A stretch of DNA of 64,000 nt from Prorocentrum cordatum (Eukaryota), in NCBI GenBank assembly GCA_963575745.1, contig CAUYUJ010000015.1, positions 310,001 through 374,000 of the forward strand, written 5' to 3'. This document shows, piece after piece, positions 1-64,000 of the stretch. Every line of letters begins with the position of its first letter. Position 1 is the stretch's first letter. Under the pieces are notes generated by a model, which saw only the letters and a list, made by a program, of their open reading frames with translations, had not been told where the DNA came from and made no database searches. Position numbers and translations under genes: made by a program.

Positions 1-14
1 ACATTTTCAGCAGG

Positions 15-800
15 GGCAAGAGCACGACGAGGAGGAGGACGAGCAAGACCAGGAGGACGAGGACGAGCAGGAGCAGGACGAGGAGCAGGAGGAGCAGGAG
101 AAGAAGGACGAGCAGGAGGAGGAGGAGGACGAGCAGGAGGAGGAGGACGACCAGGAGGAGGAGGACGACCAGGAAGAGGAGGAGGAGGAGGAGGAGGAGG
201 AGGAGGGGGAGGAGTACCAGGAGGAGGAGGAGGAGGAGGAGGAGGAGGAGGAGGAGGAGGAGGAGGAAGGGAGGAGGAGGAGGAGGAGGACGAGGACGAG
301 GAGGAGGAGGAGGAGGGGGGGGGAGAGTACCAGGAGGAGGAGAACGAGGACCACCAGGAGGAGGAGGAGGAGGAGGAGGAGGAGGAGGAGGAGGAGGAGG
401 ACACCACGAGGAGGAGGACGAGCAAGACGAGGAGGACGAGAACGAGGACGACCAGGAAGAGGAGAGGAGGAGGAGGGGAGGGGGAGGACTACCAGGAGGA
501 GGAGGAGGAGGAGGAGGAGGAAGAGGAGGAGGAGGACGAGGAGGAGGAGGAGGAGGAGGACGAGGAGGAGGAGGGGGGGGGAGAGCACCAGGAGGAGGAG
601 AACGAGGACCACGAGGAGGAGGAGGAGGAGGAGGAGGAGGAGGAGGAGGAGGAGGAGGAGAGGAGGAGAGCACCAGGAGGAGGAGGACGAGCAAGACGAG
701 GAGGACGAGAACGAGGACGAGCAGGAGGAAGAGGAGGAGGAGGAGGAGGAGGAGGAGGAGGAGGAGCAGGAGAAAGAGGAGGAGGAGGAGGGCAGGCTGA
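15..800. repeat. (GAG)n-rich low-complexity tract with GAC/CAG variants
   Basis: Directly visible trinucleotide repeat; the overlapping ORFs are homopolymeric. Confidence 0.95.
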
Positions 801-959
801 GGCTGAGGCTGTGACTGCGACTGCCGTTGCCGCTGCGACTGTCATCGCGAATGCGACTACGACTGCGAGAACAGCAGAATTCGACAACTGGATTTTCATC
901 TGAATCTTAAGGGGAATGCTTTCAGATATGCTTCTACACATCGCTGTTAGGTTGCTTTG

Positions 960-1345
960 CCGGGATAATTGGGGCCTCTTCGGCGGACTCGGACGCACGG
1001 AATACCGAAGAACCGAATGTCCAAAAATTCAATAAAAAACTAAAGGAAAGTGTTGTTTTTTGCACTTGGAGGACCTCTTGGGGGTCTTCTTTGGGTCGTC
1101 TTCGGGCGTCTTGGGGCTGTCTGGAGCCGCGTGGGGCTCTCGCGGGGCCGTTTGGCCGCCCTCCTGACCGCTTTGGGCCCGCTGGCAAGGCCCGGCAGGG
1201 GCGTCCAGGAGGCCCGGAAGGCCCGGGGGACCCATTGCAAGGCGTCCAGGGGGCCCCAAAAGCGCCAGATCCCGGGGGTCCGATTTTCCGGGGGGGGGGG
1301 GGTCCCACCCCCCCGGATTGTAAAAATATAGAAAAGGGAATATAT
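960..1345 (-). repeat. Dispersed GC-rich 'CCCAAGA/TCTTGGG' repeat family copy, inverted relative to the copy at 2890-3620
   Basis: The reverse complement of ~1250-1345 (TTCTATATTTTTACAATCCGG...CGGACCCCCGGGATCTGGCGCTTTTGGGGCCC) aligns with ~2895-2985 (TCCTATATTTTTATAAGCCCGG...CGGACTCCCGGGACCTGGGGCTTTGGGGCCC). Confidence 0.75.
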
Positions 1346-1405
1346 ATGTATGTATGTATATATATATATATAATATATATATATATATGTGTGTGTGTGC
1401 ATATT

Positions 1406-1449
<44 letters not shown>
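1340..1449. repeat. (TA)n/(TG)n microsatellite
   Basis: Directly visible. Confidence 0.95.
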
Positions 1450-1452
<3 letters not shown>

Positions 1453-2841
1453 ATATATATATATATGTGTGGGGGTACGAGGCCGGGGGCCTCTGGCCAG
1501 CTGCCTCGACTCGCCATGGGGAGAACCCCCCCCCCGGGCCTCTCCAGAGCCGCTCCGGGGCGTCTCCCGAGCGGCTCTGGACGGACCCTGGTGACGTTTC
1601 AGCACCAGGAATGGTTCCCATTTTCGACCCATGTCGCCGAAACACGTTGTAGAGGTGTCGGGAGGCCTCCAACATGGCTCCAGACGCTTCCAGGAGCACT
1701 CCCAAGAGAGCCCCGGGAGGCCAAAATTGATGTTTTTCCGAAGGTTTTGGAAGGATGTTGGCCTTCTCTTTTTTGTCGGTTGTACGACGCTCCAAGACGG
1801 CCTAGGAGGTCTCCAGGTCCGCCCCCGAGCAGCCCCAGAGGCCCCCAAGACAAGCCCAAGGCGGCCCCGGAGACCCCAAGGCTGGCCCAAGAAGGGCCCA
1901 AGAGAGGGACCGCGTACCGAACACCCAGGGCTCCCGCCTCAACAGTGAGCCTGGAGGCCCCAGGCAGCCCCCAAGAGTCCTCCAACATGGCTCCAAACGC
2001 TTCCAAGAGCACTCCCACGAGGGCCCCAGTAGGTTAAACATTGATGGTTTTACAATAGTTTTGGAAGGGTTTTGGCCTTCTGATCTTTGCGGCTGTCCGA
2101 CGCTCCTAGGCGGCCCAGGAGGCCTCCGAGACCGCCCCCAAACAGCTCCAGAAGCGCCCAAGGCCGCCCCGAGGCGGTCCCGGAGAGCCCAAGGCTGGCC
2201 CAAGAAGCGCCCAGGGCAGCCCACGAGTGCCCCCAAACAGGCCCGAAAGGTGTCCAAGAGACGGACCGCGTCCGGAAAACCCAGGTCTTCCGCTTCAAGA
2301 GAGCCCCAGGAGGCCCCAGGTAGCTCCCAAGAGGCTTCAAACATGGCTCAAGACGCCTTCAGGAGCACCTCCAAGAGGGTCCCAACAGGCCACAATCGTT
2401 CATTGTACGTAGGAATTGGAGGATTTTGGCCTTCTTATCTTTTCGGCCTTCCGACGCTCCTATAGGGCCCAGCGCGTCTCCAGGTCCGCTCCCAAACAGC
2501 CCTAGGCGGGCCCAGAGAGCCCCAGGGAGCCGGCAAGACCGGCCCTACGCAACCCAAGTGTTCCTCGGCAGGATAGTCCGGGAGGGGGGAAGACCGGAGG
2601 AGCCTCTGGCGCCCCATGCTCTGGGAACGTTCCTCCGGAACATGGCGTGCGAACGTGAGCGGCATGGTCGCCGTCGTCGTCGTCGTCGTCGAAGTCGTCG
2701 TGGTCGCCGTCTTCGGCGCAGCCGTTGAGGCTCGCAGTGCACGCCGCCGTCTTCGTGGTAAGAATCGTCGCGGGCATCGCACCTGAGCGGTGACCTCCAC
2801 TCGAAACCTGAGCGCGCGCGAAGCGCGCGCGATGGTTCTAG
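1450..2841 (+). mobile_element. Non-autonomous Helitron (~1.39 kb)
   Basis: 3' end: perfect hairpin GCGCGCGC-GAA-GCGCGCGC (2812-2830), then CTAG (2838-2841) followed by T. Candidate 5' end A|TCTATATA at 1450 within the TA tract. No TSD. The interior has three diverged ~310-360-bp units (near 1727, 2041, 2402). The 5' end is less certain than the 3' end. Confidence 0.7.
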
Positions 2842-2889
2842 TAGATATTATAGTATTATATATACACATACATATAAACACACACACAC

Positions 2890-3620
2890 ACCTCTTCCTA
2901 TATTTTTATAAGCCCGGGCGGGGGGAAAACCCGTCACCCCCCCCCAAACCGGACTCCCGGGACCTGGGGCTTTGGGGCCCTCCGGACGGGCCTCGAAGCG
3001 GCCACCGGGCCTCGCAAGGCGTTTTGCCAAGCCTTCCCAGCACACTTAGGGCGATCAGGGGGGTCATCGGAGACGTCCCAGAGACCCCCAAGACAGCACA
3101 AGAACGCTCCAAGAGTGACCGACGTGACCTCAAGATGGCCCAAGAGGCCTCCAGGACGGCCCCAAAGAGGCATCCGAGAGCACTCCCAAGAAGGCCCCCC
3201 GAGGCAAAAATCATTGATTTTCAGTGGGTTTTGGGTGAATTTTGGGGTTATCCTCTTTTCGGCTTCCCGACGCTTCAAGACGGCGGTCTTCTGGGCTTCC
3301 GAAGCCGCCTGGGAGGCTTCCAAATCGCCCCACAACCATCCGAAAGGGCTTCCAGGCAGTCCAAGAGAGCCCCAAAACGGCACAACACGGGTCCAAGATG
3401 GCCCTCAGAGAGCCCCATGGCGGCCCAAGCTGGCCCAAAGACACCCTCCGAAGAATTCCAAATCGTGATTCGGTCGTTCAGGGAGACGGCGGTTGGAGGC
3501 CGGGTGGCCCGAGGAAACCCCCGGAGGCTCCCAGAATACGCCCTGGAGGCCTCCAGAAGGCCTTAGTAAAGCCCGAAACAACTGTTGTGAGGACCCTAGA
3601 GGCTCTCCAAGGAGGAGCCT
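2890..3620 (+). repeat. Dispersed GC-rich repeat family copy
   Basis: Shares the 'TTGAT...TTTTGG...CTTTTCGGC..CCGACGCT' unit (~3215) with the element at 1450-2841; related to 960-1345. Confidence 0.7.
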
Positions 3621-3847
3621 CCGCAAAAAATAGCTGAGGAGGATGGGGAGAATGCGCAGACTATGGCGAAAATAAGGAACAGTAAACATGGAGGAAGGAT
3701 AACGAATAACATCATTATAGCGGCGATGCCGGAAAAGGCAACCAGGAGTTATCGTTAAATTGTCGGCTTGACCTTCCTGCCATTCCGCCTGTATACCAAA
3801 CTTCAAGGACCAGGGTGCATGGCGCGAAACGCCATTGCAGTCTTGTG

Positions 3848-3879
<32 letters not shown>

Positions 3880-3902
3880 CATACAAACACATATATATAT
3901 AT

Positions 3903-3934
<32 letters not shown>

Positions 3935-3941
3935 ATATATA
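3848..3941. repeat. (TATACA)n/(TA)n microsatellite
   Basis: Directly visible. Confidence 0.95.
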
Positions 3942-4039
3942 CTGGGCCCCGCAGCGGACATGCTCAAACGTGGCGGTGAACCTCTACACGAGACTGCGCC
4001 GATGCTGTACAATGACACCACCAGTGGGCATGCACCAAG

Positions 4040-5400
4040 TCTGGCTGCTTGGCAAAAAGGTGGCTTCCGCAGAACTACAGGCCTATACCCATGACCCCGC
4101 TACCCTACGAATGATTTACCAGGTTACTCTGCAATCGACGGCTCCTAGTTCTCGTCAGCGAACAGAGTCCTGACCAAGCTGGTTTCAGACCAGGCAGATC
4201 TACGACCGACCGCTCGTTCACCATCGGTATATTGCAGGAGAGAATGGCAGACCCAATTGCGGATAGCCGCCATTGACTTCGGGACGCACTTAGTAGCCGA
4301 AATGTTGATATTTGCTACATCGATCTCCTGAAGAACATGTACCAGGACCAAACGGCCACAGTCCGCATCGATAAATTGGGTAAGCTTTTTCTGTATATGG
4401 TGGTACGAAGCAAGGAGATCCGCTCAGCCCCCTACTGCTCAACAGAAATATGCGGATACAGTGGGAGAAGACAACAGTCTTGAATTGGGATGCGCATGGA
4501 AAATAAACTATTGCACCCGAGTTTTTCTGCTAGTATGCTATTCGCCGCTTGGTCACTACATCAGGTGTCAATGACGATTTCATTAGTTCCCGCCGAGGCC
4601 GCAGCCGTTGGGCTGCAGTTGCGCCCAGACAGTACGAATAGTATGCACAATGCGTCTTGCATATACCAGAGGACCCGGGTGCCCAAACATATCGATCAAT
4701 GGCACGGCGATTGTTGTGTTCGGTGTTCAGGCGCACGCCAAAGATTTGGGTCACAAGTTGTCGCGCTACGGGCCGAACAAGGTTGATATTGAAAGTTGGA
4801 TTGCGTGTGCGTGGCGCACAGTTCATGCTTTCACACAAGAACCAACTGGAACACATTATTCTTGACATGGCCAGCCACGCCTGCTCAGCGGAGTCGTAAC
4901 ACCCACAATTTTGTATGGGTGCGAAGCATGGGCAACGACAGTGAACTTGCATAATCGAACAACACGAACACAACGCCAGACGCTACGTAAGATTATCCAT
5001 TCACCCAGAGGCGCTTCGGAACGTCGACAAGAACCGCCCAGGCCGCCAGAGCGCGCGGACAGCGTGCACAGTACAGCCAGCGGCTCGGGCGTGGCCAGTG
5101 TATTTGCCGAAGCAGACGCGCGGCATCAATGATATGAAGCTGACGCAGTGGATGACGAAACGAATTCGGAATCTTGGGTGGATTGGGTGAACACAAGCAC
5201 GCGCGAGGCAGAACAACATATGAGCAGTCTTGGTATCGACGACTGGACCCAACAACAACGGCACCATGAGCGGGCATGGCTTCAGCATGTGATGCAAGCG
5301 TCTACTTGCGAATGGTTGCACAAGGTGCTGATGCGAAGTCCGTCTGAACATCCAAGGCTGATTCTCCACAGGCGCCAAAGCAGACCAAAACTATGATGGT
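4040..5400 (+). pseudogene. Degenerate non-LTR (LINE) reverse transcriptase
   Basis: Manual translation gives NYRPI...QSPDQAGFRPGRSTTD (~4073-4210), EWQTQLRIAAIDF (~4242-4280) and VTPTILYGCEAW (~4895-4931). These are LINE RT motifs in the correct order, with stops and frameshifts. Confidence 0.85.
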
Positions 5401-5766
5401 TGGACGAAAAAATAATAATAAACGGAACGGTTCCAGCACGGAGCAGAGACAATATTGATTGAGGCCAGTTGCGTTCAAGACGCTACCCCTTTTCCAATGA
5501 CGCTCGCCTGCACCAGCACAAGTTAGAGGGCGATGTTGTAAATTGTAAGTATTGCCCGAACGAGTCCCGGCCTTGCCGTAAAATCGTTTTCCGGGTGATT
5601 CGGCCCCACCCTGCAACGCCTTAGCGGCGTCCCAAGCAAGCTGCAATTCGCGCAGTTCACAGCTCGTTGTAAGCTGTGAGCGATAAGTCTTTCTTCGCTG
5701 CAGTTAGTCCCTGGCTGCAGTTGAGGCAGTCTTTGAGGGGCATGGGGAGCTGCTGCCTCCCAAAAA

Positions 5767-6340
5767 ATGGAGGAGGATAAGGAGGAGGTGAAGGAGCAGG
5801 AGGAGGAGGAGGAGGGGGCGGAGGCGGAGGCGGCGGCGGCGGCGAAGGAGGAGGAGGAGGAGGAGGAGGAGGAGGAGGAGGAGGAGGAAGAGGAAGAGAA
5901 GAGGATGATGATGGTGATGGTGATGATGAGGAGGAGTCGGAAGAAGAAGGAGGAGAAGAAGAAGAGGAGGAGGAGGAGGAGGAAAAGGAGGAGGAGGCGG
6001 AGGCGGCGGCGGAGGCGGAGAAGGCGGAGGAAGCGAAGGAGGAGGAGGAGGAGGAGGAGGAAAGGAAAAGGAAGAGAAGAGGAGTGACAGGAGCAGGAGG
6101 AGGAAAAGTAGTAGTAGGAGGAGGAGGAGAAGGAATAGGAGCGGAGGAGGAGGAGGAGGAGGAGGAGGATGGAGGAGGAGAGAGGAGGAGGAGGAGGAGG
6201 AGGAGGAGGAGGAGGAGCAAGGAGGAGGGAGGAGGAGGCGGAGGAAGAGGAGGAGGAGGAAGAGGACGAGGCGGAGGCGGAGGAGGAGGAGGAGGAGGAG
6301 GAGGAGGAGGAGGAGGAGGAGGAGGAGGAAGAGGACAGGG
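5767..6340. repeat. (GAG)n/(GCG)n low-complexity tract
   Basis: Directly visible. Confidence 0.95.
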
Positions 6341-6599
6341 AAGACGACGGCGCGCCGCCCCGTCCGCCTGTAGTCCGCTCCATGCAAAAGAAAAGACAGG
6401 CCGTCGTTGCAGTGCCGCGGTGTTCCGCCCGCTCCCGCGCCTCCGCCCCTCGTGCTTCCTGCTCCTGGCCTCCCGCTCGCCCCCGGCGCCCCCCTTCCTC
6501 ATCTTCCCTCCTGGGTTCCTCCTCGCCCCCGCCATCCTCACTCAATCATTCCTTGCTCCACATTTCCACTGCTCCTCCTGCTCCTCTTCCTCCTCAACC

Positions 6600-8451
6600 T
6601 CACTCGGTCTTTGTTGGCTACCGTCCCTTTCTGGATCAGATTCATTGGTCGGCTATCCAAGAATTCCTTCGGATGGTCCCTCAGAGTTGGGCCATGTCTG
6701 CGTTGCGCACCTGGGGAAATGGGTGGTTGACCTCTCATCATACTATTCACCCCCATGGGAAGCTCAAGTGCAGATTCGGGTGTCAAAGGCCTGACAGACT
6801 ACAACATTATGCACGGTGCCCGATCCTGTATAATGCGATTTGCCGTGGTATGCAGCGTCCCATGCCTAGACCTCTCGCTGAGCGTTGGTGTCTCACTCTC
6901 CCGCACCCTGATCCTCTTGATAACATGTATGTCATGTACCAGACGTACAATCTTGCGCGCCAGGGCACACTTGTCTCTACGCCAGTGCAGTTGCGTGGAT
7001 ATGTGAATGCTGCGATCCGCTCCCTGAGATTCGCTCGACCCTCCGACCGCTTGCGACGATGGGAGCCCCCACCCGCGGTCCAGGCCTTGCGGCACCTGCA
7101 ACCTCAGGCTGAGGTGCGACCCTCCTCGCCATCCTCGTCGTCAGATGCCAGCATGACCTCTGCCTCCTCTGATCCCCCGTCTGATGGCCCCCATCCTGCT
7201 CCCTGGCCGCTGACGCCCCCTCGTTCCCCGACAGCAGTATCTGGCAGCATTTTGGCTCTTGCCCAGGGTGTGCATTCAGGTGAAGCTGCCCTCCCACACT
7301 CTTACGATCGGCCGTCAGCATGTGGCAACCCGATTGGGCCCTCGGCATCGACCGTGTCAACGTCGCAGCCTTCTCCAACGTCCACGTGCACACCACAGAG
7401 GGCGACTCCTGGATCCTCGATTGCGTGCCCGTCGTCGATTTCGTGCGGAGCTTCGGTGACGCCGCCCTCGCCAATTTCATCGTCGCCTCCAATTTCGTGC
7501 AGGGCTTCGGTGACGCCGACTCCACCAGTGGCGTGGACGACGGGTTGTTCAGCGCCTTCGTCGCCTCCTCTCGACGTTAGATCGCAAGTCCCGATGTCGT
7601 GTTCGGGCTCACCGTCGCCTGTTGTCGGATGCTTCGACTCCCCCCCTGTGGGGCATGGCGTTCGAGCGCAAGTCCCGTTGTCCTGTTCGGGCAGCACGTC
7701 GCCACGTCTCGGATTTGTCGGAAGCGATCTCCACGCTGTTGGCGTTAAAACGCAAGTCCCGATGTCGTGTTCGGGCTCGCCGTCGCCACCTGCGCTTTGC
7801 CGAGGCTCTGGACTGGTGTCCGACGGTGTTAGATCGCAAGTCCCGTTGCCGTGTTCGGGCTCGCCGTCGCCACCTGCTGGTCGGAATCCTGTGACGGCCG
7901 TACCCCCCCACTGGTGGACTTCGATTTCGTTGGCTACTCCGACAGCGCTCTCAGCGACGATTGCCCCGCCGACCTCGGTTGAACAAACTGGTGCCCTCCT
8001 CTGGTGTCCTGCTTTCTCGCCCCCGCCCTCCGATCCGTGGGCCCTGCCGTCGCCTCCTCCTCTGCGCCCGTCACATCGCCCCCCCGCTCCGCCCACGTAC
8101 ATGGCGTCATCGATTGCCACGCCCGTGATTTCTCCTGCTGCCGATCGCCTCCCCAGCACTGTATCCGTCACTGTGCGTCGCAAGTCCAGCTTGCAGATTT
8201 TGTCGACTGTGCCGCGGGGCCTGCTTCCTGCACCCCGCGCGGCGCCCTGGTCGCCCACCAGTCCGTCTCTCCTGAGCGCTGCTCCTGCCTTCGCCTCTGC
8301 TGCTCCCCCCTCGCTACCCCCCCTCCCTGCTCGGATTGAAATAGCGGCCCCTGTCATCGGCGCCGCCGAGCACGAGCTGTGTGTCTTCGAGGCACCGCCG
8401 CCTGCGGCGCCCCGCCCCCGGCCCGACGCGGCAGGTCGGGCCAGAGGGTAG
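6600..8451 (+). pseudogene. 3' fragment of a LINE ORF2: C-terminal Cys/His knuckle followed by a long Ser/Pro-rich tail
   Basis: Within ORF 6169-8451: LRTWGNGWLTS...CRFGC...DRLQHYARCPIL resembles the CCHC module that follows LINE RTs. No RT motifs remain upstream, where the GAG tract lies. Confidence 0.65.
7576..7872 (+). repeat. Four 84-bp in-frame units (28 aa; core V.SQVP.SCSGS.SP)
   Basis: Cores begin at exactly 7576, 7660, 7744 and 7828. Confidence 0.9.
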
Positions 8452-9076
8452 GCCAGTCTGGGACCCTCCTTCTACGCTCTTCTCCTCTTCTTCCTCCTCT
8501 TCCTCTTTCTCCTCCTCCTCGTCGTCCTCCTCCTCCTTCCTCGTCCTCCACCTCCACCTCCTCCCCCTCCTCCTTCTCCTCCTCCTCCTCCTACCCCGGC
8601 CATCCCACCCTCCTCGCGTTTAATTACGCGTTTCTCGGTCTTCCTCCTCCTCCTCCTCCTTCTCCTCCCCCCTTCTTGATACTATTTCTCTTTCTCTTAT
8701 TTCGTTCCATTATTTTTCCCTTCTCCCTCCTTTTCCTCCTGGCCTCTTCCTCCCCCCAACCACCTCAAGCCTCCCCCATTCCCATTTACAACTAGACATT
8801 CTGATTAATGCTCTCTTCCCTCCCCTGACCCTGTCCTGGAGATATCCCGATGGTGTTCCCGCCGCAGCATGGGTTTCGCGTTCGGATCGGCGCTTTTGCC
8901 CCCATCGTTCAGACTGGCGCTTTCGCCCCAGCGCAGGCTACTTTTCTGAATCTGAGTCCTTTTTCAGCGTTGTCGCCACCCTCATGTCCTCTCCTCCGCC
9001 GCCTTCCTCTGGTCCTCCTACTCTTTCCGCCCCTTCTATTCCAGTTCCTGCTGTTGCTGTTCGCCATTCGTCCTCG

Positions 9077-9176
9077 NNNNNNNNNNNNNNNNNNNNNNNN
9101 NNNNNNNNNNNNNNNNNNNNNNNNNNNNNNNNNNNNNNNNNNNNNNNNNNNNNNNNNNNNNNNNNNNNNNNNNNNN
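9077..9176. other. Scaffold gap (100 N), followed by (TGA)n
   Basis: Run of Ns. Confidence 1.
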
Positions 9177-9238
<62 letters not shown>

Positions 9239-9438
9239 GTAATGCTGATGAAACTCGTTTGGGCCGTCTTGGGGCTGTCTTGGCCTCCTGTGAGGCTGTC
9301 TTGGGGGGTCCCTTGGGGCCGTCTTGGGGCCCTCTTACGCCGGCTTGGGGTTCTCTTGGGCCGTTTTGGGGCCCTCTTGGCCGTATGGGCGATGTTTGGG
9401 GACCAGAGTTCGTGTTTACAACGTGTAAAGTTTGTTTA

Positions 9439-13588
<4,150 letters not shown>

Positions 13589-14264
13589 TAAAGCCTCCCC
13601 CTCAGCAGCAGAGCGAGAGGGACCGCTCGGAGTTCTCCTGCGATGGCTGCCCCCGCCGCCCAGCGCGAGAGGTGATCAACATCCAGGGCGTGCGGTATTC
13701 CAAGAACAACAGGTGCGCCCCAGGGGGGATCGACATCGTCGTTCTCCTCCTCCTCCTCCTCCTCCTCCTCCTCCTCCTCCTCCTCCTCCTGCTCCTCCTC
13801 CTCCTCCTCCTCCTCCTCCTCCGCCTGGCGCCGGCGCTGCCGGCATGAGCGTTCGGATCCAGAGATGCCATCGCCCTCTCTCCCCAGGGGGCTTCGCCAC
13901 TGGGCGGGGGTGATCAAACTGGGCTCTCGTTATGCCTGCCAGCGGTGGAGGAGAGGCGAGGCGGTGGAGGGAAGCGAGAAGGGACCGCCCAGGCCCTGGA
14001 GGACCCCCAGAGCCCCCCGGACAGGAGACAGAGAGCTCTGGGGGGGGGACTTCCAGGCCACGGGCCTCGGTCCCTGATACATAGTTTTGGCAGAAGTCGG
14101 TCCCCTATCACCCTCCAGCCTCCTCCACATCCCCCCCCCCCAGCCCCCGTGCCACGGGGGTGGCTGTCCAGCGGGGCGCCAGGGTTCGGCGCTGCTGTGG
14201 CCGTGCCTTGGCGGCCACGGGGCCTGCTCTGCAGCGCAGGCCGCTCGGTGCTTTGGTGGACTTA

Positions 14265-14910
14265 TTGTGAAGGCCTTACGGCCAGTGCCGCCGACCCTGA
14301 AAGACATCGACGACGACCAGGAGGGAGGAGGGGGAGGAGGAGGAGGAGGAGGAGGAGGAGGAGGAGGAGGAGGAGGAGGAGGAGGAGGAGGAGGCGGAGA
14401 TGAGGAGGAGGAGGAGGAGGAGGAGGAGGAGGAGGAGGAGGAGGAAAAGGACTCCGCCCTGGCCCCCCCCTGGCGAGGAGGACCTGAGGAGGACCGGCGT
14501 GGGAGAGGGGAGGGGAGGGGAGGAGGAGGACACCCAGGGACGGATGCGTATCTGTCTCCCTACCCCCCCTGGGACTCCTCCCCATATGGGGAGGAGGACC
14601 TGTGGAGGACCGGCGCGCCGGAGAAGGATCGGCGTGGGAGAGGAGGACCCCCAGATGCGATGCGAATCTGACCGTCCCCCCCCCCGCCCCCCGGGACGAC
14701 CCAACCCCGGCGCGGAAGGTATAAAGGGAAGAGGCTTCGGTTTTACGTTATGAGGACGTGGGTGGAATTTCCTCAAGCTGCGAGCCCGTTCCCCGAACGA
14801 GGACGGTGCTGCCTGTCTCTCTCTCTCTCTCTCTCCCCCCCGACGGGAGAGGAGGATCCCCGTCGACGGGATCGGACAGACACCCCTCACACGCCGACAG
14901 GGTCGGCGGA
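14265..14910 (-). mobile_element. Helitron/Helentron-like mini-element with asymmetric inverted repeats (646 bp)
   Basis: CCGCCGACCCTG (14288-14299) pairs with CAGGGTCGGCGG (14898-14909). Hairpins CGCCGAC-AGG-GTCGGCG (14892-14908) and GGCC-TTAC-GGCC (14272-14283). The termini match those at 24027-24223 and 25138-25319. Confidence 0.8.
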
Positions 14911-15109
14911 TTTTCGGCCTCAGCACTGTCACATGAGGAAGCAGTTCGGCGTGGGTTGGGGCAGTAGCAGCCGCGAGAGGTAGGCAGGGAGGTGCGGGCG
15001 GCCTCATGGGCCTGTTTGTCGGTGGTGGCACGCACCGTAGAGAGGAGGAGGAGGAGGAAGAGGAGGAGGAGGAGGAGGAGGAGGAGGAGGAGGAGGGTCA
15101 GCCACGCAG

Positions 15110-15250
15110 AGGGGGGTGGGGGGAGGGGGGAGGGCTTCTTAGAAGCACCCCTGCTTCATAGAAGGCGCGGGCCTTATCTATAGATGTAAGGCCGGCGCCT
15201 TCTAAGAAGCAGCCTGCTTCTGAGAAGCCCTCCCCCTCCCCCCACCCCCT
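15110..15250. repeat. ~140-bp fold-back palindrome with four nested CTTCnnAGAAG dyads
   Basis: Centre ATCTATAGAT (15176-15185); the arms match out to the GGGGGTGGGG/CCCCACCCCC ends. Confidence 0.9.
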
Positions 15251-16730
15251 TGTGCACGCCGCCGAGAGGGAGAGGGATCTCCTGGAGCCTCAGAGGTGAT
15301 GACGAGAAAGAAGGGGTGGTGAGGCAGGCTGCTGCGGCGATGCTGCTCTGCGCGGCGGGCGGGGGAAGCGCTAGAAGCTGGTAGGTTGCAAGCGGAACAG
15401 GTGCAAACTGCGGCAGAGGTCCGCGTGCAGTGGCCTCGGCTGCCAACCAGGCCTCTGATTGAATCATCCTCCACAACCTCCCCTCCCAATATCTTCACAG
15501 CTCCACCGATCTATGGAAAGATACCCGTCGGTCGTTGAAAGTAGGTATTTCTGGATTCACAGATTCCGACCGACTTCAGGCGCCTTCCTTTTTCAATCGT
15601 CGAGTGTTTCTTCTTGTTCCTTCCTCTTCAGGGGGCGGGCGGAAACCCAATCAACCTCCAACCCCTTCGTACTTTCTGTTTCTACCCACTTCTTCCGACC
15701 GACGGGTAAGGTTGGCGAGACAATCCAGCATGGCATCAAGGATCCACGGAGTGGAGAAGCGCACTTTTCTTTGGAAGCGCACGCGCAGGGTTGCCGCCTG
15801 GCGCTCGCCCTCGGCGAGGAGCTGGGCCTCCGCCTCAAGGAGCTGCGCCTCCAGCGACCGGCGGAAGGTGGCGGCACGCTCTGGAGGAAGCGCCTCGGTC
15901 TTTCGCGGGGCTGCCGCTTGGCGCCCGGCCTGCAGTCGAGGCTCCGTCTTGCGTCTGGCCTCCGCTTTGCTCTCGAAGAGCACCTCGAGCTCTGTGCACG
16001 TCAGCGTTGAAGACGCTGCTGGCGGCGGTGCCGGCGTAGGCGTCCACGTGGGCGTTGTGGCAGGCGGAGACGAGGACTCTCCTGTCGCCGATATGGATGC
16101 CGCGCTCTGAGTGGGTTGCATGGCTGATGGCCTTCTGGGAGGAGCCGGGGGCGTTCGAAGTGGACAGCGCCGTAGCCTAGGGATTGGCCGGCCAGGCTGA
16201 TGGCGAGTTGGGAGGCCTAGAGGTGCCCGCAGAGGCTGAAGACGGCGTTCAGGGCATCCTCCTTGATGCTGCGCGGCAGGTTCTCGACTAGGATGGTGTT
16301 GCCGCGGGATGTCTGGCGCGTGGCATCCGCCTGGCGCGCGGCATCCATAGGCGCAGCAGCTCTGGCTGCCAGCTCGACCTCTGCGGCCAGGGTACGCCAG
16401 GCGAGCTCGTCCTGGTGTTGGTCAGCGCGAAGTTTCGCGGCGGGTCCAGCCGTGGCGACGGGGGGGTGGGGTCCTCGGCGACATAGCCCGTCGGGCTAGG
16501 TGTGGGGGGCCGCCGAAGGGTTCCCGCGGGGGGATTCCCATCTACACTTTCTTCTGGGCTACAGCCCGGGTCTACTCCAGGATGGAGCGCCTAAGGGGGC
16601 AAGTCAGCAGACGGCCGAGGCGCACCTGACAGCAGGGCCTGGAGACGCACGGCTTGGTGCCTCCCGCCGCCTCCGCTGGGACCACCTCTGCCCTCGTTGG
16701 GGATATTGCTCGTGCGATCGGCAACTCTCG

Positions 16731-16820
<90 letters not shown>

Positions 16821-17011
16821 AATATTATTATTATTATTATTTAATTATTATTATTATCATCATCAGCAGCAGCATCAGCAGCATCAGCATCAGCATCAGC
16901 ATCAGCATCAGCATCAGCATCATAATCAACATCAACATCAACATCAACATCGTCATCATAATCAACATCATCATCATCATCATCTTCATCATCATCATCA
17001 TCATCATCAGG

Positions 17012-17051
<40 letters not shown>

Positions 17052-17106
17052 GGATCATCATCGTCATCATCATCATCAGCAGCATCATCATTATTGTCAT
17101 CATCAC
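16731..17106. repeat. Compound (CAT)n/(TAT)n/(CAGCAT)n microsatellite
   Basis: Directly visible. Confidence 0.95.
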
Positions 17107-19674
17107 CATGGTTTTGGTCCGAGGGTTTGGGTGCACCAGCTAGGCTGGCGCGAATTTCTCGCGCTGGGACTAGCGCAACGGTGAGCGAAACTGCCTGGCA
17201 CGCGCGCCGCGATCGCCAGCGGGCGCGGCTGCTGCTGGCGGCGTGGGCCGGCAAGGAGAGCGATCGGTTCCAGGCGTGGCTGGCGGCGGGCGCCGGCCTA
17301 TGGGACAGGCACCACGGTTCTTCAGCGGGCACGAGGATGGCAGCAGGCGGTGGCGACAGCAGGAGCAATGTCCAGTCAAGCGGGGGCAAAGCGCCCTAAT
17401 TAGACATGCTCGCGCGGGACAACGGTTATTCGGGCGTCGTGGGCAGCCTGCCGCGCGCGCGGGGCGGAGTGGCCGCCGCGGAGCGTGTGGCAGCGCCCCG
17501 CTTCCCGCAAGGCCCGCCGCAAGGTCAATTCCTCGGTGGCAGCGCTGAGGCGTGACTTGGGGGGGATCAAGAAGCAGAACCAACTGATACTGCAGCGGAC
17601 GGCATCCCGAAGCGCTGCAGGATCGAGCGGGTCGGGGGCCTAAGAGGCGGAGGAGGACGACTGACGGGGGCAATTGCGACCGCTCCTCTCGAAGGTGGGG
17701 CCCTCGGCAGCACGGGCGCGGCTATGCAGGGCCTCCTCGACATGCGCAAGCAGGAGGCCGCGGCCATCACCGAGGCCCGGCGCGCCGCCGAGCCGCCCGG
17801 CTAGCGGCCGCGCGCGATCGACGCCGAGATCGGCCAGGTCGACGGGCGCATGGCTCCCAAGCCGACAGCCGCTGAGGCGAGCGAGGCGGTGGCTGGCAGC
17901 ATCTACGAGGTCGCGGCCACCATGCAGATACTGCAGAGCCGGGGGCCAGACTTCGGCTGCACAGGCCGCTGCCAGCAGCCCCGCGGCGAAGGCGGCGGCG
18001 CCCGTTGCGCCCGAGGCCCGAGGCCGCCAGCGGCGGAGGCGCCCAGCAGCCCGCCGCGGCCGCCGGCCCCGCCCATCCCCAGCACAGCGAGCGGCCCACG
18101 GCGGCGGCGGAACCGCCGAACCGCCCGCCCAGGCCGCGACGGAGGGCATCGACGATCTAGAGGATGAGGAGATGGAGGCTGCGCTGGAGTAAGCCCTGGC
18201 TGGGGGTGCGGCTGATTGCGCCAGCGATGCTGAGGGCGCTACCCCGCGCCTCAACCGCGAGCAGCTCCGCGGCGTCATCGCCGCCGCCCGTGCATAGACA
18301 GGCGAGCGCCGCGGAGTCATCGTGGGGGGCCAGCGCTGTGGCGACGACGCGCGCCGCGGTGACGTTGCGCTTCGACGAGCTCGCGCCAGCCTGCGGCGCC
18401 GCGCCCGCGCGCGCGCGGCCCCGGGCACCCGCCGCCGCGGCCGCGGGCGCACAGCGGGCTACTTGGAGGCGGCGAACCCGCGCCGTGCAGCGCGAGACAT
18501 TCGAGATCATGGCGGTCGGCGGATCAGACTGGGGACCGCTCGCGCAGCTCTGGCAAGAGGGCGCGGTCGGCGCGGGCATCGCGGAGAGCAACCGCGCCGG
18601 CGCCTGGCCGACGCAGGAGACGCGCCTCCACTCGCGCGACATCGCCGCGCAGGAGGCCCAGCGCAGGCGCGTTCACATCAAGGCGGCCCTCGCGCCAGGC
18701 GCGGCTGGCAGCGGGGGCGCGGGCGGCGGGGGGGCGGGCGCGGCAAGCGTCGGGATCGCCGCGCCCAGAGAAGGGGGCCCGGCCAGCGCTTCCACCGACG
18801 GCGTCGCCCGCGTCGCGTGCAGCGACGGACGCAGGATGATCGCCGCGACCGACGGGGTCGCCACGGGCGGCGTCGACCTGGCCACCGACGCACTGGGGGG
18901 CGCATCGCAGCGCGCGCACGCAAAGATCGGAAACGAGCTGGTCGCGCAGGGGCGGCCGGGGGCAGTCGGAGGTAATTTCGGCGCGGCGCGCGAGGTCTTC
19001 CGCGAGAAGGCGGGCGGGCCGCTGCAAGCTGCGGGCGGCGCCGCCACGCCGTCGGCCGAGGGCGCCGCGCGCTTTCAGGCAGCTTCGCCCACCGACCCAG
19101 ATTTGTTCATCGCGCAGCGGAGCCCGCGGGGAGCTGCGGCGCGGCGGGGGCCGGGCCCCCCCCGCCCGCGCGGCGCCGTGAAGCCGGCGCTGAACGGGCG
19201 CGCGCTGCGCGAGCCGTCCAGGCGGACGGTCGCGCTTGCTCCCGCGACACCTCAAAGCGAAACTATCAACTTTTTCCGAGCGGTTCGCTTTCGATTTCGC
19301 TTTCTTAACTATTAACTTTTTCGGGGAAGCTTCGCTTTCGCTTTCGCTTTCCCAACAATTAACTATTATTTTCTGCGCTTCGCTTAGTCATTCCCGCCGT
19401 CGCCTGAACTTGTCCCTTGCGGCCGTGCCTTCACCGAATTATGAATCGCGCGCCCACTGGGATTCAATGGTTTCGGTACGGAAGGCACGTAGTATGCAAG
19501 ATGTGGCAACAGTCCAACCACATTCTCATGCTCCGTCAAATCCGTATTGCATTAGAATTTTTTTCTCCGAAGCATCTTTACCCAAACCATATGACATGAT
19601 GCTGGCTGCTGTTGCCCAGCGTGGGCCTTCAATAGTGGTTCTTTGGTTCCTAGCAATGCCCGTGGGGGAACCTA

Positions 19675-20002
19675 TGTCGTGCAATATATGAGATGCGAGC
19701 TACGTGGTGCAATCTATGTGGTGCCATCAAGGTTGTGCGACACATGTGGTGCGATGTATGTGGTTCAATATATGTAGCGCAACCTATGTGGTGCAAGATG
19801 CGTGGTGCGATGTATGCGCCCATATTGATGTGGCGCAACCTATGTGGTGTAAAGTTTGTGGTGGGAGCTGCGTGGTGCAAAACATGTGGTGCAATAGCTG
19901 CGATGCTGTCCATATGGTGCAATATATGTGGTGCAAGCTACGTAGTGCAATCTATGTGGTGTTATCTATGTGGTGCAATATATGTTGTGCAATCTACGCG
20001 GT
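19675..20002. repeat. Degenerate minisatellite, consensus ATGTGGTGCAATCT
   Basis: Many imperfect copies of (A)TGTGGTGC(AA). Confidence 0.85.
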
Positions 20003-22415
20003 ACATCTCGGGTGGCGAAGAGGCAGCGACGGGGCGGCGACGGCGCACCGCCAGACCAGCACCCACGCCCAAACGACAGGCGGCGACGAAGCGGCGACGG
20101 GGACAACAGAGCCGGTAGTTACGCTCCCAGGCCCACCCCCCTAGACCCTAGAAAACAAATAAGAAACCCTGGGTGCAAACATTGTTTGGGGAACCTTGGA
20201 TATACCGGCGTATCGCACGATTGAGATAGAATATTGGTACGTTCGCGAGCTCCAGGCTCAAGAGCTCGTCGCATCCCAGGTGGTGGACCTGCATTCCTTT
20301 TTGCAACGGCCCCAACAGACCGCCGACAGCATGTCGGCTTCCTCCTACGCTGTTCGTCGCAAGGCGCTCGCAGCCATGTTCGGGGAGCCCCCTGGCGCCA
20401 CCCCCGAGAAAAAACAGAAGGTGTTGAACTGTATCCCACTGACCCCTGAAGAGAAAAGAGCAAAGGATCTCGAGGAGGGCGGGGGACACGCAATACAATT
20501 TGTTGTTACATCCGACACTGCACGCGTGCAGCGCGCACTTTACCTAGGAAGGTGCACCCCTGCAAGAGGGGGGGCACACTAGGGAACATGAAAACGCAGC
20601 CCCCACCCCTGAGGATGTCGACGCTTTCAAGCGGCAGGCCGACGCGACAGCCGAGGCCCAGCGACAGCTCCCCGAGGAGTGGGGCCTCGAGTGGCCCAGG
20701 CCGCAGCCAACGGGGCCACCGCGCAAGGGGGGGCCGATCCCCAGAGCCCAAAAATGGCAGGATAGTCTTTACCAGTGGCACGCGGGAGTTGTGAAGGGCG
20801 AGCTCCCCAAGCCCTCGGCGCCCCCGCCGCTGCCGTTCCCCTCGGACTGGGACCATAAGAAGTGCCCAGCGTGGGCGTACCAGGCGAGGGCGACGACCCC
20901 CGACAAAGACCCACAGGCCACTCCGAAGGCGCAGAACGGGGAAATCCAAGTCGATCTGACGCCCGAGAAAGGCCCGCGGGGCACTCCGAAGGCGGAGGAC
21001 GGGGACACCCAGGGCGTGGTGAACGACGAGTGCGCGAAGCAGCCCGGGAAGAAGCGGAGTTATCATTTGTACCCGCCCGAGGTGGTTGATTTCTATTTCG
21101 GTTTCGAGAAGGACATGGGGGGGGCCCGCTCGAAAGTTGTCGACTGCGTCAAGAAACACTACCCCTCCCTGTTCCCGAAGACCTTCTGTGAGAGCCGAGT
21201 TCGCGCCTGGGAAAAGACGCGCCATCGTCCTGACAACGGGAGCGCTGCTGCTGGGCAGGGATGGCGTTTGGGCCAGACTGTCTTGCCAGTCGGCCATTTG
21301 GCATTCATCGGCTCCCTCATCGTATCGCAGTACAACGCCGGAATTCCCATGACCGCGCGGCTCCTCGTTCCCCTCGTGGCAGGGGCATTGGTGGCGAAGG
21401 GGCTCGGGGACAAGGTGGTCTCGAAGCAAATGCGGAGGGCACCCGCGCAATGCATCAGCAAAATCGCTTGGGCATGCAATGTAGAATTGTGGGCGCAGCA
21501 CGCGAGACCCGACATGTACGTATTATTTGCATGCATGTGGCCCGTTCGCTTGTATGTGTATGCGTGCCACCCCGCATGTACGCACTACTGCATGACAGAG
21601 CGCGTTCCGTGCTGTTTGTTGACGGAGAAGGAAGAAACGGACACCGAACGTGAACACCACGCACAAGTAGCAGGGTTGTCCTACGAACGTGGCCGAAATT
21701 CTGCGCACAGAGAGAAACGCGTCACCCTGGGCACTCGCAAAAACGACCCGGAAAAAACAAACATGTGCCGCCCTGGGCGTTTCCAAACAAATTCCGGTGG
21801 ACGTGGAGAGGAAGGAGGGGGACAAGGGGGAGGAGGAGGAGGAGGACAAGGAGGAGGAGGAGGAGGAGGAGGAACGGGAGGAAGTAGGAAAACAAATGGC
21901 GCATGATACGAAGTCGGCCTGATGAAACGTCTCCCGCCCGCGGCTGGATGGGAAGTTCCGCAGAAGGTGTTGGCGGACTGCCCAAACGGCCACAACGATG
22001 AATCCAACGCACTAGAGAGAAAAGAAGTGGGAGGGGAGGAGGAACAAAGGAGGGAAGAGAAGAGGGGGCAGGAGCAGACAGGCACGCACGAGTGAGACTG
22101 AACATGATAATCCTAATGTTGGCAGCATGAATAGGTGTAGCGTGTGTGTTCTGTGTCTAATGTTGTGCCTGTGCGCGTATCTGGATCTGTGCACTGATGT
22201 GTGTATGGTATGTCTACGTGTACGCAAATGCACCAGTGAGCTCTTTTCACTGCGCCCTGTCGCCAGGGCTATGCTTCGACGTAGGTCCGATACAAGATTC
22301 AAAACTCGTCTGAAAACGCATCGCACTAGTGCTCGCACAATGTTCGGTCCAGACTCTGACCCTAATTTGCCACTAAGCGCCACTCCGCTCAGGCTTGTCA
22401 TCAACCTTTCGGCTC

Positions 22416-24065
22416 TCAGATGCCGAACGCCTTCTCCAGAATGTGTTGAGTACTCTTGTCGAGACTACCCATGGCCGCCTGCGCATCTTCACCGCCCTCC
22501 ACTTCGTGGTCTGCCTCGCCTGCTGGCTCCATTTCCGCTGCCTCCTCGGCCTCCCACGCTGCGCCCAGTCCAAGTTCCTCGTCAGCTGCTTCCGCTGCGG
22601 CTTTCGCCTCAGCAGCTTTCCTTTCTTGGTAGCGCAATGTTTTGTAAGGGTTGCACACCAAGCACCCTCCTCCGGACCAGCGGCACCTGGGGCAACCGTA
22701 CAAGTAATTGCCACCTCCTTTGCAGCCGTCAGGCTGCAGCGCCTTGGATTTCGCCTTCTCCTTCGCTTTGTCCTTCCCCTTCGCCTTCTCCTCTTTGGCC
22801 TTCTGTTCCCCTTTCGCCATCCCCTCATCCTCTTCATCATCCTTCGCATTATCCTCCTTCGCCTTATCCTCTCCCTTCGCTTTGTCATCCCCTTTCGCCT
22901 TCCCTCCATCCTCCTCCATCGTCTCGTCAATTTGTTTCGCCTTCTCCACCTCCTTCTTCGCCGTCTGCTCCGCCTTCGCCTTCTCCTCCTCCTCCTCCTC
23001 CTTTGCGTTCTCCTCCTCGTTCGCGTTCGCCTTCGCTTTTTCCTCGATGTCCTTCTCCTCACCCTGCGCCTTTTCCTCGTCTGCCTGCGCATCGGGGGAC
23101 TTGCTGATCTTCGTCAGGGTTCCCCCGAATAGCTCCTTTTTGGCCTCCAGGGCTTCCGCCTCCTGGAAGAGCGCCCCCTGCTGCGGGCCCCAAGCCTGCG
23201 CCAAGCCTGACTCGGCCCATCCGCGGCACAGCTCCTGCCCAGAAGGACGACGAGGAAAACGAGGAGGACGACGAGGACAACGAGGGAGTGGGAGATGGAG
23301 GAGGGGGAGGAGGACAGCGAGGAAAACAGGGACGAGGGGCAGGCATACCCACTTTCGATCGATTGTTTTGTTGATGTGTGCGCGTTTCGTTTCGCTCGAG
23401 GGCCTGGCGGGTGAAGGGCCACGAACTCGCAGGGGGGGGCCGGGTGATTCGGGAAAGATGCGCTGCCTTGTCTTTCTTAGAGATCTGCTCGAAGGCAGTA
23501 GACAGAAAATGGCAGAAGGGAGTCTTCAAGGCAACGAGGTTCAGGTCGATCGTCACAGAGGTGCTCGGGACACTCTGGTCAGCAAGCTTCAAGGCAACTT
23601 GACCCGCGAACCACTCCGTGGCCGCAGTGCTGATGAGGTTCTTGAACTGGGCGTTAACGGCAACGTCCAGAGGCTGCAAGAAAGGGGTATAGTTTGCCGG
23701 AACGAACAGCAGGATGAGTTGCGGAAGCGTCTGCTTCACCCAATCCAGAAATCCAGCGTCACGGTGCGAAGAGTAGACGTCGAGGATGAGCACCATGCGT
23801 TGCCCAAGTGGCAAGCCGTTCTTCTCCACCATAGGCGTGTAGTATGTCTCCATGAGATGGGTGACGAATTCCTTCATGGTTTGCACTGTGCTCCAGTGGC
23901 TCTCAGAATGGGCGTGGAAGATATGTTTTTCGAACTGCTTCTGCGTCTGGGAGGTCGGCTCGCACTGCTTCGTTTTCCCTCCCCAGATCACTTGGCGCGG
24001 CCTGATGAGCTCGCCTGCGGCTGAAATCCGCCGACCCTGTCGGCGTGTGGAATGGGCTGTTCCGT

Positions 24066-24098
<33 letters not shown>

Positions 24099-27000
24099 CC
24101 AAGCGAGTGAGCCAAATCGAAATGCACCAACCCAGCCAAAGCGAAACGGAGCAACGTCCTCATCGTCGTCGTCGTAATCGTCGTCATTCAGGGTCGGCGG
24201 CGCTCGCCGTAAGGCCTTTCGAATCGTCGGTATGACCGTGTATTGCCGCTTGTCTCCAGCCCCGTGGAAGACCGTCTGCTGCCCCTTCCCGCTGGGTGCC
24301 CAACCCCGAGGCTTCAAAGGGAGTAAAAAGACACCTGTTTCGTCCATGTTCACCACAAGCTCTCGCGGGATGGAGTGGGAAACGATGATATAGACCAGAC
24401 GCAAGAGGAACAGATGAGCTGTAGCCTTCAGGTCCACCTCGTTCGGTTGATGCTTCTTGGTGCGAGTCGGCCGCTTGTAGGACATCTTCAGAACTACTTT
24501 GCAGAATCGCTGCACCCACCTGTCCGTGATGCTGACCTTCCCATCGTGGCCTTTCTTTTCGTTCCCTTTCGTTTCGGTCACCACCTGGGAGCGTATTTGC
24601 TGTGCGACCGCTCTGGGCGTCAGCGCCGGAGCGTGTTAATAAATCCTCTGCCCCTTTCGCCCGCGGAGCTCTTCCCACGCTTGAGAGCGCATGCTTTGAC
24701 ACATCCCCCTCCCCGCCTCCGGTACATCCTCCTCGTCCTCCTCCGCCGCGCGGTCGATCAGCAAATGCGCTCCCAGGTGGTGACCGAAACAAAAGGGAAC
24801 GAAAAGAAAGGCCACGATGGGAAGGTCAGCATCACGGACAGGTGGGTGCAGCGATTTTGCAAAGTAGTTCTGAAGATGTCTTACAAGCGGCCGACTCGCA
24901 CCAAGAAGCATCAACCGAACGAGCTGGACCTGAAGGCTACGGCTCATCTGTTCCTCTTGCGTCTGGTCTATATCGTCGTTTCCCACTCCATCCCACGAGA
25001 GCTTGTGGTGAACATGGACGAAACAGGTGTCTTTTAACTCCCTTTGAAGCCTCGGGGTTGGGCACCCAGCGGGAAGGGGCAGCAGACGGTCTTCCATGGG
25101 GCTGGTGACAAGCGGCAATACACGGTCATACCGACGATTCGAAAGGCCTTACGGCGAGCGCCGCCGACCCTGAACGACGACTACGACGACGACGATGACG
25201 ACGTTCCTCAATGTTGCTTTGGTTGGGTTAGGGCACGTCGATTTGGCTGGCTCGCTTGGCGGCGACGGCGACGACGACGAACGGAACAGCCCATTCCACA
25301 CGCCGACAGGGTCGGCGGATTTCAGCCGCAGGCGAGCTCATCAGGCCGTGCCAAGTGATCTGAGGAGGGAAAACGAAGCAGTGCGAGCCGACCTCCCAGA
25401 CGCAGAAGCAGTTCGAAAAAACATATCTTCCACGCCCATTCTGAGAGCCACTGGAGCACAGTGCAAACCATGAAGGAATTCGTCACCCATCTCATGGAGA
25501 CATACTACACGCCTATGGTGGAGAAGAACGGCTTGCCACTTGGGCAACGCATGGTGCTCATCCTCGACGTCTACTCTTCGCACCGTGACGCTGGATTTCT
25601 GGATTGGGTGAAGCAGACGCTTCCGCAACTCATCCTGCTGTTCGTTCCGGCAAATTACACCCCTTTCTTGCAACCTGTGGACGTTGCCGTCAACGCCCAG
25701 TTCAAGAACCTCATCAGCACTGCGGCCACGGAGTAGTTCGCGGGTCAAGTTGCCTTGAAGCTTGCTGACCAGAGTGTCCCGAGCACCTCTGTGACGATCG
25801 ACCTGAACCTCGTTGCCTTGAAGACTCCCTTCTGCCATTTTCTGTCTACTGCCTTCGAGCAGATCTTTAAGAAAGACAAGGCAGCGCATCTTTCCCGAAT
25901 CACCCGGCCCCCCTCTGCGAGTTCGTGGCCCTTCACCCGCCAGGCCCTCGAGCGAAACGAAACGCGCACACATCAACAAAACAATCGATCGAAAGTGGGT
26001 ATGCCTGCCCCTCGTCCCTGTTTTCCTCGCTGTCCTCCTCCCCCTCCTCCATCTCCCACTCCCTCGTTGTCCTCGTCGTCCTCCTCGTTTTCCTCGTCGT
26101 CCTTCTGGGCAGGAGCTGTGCCGCGGATGGGCCGAGTCAGGCTTGGCGCAGGCTTGGGGCCCGCAGCAGGGGGCGCTCTTCCAGGAGGCGGAAGCCCTGG
26201 AGGCCAAAAAGGAGCTATTCGGGGGGACCCTGACGAAGATCAGCAAGTCCCCCGATGCGCAGGCAGACGAGGAAAAGGCGCAGGGTGAGGAGAAGGACGT
26301 CGAGGAGGAAGCGAAGGCGAACGCGAACGAGGAGGAGAACGCAAAGGAGGAGGAGGAGGAGGAGAAGGCGAAGGAGGAGGAGGAGGAGGAGGAGGCGAAG
26401 GCGAAGGCGGAGGACAAGGCGAAGGAGGAGGAGGAGGAGGAGGAGAAGGCGAAGGAAGTGGACGGGGCGAAGGAGGAGGATGGAAGGAAGGCGAAAGGGG
26501 ATGAGAAAGCGAAGGGAGAGGATAAGGCGAAGGAGGAGGATAAGGCGAAGGATGATGAAGAGGATGAGGGGTTGACGAAAGGGGAACAGAAGGCCAAAGA
26601 GGAGGAGAAGGCGAAGGGGAAGGGCAAAGCGAAGGAGAAGGCGAAATCGAAGGCGCCGCAGCCTGACGGCTGCAAAGGAGGTGGCAATTACTTGTACGGT
26701 TGCCCCAAGTGCCGCTGGTCCGGAGGAGGGTGCTTGGTGTGCAACCCTTACAAAACATTGCGCTACCAAGAAAGGAAAGCTGCTGAGGCGAAAGCCGCAG
26801 CGGAAGCAGCTGACAAGGAGCTTGGATTGGGCGCAGCGTGGGAGGCCGAGGAGGCAGCGGAGATGGAGCCAGCAAGCGAGGCTGACCACGATGTGGAGGG
26901 CGGTGAAGATGCGCAGGCGGCCGTGGGTAGTCTCGACAAGAGTGCCCAAAACATCCTGGAGAAGGCGTTCGGCATCTGAGAGCCGAAGGGTGGATGATAA

Positions 27001-29057
27001 GACTGAGCGGAGTGGCGCTTAGAAGGGCGATTGGCTGGTTAGGGTAAGAGTCTGGAACGAACACTGTGCGAGCACTAGTGCGATGCGTTTCCAGACGAGT
27101 TTTGAATCTTGTATCGGACCTACGTCGAAGCATAGCCCTGACGACAGGGCGCAGTGAAAAGAGCTTACTGGTGCATTTTGCGCACACGTAGACACACCAT
27201 GCATCAGTGCACATATCCAGATACGCGCACATGCACGCCAGCAGACACAGAACACACACGCTACACATACTCATGCTTCCAACCTTAGGTTGATCATGTA
27301 CTGCCTCACTCTTGCGCGTCTGTCGGCTCCTCCCTCCTCTTCTCTTTCCGCTTCCTGTTCCTCCTCCCCCCTCTCGCTTTTCTCTTGCTATGTTGGATTT
27401 ATCGATGTGGCCGTTTGGGCACTCCGCCAGAACCTTCTGCGGAACTTCCCATCCAGCCGCGGTCCGGATACGTTTCAGGCCGAAGTCGTATCATACGCGA
27501 ATTGGCCTTCCTTCTTCCTCCCGTTCCTCCTCCTCCCCCTTCTCCTCCGCGGCCACGGGGACTTTTTGTAAACGCCTAGGTCGGTGCACATTTGTTTCTC
27601 CGGGTTGTTTTTGCGACTGCCCAGGGTGGCACTTTTCTCTCTATGCGCGCTCGCGCCAAGTTTCGGCCACGTTCGTAGGACAACCCTGCTACGTGTGCGC
27701 GTGTTGTTCACGTTCGGTGTCCGCTTCCTTCTTCCCCCTCAACGGAAACACAGAACGTGCACTGTCATGCAGCAGTGCGCACATGCCGGTGGGCAAGCAT
27801 ACACATACAAGCGAACGGGCCACATGCATGCAAGTAAGTGCGTACATGTAGGATCTCGCGTGCTGTGCAGACATTTATACACGCATGCGTTCACACATGC
27901 ATGCCCAAACGAGCTTGCTGATACATTGTGCGGGTGCCCGCCGCATTTGCTTCGAGACCACCTTGTCACCGAGCCCCTTCGCCACCAATGCCCCTGCCAC
28001 GAGGGGAGCGAGGAGCCGCGCGGTCATGGGAATTCCGGCGTTGTACTGCGATACGATGAGGGAGCCGATAAATGCCAAATGGCCGACTGGCAAGACAGTC
28101 TGGCCCAAACGCCATCCCCGCCCAGCAGCAGCGCTCCCGTTGTCAGGACTACGGCGCGTCTTTTCCCAGGCGCGAACTCGGCTTTCACAGAAGGTCTTCG
28201 GGAACAGGGAGGGGTAGTGACTCTTGGCGAAGTCGACAACTTTCGAGCGGGCCCCCCCTATGTCCTTTTCGAAACCGAAATAGAAATCAACCACCTCGGG
28301 CGGGTACAAATGATAACTCCGCTTCTTCTCGGGCTGCTTCGCGCACTCGTCGTTCACCACGCCCTGGGTGCCCCCGCCCTCCGCCTTCGGAGTGCCCTGC
28401 GGGCCGTTCTCGGGCGTTAGATCGTTTTGGGTTTCCCCGTTCTGCGCTTTCGGAGTGGCCCGTGGGTCTCTGTCGGGGGTCGTCGCCCTCGCCTGGCACG
28501 CCCACGCGGGGCATTTCTTATGGCCCCAGCCCGACGGGAACAGCAGCGGCGGGGGCGCCGAGGGCTTGGGGAGCTCGCCCTTCACAACTCCCGCGTGCCA
28601 CTGGTAAAAACTATCCTGCCATTTTTGGGCTCTGGGGATCGGCCCCCCCTTGCGCGGTGGCCCCGTCGGCTGCGGCCTGGGCCACTCGAGGCCCCACTCC
28701 TCGGCGAGCTGTCGCTGGGCCTCGGCTGTCGCGTCGGCCTGCCGCTTGAAAACGTCGACGCCCTTGGGGGGCGGGGGCGGGCGGGCTTCGTTTTGATGTT
28801 CCCAACTGTGTCCCTTTTATAAGGATGCGCCGCCCCATGTAAAACAAATGCTGCGCACGTACATGTTCGCATGGTAAACATTAAAAAATCCGAATGCGTC
28901 CCCTGCCCTCATTGATATATTTGATCCTTTTTTGCTCAGGGGCCAGCGAGACAACGTCCAACACCTTTTGCTTCTTCTCGGGGGTGGCGCCAGGAGGTTC
29001 CCCGAACGTGGCTGCAATCGCCCTGCGGCGAGCAGCGCCCGAGGAAGAGGCCGACAT
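22416..29057 (-). CDS. Spliced pogo-type (HTH + CENP-B-like HTH + DDE_1) transposase, ~900 aa; predicted exons 29057-~28908, 28762-27962, 24584-23467 (interrupted by the 197-bp insertion at 24027-24223), 23234-22416
   Basis: Catalytic motifs NMDETG, LILDVYSSH and LQPLDV. The HTH is split as ...NAGIPMTARLL...GLGDK|VVTET...SITDRWVQRFCK..LKMSYKRPT. GT-AG intron 27961-24585 and GC-AG intron 23466-23235 both preserve frame. No stops apart from the insertion. The first-exon boundary is uncertain. Confidence 0.8.
24027..24223 (+). mobile_element. 197-bp mini-element inserted in the transposase
   Basis: A|TCCGCCGACCCTGTCGGCG...(GTC)n...CAGGGTCGGCGG..GCCGTAAGGCCTTTCGAA|T. Removing it restores ...YTVIPTI-SAAGELI... 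with no TSD. Confidence 0.9.
25138..25319 (-). mobile_element. 182-bp mini-element at the equivalent site in the mirror copy
   Basis: Same termini and insertion point as 24027-24223; differs mainly in GAC-repeat length. Confidence 0.9.
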
Positions 29058-30719
29058 GCTTCCAAAGGTACGTCGGAACCGTGGCAAGGAAAAATCAGGG
29101 TCACCAGCTGGAATGCGACGCTTCCTCGGGCCTGAGGGCGAGAATGAGCACGAGCCCAAGCATTTGCATTGATAGCGGTAGCAACGCGACCGATTACATT
29201 ACGAAACGAACAATAAGGACAACCAGACATCAACCCAACTCACGGTATACATGATGCTGTTATTACGTTTCATTCATGTTTAAACAAAAACATCATAATA
29301 TTCCAATATGGTGTCATACCCGCATCCAGTATTACTATTAAATGGACTCTGCGTTATGACGGTAACGTGCCGTACGCAACGATGCCCGTATTCATGCGAA
29401 TATGCGCAACGTCGTGAACATTCGTGCAATAAACAAACTGCGGTGAAAAAGAAACACTAGTACTGGTTTTCATCAGACAATACACGTAGCGGGGAATACG
29501 ACCACGATTATCAACGCAAAATATTTAGACAAAAATCACAAAATAGCTGCGCGAATATGACAACATCTGTGTTGGCTCACAGGATTCGCACAAAAACGAA
29601 ATCATATGGGCAATGCCAATTCCAGTATCTCAGGTTGGCCTTTGGCCATATAACTTGGCATGTCGCGTCCGTTTTCGGAATTGCAGTCTGGATCGCATTC
29701 GCAATTGAATCGCGCGCTCATCATGGTGATCATGCGCATGTGATCCCGCTTTGTGGCAGCACTCCCTGGTGTTTTTTTGGTGCGCGTGACATCGCGCTGC
29801 TCTGCCAACGCGATAGATCAGGACGTGGAACGCACGAACGGACCATGCTGCTACCACGCGGAGATCCTAACTTCAGCCTTGCGTCCTCTCGGCGCTTTCG
29901 CTTTCTCGCTAACTAACTTCGCCCGGTGCGGCCTCGTCGTCTTTCGTAACTAACTTGTCGGGCCCGAAGCTCGCCGTCTTCTGAGTTTCGCTTTGACGTG
30001 TCGCGAAATGGTGAAATAATTTCAATTGGCGAAATAGGCATTATTCAAACACACAACGCAAATGCACGATTCATATACACTACGTATGTACACTACGTAA
30101 ATACACCGCGTAGATTGCAATTCACCCGCAGAAACAGCTCAAACGAGAGCGAACATACACTATGAAGATTATGTTGCGACATGCACTACGCAATTAATAT
30201 GCGCGCGATCTGCGACGCGAAAGACGCCGCGCGAAATGCACTGCGCTATTAAACTGCGCGAGCATTCCGCGCAAGCACTGCGCGCCCAGCGGCGACGCCA
30301 ATACTGCGCGCGAAAACGTTCTGCGCGAATGCACCGCGGAAGCGCCGCGCCAGCGCCCGTCGCCAACGCGCTGCGACGACGCGCTGCGCAAACGCGCTGC
30401 GTAGAAGTCACTGCGCGAAATATACCATGCAAGTGCGCTACGCGAGTGCAGTCCGCAAATACATTGCGCAAATCCACTGCGTGAATGCACCCTGCCGCCG
30501 CGTAACCACACGACGCAAATAAAGCGCGCGGCGCGCTCCTCGCCGCGCCCGAGCGCGGCGCGGCGCGGCGCGGCGGGGCGAGGCGCAGCCCCCGGCGCAG
30601 TAGCGCCGCCGCGGACATCTCCAGCGCTGCCGCGGCCCATCGCCCGATCGCGGCGGCGGCGCCCCCGGGCCCCGCCGTTCTGAATCCCCGCCCGAGTTCG
30701 CGGGTCGACCGCGGAAACG

Positions 30720-33657
30720 AACGACGCACCCAGGTTTTGCGCTCCACTGGCGGCCCCAGGTAGGCGCGCGGCAGACACAAATCCAATGCCCGAAGCGCGT
30801 TGTGCAGGCGCGCCCCGCAGAACGATCTGGGCTCAGCGTCTACCTTTCCGATGGAAGAGGACACCGCGTACCCCGCAGTAGCGTTGGCGTCCGCGAGCAA
30901 AAACAGAATCGGCCTGACCAGCCGCCCGTCTCAAAGTCGCTGCAGTCGCCTTCCAGCACGCCTGAATGAGGAACGCGCGCGACACATAAGGTCACGCTCA
31001 GCGAAGCGAGGGGGAGGTTGACGACGAGCAACGTAGGGGGGAGCAGCAGCAACGTTAAGCTTGTTCCTGGAGACCCGAGCGTCCATCCTGTCTGGGATGA
31101 ACTCTTTATGGGGACGAAGCCATAAAGAGCAGCCGTGACTCCCACTAGCATGACGGAGCCCATGGAGAACGAGAAACGAACCCACATGACACCTTCCAGG
31201 ATTAGGCATGCGTGTTTTCGCCGTGCCAATTACCATGAATACATAGTGACGAAATTGCTCTGCCAGTAGCCTGGGACGACCTGCCATATACGCTCCCATA
31301 TACCCAGGACCTTGCCTATGGAACTTGCCGAAAGACCGCTTGCCAAGAGACTTGATCTTCTTGGGCTGCAGTAGGGTAAGTGCGCTAGCAATTGCCAGCT
31401 TAAGCTCTAGACGCGCTGATGCACCCAGTCCCTGCTGACTCTGCTCTCAAGCGTGAACGAGTCTGGAACATGCTTCATGCATTGTGACACGGGTGGCGAG
31501 GCCTCAGGCACGAGCGGGTCGGCAATCATCAACTCGCCGTCCGTTTGGGCTGGATACTGGCGTTGCACGCGCGGCGACAATAGCGACATCCAGGCCCACT
31601 GCGCTGACAACGGGTCGTGGACGAGAGGGAGCCAAGGACAAGCAACCCGATTCTTTATCATCTCCATACCTGCTAATGTCGCCACTGTGTCTACATACTC
31701 GTTGACAGGATGTTGCGCGTGCGCGCTCACATGCTTGAATACAGCAATGTGCGAGCACGTGAAAACGTGATAGAATGACCGCGTACATGCTGACAGCCCT
31801 GCTAGAGGAGGAATAGCCCACAGCCCCAGAGCCGCATGCATGACCACAGGGCTGTCAGGCTGGAGGTGAAACTGCGTAGATGAGAAAGGAGCCCGAAGCG
31901 CCCAAGACAGAGCCCAGAGACGCGCCCGCGTCTCTGCAACCAAGCACAGCTGCGTGAGCGAGACACAGTAGACCTCGAAAAAAACTCCAGCATGATCGAC
32001 GAAGTACTGAGACTGGCCGCCTCCAGTAACGATCAAGGCACAGAAGGCCCAAAACGGTTTCACTTCAGAGGGGGCAGATCCACCACTACCATAAGTGAAT
32101 AGCTAGAGTCGAACAGTGTCTGATAAATCTCCATCCCAGCTATACAGAGATGTTGATACATTCCTGTGGCAATTCAAAAGATGATGCTCATGCTTTCGCC
32201 AATCCGCATTGACCAATTCCGACCGGGGTTGGAACAGCAAAACGGAGATATCAGGATTGACGACATATCCAGATCTGACTCCATGAGTGCGAGAGGGGTT
32301 CCCGCGATCAGTGGAGTCATGACCGATCGCGTCTGCATCTGTCGCTACCCCGGAGGCTCGTAGCCCTCGCGAAGTACAAGATCGTCGAAGTCGCCCACTC
32401 CGGCCGGCGAGGCCGCAGCCGAAGCCTCCGCCGATGCCTCGCCAGTCGCCGTAGAGATGGGCTGCGCGCCTCTCGACGTCCAGCTGGTTCCGGGTCGGGG
32501 GAGCCCGCGCAGCCCTCGCTTCGGCGTCGCCACAGTCTGCCGGCGAACCGCGCGAGGAGGGGCGGCAGCTGCCGCCGACGAGGTAGCCTCGCCAGCCGCT
32601 GCCCGAGCCCTCTCGGCCGCCTCGGTGGGCGGAGTGCCGCCGCGCAAGGCCGTCGCCAGTGCCGCGTGCTTGTTGTTGACCGCCGTGGCCTGAGTTCCAA
32701 TGGCGTTCACATTCGCATCGATGCGCGTCTGGCAGGTGCGCAACGTCGTCGTAAGTTGTGCCAGCTGGCGCTTTATCATGGCCATGTCGGACAGGGGCTG
32801 CTGCTGAGAGCCCTCTGCAGGTGGCTGTAGGCGCTGAGGGCCAACTGGCAACTGGGCTCTGGGAGAGGCAGGAGCTGCCGAACCAACAGGAGTGACTGGC
32901 GTTGCTACCCCCAGAACCTCTTCAATGGGCTGCGGCATAGCCCGTAGCTCATCCAACGCCACCTGATGCCGCTGAACCCAGTATACCGCCAAATCTCGGT
33001 TGTCCTGCAGGTCGCTCAGATACTGCTTCATTCGCGCTATGTTGTCGTCAATTTCCTGCGGGCGCGACTCTGAGCGCTGAGGCACCGAGTCCTGACGAGA
33101 CAATTGATCTTTGAGCAGGCGACAGAGATACCAAGGGCGCTCTTCGTGTGCCATTTCCCAGGCCTTCTCCTTGAGCCTGATACTGCCAGCAAGAATTCGA
33201 AATTGATGGCGGACATCAATAATGAAACATTGCGCTCCTTGGCGGTAGCCGCGCCGTCGAGCTCGCCTGGGAAGTGGGGACGCAGTCGTGCCTCTGAGGG
33301 GACAGCAGGGATGATACTCAAAGGCCTCTGATTCTCGTCCCTGGATCCCTCCTCCTCCTCGTCGGCCAATGTAACAGACTGTGACCTCGTACGTGGGGGG
33401 CGCCTCGTAGCGGCGGGCCTCTCCTCCACGTCGGCGGGTGCTGCCGCCGTGTCTGATTCCCGTCCGTTGCTTCCCTTGCTCCTGTCCCGGCCACGGGGGC
33501 CTCGGGACGAAGGACGAGCCTGGTTGTTTTTGACCCGCGGATCTGTGACAGCTGCTGAGCCATACTCCGTGCGAGGGACACCGCAACCCCTGCAGGTCGA
33601 CCGCCCAATGTAGTTGGATGTGGCACACGAAGCACAGAACTGAGACTTGGAGGACAT
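30720..33657 (-). mobile_element. Decayed 5' half of a LINE: zinc-finger ORF1, RNase H-like domain, AP endonuclease; RT missing
   Basis: ORF1 MSSKSQFCASCATSNYIGRSTCRGCG (RanBP2-like; ATG 33657). RNase H-like LFT(Y)GS...RARLWALSWAL...PDS...HVSAHAQHPVNEYVD (~32105-31660). APE-like LKLAIASALTL, GSHGCSLWL, LLADANATAG...SSSIG (~31405-30800). Confidence 0.75.
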
Positions 33658-34559
33658 CGAATGATGCTGATGGATAAGCTGTCGTACTTGTATAAACGTC
33701 GAATCAGGCAACCTTGCAATGACACGAGCCTGCGCTCGCGCCTCCCGCTGGCGACGGTGCCAGGCAGGGTGCAGATTCTCCCGCCGCAATCCTGGAATGG
33801 CGGCAGGCGCGGTCAGCCGTAGGCGGCCAACGCGCTGGCTCCGAACACTGGTAGTGTATACGGACTGTATGCAGTGGCCACAGGAGGCAATCGCCCCGCC
33901 TCGTCGCTACATTGGTAGCGGACCCAGACGGGAGTTTAAATGGGGGGTCGCCGCGCTCGGGCCTAACAGGAGGACGAGGAGGAGGAGAAGTCGGATGAGC
34001 TGGAGGAAGTCGAGCTCGAAGAAGGGTGCACGATGGGAGGAGGATTGGGCCATGAAGTTTACGGATTTCGGGTGAGCCAGTTTTTGTTGGGTGCGGGCCA
34101 CGTTCCCAGGCTGCGCCCCGCTGTGCACGAATACGCCCCCTATGGTGGACGCCGTGCCGCCTTTCGAAGCGCATTATGTCGCGGCGTCTGGCCTCTTGGA
34201 TCAAGGAAGATGCTCACCTCCTCCCTCGCCTCCTGACTTCTCCCCCCCTCCCCTTTCTTTCAAGCCTCCTTCGGTGCTCTTTTTGGCAAGGATGGAACGA
34301 AGGAAGAAAGGAAAGCAGGAATCATCATGTGTTGTACATTCCTTCCTCCCGTCTCCTCTTCATCCATTTCCTCTCATTCCTCGCGTCCGTCCATCTAGTT
34401 TCCTTTCTGCTCGCTCTTGATCGCCCCCATCTACAAACTCGACTGTTGAAGACGCCTCCAACGAATCACCGCTGCCCCTTGCGAAATGTCGGGTGAAAAT
34501 GCGGCCACGCCAGGAGCGCGTGTTGTCTCAGTTGTTGGGGAACCATTGTTTGAACACAC

Positions 34560-34790
34560 GAAAGGGGCCCTCTGGCGCCGTCCTGGGGCTGTCTCGGGCT
34601 TTGGTGGCCTTCTTGGGGGCCTCCTGGGGCTCTCTCGGGCTATCTTGGGGCTCCTTCGGGCCGTCCCAAGGCGCTCTTGGGCTGTCTTGGGAGCCTCTCT
34701 GAGCCGTCTTGGGCACCTCTTGGGGCCGTCTTGCGGATCTCATGGCCTCGCTTTGGGTTTTGGGGAGATCTGATCGGGATCCTTGTAGGT
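34560..34790 (-). repeat. Fragment of the GC-rich 'TCTTGGG' dispersed repeat
   Basis: Same GGCCGTCTTGGG/GGGCTGTCTTGG motifs as 9255-9400 and 35640-36340. Confidence 0.6.
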
Positions 34791-35639
34791 CGTAGACGAC
34801 GGGTCCTGAGGGCAACCGGGTCCTGGACCCTGGGGTCTACCCCTCAGCCGTTTTCCGACTAAGTTTTCAATTCTTGAGGTTTCGCGTATCCCCATCAGCC
34901 AGCTTTTTCCGTTGGTCCTTGTTCCCAGTCAGCCTGTGGTACCCTTCAGGCTCCATGGATCGGTGCCCTCTGGTACTCTCATTGCTGGACGGCTTCCTAC
35001 CGCGACCCTGGATCAGTGGCTTTGTGGGACTTGCCTGGGTATACACGGTCTCGTTCCGCGTGTGCTCTCCGTCTCGTTCTGGACTGCACTGTGACACTGT
35101 GGTGTGAAAACGCCGCGTTTTGACGGGTAGCGTGCATCAGGTGCCCTTCCACCCGCTGGGTCTGGGCCGAAACATCTCGGTGTGGTAGTCTTCTCGGAAT
35201 ATGTATACACCTTGATGTCGTTCTGGCGCCGCGGCTCGCTGCCGCCGTCGGGATCCTCGTTGGACTTACCACCCCGTCTTCTGTGCTACCCGACAGGCTG
35301 GGGCTGACGTCCTCGAGTCGTTCTCTTGTCCGCACCTGGACGTTGGAACGTTATCGCGCCATTTTGGCTGCGCTAGGTCGTCCCGGTGCCTACCTCAGGC
35401 CTGGTGGACGCACCTGCATGCCCGTTCAGGGGCTGTCATGGCACCTGGATTGCATCGGCTTCGCCCCCCTGGACGCTGTCGTGAGCCGCCTGATCCGCGG
35501 CCCTGCGCGCGTTAGGCAATTTAGTCGCGTCCGCGGCCCGTTCGCGACCTTCCGCCGCTGGCGCTTCCGCATGCGGCTGTAAAAAATATCCCCACCAGCC
35601 CATCCAGAAACGATGCCCAGGCGAGTTGCCTCTCAGAGT

Positions 35640-36340
35640 CTCCCCGGATGTCTCTTAGAAGCTTTTTGGAAGCCTCTTGGAGCGTCTTGGGGGCCTCTTG
35701 GCGGTCCCAGGGGCCTATAGGAGCGTCTTGGGTGCCTCGGGGAGCCTCTTGGGGCCTCTTGGGGGTCTCTTGGGAGCCTCTTGGAGGCCTCTTGGGTGCT
35801 TCTTGGGGCCTCCTGGGCACCTCTCGGAGCCTTTTTGAGGCGCTCTTGGGAACCTTGGGAGCCTTGGGAGCGCTCCTGGGGCCATCTTGGAGGAGATCGA
35901 TCAAAAATGATGGGAGCTCCAATTACGTTCCCCCCTCGGGAGCCCCAAACATCGCCTCTTGGACCCCTCTTGGGCCGCTCTTGGAGCGCTTGGGCGCTCT
36001 TGGGGCCGTTTTGGGGCTCTCTTGGGCCTCAATTGGGGCCCCTTGGACTCTTGGAAGGCCATTGGAAGCAAAAAGGCGAGAAGGCACAACACATTGATGT
36101 TCCTTGGTTTTTTAATGACTTTGGCCCCTTGGCGGCCTCCTGGGGAGGCTCCGTGGCCACTTGGAGCCGTCTTGGAGCGGTCTTGGGGCTTCGTGGAGCA
36201 TCTTGGGAGCTATGTTGAGCCATCCTGGGCTATCTTGGGCCGTCTTGGAAGTCATCTTGGGCTTTTTGAGGCCCTCTTGGAGCCGTCTTGGGCCATCTTA
36301 GATGCTCTGACAGCTCGCGGGGCGCCCCGTCCAGGTCTGG
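35640..36340 (-). repeat. Copy of the GC-rich 'CCTCTTGG' dispersed repeat
   Basis: ~11-bp periodic GGCCTCTTGG units, plus an A-rich unit near 36070-36125 reverse-complementary to the unit at 1727/2041/3215. Confidence 0.65.
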
Positions 36341-37649
36341 GGGCTGGTGGGATTTCTGCGGTGACTGCCGGGCACGAGGGGGGCTATGCGCCCGCGCAAT
36401 GATTCGTGGCGATTTCTGAGGGGTGCGGGCGAGCCCCCGCGCGCGCGAGGAGAGACCTCTGCTGGGAGATCTCCGGGCGCAATCGCAGCCTCTCCGCACC
36501 CCTTTGGAATCTTGGCCGACAGGGCCAGTGCGCTCGGGGCTGGGACCCTGGGATCATCGCCGCGGAACGGTATGCCATGGCCAAAGCAGGGCATCGCGAA
36601 AGTCCAGCGTGGAAAGAAAGTGCTCCGCGTGCCGCACCGTTGCGCAGAGGTCCCGCAAAGTCCAAAATCCCGCATCGCCTCGCCGCGAATATGTCGGAAC
36701 GTCGATGAGGGCCCACCGCCGATTCGTCATCACCGTTAGCGTTTGCCATTTTCCTTGTTGTTACACTGTCGCGAGCTCTGGCCCAAGTGTAACTTGCCGC
36801 TGATGTGCTTTTGTTCGGTTCGCAGGGATGGTGTCTGCGCTTGACCAGGCGAAGGATGGCGGTGCGGGGCTCTGGCCTGGGAGATGTTCATGCCCTGGCT
36901 TGAGGGCCTCAACATGGCCTCGGCGTGGGCCAGGGTTCCAAGAGGACATTGCAGAACTCGCGTCAGGGGAACATTGATGCCCTGACTGAGAGGGTGGCTT
37001 CAAAGCGGCATCAGCTCGGACCAGGAATCCTCAGGACACATCGAGGCCCTGGGAAGGGCCCCGCGAACACGAAGACGGCAACAGATTTCCAAGGCCCGCG
37101 TCCTTCTGGACCCCTTTAGTTCATGGCCATTCCCTCACCTCCAATCCCCCCGCTGGCCGGCTAGGAGGCACGGGTTCAGAAGCTGCACCTCCTCCCGTCT
37201 CCTTCTCGGCCCGCTCCTGACCCCCCCTCTTCCCCCCCCTACTCCTCCCCCCCTCCCCTCCCCCCCCCCTTCCCCCCCCCTCCTCCTCCTCCCGCGTGCC
37301 AGCCCAGGAGGCTGAAGTGCCTGAAGCTCTACCAGGAGCGGGCTCGCCACGAGGCCCGCCCACGGGAGCCCGCGCCTCCGCCCCCCCCCCCTATCCCACC
37401 CCGCGCGCCTGGGGGCAGGCTCGGGGGGGGGGGGGGGGGTTCGAGGCTCGAGACCTTCGAGCGTCTGCGTCTGCCCTCGGCGGCTTCCCCGCCGCGGGGT
37501 GCTCTCTGGCAGCTGCGCCTCGCCGAGCACGCTCCCCGCGTCGCTTGGATCGTCCCGAGCGGCCGCCGGGTTGCCCGAGGCATGGCCCGGGTGTCTGGGG
37601 GGCAACGGGGTGGCGACCCACGTTCGCTCTCCGCCAGAGCTCCCTGGCA

Positions 37650-37932
37650 GTAGTTCGAGGATCGAGGCTCGAGGGGTGCGATCGAAGAGGTTTCGAGGAG
37701 CGAGGATGGTTTGAGGAACGAGGAGGGTTCGAGGAGTGTTCGAGGATCGAGGAGTGTTCGAGGATCGAGGAGGATCAAGGATCCAGGAGGTTCGAGGATC
37801 CAGGATCCAGAAGGGTTCGATCATCGAGGGTATAGGTTTTCGGGCGTTTCTGATCAGTTGTTGGAGGCGCTCCGAAATTGTCATCGTCGTCGTCGTCGTT
37901 CGAGGTTCGAGGATTTCGAAGGGATCGAAGAT
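37650..37932. repeat. (TCGAGGA)n-type heptamer minisatellite
   Basis: Repeated TTCGAGG/ATCGAGG/TCCAGGA. Confidence 0.85.
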
Positions 37933-40202
37933 CTAAGTTGTCGGGCGTGTCTGATCCTTGTTCGAAGGCTGCCCGAAGTTGTCGGTCGTCGTCGTCGCTC
38001 GTCGTCGCTCGTAGCTTGTCGCCGAGAAGGAGGAGGATCGGGAGGGAAAGGGCAGTGGGGAGGAGGGACGAGGAGCAGGAGGAGGAGGAGGAGCAGGTTG
38101 TGGGATCTTGTCGAGGCTGGGCTCGGGCATGCCTCTTGTCCTGAGCAAATGTCAGTCGCAATCGTGCATTCGCGGGGGGAATGGATGTGAGAGGTACTCC
38201 CCAAAACGCCTGGGGGGGACAGACAGGTTTGACATCCACATTTGGGGCAGCAGTGATAAGAAGGGCAGCAGTGATACAGTGGCCTACGGTGGCATGGAAG
38301 TAGCTGTGCTGCTTATAGGTTTTGGGGAGCTTCGAGACGACTAACGAGTACGACCGACGACGACGACGACAACAAGGAGATAAAACGAGAGGAGGGAATC
38401 CAGTAAGTTGGTGCCGCCACGAACGCTGGAAGTACTAGGGACTGATCCTTAGGGTAAGGTAGCTAAGCCACGCGCCATGGAGACCGCGCAAGCGGCAGAG
38501 GTTGACGAGAGACAGGAAACACTTGCGGTGCATGGCGAGTCCGTGCTAGGAAAAGGTCCTCAGTGTTTTCGGAGTCAGGTTGCTAAGCTGCGGCGTGATG
38601 CACCGCTGAGATGAGCAGCTGAGATATAGCAAGGAAGCGCGATCTGCAGGGCGCAGATAGGATCTGCCACGAGCTCGAGCAGTGCCCGCGCAGGCCTGCG
38701 CGAGGGCAGCTGTGAGAGCTGAGGGCCCAGAAGGCGGCCCAGAGCGGCACACGAGGGTTGGGTCAGCCGCAGGAGCCGAAGGCCAAAGAGGCGGCCTGTT
38801 CCTGCAGGGAGGGCACCGGTGCGGGCTCGGACCTCAGAGTCAGGTCTGCGTGCACAGTCAAGCCGCGGAAACAGGGAACGCTTCGGGCCCAGGAGGGGCC
38901 CAGATTTTCGGGGCGTGCCTTGCAGTCGGACCGAGGTATGAGATCGAGGTCGGTTCGGGGAGGATGCCCCCATGTTCTTCGTGTCTGCTGGGCGTTCTGG
39001 TGCACCCTGAAGGGGGTGCCCTCGGAGGTTGTGTGTGTTCTGGCCGGCGAAGGGTCTCGTGCTCGTGAGGGATCTGGCCCAGGTCCGATTTCAGGTCGAG
39101 GTCGGGCCGAGGTTCGCCGTGGCCAGAAAAGCCCCGTCGTTCCTGGTTCGGCGTTCCTTCTGGAAGCGCGGCCGCTGCAGCGCCTGCAGCCCAGGGAGGA
39201 CCCGCGACGCCCGCGCAACGCTTCCTCGGCCTGACCGCAGCTTCCCCCGAACCTTCTGCCTCCATCCCCGTCCACCTCCTGCTTCTCGCCTTGCTGCTTC
39301 CTCCTCCTGCTCCTCCTCTTCCTCCTCCTCCTCCTTTCCCTCCTCCTCCTCCTCCTTTCCCTCCTCCTCCTCCTCCTCCTCCTCCTCCTCCTCCTCTTGT
39401 TCCTTCTCTGTCTGGAAGCCTGGCGGTCAAGAAACATCCGAGCAACTTGATCCTCGAGGATCGAAGGCAGCTAGCAGCTCCGGCTCCCCCTTTTCCATCC
39501 TCCTCGTGGTTCTGCTCCTCTTCTTAGATCGCCGCTGGCCCACGCGGGCGACCGCGCACGCAGGTCACGGTGGCGATCCAGGAAACCATCGTGCCGGACG
39601 AGTACGCGAAGCTGATGATGGACTTCGCCACGCGGTCCAGCCGCATCGCACCGCCTTTTGGGCTGGAGAGGATCGAACATCGATGTTTTGGGACGGTCGG
39701 GGCCTGCCTGCTGGCCCGCAGGCGCCTGGGAGAGCCTCCGACACCTCTAGGGAGCTCGGCAGCGCCCACCCTCGCTCCCTGCAGTTTCGAGCGCACGGCG
39801 GGGTCGAGGTGCACCCGAGCTCCGCCCCTTGGCTCGCGGGCGCCTTCGCCATTGCCCACGGTCACCCGCAGGGGCGCGAAAGCACTTTCGCCTCGCAGTC
39901 TGGACAAGAGGGACGCGTTTCTCCAGGGGCGGCGCGAGAACGCGAAGTTCGGCGGCTTGGTCCATTCGCGGGCACGCCTGCCAGCACCGCCCTCCCTTGA
40001 CGAGCCACTGGGTCGCTGCGGCCTCCGATGCGAAAGGTTTTCCCGGGCCCGCGCTTCGACTGGCAGGGAGGTCGATCGGGCTTGCGCGGAACAAGGGATG
40101 GAGCGTGTCAGAGAGATCGTGTCGGGCGAATTACCCCCCGTGCTGCGACTACGTCAACACCTAGCTATGTCTCTTGGTCTCTCCTCATGTTCCTCACCAC
40201 CG

Positions 40203-40203
40203 C

Positions 40204-40256
<53 letters not shown>

Positions 40257-40536
40257 GCATCAGCATCATCATCATCATCATCAGCATCAGCATCAGCATC
40301 AGCATCATCATCATCATCATCATCAGCATCATCAGCAGCAGCATCAGCATCAGCATCAGCAGTATTATCATCATCAGCAGCAGCATCATCATCATCATCA
40401 GCATCAGCATCATCATCATCATAATCATCATCATCATTATTGTTACTATCATCATCATCAGCATCATCATCATAATCATCATCATTATTATTACTATCAT
40501 CATCATCATCATCAGCAGCATCATCATCATCATCAG
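40203..40536. repeat. (CAT)n/(CAG)n microsatellite
   Basis: Directly visible. Confidence 0.95.
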
Positions 40537-43500
40537 CGCCAGGGAGGCGTAGGGTATTGCTGCATTGGGGCGCGATCATGGAAGGGGGGGTCTAACGAGC
40601 CTCTCACACGCTCAGCTCGCGCCTACAGGGGAGGATGGTGCCACGAGGCGGAGGCGAGAGGGAGGGCCAGAGTGGCGCTGAGGGAGGAGATGGAGGGTGC
40701 GATGAAGGCCGAGGGGGGGAGTTCCCCTATTCTGCACTGGCTGTGAGCATTTTGGGGGGGGGGCTGTCGTCGCCACGGCCGGATTCGCTTCAAGATCATG
40801 GTCAGGACTTGCCCTGGGACAGGGCCAGTGGTCGCCTGAGGCCAGGGCCCGGGCCCCTCAGGACAGAAGAACATAGAGGACAGATGTACAGAAGGACAGG
40901 GCACGCAAGGTTGCAGAAACACGGCAGAGCCAAAATCCATTCGGGATGGATTGATGAGAGATGGTTTAGGAGCTGCCCTTGCCCGCAGGCCCCACTGGGC
41001 CCCCTTCTCTCGCGACGCCTCGGCTGGCTGCGGCGGCACCGCGGCGCCACCTCGGCGTCGGCCGCGGGGGCCGAGGGCGGCGCCGCTGCTGGGGCGCGCG
41101 GCGGCGAACGCAGCGCCCGCCGGTGCAGCGCGGGGCGCGCTCTGCATGACGGCAAGTTGGGCTACGACGCGGGCGAAACCCGACTCGGTCTGCACCCGCT
41201 GGAAGGCAATGCGCTGGCCTTGGGCCGCGAGCCTGGTCTCGATTTCGGAGGCCGCTTCAGCCAGGGAGTCGGTCCTGGCCAGCTAGTGTTGGAGCTCCGC
41301 TTGCAGGCGTCTGACAGAGTCCACTAGTGCTGAGGCGCCGTGAATCGAAGTCGGTGAGCCTTTCGTACGGGCCACCGCTGCAGCAGTCGGCCCAGTTGCC
41401 GACGGGGTCCCAGAAGTCTTCCCCGAGGTCCTCTCCGCGCTCTTCTCTGGGCGGATTCTCGTCCTCGTTCGGCGGGCGCGGGGAAGCGGGGCGGCGGCGT
41501 CGCAGCTGAAACCGCGGGCGTCGCGGGTGCTGTCAGCTCTCGCCGCGAGAGTTTCAGCGGGGGCTTCGATGGGCCCGTGCAGGAGAGCGTGGAGTCACGG
41601 AGAATGTGGCCCGCGCACGAGAGGGTGGCTTGTTCTTTTTTTTTAAGGTCCAGCTTCCGCCCGCGCATCCGGCGATCCTGGCGCGGGCGCCGATGGCGGG
41701 CCGCGATCTGCAGCGCCCCGGCCGAAACGACGGTCGCCGTGGCGTCCTTGACTTCGGGCGCATTGGCCTTGTCGAGCGGTGTAATGGTCCACGGCTGCCG
41801 GCGCCCATGGACGGTAAACGTCGCGGTCGGTGCCGGCTTGACTGCTCTCGCGATGGCGAGGCGAGATTCGCTCGCGGGGCGCTGGCCGGTGACTTCGGCC
41901 TCCCCGCTCGCCAGGCCTAGCAAGACTTCGACATGGGTCTCAGCGGCCACCTGCTAGTGGATCCCCACTGGGCGGCATTTAGCGCGAGCTAAACCGGCTC
42001 CCGCGCCGCGGATGTCGAGAACGACCGCATCGGCCACAGCAGTGCCCTGGCGCCGTGAGATTGGCTGGGCTGGGCTTTGGCATGGGCATCCACGAGGGTG
42101 GCCAGTGGCCCCTCCCTGGCGCCAGACGATATAGTGGTCCTTCGCCGGGGCCGTCAGGCGGTGCGCCACCGCGAAAATTCAGGTCGGGAGTGGCGCCCGC
42201 ATGCATGACTTGGCGAGAGCCGCGCTGGCACATTGCGGAGCGGCGCCGAAGATCGCGTCGAGGCTGCGCCCACCTGCCACGGCGCTGTGGGACGTCAGAA
42301 TCGCGGGCGCCCCCGCGACGCTGCGCTGCGATGAACTTGTTTGGAAGATGATTTGCGCGGCGTCTTGTCGCCCAGGACATGCTTCTCGCCGATCTTGTTC
42401 GCGGCGTTTCACCGCCGGGCGGCGTCGGTCTGCTTCGGCCCCCCCCCCCGCTGCTAGGGGTGGCCCACGTTGATGGAGGCGGCGTCTCGTAGCTGTTCGA
42501 TGAACGGGATTTGCAGCGCGGGCGTCGCGATGGCGACGTGAAAAGCTAGCGCATCCACATGGCTGCCTTGGCGGTGTCGAGCCTGACCTCGGCGGCGCGC
42601 TGGAGGCAGCGCACCTCTTCCGAGCTTGGCTGGTAGACGACACCGTCGACGTGGCCGGGCTGCAGCTCGGCGCCCTTGGGCGCACTGCGGAAAATGGAGA
42701 TGGCCACTGCCGCGCGCGCGAGGCGCGGGTTCGTCGGCCCCAGCAGGCAAAGCGCTAGCGACGCGTCTCGGCGGCGAATCCGAGCCCAGAGCGCCTCGGC
42801 CTCCGCGCGCGAGAGACGCAGCTGGCGCAGCTGTCGCCCTTCTCGGCGCGGGCGGCGTTCGCGGCCATCGGCATGCCCCAGCGACTGGCGCCCCGGGCCA
42901 CGCGCGGGGCGGCGCCCTCAGCGCTTGCCGCGCCGGCGGGTGGCGGGCGGGGCGGCTGCGTCCAGGCCTGGGCCCGCCCACTCAGATGCGTCTCGCCGAG
43001 CGCGCCCAGGTCCGACTCACCTTGCCGCGCGCGCAGGTGCAGGCAAAATCGCCGAGGAGCTCATCAAGGCGGGCCCGGCGCCCCCAGCGCAGCTGGTCGA
43101 GGCGCCCAACTGCGAGGTCGGCGAGGTCGTCGCAGGCTGCGAGGCGCCAATCGGAGATTGCCCTCGACAGGGCGGCGACACAAGCGCCGCGCTGCGCCGC
43201 GGCGGCGTCGAGTTCGGAGGCGCGCTGCCATGGCGCCGGCGGCAGGGGTTGGCGGAATTGGGCGACGCGTCCGGCCCCCCGCCTGGGTCGGACAAGATCC
43301 GGCAACACAAGGCACGGGGGCGAGGAGGCGGAGCGCAAGCGGCAGGGAGAGGTAGTCTTTTCTCGTCGCGGCGCCGGCGAACGCGCGGCGTGGGGGAGCC
43401 GAGGTCGGCCTGCAAAATGACGATATGCACGCTGCGGAAATGGGAGAAGACGATGGCGGCCGCGGCGAGGGAATTGCGGGCAGAGGCGGAGCGCCGCGCA

Positions 43501-46500
43501 GGTCTTGGCGCTGGCGCGGCTGCCCAGGACCCACGTCGAAGTCGCGCGAAGTGGCTGCTCGCGCCGCGAGCAAGCGGGGATTTCGGCGCGACGCCCCTGC
43601 CGGCGCGCGCGAGGGGTGGCCACCCGAGGTGTTTTGGAGGAGACCGGGGCACTTCAGGGGCGCAAGATGCACGAAGCGCAAGTAGGGGGCGGGCTGCGGT
43701 TTGGGGCCAGGCAAAAAGGCTGCAGCCCGCCGTGGGGCGTCGGGGCCCGACGTGCACCGAGCTCGCCAGGCTTGCATCTGGCGCGCCAGGACCCGAGCGA
43801 GTTCCACGCAGTGCCGATGCAGGGCGCGGGCCACGCAGGGGAAGATGGGGGAGATCGAGCGAGGGACGGGGGCAGAAGGGCGGGGGGGCCAGGGGGAGGG
43901 GGCAGAGACAGAGGCAAGTTGAGGGAGGGAGGGAGGGAGAAAAATTGTCTACCATGAGAGAGGGGGAATGGGCCCCAGCCATGCGGGCGGCTGACGCCGC
44001 GGGGAAGGACGCCGCAGCAGTTCCGGACCAACGCGCCCGGCAATTTTTTGTTTCCTTGCACGGAGAGAACGCGCGGGCGGCGCCGCGGCGCCTCCAGACG
44101 CAGCGCAGAGGGGCGGGGGCGGCAGCGGCCTGTCCAGCCGCGGCCGCGGCTGCCTCCGCGGCGGACGCCGCGCAAGGCACCCCCGGCGCCGCCCCGCGCC
44201 CGCCGCCCGCCCCCCCCGCGCTTGCAGGGCAGCGCGGGCGCCGCCCGCGCCCTTCCGCCAGCGCTGCGCCGGCGGCCCTCGCCCCTCTTCGCGCGCGCCG
44301 CCCGGCCCTTCCCCATCGGGGGCGATCCCGCGAGGCCCCCCCCCCCCCGCCGAGCCGCAGCGCGCTGGGCTCGGTCGGCCGCCCCGCGCCGCTCCCCGAC
44401 GACCCCGACGGCCCCCCCCCGACGGTTGCGAACGAACCCCCCCCCCGACGCCCGCCGCCCACCCCGCCGCTGCGCCTGCGCCGCCTGCTCGGCGTCGCCG
44501 CCGCAGGGCCCGCGGCCTCGTCGCGCGCGGCCCCTCTCTCCCGTGCCCTGACCCGGCCTGTCGGCGCGCGGTTGCTGCCCCTCTTCTTCCTTCTCATTGC
44601 GCCCCCCTTTCATTCTTTCTGCCCCCTGCAGCCTGCGCCGCAAAAGGCCCAGTCCGTCGTCGAGGCCGAACAGGCCGTCGCCGCCACCCAGGCCGCGGGC
44701 GCCCCCAAGGCCACGCTGCTGCGCGACGCCCTCGCCATGCCAGCCGACGCGCTGGGCCCAGAAACGCTCGCGGACCTGGGCGAGGCGCCGAGGGTAGACG
44801 AGGAGCTCGACGAGCAGACGGTCGAGGCAGTCCAGGACGCCAAGGCCGCAGAGTTGTAGGCGTTCAGGGATCGCACCGCGGTTTTCGCCACCCAGCTGCG
44901 CGCGCGCCCGAAGAAAGCGAAGACGACGGCGCAGTCGGCGACGCAGGCGCAGACCCAGACGACTTGCAAGAGAGGGCGCCAGGAGAAGGGGGCCAGGCCG
45001 ACCCACCCCCAGGCGAGGCTGCTGCGCCAACCGGCGGGCAGCCAGCCACCGCGGCCGCCGCGACCGAGGCCCAGGCACCCGCCGGGGCCCGGGCGGCGGC
45101 GGAGCAGGAAGGCAGCCGAGGCAGCCAGGAACGCGGCTGCCCAAGAGGCCGCCAAACTGAGCATCCTTCAGCAGGCCAGGGGCAAGGCAGCAGCGCCCCC
45201 CGTCGCGACGGGGGCGAGCGCGCCTGCTTTTGCCCGCTGACGGGCACGGGGTTCCGGACGAGGCGGAGATGCCGAAGCCGAGAAGCGCTCGCCCAGGAGA
45301 GTCGCCATCGGCAACGGGGTCGGATTGCCAGCAAGTTTGTCAAGGAGTCGCTGCCCACGGACTCGCGCGACTCCCGCCCGCTGCCGGAGACGCATCCGCC
45401 ACGAGGGCCTCGATCCAGCGGAGAACGACCCGACGGGGCTGGGGCCTCAAGGCTCAAGCCCGCTTTTTCGGCCGCGCGACCTAGCGAGACCGCGGAGAAG
45501 GGCTCGCGGGGAGGAGTGGCCCTGGCAGCCTGCAACCGGCCCGAATCCGCGCGCTGCCGCGAGCCGGCCCAGCCTCGCCTCGAGCAGCCTCGTAGGCCAC
45601 CGCCGAGCACAATATTGTAGATAGTTGCCAGACTTGTAGACTCTGCAACTGGATGCCCATCACTTGGCATCTCGATGGGGTTAGTATCACTTTGGTGCGT
45701 CTGTACTTGGAGAGGCCAACTTCATTAGGAATATTGCTGCCACGCTTTCGTCCACGGGTGCATTCCTCCAATCCTGCTAGCTCCCTGGGATAGCTGCTGG
45801 AGACGCGAACGCGTTCCCCGAACAGCGTTGGAAGGCAGGCTGGCCTCATAATATCGGTGCCACTTTCGCTATCACACCCAAAGGTTTCACGCGTTTCGAG
45901 GAGTTCGCCGAGCCGCCTCTCGTCGATAACACTTCGATGACTCATGATGCGATCCCCGATGCTGAGAGTCCCGAGACAGCCTCGGCCCCATGTAAGTCCA
46001 AAGTTGGCCAGAGCTTGGCGAGCGCAGCGCTGGCGCCCACCCGCCGCTGAGTCACGCACATTCTTCTCGAGCGCCCCGCGGGGAAGGGGGCGAAGCCAGA
46101 CCCCGCCAGCGAAAGGCAACAACGCCCGAAAGAAAAAGCCCCCCACCCCCGCCGCTGCCGCCGCCGCCCCCCGCCCTCTCCGATCCTTGCCGAAAGAAAA
46201 TTCAAAGACCGGAAACTCACCCACCAGTGCGGGGGAGTTCTGGGGCCGAGCCCTCTGGGGGGCTCGGGCCAAGAGCCAGAGCATCCTGCTCGCCAGTCCG
46301 CCTGCGATGGGGGGGCCCTCCCGCGGCGGCTGGCTGCGCGACGCCGAGAGCTGCCAGGGGCAACGCTCGTCTTGATGTATTGGATTCGTCAGAGGCGGAC
46401 CCCTTCTTGGAGCTGGACGGGCCGGGTGGCTGGGAGGGCTTGGGCGACCCCGACGAGCCACCCCCGCCCCTCGAGGAGTTTGGCGATTTGGGGGAACATC

Positions 46501-49500
46501 GCGGCTCGCGCACCGAGGCCCCATTTCTGGAGCAGGGCTTGGGGGGAGGGGCGCGGGGGGCCTGGGAGCCAGTTCGGACTGGAGGGGCGCCCGCTGCCCC
46601 CAGCGCACTTTGCGCTGCAGATGGGGCGCAGCAGAAGCTCACGGGGGCCCTGCGACCGAGATGCCCGAGGAGATCTGGCGGGAGGTCGCCGCGTGCCATT
46701 CCCCCGAGCCAGCTCGTGCCAGACCACATCGCACGTTGCCCAGCTTTCCAGGTCTGGCCGCAAGGCTCGCTCGCCCTCGGTCGGGAGCACGGGGCCCTCG
46801 TCCAACGCGCGGGAGCTTTCTCTTTATAAGGCTCACGCCATGCCAGACAGAGCAGCGGCTTCCCGGCAGAGCCTTGAATTACCATCCTAAGATGTCAGGA
46901 GCGAGACGGCGTGGCTTGAGACGGCCTCGCACCTAGAGATTCGAGGCAGGTTGGACCGGAGCGGCCGACGCGCCCAACTTGCATTGCACCCCCGTCGGGG
47001 CGGGGGAGGGGGGGGCAGCGGCAGCGGCGGGAGCTTTGCAGCTTTGCCCAGAGGCTTTCGCAGAAGGCGCCCCTCTAGCAGGCGCGAGGTCGCCCGCCGA
47101 AGCGCGCTTCCATCCCCTCTTGTGGCGGCGGCAGCTTTCGGACGCTAGCGAGGTTGATCAGCGGATATTGTTTGGTTTGGCCCCCCATGCCCCCGATGAG
47201 CCCCCCGCGCCCGCGGCCGTGCACTGGGAGAAAGAGCTGCGCGAACGGGCCGACTGGCTCGCAGGCCCCGCCGAGGCAGCCCCAAGGCAGCCCCGCGGGA
47301 TCACGAAGCCCCCGCACCCGTTTTGAAGACGAGCTTGCGCGGGGCACGCGCGATGCAACGTCGCCACTGGAGATAGCAGATGCCACAACCGAAGTCTTCG
47401 AAGGCACCTGGCCTTCGGAAACTGCCGCGAGGGCCGACGCCGCAGACAAGAGCATCCTCCTGCCAACGGTCTGGGCGAGGAACTGGGCATTCAACTCCCG
47501 CCTGCCCAGGATATCGCAACTGCTGCGACCGGTCTCGAGGCTGCTGCCCGCTATCCTGACGGACTCCCACTCCTTGCTGCCGGGCATCTCCCCGACGCCT
47601 TTCCCTGCCGCTGCTCTGCCGGGCGCAGCCGATGCCGGGCGCCCCGCGCGCGGCGCGAGAATTTCCCACGCCCCAGCGGGCCAGGCGAGGAGCTGGCGGT
47701 TCAGCCCCCACCTGCCCAAGATACCGCGGCCATTGCGATTGGCGTTCAGAGCGCCGCCCGCCGCCTCGACCTCCGCGACCACATCGACGACGGCGAAGAA
47801 ATCGACCACGAGGTGGGCTTCGCCGAGCCCGCTGACCCTGGAGGACCCAGCGCGCCGGCCAGCTGCTACGTCGCGACCTCGCAGTTCGGCGCAGAGACTG
47901 CCCAGTGCGATGCCCAGGGCGGGGCCGACCTCGATCGGCGCGGCCAGATTGTCTCCCCTGACTACGGCGGCACAGCGCTACTTCCTGATGGCCTACAACA
48001 CAGCGATGGCGAGGCAGCGAACAATGACAGAGGCGACGCCGACGGCGGAGCGGGAACCCTGGAGCTGGCGACGCCGCCGGCGCCTGCGGCACCCATTCCC
48101 CTGGCGCCTATCGCCCTGAGCGATGCGGAGATCAACGAGGCCACGGTCGCTCACCATGCTTTCGTGGCCCAGGCTGGCAGCGACAACGCGCCCCACTCTT
48201 CCGAGTTCGTCCAATAGCTGCTCGAGAACTGCATGACGTCTTGGACCGCTCCGCTCGCTCGCAAACGCGGTCAGCGCTGACCAGGCGGACGCGGCCGATG
48301 ACGACGACTTCTGCCCCCCCGCCGTCGCGGCGGAAGGCAGCGCTGCAGCGGACCTGCAGCCTGCCGCTGCGCGGTTCGACGACAGTGAAGACGGCGACTG
48401 CGTCGACCTCAACGACCCGCTGGCTCCCTCCCATGAGTCGCTGAGAGACGGGGCCCGCCGCGCCAGCGGCGACGAGTGTGGCTGGGAGAATCCGCGCGCC
48501 GGGGTCGCTCACACCCCCCCTGCTCCTCCACCCCTGCTCTTTATAAATAACTCCTCCCTGTCGCGCCCCCGGAAATGTTCGCATTGGCTTGGCGCTTCGC
48601 CTGGGAATCCATCGCAATTTATAGTTCTGAAGTTTGACATATGCAACAGCTTCAAGGATGCGGGGCGGGCGTTTTCCAAATGGAATTTTCACCGTGGCGC
48701 CGCGCGCAATCGCACTGACGGTTTACAACGGCTTCCAGCATGGAGGGCGGGCCGTTTTCAAAACGGACCTCTCGCCTCACGATCGGGAACTTTTGGAGTG
48801 CGCGTCGCTCTGCCGGTTCTAACCCACCATGTTCCGGCGCGACACGTCATCCACGGCCCGGTCCCCCAGCGTCGACGCCCCGGGTTTTCCCCAGCCTGCC
48901 GCGGAGCGGAGATATGGGCTATCCGCTCGCATGGCGTAGCGTGTCGTTGGGGCCGCCTCCGCGACACGTTAAGCAAAAGTTCCCGACCGCAGCGCCGCGC
49001 TCATTCGTTTTGTCAGTTTGCAGCTGCTTCAACGATGGGGGCCGGGTCGTTTAAAAAGTGGGCCTATCGCTTTCGCTCTGCGAACATTCGTTTTTGTAAG
49101 TTTGCAGCAGTTAAAAGGATGGTGGCCGGATCCTCTTCAGAATAGAACGTGGCTCTTGCCGCAGCTCCACGCGCATTCGTTTCAAAGAATACAATGGTTT
49201 CAAGGGCTCGTGGGAATGACGTTCCAGTAATGGTGTTCTAACACGATTTTGGGGTTTCCTGAACGCAACAGTTTCGTGGATTCACCGCGTTGAAACCCCA
49301 ATAAAAGCGTTCGGGCTTGATTCAGGATTGTCAGGACGCAGCAATCAGGTTGATTCGCGGCGCAGAAGTTCCAAAACTGGTATGTTGACAAACATTTTTT
49401 GAAAGCGAAGGATGCCCAAATCCGATCAACGTGTAAAATCTAGAATTGTGGTTATGCAGCCCTCCTTTTGTCTTGGCGAGGCATCGGTTTCCCGTTTGGG

Positions 49501-50302
49501 ATCATCCATGGTTGAACGCATTAATTGTTTCAACTATTTGGACGGTTGTCTTTCAATGGGCCATTGTTTTGCAATGTTTGTTGTATAAGCGCTTAGGAAA
49601 AAAAGGGAAATTAGAGGCAAGGTTTGGTGCAACATCGTTACTGCGTCTTGGGTTTACACTGGTCCTCCTGATCCTCCTCCTTTTGCTTCTCCTCCTACTC
49701 CTCCTCATCCTCCTCCTGACCCAACTACTGCTCCCCCATCCCCCGCACCATCTCCGATTCCTTCCCCCCATCCGCTCAAGCCTCCAATCGGCAACATCCC
49801 AACCTACTTATACTATATGTGCGTCGCCCCCCCAGGGGCGACGCACGCACCGAGAAATCTTATAGTATATGCGTCGTGGCGGGCGCTTTCTGGCCACACC
49901 GCTCGGGAAACGATATACTACAAGATGGGTATACTATATGTTCGGGTCGGACGCGCGCCTCCAAGGAGGACATATAGTATTAGTATGTCCATGTGCGTCC
50001 CATCCAGTGCACTATTGCATCACGCTCGCGCTGCAGTGGTCAGAATGTGTTCCGTTTCAGATCGACTGTTCTGCGCCGCGGCGTCACCGTTCCGTCTCCC
50101 GCGGGGCCGCGCCCCGGCGCGCATGCGAGCGCCACGCCCCGTCCCCTCCACCCCCCCTCCATTCCCTTGCCCTCCTTTCTGCTCCATGGAGCGAAATCCC
50201 GCTGAGTCCGACGACACTCCCCTCCCCCCTTCCTGATTTGCCTCCTCCCCCTCCTCCCCCTGCTCACCTTCCTCCTCTTCCCAGTAGTTCGCGCAGGAGC
50301 TC

Positions 50303-50340
<38 letters not shown>

Positions 50341-50989
50341 CACGACGACCGCCCTGCCCCCGCGAGGTTCACGAGCCAGTGCGGCGGGAGGCATGTGGCC
50401 GTGCGGAGGGTCCCCCCCGTGAAGGCGCCAGCCGATTGTACCCACGGAAGGGGGAGCAGGAAGAGCAGCAGGAGGGTAATCATTGATCGAGGTTGTTGGG
50501 CGCTTCGGCTTTTTGTTCGGGCCTCTGGGGGCGGACACCCCCTGGAGAAAAAGAGAAAGCGGACGAGGAGGAGGAGGAGGAGGAAGTGCAACAACAGTAA
50601 TGGCAGGGAGGAGGAGCGAGAGGAGAGAGGGTAAGCGGGAGGGCAGGTGCAGCAGCACGAAAGAGGGGGGAAGGAGGGGGAGACGGGGGATGATGAGGGA
50701 GTGAGGTATGGGTAAAGGGGGGAGGGAGGGAGGAAGGAAGGGAGGATGGGAGAATGGAGGGAGGGGAAAGCAGGGGGAGGAGGAGGAGGAGCAGGTGGAA
50801 AGGGGGTGGAGCACGTGGAGTAATTATGAGGAGGGTGAGGAGGAGGAGCAGCAGCAGCAGGAGCAGGGGGAGAAGGATGAGGAGGAGGATCATGCCCTCT
50901 CCATTCTCCCCCTTCCCACTCCCCCGGCGTTTTCCCTCAGCCCGGCCTCCTCGGCCTTGCGCCTCCTCCAGCGCCACCCGTTCCCCCGC

Positions 50990-51035
50990 TCCTCCTCCTC
51001 CTCCTCCTCCTCCTCCTCCTCCTCGTCATCATCAG

Positions 51036-51089
<54 letters not shown>

Positions 51090-51130
51090 TTGCATACTCA
51101 TCCTCATCCTCATCTTCATCCTCACCCTCA
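50990..51130. repeat. (CCT)n-(CAT)n compound microsatellite; a reverse-complement-type (GAT)n-(GAG)n tract lies at 51664-51772
   Basis: Directly visible. Confidence 0.9.
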
Positions 51131-51663
51131 TCCTTCCCCCACACACGAAGGCTTCAACACCTCCGAGGTGGAGGGAGTAAGCTTCCAAAGTGGATACGCC
51201 AAAGCCTCCCATCTGGAGGCGTCGGACACCCTCCAGGCTGCGCCCACCACCAAAGGCCTCGGGACCAGAGGGCTCGAGCAGCCTGCCAGAGTCCCCCAAG
51301 GTCCTTGGCAGCCTCCGAGGGGTCCCCCGCGAAGCCCGACTTTGGACCCATGACCCCCGCAAGCTCCTGGCCGAGAGAACGCCGCGAGCCCTCTGGGTCC
51401 TCCCCAGAGGCCCGCTGAAAACCTCGAGGGCCGCCAGGGAGACTTCCAGAATTTCCGAGGACGCCCCCCACCAACCCACCCCCCGGCTCTGACTATCTTC
51501 CAATGTCCAGGAGGGGTGAAGTGTGAGGGCGCGTCTGAGGAGGAGAAGGAGGCCAGGTCAGATCAGGGCAGACAGTCATCAAAAGGTTTTCGGCGAGAAG
51601 GCAAACGGGGGGGTGAAGTATATTTAATTGCAGCTCGTAGCCCCACGGAGGAGGAGGAGGAGA

Positions 51664-51715
<52 letters not shown>

Positions 51716-52025
51716 GGATGAGGAGGAGGAGGAGGAGGAGGAGGAGGAGGAGGAGGAGGAGGAGGAGGAAGAGGAAAGGCATGTCCTCCCGAACCATTTT
51801 GGCGAATGGACTTGCCTCAGGCGTCGTGCCCACAGTTGCTAAGTCCCTCCAGAGAGGGCAAGGGGGCGCGCGTTAGTCACGCCACTGGACAACAGGCCCC
51901 GAACAAGGCCCGAGCCAGCTTAGCACCGTCGACTCCGTGCCAGACGAGGCCAGGCTCGCTGTCTTGTCCAGCTTACTCAGGCGCATCATATACTGCAGAG
52001 TCATCACAGCTTTGACAGATCAGCA

Positions 52026-55000
52026 ATGTGGACATGCAGGCCGTGCAATCGCCAGAACAGAAACAACGTTTGGGACTGCAAGTGTGGGAACAAGTGGGGT
52101 GCTCGGCCAAGGAGAGACAGCAGCTTGTCCAGACGAGAGAATCTCAAAGTGAGCGAGACGATCAGAAATATCATCGTTGTCATGCCAGAACAAGCATACA
52201 ACCATACTGAGCGGATCAAGCCGCCTGAGGGCCGCCCCGACGCACTCACAAAGTATCGCAAGGAGACACAGGCCAATAGCCGAAAACTTGGCAACTTGTA
52301 TCATGTCAGCAAACTTGCGGACAGAACTGACCCTGAAACGGCGAAGGAGCTCGGGGTCCGCAAGCTCATGATGACAGCCGCCAAGGGCACCGAGAAGCAG
52401 ATACATGATTTGCGCACCAAAATGCTTGCAGTTCGCGAGAGGCCCAGGACCGTGCAGAAGAGGATTGGCGACTGCATGCGCGAGGGGCGTAAACTGAAAC
52501 GCAGCATCGAGCAGCATCGGGATTATATCGTGCAACTTCAGGTTAAAAAAGACGAGGGTTGCATTATGCAGATGGACCAATGCCGCGTCCGACAGGAAAA
52601 GTAGCAGCCACAGCAGCAGGAACAGCACCAGCAGCCGCAGCATCAGCAGCGTCGTGAACAGCAGCAGCCCGAGCAGCTAGAGTCGGATTCACATAATGCC
52701 AGGGACGCTGAGCTGTCCAAACGCATGGGGAACATTCCGCAGTCGATCAAGGTAGACTCGGGCAGACAGGAGGCCACAGACGGCATTCTCAGCAAGATTA
52801 TGACTGGTCACAGTTCTCGTGCGTGCCATCTCGAGCGCATCATCGACCAGCAGTCGCTAGGGCATCAAAAGCTCGGCCAGCCGTCCACGACGCAGGCGGC
52901 AGCCGCCCAAGCTCAGACACAGCGTCAAACGCAGCAGCTGCAGGCAGCAGCAGCAGCATCCATGCAGCGGCCCAGCGGCGGGCAATGGGCGCAGCCACCG
53001 CGGCCCCCGCCTCCGCCGAGAGCCGCGGCCGCTCCTCCCCCGCCACGGCCTCCGAAGGTAGAGCCGTCTCAGGTTGAGGGCAAAGCTGCGCCAATTGCCC
53101 GCGGCGGGATGCAGACGCCGCCGACCAAGAAAGGATGCGAATCGCCATCAGCCGTCGACCGTGCTGCGCCTCCAACGCCAGTTGCAGACGCGGGCGCGCT
53201 GCCAAGTTCACCAACCTCGCCAGCGCCGACGCAAGGTTTCACCCGGGAGGAGCTGACCCCCCGGACCTCGCGACATCTTGGATCACGTCCAAGGGAACGC
53301 GGTCGAGGCATCGCAGGCCAGCCCCATTCCCAATGCGCAGCACTCGCCCAACTCGCACACGCACCCCCCCGAGCTGGGCAGGGGCAGCGGCGCGCGGCGC
53401 GCCGCTGGCAGAGATCGCGGCGGAGACAGCAGAGGGCGCCAGGAAGGCAATGGAGGAGGTGCCCAGCCAGACAGCAGAGACCATCAGGAAGGCAATAGAG
53501 AAAGGCAATGGAAGAGGCGGCAGAGAAGCACGCGCTCGAGGAGAACGCAGACAGTTCACCCCTGCAGCAGAGGTTGCAGAAGTACCAGTGCAACGAGGAG
53601 GCGGGCGATCGAGCAGAGCTACGATGAGCGCCTCGCTCGGGGGCGCCAGCGCGCGGGAGTTCAGGGCAGGGGACCTGCCTTGCTCGCGCGCGGCGATCTA
53701 CCAGCTCAGACGCGGGACCTTGCCGCCCAATGGTGGAATCGTCGCTTCCTCGCAACCCCGTCTGCCCGCGTCGGCGACGCGATGCTAGGGGTCGGCCTCG
53801 CGCGGGCGACGACTGGCACAGAGCCGACTGCCATGACTTGCGAGATGTTGGATCACATTCGTCTCGCGAGGCAGCTGTTGCTCGGGCGCGCCGGGGCGCG
53901 CCCGGCGACGAGCAACGTGGCAAACCTGTGGAAGCAGCCAGAGATGCAGCACGCGAGTCCAGAGCGAGTCTTTCCTCCCATACGTCAATCTCGCCCCCTG
54001 CGCCTCCGACGCCCAGGAAGTAAAGATTGAGGCGCAAGTCTGCGCCCGAGGATTATCCTTCGCAGTCGTGCTCGCAGAGGTCCGCCACGACAAGCCCGGT
54101 AGCTCCTGCTCGCGGGAGCAATGGTCCAGCTGCTGTGCCCGCCCGCAGGCGACTTGCGCATGGGCGGCCAGGGCGCCCGGGGGCAAATTCTCCAAGCCCC
54201 CTTTTCCACCGGCGGAGCCCCGCCCGAGCCGCGCAGAGAGGAAGGGGCCCCTGCCGCCCAGAGTGGTCACGCACTGTCTCCGTTAGCCTTTGCAATTCTG
54301 CGCCTCCGCCATCAGGCGCCCCCCCCCGGGGCCAGTTTTCTTGGCATCAAAAGAAGCTACTTCGCGCGACCTACTGGTTCATCGCCGCAACTGATTCACC
54401 CCCGGAGGAGGCGCGGGCGGCATCAAACTACGTCCGATGGCTCAATTCGCTCTGGGCGCAGCCAAGCCCGTCACTGGTGGGCCGCGCAAAGTGCATGCAT
54501 ATGCGCATATGCACGCACGTTTTGCGACGCGTCTTCCAGGAGAAACATTGCTGGGAGCGGTTGGGCATTTGTCGCGGCAGCGGCTGGCGCGGGTCGCGAC
54601 GCGCGCAACGCGCGCTGCCTCGCCGACATCCATCGCTTTCGACAGCGATGAAGCCACCACAACTAGTGAGCTAATGGGCATGCTGCGTCCTGCCCGCGGA
54701 TTCTCGGGCACGATGGGCCGCGGCAGAACGCCGGCCATGGGCCGGGAGATGCGCCTATCTTTGAGTTGCACTGCGATAACATATCCGCCATCGGCATCGC
54801 CCTGCGACATGTCGTACCACGTGCTAATCCGGAGGTGGCACATCTAACGCGCGCGGTATACGAATGTGGCCCACCGTCGCTACGCACTAGCTCTGCGGCG
54901 CATCAACGCACGCGCGCATACGCGCGCACAACCAATGGAGCGGATGCGCGGAAGCGATAACGCGGGATGACGGCGCATCGCCGACGCTACCTCCAGCCGG

Positions 55001-57400
55001 CGTCTGCGAGGCCCTTCGTTTCAACGAGGGCACGGACTGGATGTTGCCGCGGCAGGCGCCGCAGGCTATTCGCGGGGCGCGCCCGCTAGATCAGGCAGGC
55101 AACCGGGATATCGGGCCCCCCCGAGAGAGAATCAGAGCCGTTCGACACGCTCCCCAAGCAAATCGTCGAGTCGAGGTCCGTGGTCTTGACTTTGCGATTG
55201 GTCTCTTTCACTGCCGCGTCTGTCAGGGGCTCGCGCGAGGCTTCGGGCGGGCCAGTGAAGCTTGCAGGGGAACTCCTAAGTCAACAATTCCTCAGGGAAG
55301 GGTGGCGATAGCTGGTTTTCAAGACGCCGGAAATCCAGCGGGGCCCAGGACTGCATCAGGTTTGTTCGCTATGTCGTCTGGGGCGCAATGCAAGAAACAC
55401 TTCGGGGTCGAGCAGTGGGCGTCCATGGAGAGGGCGCGCGGGCCCAAAGAGGGCATATATGTGTATTTCTCGCCCAGGCACTTCCCACCTGCATACGGGT
55501 CGCCGCGCCACCTGTGCATGAAATGCGCGGCGTCGGAACTCACGCGCGCGATGGTTGCGGCGCACAATCTACACAATGGCGATGATCACACTGACGCACA
55601 GCGCGAGGCCTGGCGGTGGGGCACGCAGGCGCTCACTTACAAGCATGGAGCGCACATTTAATGAAGTCAGCGCACGCGTGGGCGAGATCACCTCCTCGGC
55701 GGTCGGCAGTCAAGGGTTCCGAGAGCCAGCGGACTTCGCTGGCGCATTTGTCCATGATTATATTTTGGCCACCAGCGCTTGCGCTGCCAACGCCCTGAGC
55801 CCGTCGGAGACCGATGGCTTCGCGTGAAGCCTCATCGCATCGACTATAATGTTTTCTTGGAGGACGCGATGCAGTCTGTGATAGAAAATGCCGCAACTGT
55901 TGACTTGGATGCCAATCTTGCCTACCAGGACCAAAGGCCAGTAGCTATCGCGATGGCCTCTCTGAACATGTCCAAGAGACAGGCCCCCAAGCTAAGATGC
56001 GATAGAGTCACCCTCGAAGAGCCCAGCGAGGTCCAGATCTTCGAGGAGAAGCTTCTAATGGCCCCTGTCGTTCTGGCACGTGCTTTGCTCCCCTTGGAAG
56101 GGCGACGTCACTGACTGGGACAGCTCATGCAGCAAGTGCAGCTAGTGCAGCAACGCAAGAATGACCTCGTCATGGACAAGAGAGAACTGTTGTGCATGAT
56201 CCGAGGAGCTGCCACTGGAAGGGCCACGGGTCCAGACCATGCAACCATGGACACACTGAACACTGCATCAGATGTGGCAGCTGAGCTGCCCCTGCCGCTA
56301 TACACGAAGAGAAACGTCAGCTCTCGGTGGCCGCTGGGCTTCAAGGGCGGCTGGCAGGTGGATCTATTTAACATGGATAAAGTGCGCCGAAAACCAATTG
56401 CCGCGGAATTATGTCGAGAGTGCACGTTGTAAAGATTCATCACAAGTTTCTTCGGTCGCAGCTGGTCGAAAGCACCAAACATTTGACGCGCGCGCGATTT
56501 TCAAATGGGAGGGTTCGCCAGGCGCGGTGCAGATTTGGTGACCCTCATCGTGACCCCTGCCGCGCAGTTTGTCAAAGCTCGTGATCGCGCAATGTTTCTC
56601 ATTTTGACCGTCCTACGCGCGGCTTTCTACTCCGCGGTGAAGCCGTTTCTTTCGCGCGATGCGCAATCAGACACGGAGATCGCAGATGTGCTGGATGACG
56701 CAAAGACGCCAGTTGTGCTCATTTCCATATGTGACAAGATCGTTGAGACGTCTCATTGGAGGTGCCACCGCCTCATGGAGGTGCACGGCCTACAACGCCC
56801 CCGGCCGATTATTTGTTTGACGTGGCTTTCTCTTCCTTGCAGACGAGCTAACGATAGACACAGCATGATGGGATACCGGCAGAGAGCCTCTGAGGGCCCC
56901 GAGAAGGCCCCAACCGTTCTTCAGAAGGACGACGTGGCTGACGTTCCCGAGGTCTGGGGCCCCGTCATGCGTCGACGACGCGGTCACTCTTGTGCAGCTC
57001 CAGTGGGCCACTGACTGCAAGCATGCTGCCATCGACGTGGCCGGCGCGGTCCACGAGGAGGCCGCGGCCAGGGGCTTCTCGGTCAACTTCAAGGTGGGCG
57101 AGTCAGAGTTAAGGCCGAACATCGTCGGCAGAGGGCCCCGCAAGGCTCGCCAGGACTTCGCGGGGTTCCGCCAGAAAGGGCCCCCGATGGGCAAGCACGG
57201 GGCCAACTTGGCACTCGCCGCTAAGTACAAGTATCTCGGAGGCCACCGCGACCAGAGCCTCTCCATGGGCCCCGACGTCTTCCACAGACGCCACCGACTT
57301 CAGAAGCTCCCTAGGTGTCCTCAAGAGGATGTCTTCAACAACAAGGCCCTGGGGGAAAATTAGCCTGGCGAAGGACCCAAACATATGCAGCTGCGAATAC
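52026..57400 (+). mobile_element. Heavily decayed near-full-length LINE: zinc-finger ORF1, RNase H-like domain, AP endonuclease, RT
   Basis: ORF1 MWTCRPCNRQN...DCKCG. RNase H-like ATTTSELMG (~54652) and LHCDNISAIGIA (~54766). APE-like IAGFQD (~55308), FGVEQW, SARVG..SSAVG, HRIDY...DQRPV (~55835-55945). RT-like GRATGPD, PLGFKGG..VDL, GG.ARRG, LRAAFYS, YKYLG (~56215-57245). Confidence 0.7.
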
Positions 57401-58058
57401 CGCGAGGGAAATGAGACGAAGGAGGCGGGCACGCAAACTACAAGTGGCGCGAGGCATGGCCCCTGCTGTCACGGGCACTGCGCCACAGCACGGACGAGGC
57501 GCAAGACAGCGCGGGCAGGAGGTGGCTGGAGAAGGAGGAGAGCTCACTGGGCGATCCAACACATCAGCATCATCATCGCATCGTCAGACCTGTTACTGGG
57601 CACGCAGGAAGATGTCACGGAGAAGCCGCGCAAATGTCAGGGGCAGGCCAGCAACGGCAGAGACGAGACCGGGGGGCCCGCGGTCAAGAAGCAAAAGGAA
57701 GCAAGAGGAGCGAGAGACGATGGGGTGACATTTTTGCTTCCGGGCCGATAGCGAGCCACGCAGAGTGCACTGCGCAGGCGGCGCCGCTCGAAAGTGGCTG
57801 GGGAGTCCCCACCGACGCGGTCTGGTCATCCCGAGGGAATCCCATCGACGCGCGGGGGTCGTCCACTGCGACTCAATGTAAACGGATAGCTCCCCCGTGC
57901 TGCGCGGCGAGGCTATGCGAAAACGGCGCGATCTGGGTGAAATCCCCCGACAGGCGCCGGTCATCCTCTGGCGAGAAATCCCGACGACGAGCTGGGGTCA
58001 TCCAAGCGTCAGCGACAACCAGCGCGCGCCGCTGGCTCGTGCGGGGCCGCTTCCCAGG

Positions 58059-61000
58059 TCAGGCCTCGCGGATGAACTCGCTGAAGCCGAGCTCCCTGGC
58101 GAGGGCCGTCGCCTCCCTCCTGCACCGCTTCGTGCGCGCAGCAAACTGCTCCAGCTGCTTCCGCAAGCCCGCCGGCGGCCCTGCCAGGAAGAACTCGATG
58201 AGCGGCGCCCGCATGAGCAGGAGATCCTCGTGGCGCGTGGCGCGCGAGAGCAGCGCGTAGAGCTCCAGCCACCAGTCGTCGTCCTCCTTCTTGCCGTTCC
58301 CGACCTCGTGGCGGCCGCAGTCCAGGATCACGCCTGGGCGGCGTCGGCCGGGGGAGCAGTGCGCCAGACAGCCGACGGCCCAGGGCGAGAGTCCACGGGA
58401 CCGAGAGAAGGTCCGGCTGCGGACCGCTCGCGTCTGAAGGGTTCGGCCGTAGACTGCCCGGTGGCGCCGTTCCCCCGCCCCGTCGCCTTCCCGCATAGTG
58501 CGCCCCTGGCACGCCACCGTGGTGATGACCCTGCCGTGTGAAAACGGGAAGCCCGTCCGGGTGACCTTGGAGGTGCGGAAGGTGAACGGCTCCGACGTAC
58601 GGGGCTCGATGAACACCAGCGGGCCCGTGAGGTCCCCCGCGAGGCTGTCGTCGTGGCGCTTCAGGTCGCCCACGAAGGGCGCGCCCGCGTATTTCTCCAT
58701 GCGCACCCAGAACCCCTGGGGCAAGCGCTTCAGATATATCCTCTTCTCTCCGTCCCTCTCGGCCCTCTCGACGTCGTCCCGATCCCGAGGGTTCACGACG
58801 ATGTGCACGATCTGCCCCTCGGCGTCCTTGACGAGGCCGTTCTTGAGATCGAGCGCCTCCAGGAGCCGGATCCGCATGCCCACGTGCACCGGGAGCAGTC
58901 CGTGCATGCCACCGGTGTTCTTCGGGTTGGCACAGTTCATCATCTTGGCGGCGTCCTTCTTGCTCATCGTCGGGGCAGACCTGTCGGCGGCCTGCACGAG
59001 GAAGAGGGGCTTCTTCAGGACGTCCGCGTCCCGCTGGGCACGCATGTTCATCCATCGCGCCACGGTGTCCCAATACGACCCAATCATGTGGCCGTTCTGG
59101 AACCTTTCCTCCCGGAGCCAGCGGTCATCGGGTTGCAGCTGCATGGCGTTCCACGTGGCCCGGATGGCCGGAGGGACCTGCTTCCCCGGTTTGCGCAAGA
59201 ACGCCATGAGATCCCTGAGCTTCGCGTCTTTGAAGCGGTTGGACGCCTGGGGCTCGAAGCACAGCGGTGTGTTGCAGAAGAGTTTCATCACGGCCTGGTA
59301 CTCTGGAGCGAGGTTGATGCCCGCCGCCGCGAGTTCCTCGAAGCTGGAGATGAGCGACACCTTGCCTCCCGTCGGCTTCAGCTGCAAGAAGTCTCCCAGG
59401 TGGATCACGATAGGCATCCGGCCGAAGGCTCCGCCGACCTGGTCGCACTCCCGCTCCTCCGCGCCCCACTCGGCCTTGCGCCCGAGGTAGGACCGGAAGG
59501 CCAGCATGTTGTACAAGTTAAGCGAGATCATGCTCACCTCCTCCAGGATCAAGCACTTGACCGCCTCCCACGTGTCCTGTAGCGCTTTCAGCTTGCCCCC
59601 CGCGGGTATGTCCTTGTTCCTGAAGGACTGCACTCCTATGACACCCGCCCAGTGGCAACTGACGGCCTTGTGAGCGTCCGTGGAGATGTTCGCGGCCTGG
59701 GACCACTTCGCGCAGACTATCTGCGTGGCCTTCGCCTTGCCCGGCTCCACAGGGAACAGTGCGTCCATGGCCGGCAGCACGATCTCCTGCACCATGGCGG
59801 TCTTCCCGCTGCCGCCCTGGCCGAGGAGCAGGAACTGGAACGGCTTCCGCTTCGCGTGCTTGGCCATGCTGCCGACGTTGATCTTCTGCTCCTCGCCCCA
59901 CACCACGTTGCAGGCGTTCGCGAAGGCCGTGGCGAGCAGGGCCTGGTCGGGCTTCAGAGGGCGGGGCTCCTGCCGCCCCGTTCTCGGGTCGACCACGCCG
60001 TCCTCGAACTTTTTGACGAGGCGCATGACGAAGTCGCTGGGCCGCTGCATCTCCTCCGAACGCTCCCACCGCGCCTGCGCCGCCTCAACCAGCATCGCGC
60101 CAGCGCCCGCTGCCTGGAGGTCGTCTGGCGCGGGGGCGTCGTCCACGGGCGCGTCCGCATCCTTCGTGCCTCCCCTGGCGAACCTTTTCCGTTGGGTTTC
60201 TACCAAGTCCTTCAGCTCGTCCGCGTCGAGATCGCGCAGGGCCCTGAAAAGGGCAAGGACGTCGTCCTTCAGAGCGCGGGCAGCGCGACGCGACGCGTCG
60301 GCGTCATTCGGACCCGGCAGCGCGCCGTTCTCCATCATCGTGGCGGCCTTTTTGAGATCCTTGACGAAGGCCTGCGTGCGCTCGGCGGTGTCGAAGCGCA
60401 AGATCTGCCCGAGCGTCTCGGGGTCGAAGTGATGCTCCAGGACCGCGTTGGCGCCCAGCTTCGCGAAGCCTTCTTGTGCGCGGATGCTCTGGGCCTCCAC
60501 CTGCGCGGCGCCCGCCCCCGAGTCCTCGGCGCCCTCGCGAAACACGGGGGCCTCGGGGACGTGCACGTCGTCCTTCTGCGGCCTCTTCGGCTTCGAGGCC
60601 TTCGCCTTGGAGATGCCGTCGAAGTTGGCCGCGGTCTTCGTGGTCTCCAGGGCCAGGTACTCCTGCACTGTCAGCATGCTGTGCAGCCAATTGCCCCACT
60701 CCGTGCACTGGGCGCACTGGCACGGAGGCTGCACGTCCTCCCCGCGGTCGCTGCGCTTCTCGCGCAGCGCGGACTCGACCTCCCCCGTGTTCCAGATGCT
60801 GGGAGTCGCCCAGGACCCGACGTCATTCCTGAGGCACTTCGCCCTGGCCGTCTTCGCCAGTTGCTCCTGGGCGATGGCGAACGACTCCCAGCCGCGCTGG
60901 AACGGGCCCGGGACGCCCTCCCCCGCCGGCTGCGCCGGCCACTCCGGCTCGCCCTTTGGCGCCGCGCACAGGTGCTCGTACGCGCGGAGGTAGCGCAGCT

Positions 61001-64000
61001 CCTTCGTGTCGTTGGGCCCGTCGGCGTCCGGCAGATGCACTGGTCTGAGCAGCACCGACTTCATGAGGTAGTGCGTCTCGACGTTCGACTCCGCGCTCAC
61101 GAACTGGAAGCCGTCCGGCTTCGGGATGCGCGGCTCGGCGGCCAGCCTCTGCGTCCAGTTCCGCGCCGCCGAGTAGGACGAGTCGAAGGCGATGTCCACG
61201 TGCAGGGCGCGCCCCCCGCTGCCCTCGGGCTCCAGCTCCCCGGCCGGAAGGGCGTGCAACGGCAGTTCCACGCGGTACACCCAGATGCTGTAGACGTACA
61301 GGTTCATGTCTCGGACAATCGGGTGGTCTCCGCGGTGCATCCAGTCGTCGTGCTGGCTCAGCACGGCGCCCCTGCACTTGCCCTGCGTGAGGCCCTCGAC
61401 GGTCGGCCCCGGTGCCTCAGGCTGCTCTTCTGCTTCGCCTTCCCGCATCTTGTTCAATGCCTTCGTCACGTCGCGCAGCGAGCCGCCGCTGGCGTTCGCG
61501 ATCTGGAACGCCTGGTGCGCGTACTCGATCGTGTCGAACTCCTCGCCGTCGGGGCTGACGTACACCGTTTCGCCCTCGCGCTGCACCTCGCTCCACCCCG
61601 GCATCGCGACCTGCTGACCAGTGCCGGGGACCGCGTACGTGATCGAGGCGGCGGGCGGGCTTTCCGCGGTGTCGGCCTGGCCGTATCGCCTGCGCCAGGA
61701 CTCCGCGGCGAGGTAGATGGATTTCCGCGTGAACACCTTCCAGCAACGGTGCGTCAGGAAGGAGAGGTGCCCGAAAAGCATTGGGAATACCATCCCGCTG
61801 CCGCTCTTCCAGGAGGCCCTGCGGAAGCAGGTCTCGAAGCGGGACAGCACCTGCAGCGTGCGCTTGAAATCCTTTGCGCTTCCGACTGGGGGTCGTCGAC
61901 GACGTCGCCCGCGGCCTGCGCTTCCCGATCGCCCCACTGGCTCTTGAGGCGGCGCACGCCGTCAAGGAGCTTGCAGAGCACGTTGTCCATGTTGGGGTTC
62001 ACCTTCGTGGTGTAAGAGTTCACGTAGTAGCTCGTGTTGTGAGTATCCACGAAAGTGGCGAGCGCGTGCCGTTCCAGGTCGCACTGGAGATTTGCGCGCG
62101 CAGCGTCGTCACCGTCCACGCTCGGGCTATCGCAGTCCGCGAGCTCCTTGAAGATCTCGTGCCAGCCGGTGACTACGACGAGGTCCCACTTCGCCTCGGA
62201 CGTGGTGGTCAGGTGCTGGAACCATCCCCAGTCCTCCCGGGCGCCCACCGGGAAGTCAGGGTAGCGCTGAGGGTAGAGGCCGTGGTTGTAACTGTTGCGG
62301 TGCTCCTCTTTCCCCGGCGGTTCCAGCTCCGACGCCTCCATCCACAGGCGCGGGGGCAGCACCCGTCTCATGTCCTGCACGTCCACGTTGCACCGCGCTG
62401 AGACGAGCGCCGCGCACTTGGTGGTGGTCTCCCCGGGGTGGAGCTGAAAGGTGACGATGCGCCCGGCCATGCCGTAGTCCGTCTCCTGGAATATCCCGAT
62501 GCAGCCACGCAGCGCCTTCCCGCGCGTGCGGAGCCGGCACTCCTGGGAGTCCCCCTCCTCGGGCCACGTGCACAATGTCACCAGGTTGTAGTAGTTGTGG
62601 CGGCAGATCTGCGAGCCGCGCGTCTTGTCGGAATGGTACTTATAGCAGGAGGGGCTGCAGACGTGGATGCCGCAACCGATGACGAGCTCGCGCGCGTCGC
62701 GGCACATCTCGCGAATCCACTCGTCGCTCGGGAGAGACTGCTCGAGGGTGCACCCGCTGCGGTACTTCGGGAAGATGCCGGAGGCGCTGCTGGAGAGCGG
62801 CCGCTGCCATTGCCTCTTGCTCTCCGCGGCCTGCTGCTCTGTCCACGTCGCTTCGTCGTCCACGGTCTCGCCGGCCTTGTTGCGCAGCGGCAGATCGGGG
62901 CGAATCGCCTTGTGATACACGTCCTCCCCTCGATTTGCGGTTTCTTTGGGATCGTTGATCCACAGCTCCTGCCGCTCGATTTCGCCCTCGGCCCCGAGCT
63001 GTTCTGCCGTGGCCATCTCCGCGTTCCCGTCGGCTCTAAAGTACCGCTTCTCGTTGGGCCCGAAGGGGAGCGGCGGCACCTGGACCCTGCACTTGTTCTC
63101 GCCCCCCTGCAGCTGCTGGGGCTGCATCTCCGCGGAGCTCTGCTGAGGGGCGACGACGGCCTGCACCACCTGCCGCATCCACAGGCTCAGGCGCTCCTGG
63201 AAGCGCGCCTGGTCGCGCTGCAGCATGTCCAAGAGCACGTGCAGCTGGCCCTGCAGCAGCCAGATGAGGATGTGCGGATGCAGCGAGCCGCGGCCCTGGG
63301 CCCCGACCGGCCCGAACGCCGCCGCGAGGGGGCCGAACACTGTGGGCGCGCCCATGAGATCGGCAGCGACGCCGTCGGAAACCCAGTGCTCCGAAGGCTT
63401 TTGAACTTCTCCTCGCCGCCACCCGACGGTCTCTGGGCGCAGGCCGAGGACGTGGACGAAGAACAGCCTCATCATCAGCTCGAACACCACGGACTGGCCC
63501 GTGGGGTCCTTTGCGATACGCTGCGACATCTCGCTGCACGTGAATCTCTCCGCCTCGTTCAGGTCGTTGTCGAAGTTGTACTCCTCCCCCTGCACGACGA
63601 GGATCAGGGGCTGCTTGGTGTCGGCCAGGTTCGGGGTGACGAACTGCACGGGTGGGCCAAAACGCAGGGTATACGCCTCGCCCTCGCAGCTCCCACCTGT
63701 GTCCATCGGACCCGACTAGACTGGCAGTGGCCTGGCCCAGGGTGACCAGAGCTTTCCGCACCTCGTTGGGGGTGTCCTTGTCCTTGAGGATGCCGTTCAG
63801 CGTGGCTTCCCCGGTCGTCTGCTGCGCCCTGAGCTACATCTCCCCGATCATCTCTGGCGTGATGTCCGCGCAGGCGCGGGCGGCCCCGAACGCCCCAGGC
63901 TGCTTCATGAAGGTGTAGGTGCTGTTGGTCGTCTCCGTGACTCTGTAAAAGGAGTGCAGCAGGTGCACGTCGTACCAGGAGCTCCGGAAACGATTGATGG
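58059..64000 (-). mobile_element. Helitron Rep-helicase (HUH endonuclease + PIF1 family helicase), 5'-truncated by the window edge, with a few lesions
   Basis: Rep motifs: VGSDGHR..FGPPVQFVTPNLAD, AQGRGSLHPHILIW, HVCSPSCYKY..CR, YYVNSYTTK. PIF1 motifs: LLGQGGSGKT, ILEEVSMI, GDFLQLKP, SNRFKD, CQGRTM, YALLSRAT. Lesions: TAG at 63836-63834 and frameshifts near 63685 and 61880. Confidence 0.92.
58334..58486 (-). other. Predicted 153-nt GC-AG intron in the Helitron helicase
   Basis: GAAG|GCGACG...CCCAG|GCGTG. Removing it gives CQGRTMREGVILD, the normal PIF1 motif V continuation. Confidence 0.8.

Follow-up and report, generated by a model that had tools for sequence, protein, structure and literature searches.

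A palindromic locus of Prorocentrum cordatum in which the reading frame of a putative DDE_1 transposase is complete only across the two arms

Organization of the locus

The window, which is the whole 64-kb stretch of DNA that was analysed, holds a palindrome of about 9 kb (Table 1). Through blastn within the window, the arms 20267-24611 and 29120-24750 were found to pair at 88.65% over 4450 columns, with 321 mismatches and 33 gap openings, and the ungapped blocks within them are 95-98% complementary in a repeat search. Each arm carries a 5' gene half, A (exons 1-2), and an opposed 3' half, B (exons 3-5). The order A(+) B(-) spacer B(+) A(-), as given in the original prediction, is borne out when the collinear relative P0001 is mapped onto both arms by tblastn. 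Its residues 7-122 are placed at 21070-21417(+) and 28306-27959(-), and residues 134-546 at 24551-22620(-) and 24813-26775(+).

The palindromic layout is not a chance feature. It is also not a typical artefact, because the divergence between the arms ranges from 0.4 to 32% by part. Short-read contigs of run X1, 97-98% similar to the window, span the centre (24515-24784) and the passage from A into the sequence that follows it (21194-21698). The centre-spanning contig comprises 97 nt of the left arm, the entire spacer and 35 nt of the right arm; with 6 differences in 270 nt from the window, it is not the same sequence. Another X1 contig, with a difference at 22393 (66 letters from the nearer end), crosses the boundary of block X and exon 5, and one at 27111-27378 is specific to the right arm. 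The same continuation from A through element 'a' into X is also present in P0017, from a labelled data set. With the centre covered by a contig of a separate run, the palindrome is unlikely to have arisen in the assembly.

No further copy of the palindrome was found in the 64-kb window by blastn, and the depth at the locus in X1 is single-copy-like. The suggestion that the whole palindrome is a mobile unit gains no support from these results, and neither terminal repeats of the usual type nor a target duplication were found at the palindrome.

Table 1. Features of the palindromic locus (window positions)
Feature	Position	Strand	Remarks
Left arm	20241-24611		Secure pairing from 20267; weak similarity out to about 20241
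Spacer, non-palindromic, 138 nt	24612-24749		Pyrimidine-rich on the + strand directly upstream of B(+)
Right arm	24750-29146		Secure pairing up to 29120; weak similarity fades near 29146
Copy of B-acceptor motif, CCCAGGTGGTGGAC	20275-20288	+	Near the arm's outer end, 43 nt before ATG; mirror 29112-29099 (-)
Plus exons 1-2	20331-21414	+	In the model used, 20331-20465 and 20548-21414; reading frame open; last letters GACAAG (21414)
Plus exons 3-5	24777-26979	+	24777-25145, 25310-25880, 26113-26979; broken
Plus gene long GT..AG interval, 3362 nt	21415-24776	+	Holds antisense left-arm B copy and spacer
Minus exon 1	28927-29057	-	ATG at 29057; 3' limit uncertain, 28927 (GA..AG intron) or 28965 (GT..AG)
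Minus exon 2	27962-28805	-	N-terminal region, first HTH and two helices of the second; ends GACAAG at 27962
Minus gene long GT..AG interval, 3377 nt	24585-27961	-	Holds antisense right-arm B copy and spacer
Minus exon 3	24216-24584	-	Last HTH helix and first catalytic Asp (NMDETG); intact
Minus exon 4	23467-24036	-	DDE_1 core, LDVYSSHRD and QPLDV; intact
Minus exon 5	22416-23234	-	Acidic low-complexity stretch, Cys motif YGCPRCRWSGGGCLVC, stop TGA 22416-22418
Element 'a', outer copy, left arm	21415-21434	+	First 20 nt after A exon; mirror 27961-27942 (-)
Inner 'a' plus 7 nt	24750-24776	+	15/20 matches to outer copy; ends CAG, abuts B(+); mirror 24611-24585 (-)
Block X, 981 nt	21435-22415		From 'a' to the stop codon of B(-)

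Two halves of one transposase

Judging from their sequences, A and B are the two halves of one transposase of the Tc1/mariner type with a DDE_1 domain. The DDE_1 matches score 32.3 and 31.8 bits against a curated cut-off of 22, and the acidic residues in NMDETG, LDVYSSHRD and QPLDV stand in columns with little or no variation among the relatives. That the halves belong to one protein, as had been proposed, is supported by P0001, P0011, P0015, P0024 and P0033, which are collinear over the joint; three distant metagenome loci are collinear from A to B as well. The model of P0001 matches the structures of the Mos1, Sleeping Beauty and SETMAR transposases (17 chains with E <= 0.001, best 5.8e-7). 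In the same model, the A|B site cuts the N-terminal helical unit between helices 102-121 and 143-153, in keeping with the original claim of a divided DNA-binding region. HTH_Tnp_Tc5 was not detected in the window's pieces or in close relatives; it was met only below threshold in P0007 and P0005, the match in the distant relative P0007 lying on this same stretch.

The joint and the cross-arm reading frames

Direct reading of the letters confirms that A ends GACAAG|GTGGT at 21414 (+) and 27962 (-), and that B starts CCCAG|GTGGT with its first exon base at 24777 (+) and 24584 (-). The join is in frame (phase 0) and gives GLGDK+VVTETK, the counterpart of which in P0015 is GLGDKITLEPK. The expected intron of about 3.4 kb, with the partner's B exons antisense within it, was found as a GT..AG interval on each strand, and it is only through one of these intervals, across both arms, that a complete ORF exists. 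The flanks of the long interval (AAG|G, CAG|G) resemble those of the smaller introns of the same gene, and all four intervals have an AAG|G donor and an AG|G acceptor. The ORFs of P0008, P0009, P0010, P0018, P0019 and P0020 (11 fetched) stop right after the GDK codon, and likewise that of P0017, a match to the A end of the window itself. Such breaks in the relatives are as would be expected of an old intron at the A|B site.

On the minus strand, the cross-arm ORF has 910 codons (a model of 2733 nt) and 0 internal stops. Residues 211-682 align with residues 7-471 of P0001 in a single alignment through the joint, at 52% identity (E 2.4e-170), and exon 1 has the motif FGEPPGATPEKKQK in common with P0009. 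The 5' limit of exon 2 depends on the model (28805, 28813 or 28762), and two other GT..AG first introns leave the gene open, with 883 or 900 aa. It counts against the cross-arm reading that a GA donor is required for the first intron in the model retaining the family-conserved residues.

Of the two interleaved antiparallel genes that had been proposed, the layout stands, but not the notion of two working genes, as the plus gene is broken four times in the assembly. The lesions lie in B: TAA at 25035-25037, TGA at 25361-25363, an extra nucleotide at 25416 that shifts the frame, and TAG at 25734-25736. Contigs of X1 and X3 that otherwise match the right arm have TTA, not TAA, at 25035-25037, and the sole X1 contig over the exon-4 stretch is without a stop or frameshift. 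The damage to the plus gene appears to be recent, with at least the first stop being strain-specific.

A few observations count against splicing across the arms. The region upstream of the minus-strand acceptor is purine-rich, owing to the many pyrimidines that the spacer has on the + strand. The near-identical labelled peptides P0017 and P0032 are read-through, unspliced ORFs. Further, any transcript over the centre is predicted to fold into a long duplex, as was foreseen. In a test fold of 561 nt, a hairpin of -473.6 kcal/mol was obtained with the acceptor and exon 3 fully buried, and such burial should hinder splicing.

Divergence between the arms

The two copies of B exons 3 and 4 differ by 11 synonymous and 5 missense changes (binomial p = 1.4e-4, or 1.2e-3 with the three stops). 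The copies of exon 1 are separated by 9 synonymous and 8 non-synonymous changes (dS 0.47, dN 0.11; p = 0.013). There is no indel between the arms in exon 2 (from 20626) or exon 3, and those in exon 5 are all in-frame. Since exon 1 and B exons 3-4 differ mostly at synonymous sites, coding use probably persisted in the cross-arm layout.

Exon 2, in the A half, has diverged almost neutrally (dN/dS 0.77; 10 synonymous and 25 non-synonymous changes, p = 0.31). When the 23 amino-acid differences of the A half were polarised with 13 relatives, the derived state fell to the right arm in 11 cases and to the left in 5, and 7 were ambiguous. One of the changes derived on the right replaces V by A where 10 relatives have V. 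The A half of the intact minus gene would thus seem, if anything, the worse preserved, with an asymmetry that is not significant (p = 0.105). Among the B differences, stops are over-represented (3 of 19 against 3.8% expected, p = 0.033), an excess that would fit decay. Intron 4 differs by merely 0.4% between the arms, and the outer parts by 19-32%. As intron 4 is 99.6% identical, recent arm-to-arm conversion, rather than selection, probably shapes a part of the similarity pattern.

A possible origin of the layout

A point that is new relative to the original prediction is the recurrence of element 'a'. Its outer copies are identical in both arms, and the inner one begins exactly at the arm start. 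The pattern GGTC-N4-AGCAAATGCG, with at most one mismatch, occurs four times in the window against 0.05 expected: each A exon is directly followed by a copy, and each arm has one exactly at its inner end. The recurring element may be read as the scar of a rearrangement. Block X, with 13.4% substitutions and 16 gap openings relative to its counterpart in the right arm, is probably the former 3' flank of B.

The 20 nt duplicated where the block begins and ends suggest that the layout arose by ordinary rearrangement in two steps, an inversion and then an inverted duplication, an origin that was not considered earlier. The last 27 nt of an intron, exons 3-5 and about 1 kb of the 3' flank would have been inverted relative to exons 1-2, and the break would have duplicated the 20 nt of 'a', which would since have flanked the block on either side as inverted copies. 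This unit would next have been duplicated in inverted orientation about the 138-nt centre. As a by-product, each 5' half and the 3' half in the opposite arm would have become collinear on one strand.

Cross-arm splicing and its rivals

The palindrome is real, and is regarded as an old inverted duplication of a low-copy transposase gene of the Tc1/mariner type (Pfam DDE_1, pogo-like) that had probably been rearranged beforehand. Cis-splicing across the arms is taken as the leading reading, at a strength a little short of an even call. A transcript would start from one outer end and run through the centre, and the ordinary spliceosome would join AAG|GT to CAG|G over about 3.4 kb, so as to yield a full transposase mRNA. 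The minus-strand gene would still be capable of producing a protein of 910 aa; the plus-strand gene would have been capable until recently and would now be a pseudogene in this strain. In the precursor, the intron and the exons of the same molecule would pair along more than 2 kb, and therefore a low output may be expected in vivo, with dsRNA as a side product.

The main rival, possible but rather doubtful in our view, holds that the rearrangement split the gene for good and that no full-length protein has been made since. The minus ORF would then be open by luck, helped by arm-to-arm conversion resetting the copies, and the only output would be a hairpin RNA made by read-through from a neighbouring promoter, as in Mu killer but without a known target. 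Much of the above speaks for it: the four lesions of the plus gene, the near-neutral exon 2 with more derived changes in the right-arm A copy, and the missing second copy, terminal repeats and target duplication. Conversion is evident from intron 4, at 0.4% divergence where X and the outer 360 nt have 13-32%, the shared sequence upstream of the ATG is only about 90 nt long, and the acceptor is predicted to be buried in a giant hairpin. Inverted duplications of a transposase gene that act only through hairpin RNA are also known, as far as the account of Mu killer goes (PMC3440606). However, the synonymous excess in exon 1 and in B exons 3-4 needs selection at the protein level once the arms had started to diverge, and such a bias cannot arise from arm-to-arm conversion. 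It is also unlikely that an ORF of 910 codons, in five exons and two arms, would stay without a frameshift under free decay at the rate of X (13% substitution and 16 gap openings per kb), and the 20 nt on the donor side are identical between the arms.

A single arm as the functional unit is improbable. The inverted 'a' copies (21415-21434 and 24611-24592) that flank a block of 3.2 kb would let this block flip, putting B 27 nt behind A, in frame and with no stop; alternatively, the A and B transcripts of one arm would be joined in trans, the right arm being a decaying duplicate. The 'a' copies are real by their count, the 27 nt ('a' plus 7 nt before B) are open in frame in both arms, and the better-kept halves are both on the left (an intact B, and 5 derived changes in A against 11). 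Against this, a repeat of 20 nt at 75% identity offers very little length for homologous inversion, no gene for a recombinase was seen adjacent to 'a', and no flipped junction occurs among the matches listed from four runs, which is a weak argument. Further, the relatives have 19-20 residues from GD to (I/F)SxRW, as compared with 19 in the spliced join and 28 if the 27 nt are retained, and the left/right asymmetry in A is not significant. We know of no joining of separately transcribed nuclear exons in green algae.

Some library types are known to yield palindromes artefactually. The window itself is a scaffold that includes an N gap (9077-9176), and the three stops and the 1-nt insertion of the right arm could be consensus errors. 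Nevertheless, it is very improbable that a chimeric fold-back read or a mis-join produced the palindrome, since fold-back artefacts give identical arms and not patterned substitutions and indels, the X1 contigs are independent and either bridge the centre or are arm- or junction-specific, and the A-'a'-X continuation is repeated in P0017.

Comparison with known systems

With the pogo/Tigger-like (DDE_1) members of the Tc1/mariner transposases, the gene shares the DDE_1 match, the conserved acidic residues, the mariner-type structure matches (seen with a relative's model) and an N-terminal helical region of DNA-binding type ahead of the catalytic core. It differs from them in its low copy number, in that neither the usual terminal inverted repeats nor a TA duplication was found at this locus, and in that HTH_Tnp_Tc5 goes undetected in the window's pieces. 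Further differences are the long acidic tail, which bears a Cys motif, and the division of the gene into two opposed halves.

Mu killer of maize is a partial inverted duplication of a transposase gene, the read-through transcript of which is proposed to form a hairpin of about 4 kb that feeds siRNA production (PMC3440606). As described there, it consists of nothing but 5' mudrA sequence in a head-to-head arrangement and encodes no complete protein, and it silences active MuDR copies elsewhere (PMC3440606). Similarly, any transcript through the centre of the present palindrome is predicted to form a kb-scale hairpin. Unlike Mu killer in that description, the present locus has both halves, which together give a full ORF across the arms, and no further copy that might serve as a target was found.

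The rDNA palindrome of Tetrahymena is a large palindrome of the fold-back type. Large palindromes have been attributed to a fold-back at a break adjoining short inverted repeats (PMC6103520, PMC3834830). As in those accounts, long inverted arms are found here about a short non-palindromic centre of 138 nt, with a short repeat, the inner 'a', directly at their inner ends. The known cases, in contrast, duplicate whole genes or chromosome ends. To our knowledge, no fold-back palindrome contains a gene that becomes complete solely by crossing the centre.

The palindromes of sex chromosomes undergo arm-to-arm gene conversion and have complete genes in each arm. The present arms are likewise very similar in patches, irrespective of coding, as intron 4 and the outer parts illustrate; unlike in the sex-chromosome palindromes, each arm here consists of two opposed half genes.

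Two opposed halves of one transposase

The window is eukaryote-like in sequence, with a GC content of about 53-72% in 2-kb steps, and holds a palindrome from about 20.25 to 29.15 kb. By blastn, its two arms are 88.65% identical over 4450 columns, with 321 mismatches and 33 gap openings. The ungapped arm blocks found by a repeat search are 95-98% complementary, and weak similarity extends outward to about 20241 and 29146. Within each arm, the N-terminal exons (A, exons 1 and 2) and the catalytic and C-terminal exons (B, exons 3-5) converge, as A(+)/B(-) in the left arm and B(+)/A(-) in the right.

A protein search with the catalytic part as query returned seven relatives, the best of them being P0001 (629 aa), a collinear protein. 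Since P0001 matches the outer and then the inner ORFs in order, with residues 7-122 and 134-546, respectively (see the table), A and B are, by homology, two halves of one transposase. The joint between them had been predicted from the sequence, and direct reading of both strands found its letters, coordinates and frame to be exact. A ends with GACAAG at 21414(+) and 27962(-), followed by GTGGT, while CCCAG precedes the first exon base of B at 24777(+) and 24584(-). The joint is in phase 0 and reads GLGDK-VVTETK here versus GLGDK-ITLEPK in P0015; the GD-to-ITDRW spacing is 19 residues after joining, against 19-20 in four relatives.

The end of A, searched against the whole library, gave 24 relatives, of which 11 were examined. 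In six of these (P0008, P0009, P0010, P0018, P0019 and P0020), the ORF ends a few residues past G-D-K and the similarity is then lost, as it also is in P0017, which matches the window's own A end. Such a loss is as expected if an old intron lies at that point. The similarity of P0014 ends earlier. Relatives collinear from A to B include P0011, P0015, P0024, P0001 and P0033. The metagenome relatives amount to three distant loci on contigs too short to reveal a palindrome, and each is collinear over the joint in a single match at 28-29% identity to P0001. Among labelled proteins, P0032 (97% identity to exon 3 of the left arm) and P0017 (90% to the end of A) come closest, both under the EukProt label of a Pyramimonas sp. 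data set. Going by that label, the source of the window would probably be a prasinophyte green alga or a near relative of one. Both peptides continue into intron sequence and provide no evidence for splicing.

The catalytic domain and three acidic motifs place the gene, on sequence grounds, with the pogo-like (DDE_1) transposases of the Tc1/mariner superfamily. Both B copies match DDE_1. The Asp of NMDETG in the left-arm copy corresponds to D203 of P0001, in a column nearly invariant among the relatives; the Asp residues in LDVYSSH and QPLDV, namely D83 and D121 of exon 4 in the same copy, are invariant in 6/6 sequences. These acidic residues are presumably the catalytic triad, an assignment taken from the DDE_1 family. 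An RNase-H-like transposase fold is predicted by the model of the relative P0001 (mean pLDDT 63.9; 80-96 in the catalytic core, over residues 170-460), which Foldseek matches to Mos1 (4u7b_A, E 5.8e-7), Sleeping Beauty and SETMAR, with 17 chains at E <= 0.001. The family profile, searched against the sequences of solved structures, gave one chance-level match. No Rfam family was found in the window. A C-terminal Cys motif, YGC(P/S)(R/K)CR(W/Y)S.GGC..CN, is common to both arms and P0001; it is without a Pfam match and lies in a low-confidence part of the P0001 model.

It had also been proposed that the helix-turn-helix (HTH) is cut between A and B. Homology bears this out: in the P0001 model, helices lie at residues 80-95, 102-121 and 143-153 (pLDDT ~54-76), and the joint, at the end of 102-121, would fall between the second and third helix of that unit. 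It also maps inside a stretch of the distant relative P0007 (residues 185-255) that resembles HTH_Tnp_Tc5. The family match itself is only sub-threshold, with 16.7 bits versus 22.2 in P0007 and an E of 0.11 in P0005; the outer (A) ORFs gave no Pfam family, and P0001, P0009, P0011 and P0033 no HTH_Tnp_Tc5.

Gene models across the centre

A of one arm and B of the other, joined across the centre, make up a minus gene and a plus gene. Four intervals were placed in them with P0001 as the guide, all with donor AAG|G and acceptor AG|G. The long interval reads GACAAG|GTGGTC ... CTCCCAG|GTGGTG in both genes, and introns 3 and 4 read AAG|GC ... CAG|G. With its GT..AG borders, a context like that of the gene's other introns and a preserved frame, the long interval is consistent with a spliceosomal intron.

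Features of the palindrome and its surroundings, with arm-to-arm substitutions (exon coordinates are those of the minus gene, P0001-guided)
Feature	Coordinates	Strand	Borders or size	Substitutions	Remarks
Left arm	20267-24611
Right arm	29120-24750
Spacer	24612-24749		138 nt
Outer 'a' copies	21415-21434; mirror 27961-27942		20 nt		after each A exon
Inner 'a' copies	24750-24769; mirror 24611-24592
Block X	21435-22415		981 nt	13.4%	16 gap openings
5' region				30.2%
Exon 1	29057-28927	-		19.3%
First interval (intron 1)			GA..AG; 82 nt plus, 121 nt minus	31.6%	uncertain; GT..AG alternatives exist
Exon 2	28805-27962	-
Exon 2, first 78 nt				24%
Exon 2, rest				4.4%	no indels
Long interval			GT..AG; 3362 nt plus, 3377 nt minus		crosses centre
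Exon 3	24584-24216	-		2.7%
Third interval (intron 3)			GC..AG; 164 and 179 nt	8.5%
Exon 4	24036-23467	-		1.6%
Fourth interval (intron 4)			GC..AG; 232 and 232 nt	0.4%
Exon 5	23234-22416	-		4.5%	indels all in-frame
Outer ORFs	21070-21417; 28306-27959	+; -			P0001 residues 7-122
Inner ORFs	24551-22620; 24813-26775	-; +			P0001 residues 134-546
DDE_1 match (Pfam)	23059-24159	-			32.3 bits, E 9.2e-8, cut-off 22
DDE_1 match (Pfam)	25359-25736	+			31.8 bits, E 1.3e-7, cut-off 22
Cys motif	22620-22700; 26695-26775	-; +
Stop-free frames antisense to B exons	22708-24024; 25341-26687	+; -	438; 448 codons
Acceptor-like near-copy	20275-20288; 29112-29099	+; -			CCCAG|GTGGTG.ACC, 43 nt before ATG
AATAAA	24639-24644	+			in spacer, just upstream of B(+)
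Tandem array	19646-20033		~27 copies of 14-nt unit		~200 nt left of palindrome
Helitron_like_N ORF (Pfam)	61757-63715	-	653 aa		E 6.1e-8, 33.5 bits, cut-off 28.9
Adjoining ORF	58062-61961	-	1300 aa		no Pfam match
Low-complexity repeat	~9600-13600		several kb		beside the N run
N run	9077-9176				the only one in the window

The original prediction of two interleaved cross-arm genes stands for one of them. The minus gene is 2733 nt long and encodes 910 aa with 0 internal stops; its residues 211-682 match residues 7-471 of P0001 in one stretch (52% identity, E 2.4e-170), and it also stays open with two canonical alternatives for the first intron (883 or 900 aa). The plus gene, in contrast, is broken in its B part by three stops and one frameshift: TAA at 25035-25037 in place of the left-arm TTA, TGA at 25361-25363 and TAG at 25734-25736 each in place of a left-arm TGG, and an extra base at 25416. 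The anatomy is confirmed and odd, and one partner gene is already dead. Reassignment of the plus-strand stops was ruled out, as all three stop codons occur among these replacements and TGA is also the terminal codon of either copy.

A stand-alone B gene was ruled out too: the right arm has an ATG at 24765, 12 nt ahead of its acceptor, but the left arm reads ATA there. As B is without a shared start codon and without most of the DNA-binding region, it had to join an A if it was selected as coding; the partner would be the A of the other arm, the sole one upstream on the same strand. The simplest route is ordinary cis-splicing over ~3.4 kb across the centre, between sites resembling the others of this gene, which we consider plausible, if tentatively so.

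The stop-free frames antisense to the B exons are probably a by-product of GC-rich, GAG-rich coding sequence. The acceptor-like motif, at up to two mismatches, has 4 matches versus 0.53 expected. AGGTGGT occurs 10 times in the window, against 5.05 expected, and 8/10 are inside the palindrome (20278-28296), all on the transposase sense strand. A dinoflagellate reading, with a spliced-leader relic at the outer end and GA/GC donors, was dropped on pattern counts and on the green-algal label of the nearest proteins; the leader-like pattern gave 3 matches with 3 mismatches versus 1.66 expected and 0 at the palindrome boundary.

Selection and decay

The divergence between the arms is very uneven along the palindrome. 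The near-identity of intron 4 shows what is evidently recent arm-to-arm conversion, and arm identity alone is therefore of little weight. A synonymous bias, on the other hand, points to protein-level selection, since arm-to-arm conversion cannot create it. In exon 3, the arms differ by 7 synonymous changes, 2 missense and 1 stop; in exon 4, by 4 synonymous, 3 missense, 2 stops and 1 frameshift. Pooled, 11/16 differences are synonymous (p = 1.4e-4), or 11/19 with the stops (p = 1.2e-3). Exon 1 (34 codons) gives a dS of 0.47 and a dN of 0.11 (p = 0.013). The coding sequence thus appears to have been under protein-level selection after the arms began diverging, i.e., in the palindromic layout. 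An alternative for the synonymous excess is that the arms come from two separately selected copies. Exon 2, with a dN/dS of 0.77 (p = 0.31), speaks against a simple selection story, and that the cross-arm gene is a relic, never used, is possible though doubtful.

The amino-acid differences in A, polarised with 13 relatives, are derived on the right in 11/23 cases, on the left in 5/23 and ambiguous in 7/23 (p = 0.105), and the A half of the intact minus gene does not appear to be the better-kept one. For exon 4, with X1 as the outgroup (X1-X4 being independent runs whose contigs were aligned to the window), the right arm has accumulated 1 synonymous and 2 missense changes, 2 stops and 1 frameshift, and the left arm 3 synonymous changes and 1 missense. 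The right B copy would thus now be in free decay, whereas its left counterpart still seems to be under constraint.

The run contigs also help to date the damage to the plus gene. Eight sites tell the arms apart within 24874-25174. An X1 contig over this stretch (record 7) has 5 differences from the right arm of the window, 4 of them listed. As 25036 is the sole arm-discriminating site among the listed differences, the contig agrees with the right arm at a minimum of 6 of these 8 sites, but it carries TTA and not TAA. A contig of X3 (record 21, 24918-25142), which spans 6/8 sites and has 9 other differing letters, also has TTA and may belong to either arm. A single X1 contig lies on 23434-24052, with no stop and no gap; at a depth of 16.1 versus 7.5-10.2 in its neighbours, about twofold, it may represent both arms.

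The 'a' repeats and the origin of the layout

The inner copies of 'a', the element that follows each A exon, match the outer ones at 15/20 positions, end 7 nt before B and start within 0-2 nt of the start of arm pairing. Its core, GGTC-N4-AGCAAATGCG, is found with at most one mismatch at exactly these four places, versus 0.05 expected. Within one arm, the two copies form inverted repeats flanking a 3.2-kb block of X and B. In a collinear ancestor of the order A-a-7nt-B-flank, a staggered break at 'a' could have let the B block be religated in reverse, and the product, A-a-(flank', B', 7nt')-a', would then have given rise to an inverted second copy, with the adjoining 138 nt as the centre. The geometry of 'a', as read from the sequence, is that expected from a staggered break, inversion and inverted duplication. 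The 'a' copies are 25% diverged, versus 19-32% in the outermost parts of the arms, which is consistent with an old event.

Together, 'a' and the 7 nt make a segment of 27 nt, in frame and stop-free, that would add 9 residues more than the relatives have; it is too short for an ordinary intron. A route by inversion within each arm, between its 'a' copies, or by trans-splicing, is very unlikely.

Assembly support and mobility

Among the four runs, 0/4 are on record as RNA, and 41% of the sampled words occur in X1. The X1 contigs are ~1-3% different from the window, and X1 is therefore taken, on sequence, to be a related strain and not the same sequence. One of its contigs (24515-24784) bridges the centre, with the full spacer between 97 nt of left arm and 35 nt of right arm; another (21194-21698) runs from the A exon into the downstream sequence; a third (27111-27378) is right-arm-specific, where the arms are only ~82-89% alike; and the boundary of X and exon 5 is crossed by a contig that departs from the window at 22393, 66 letters inside the nearer contig end. 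Because such contigs bridge the centre and the block boundaries, and because arm divergence is patterned, an assembly artefact is scarcely credible. The X1 contigs leave 25359-25685 and 27975-28628 uncovered.

The suggestion that the whole palindrome may be a mobile unit found no support: blastn found no further copy in the 64-kb window, and no dispersed copy was found there or, at 90% likeness, in the X1-X4 contigs. Over A, X and exon 5, X1 reaches a depth of 5-13, comparable to the 9-10 of the flanks. Compared for terminal inverted repeats, the outer end and the start of X are no more alike than shuffled controls (score 14, null mean 15.5), a result compatible with a decayed element. No TA target-site duplication was found at the palindrome ends; the outer boundary is fuzzy, and an apparent GCGAG repeat sits inside the arm homology.

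Other repeats lie nearby. The tandem array (ATGTGGTGCAA-type) is very deep in X1-X3 and is therefore a dispersed satellite. At the right end of the window, there is probably a Helitron-type element. The low-complexity repeat has long ORFs on both strands, with PASQ and GWLA repeats and Asp runs.

Expression, hairpin potential and meaning

A 561-nt sample around the centre is predicted to fold as a single hairpin (-473.6 kcal/mol, z -35.7), in which the acceptor and exon 3 are paired throughout. The exons differ between the arms by 0.4-4.5%, save exon 1 and the first 78 nt of exon 2 (19-24%). As judged by predicted folding, this is an inverted duplication of a transposase able to form a long RNA duplex. 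The precursor would pair its intron with its own exons, and this predicted pairing leads one to expect a low yield and double-stranded RNA.

It may be asked whether selection has long maintained the interlocked layout as a mode of expression for a transposase-derived gene, self-limiting, kept up by conversion and tolerant of the loss of one partner; this is unlikely. On such a reading, each mRNA would arise only through splicing across the centre, over an intron holding the partner's exons antisense. The donor-side 'a', which recurs 7 nt before the acceptor, would pair co-transcriptionally with the inverted intron copy, bringing donor and acceptor within ~170 nt. RNA interference would be fed by the intron-exon duplex, which is unavoidable, and expression would thus be self-limiting. 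Conversion between the arms would maintain the likeness of the copies, and a strain that has lost one partner, like this one, would still have the other to rely on.

If the cross-arm gene is used, it would be a natural case of an inverted duplication repairing a gene split by inversion, with a precursor RNA that is its own antisense by construction. It would also be a simple system for studying splicing versus double-stranded RNA formation and the birth of hairpin-RNA loci from transposons. If it is only a relic, the locus is a clean, datable case, in an alga, of inversion with breakpoint duplication, leading to a palindrome and then to patchy arm conversion. Gene callers, whether ORF-based or, for the most part, intron-aware, would split A and B into opposite-strand fragments with no apparent relation, a pitfall illustrated by the labelled peptides P0017 and P0032 from a related data set.

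Tc1/mariner-type transposases, inverted duplications, conversion between arms and the potential to form a hairpin are each familiar. What appears new is their combination, with two opposed halves in each arm, an ORF that is complete and intact only when read across the centre, and signs that this arrangement was under selection. The literature searched on interleaved opposite-strand genes with introns held nothing on palindromes, and that searched for a gene completed only across palindrome arms gave no description, the nearest case being Mu killer. This maize locus is a partial inverted duplication of mudrA, for which a ~4-kb hairpin RNA and siRNAs are proposed (PMC3440606). The locus described here resembles it in being an inverted transposase duplication with hairpin potential, predicted in the present case from sequence.
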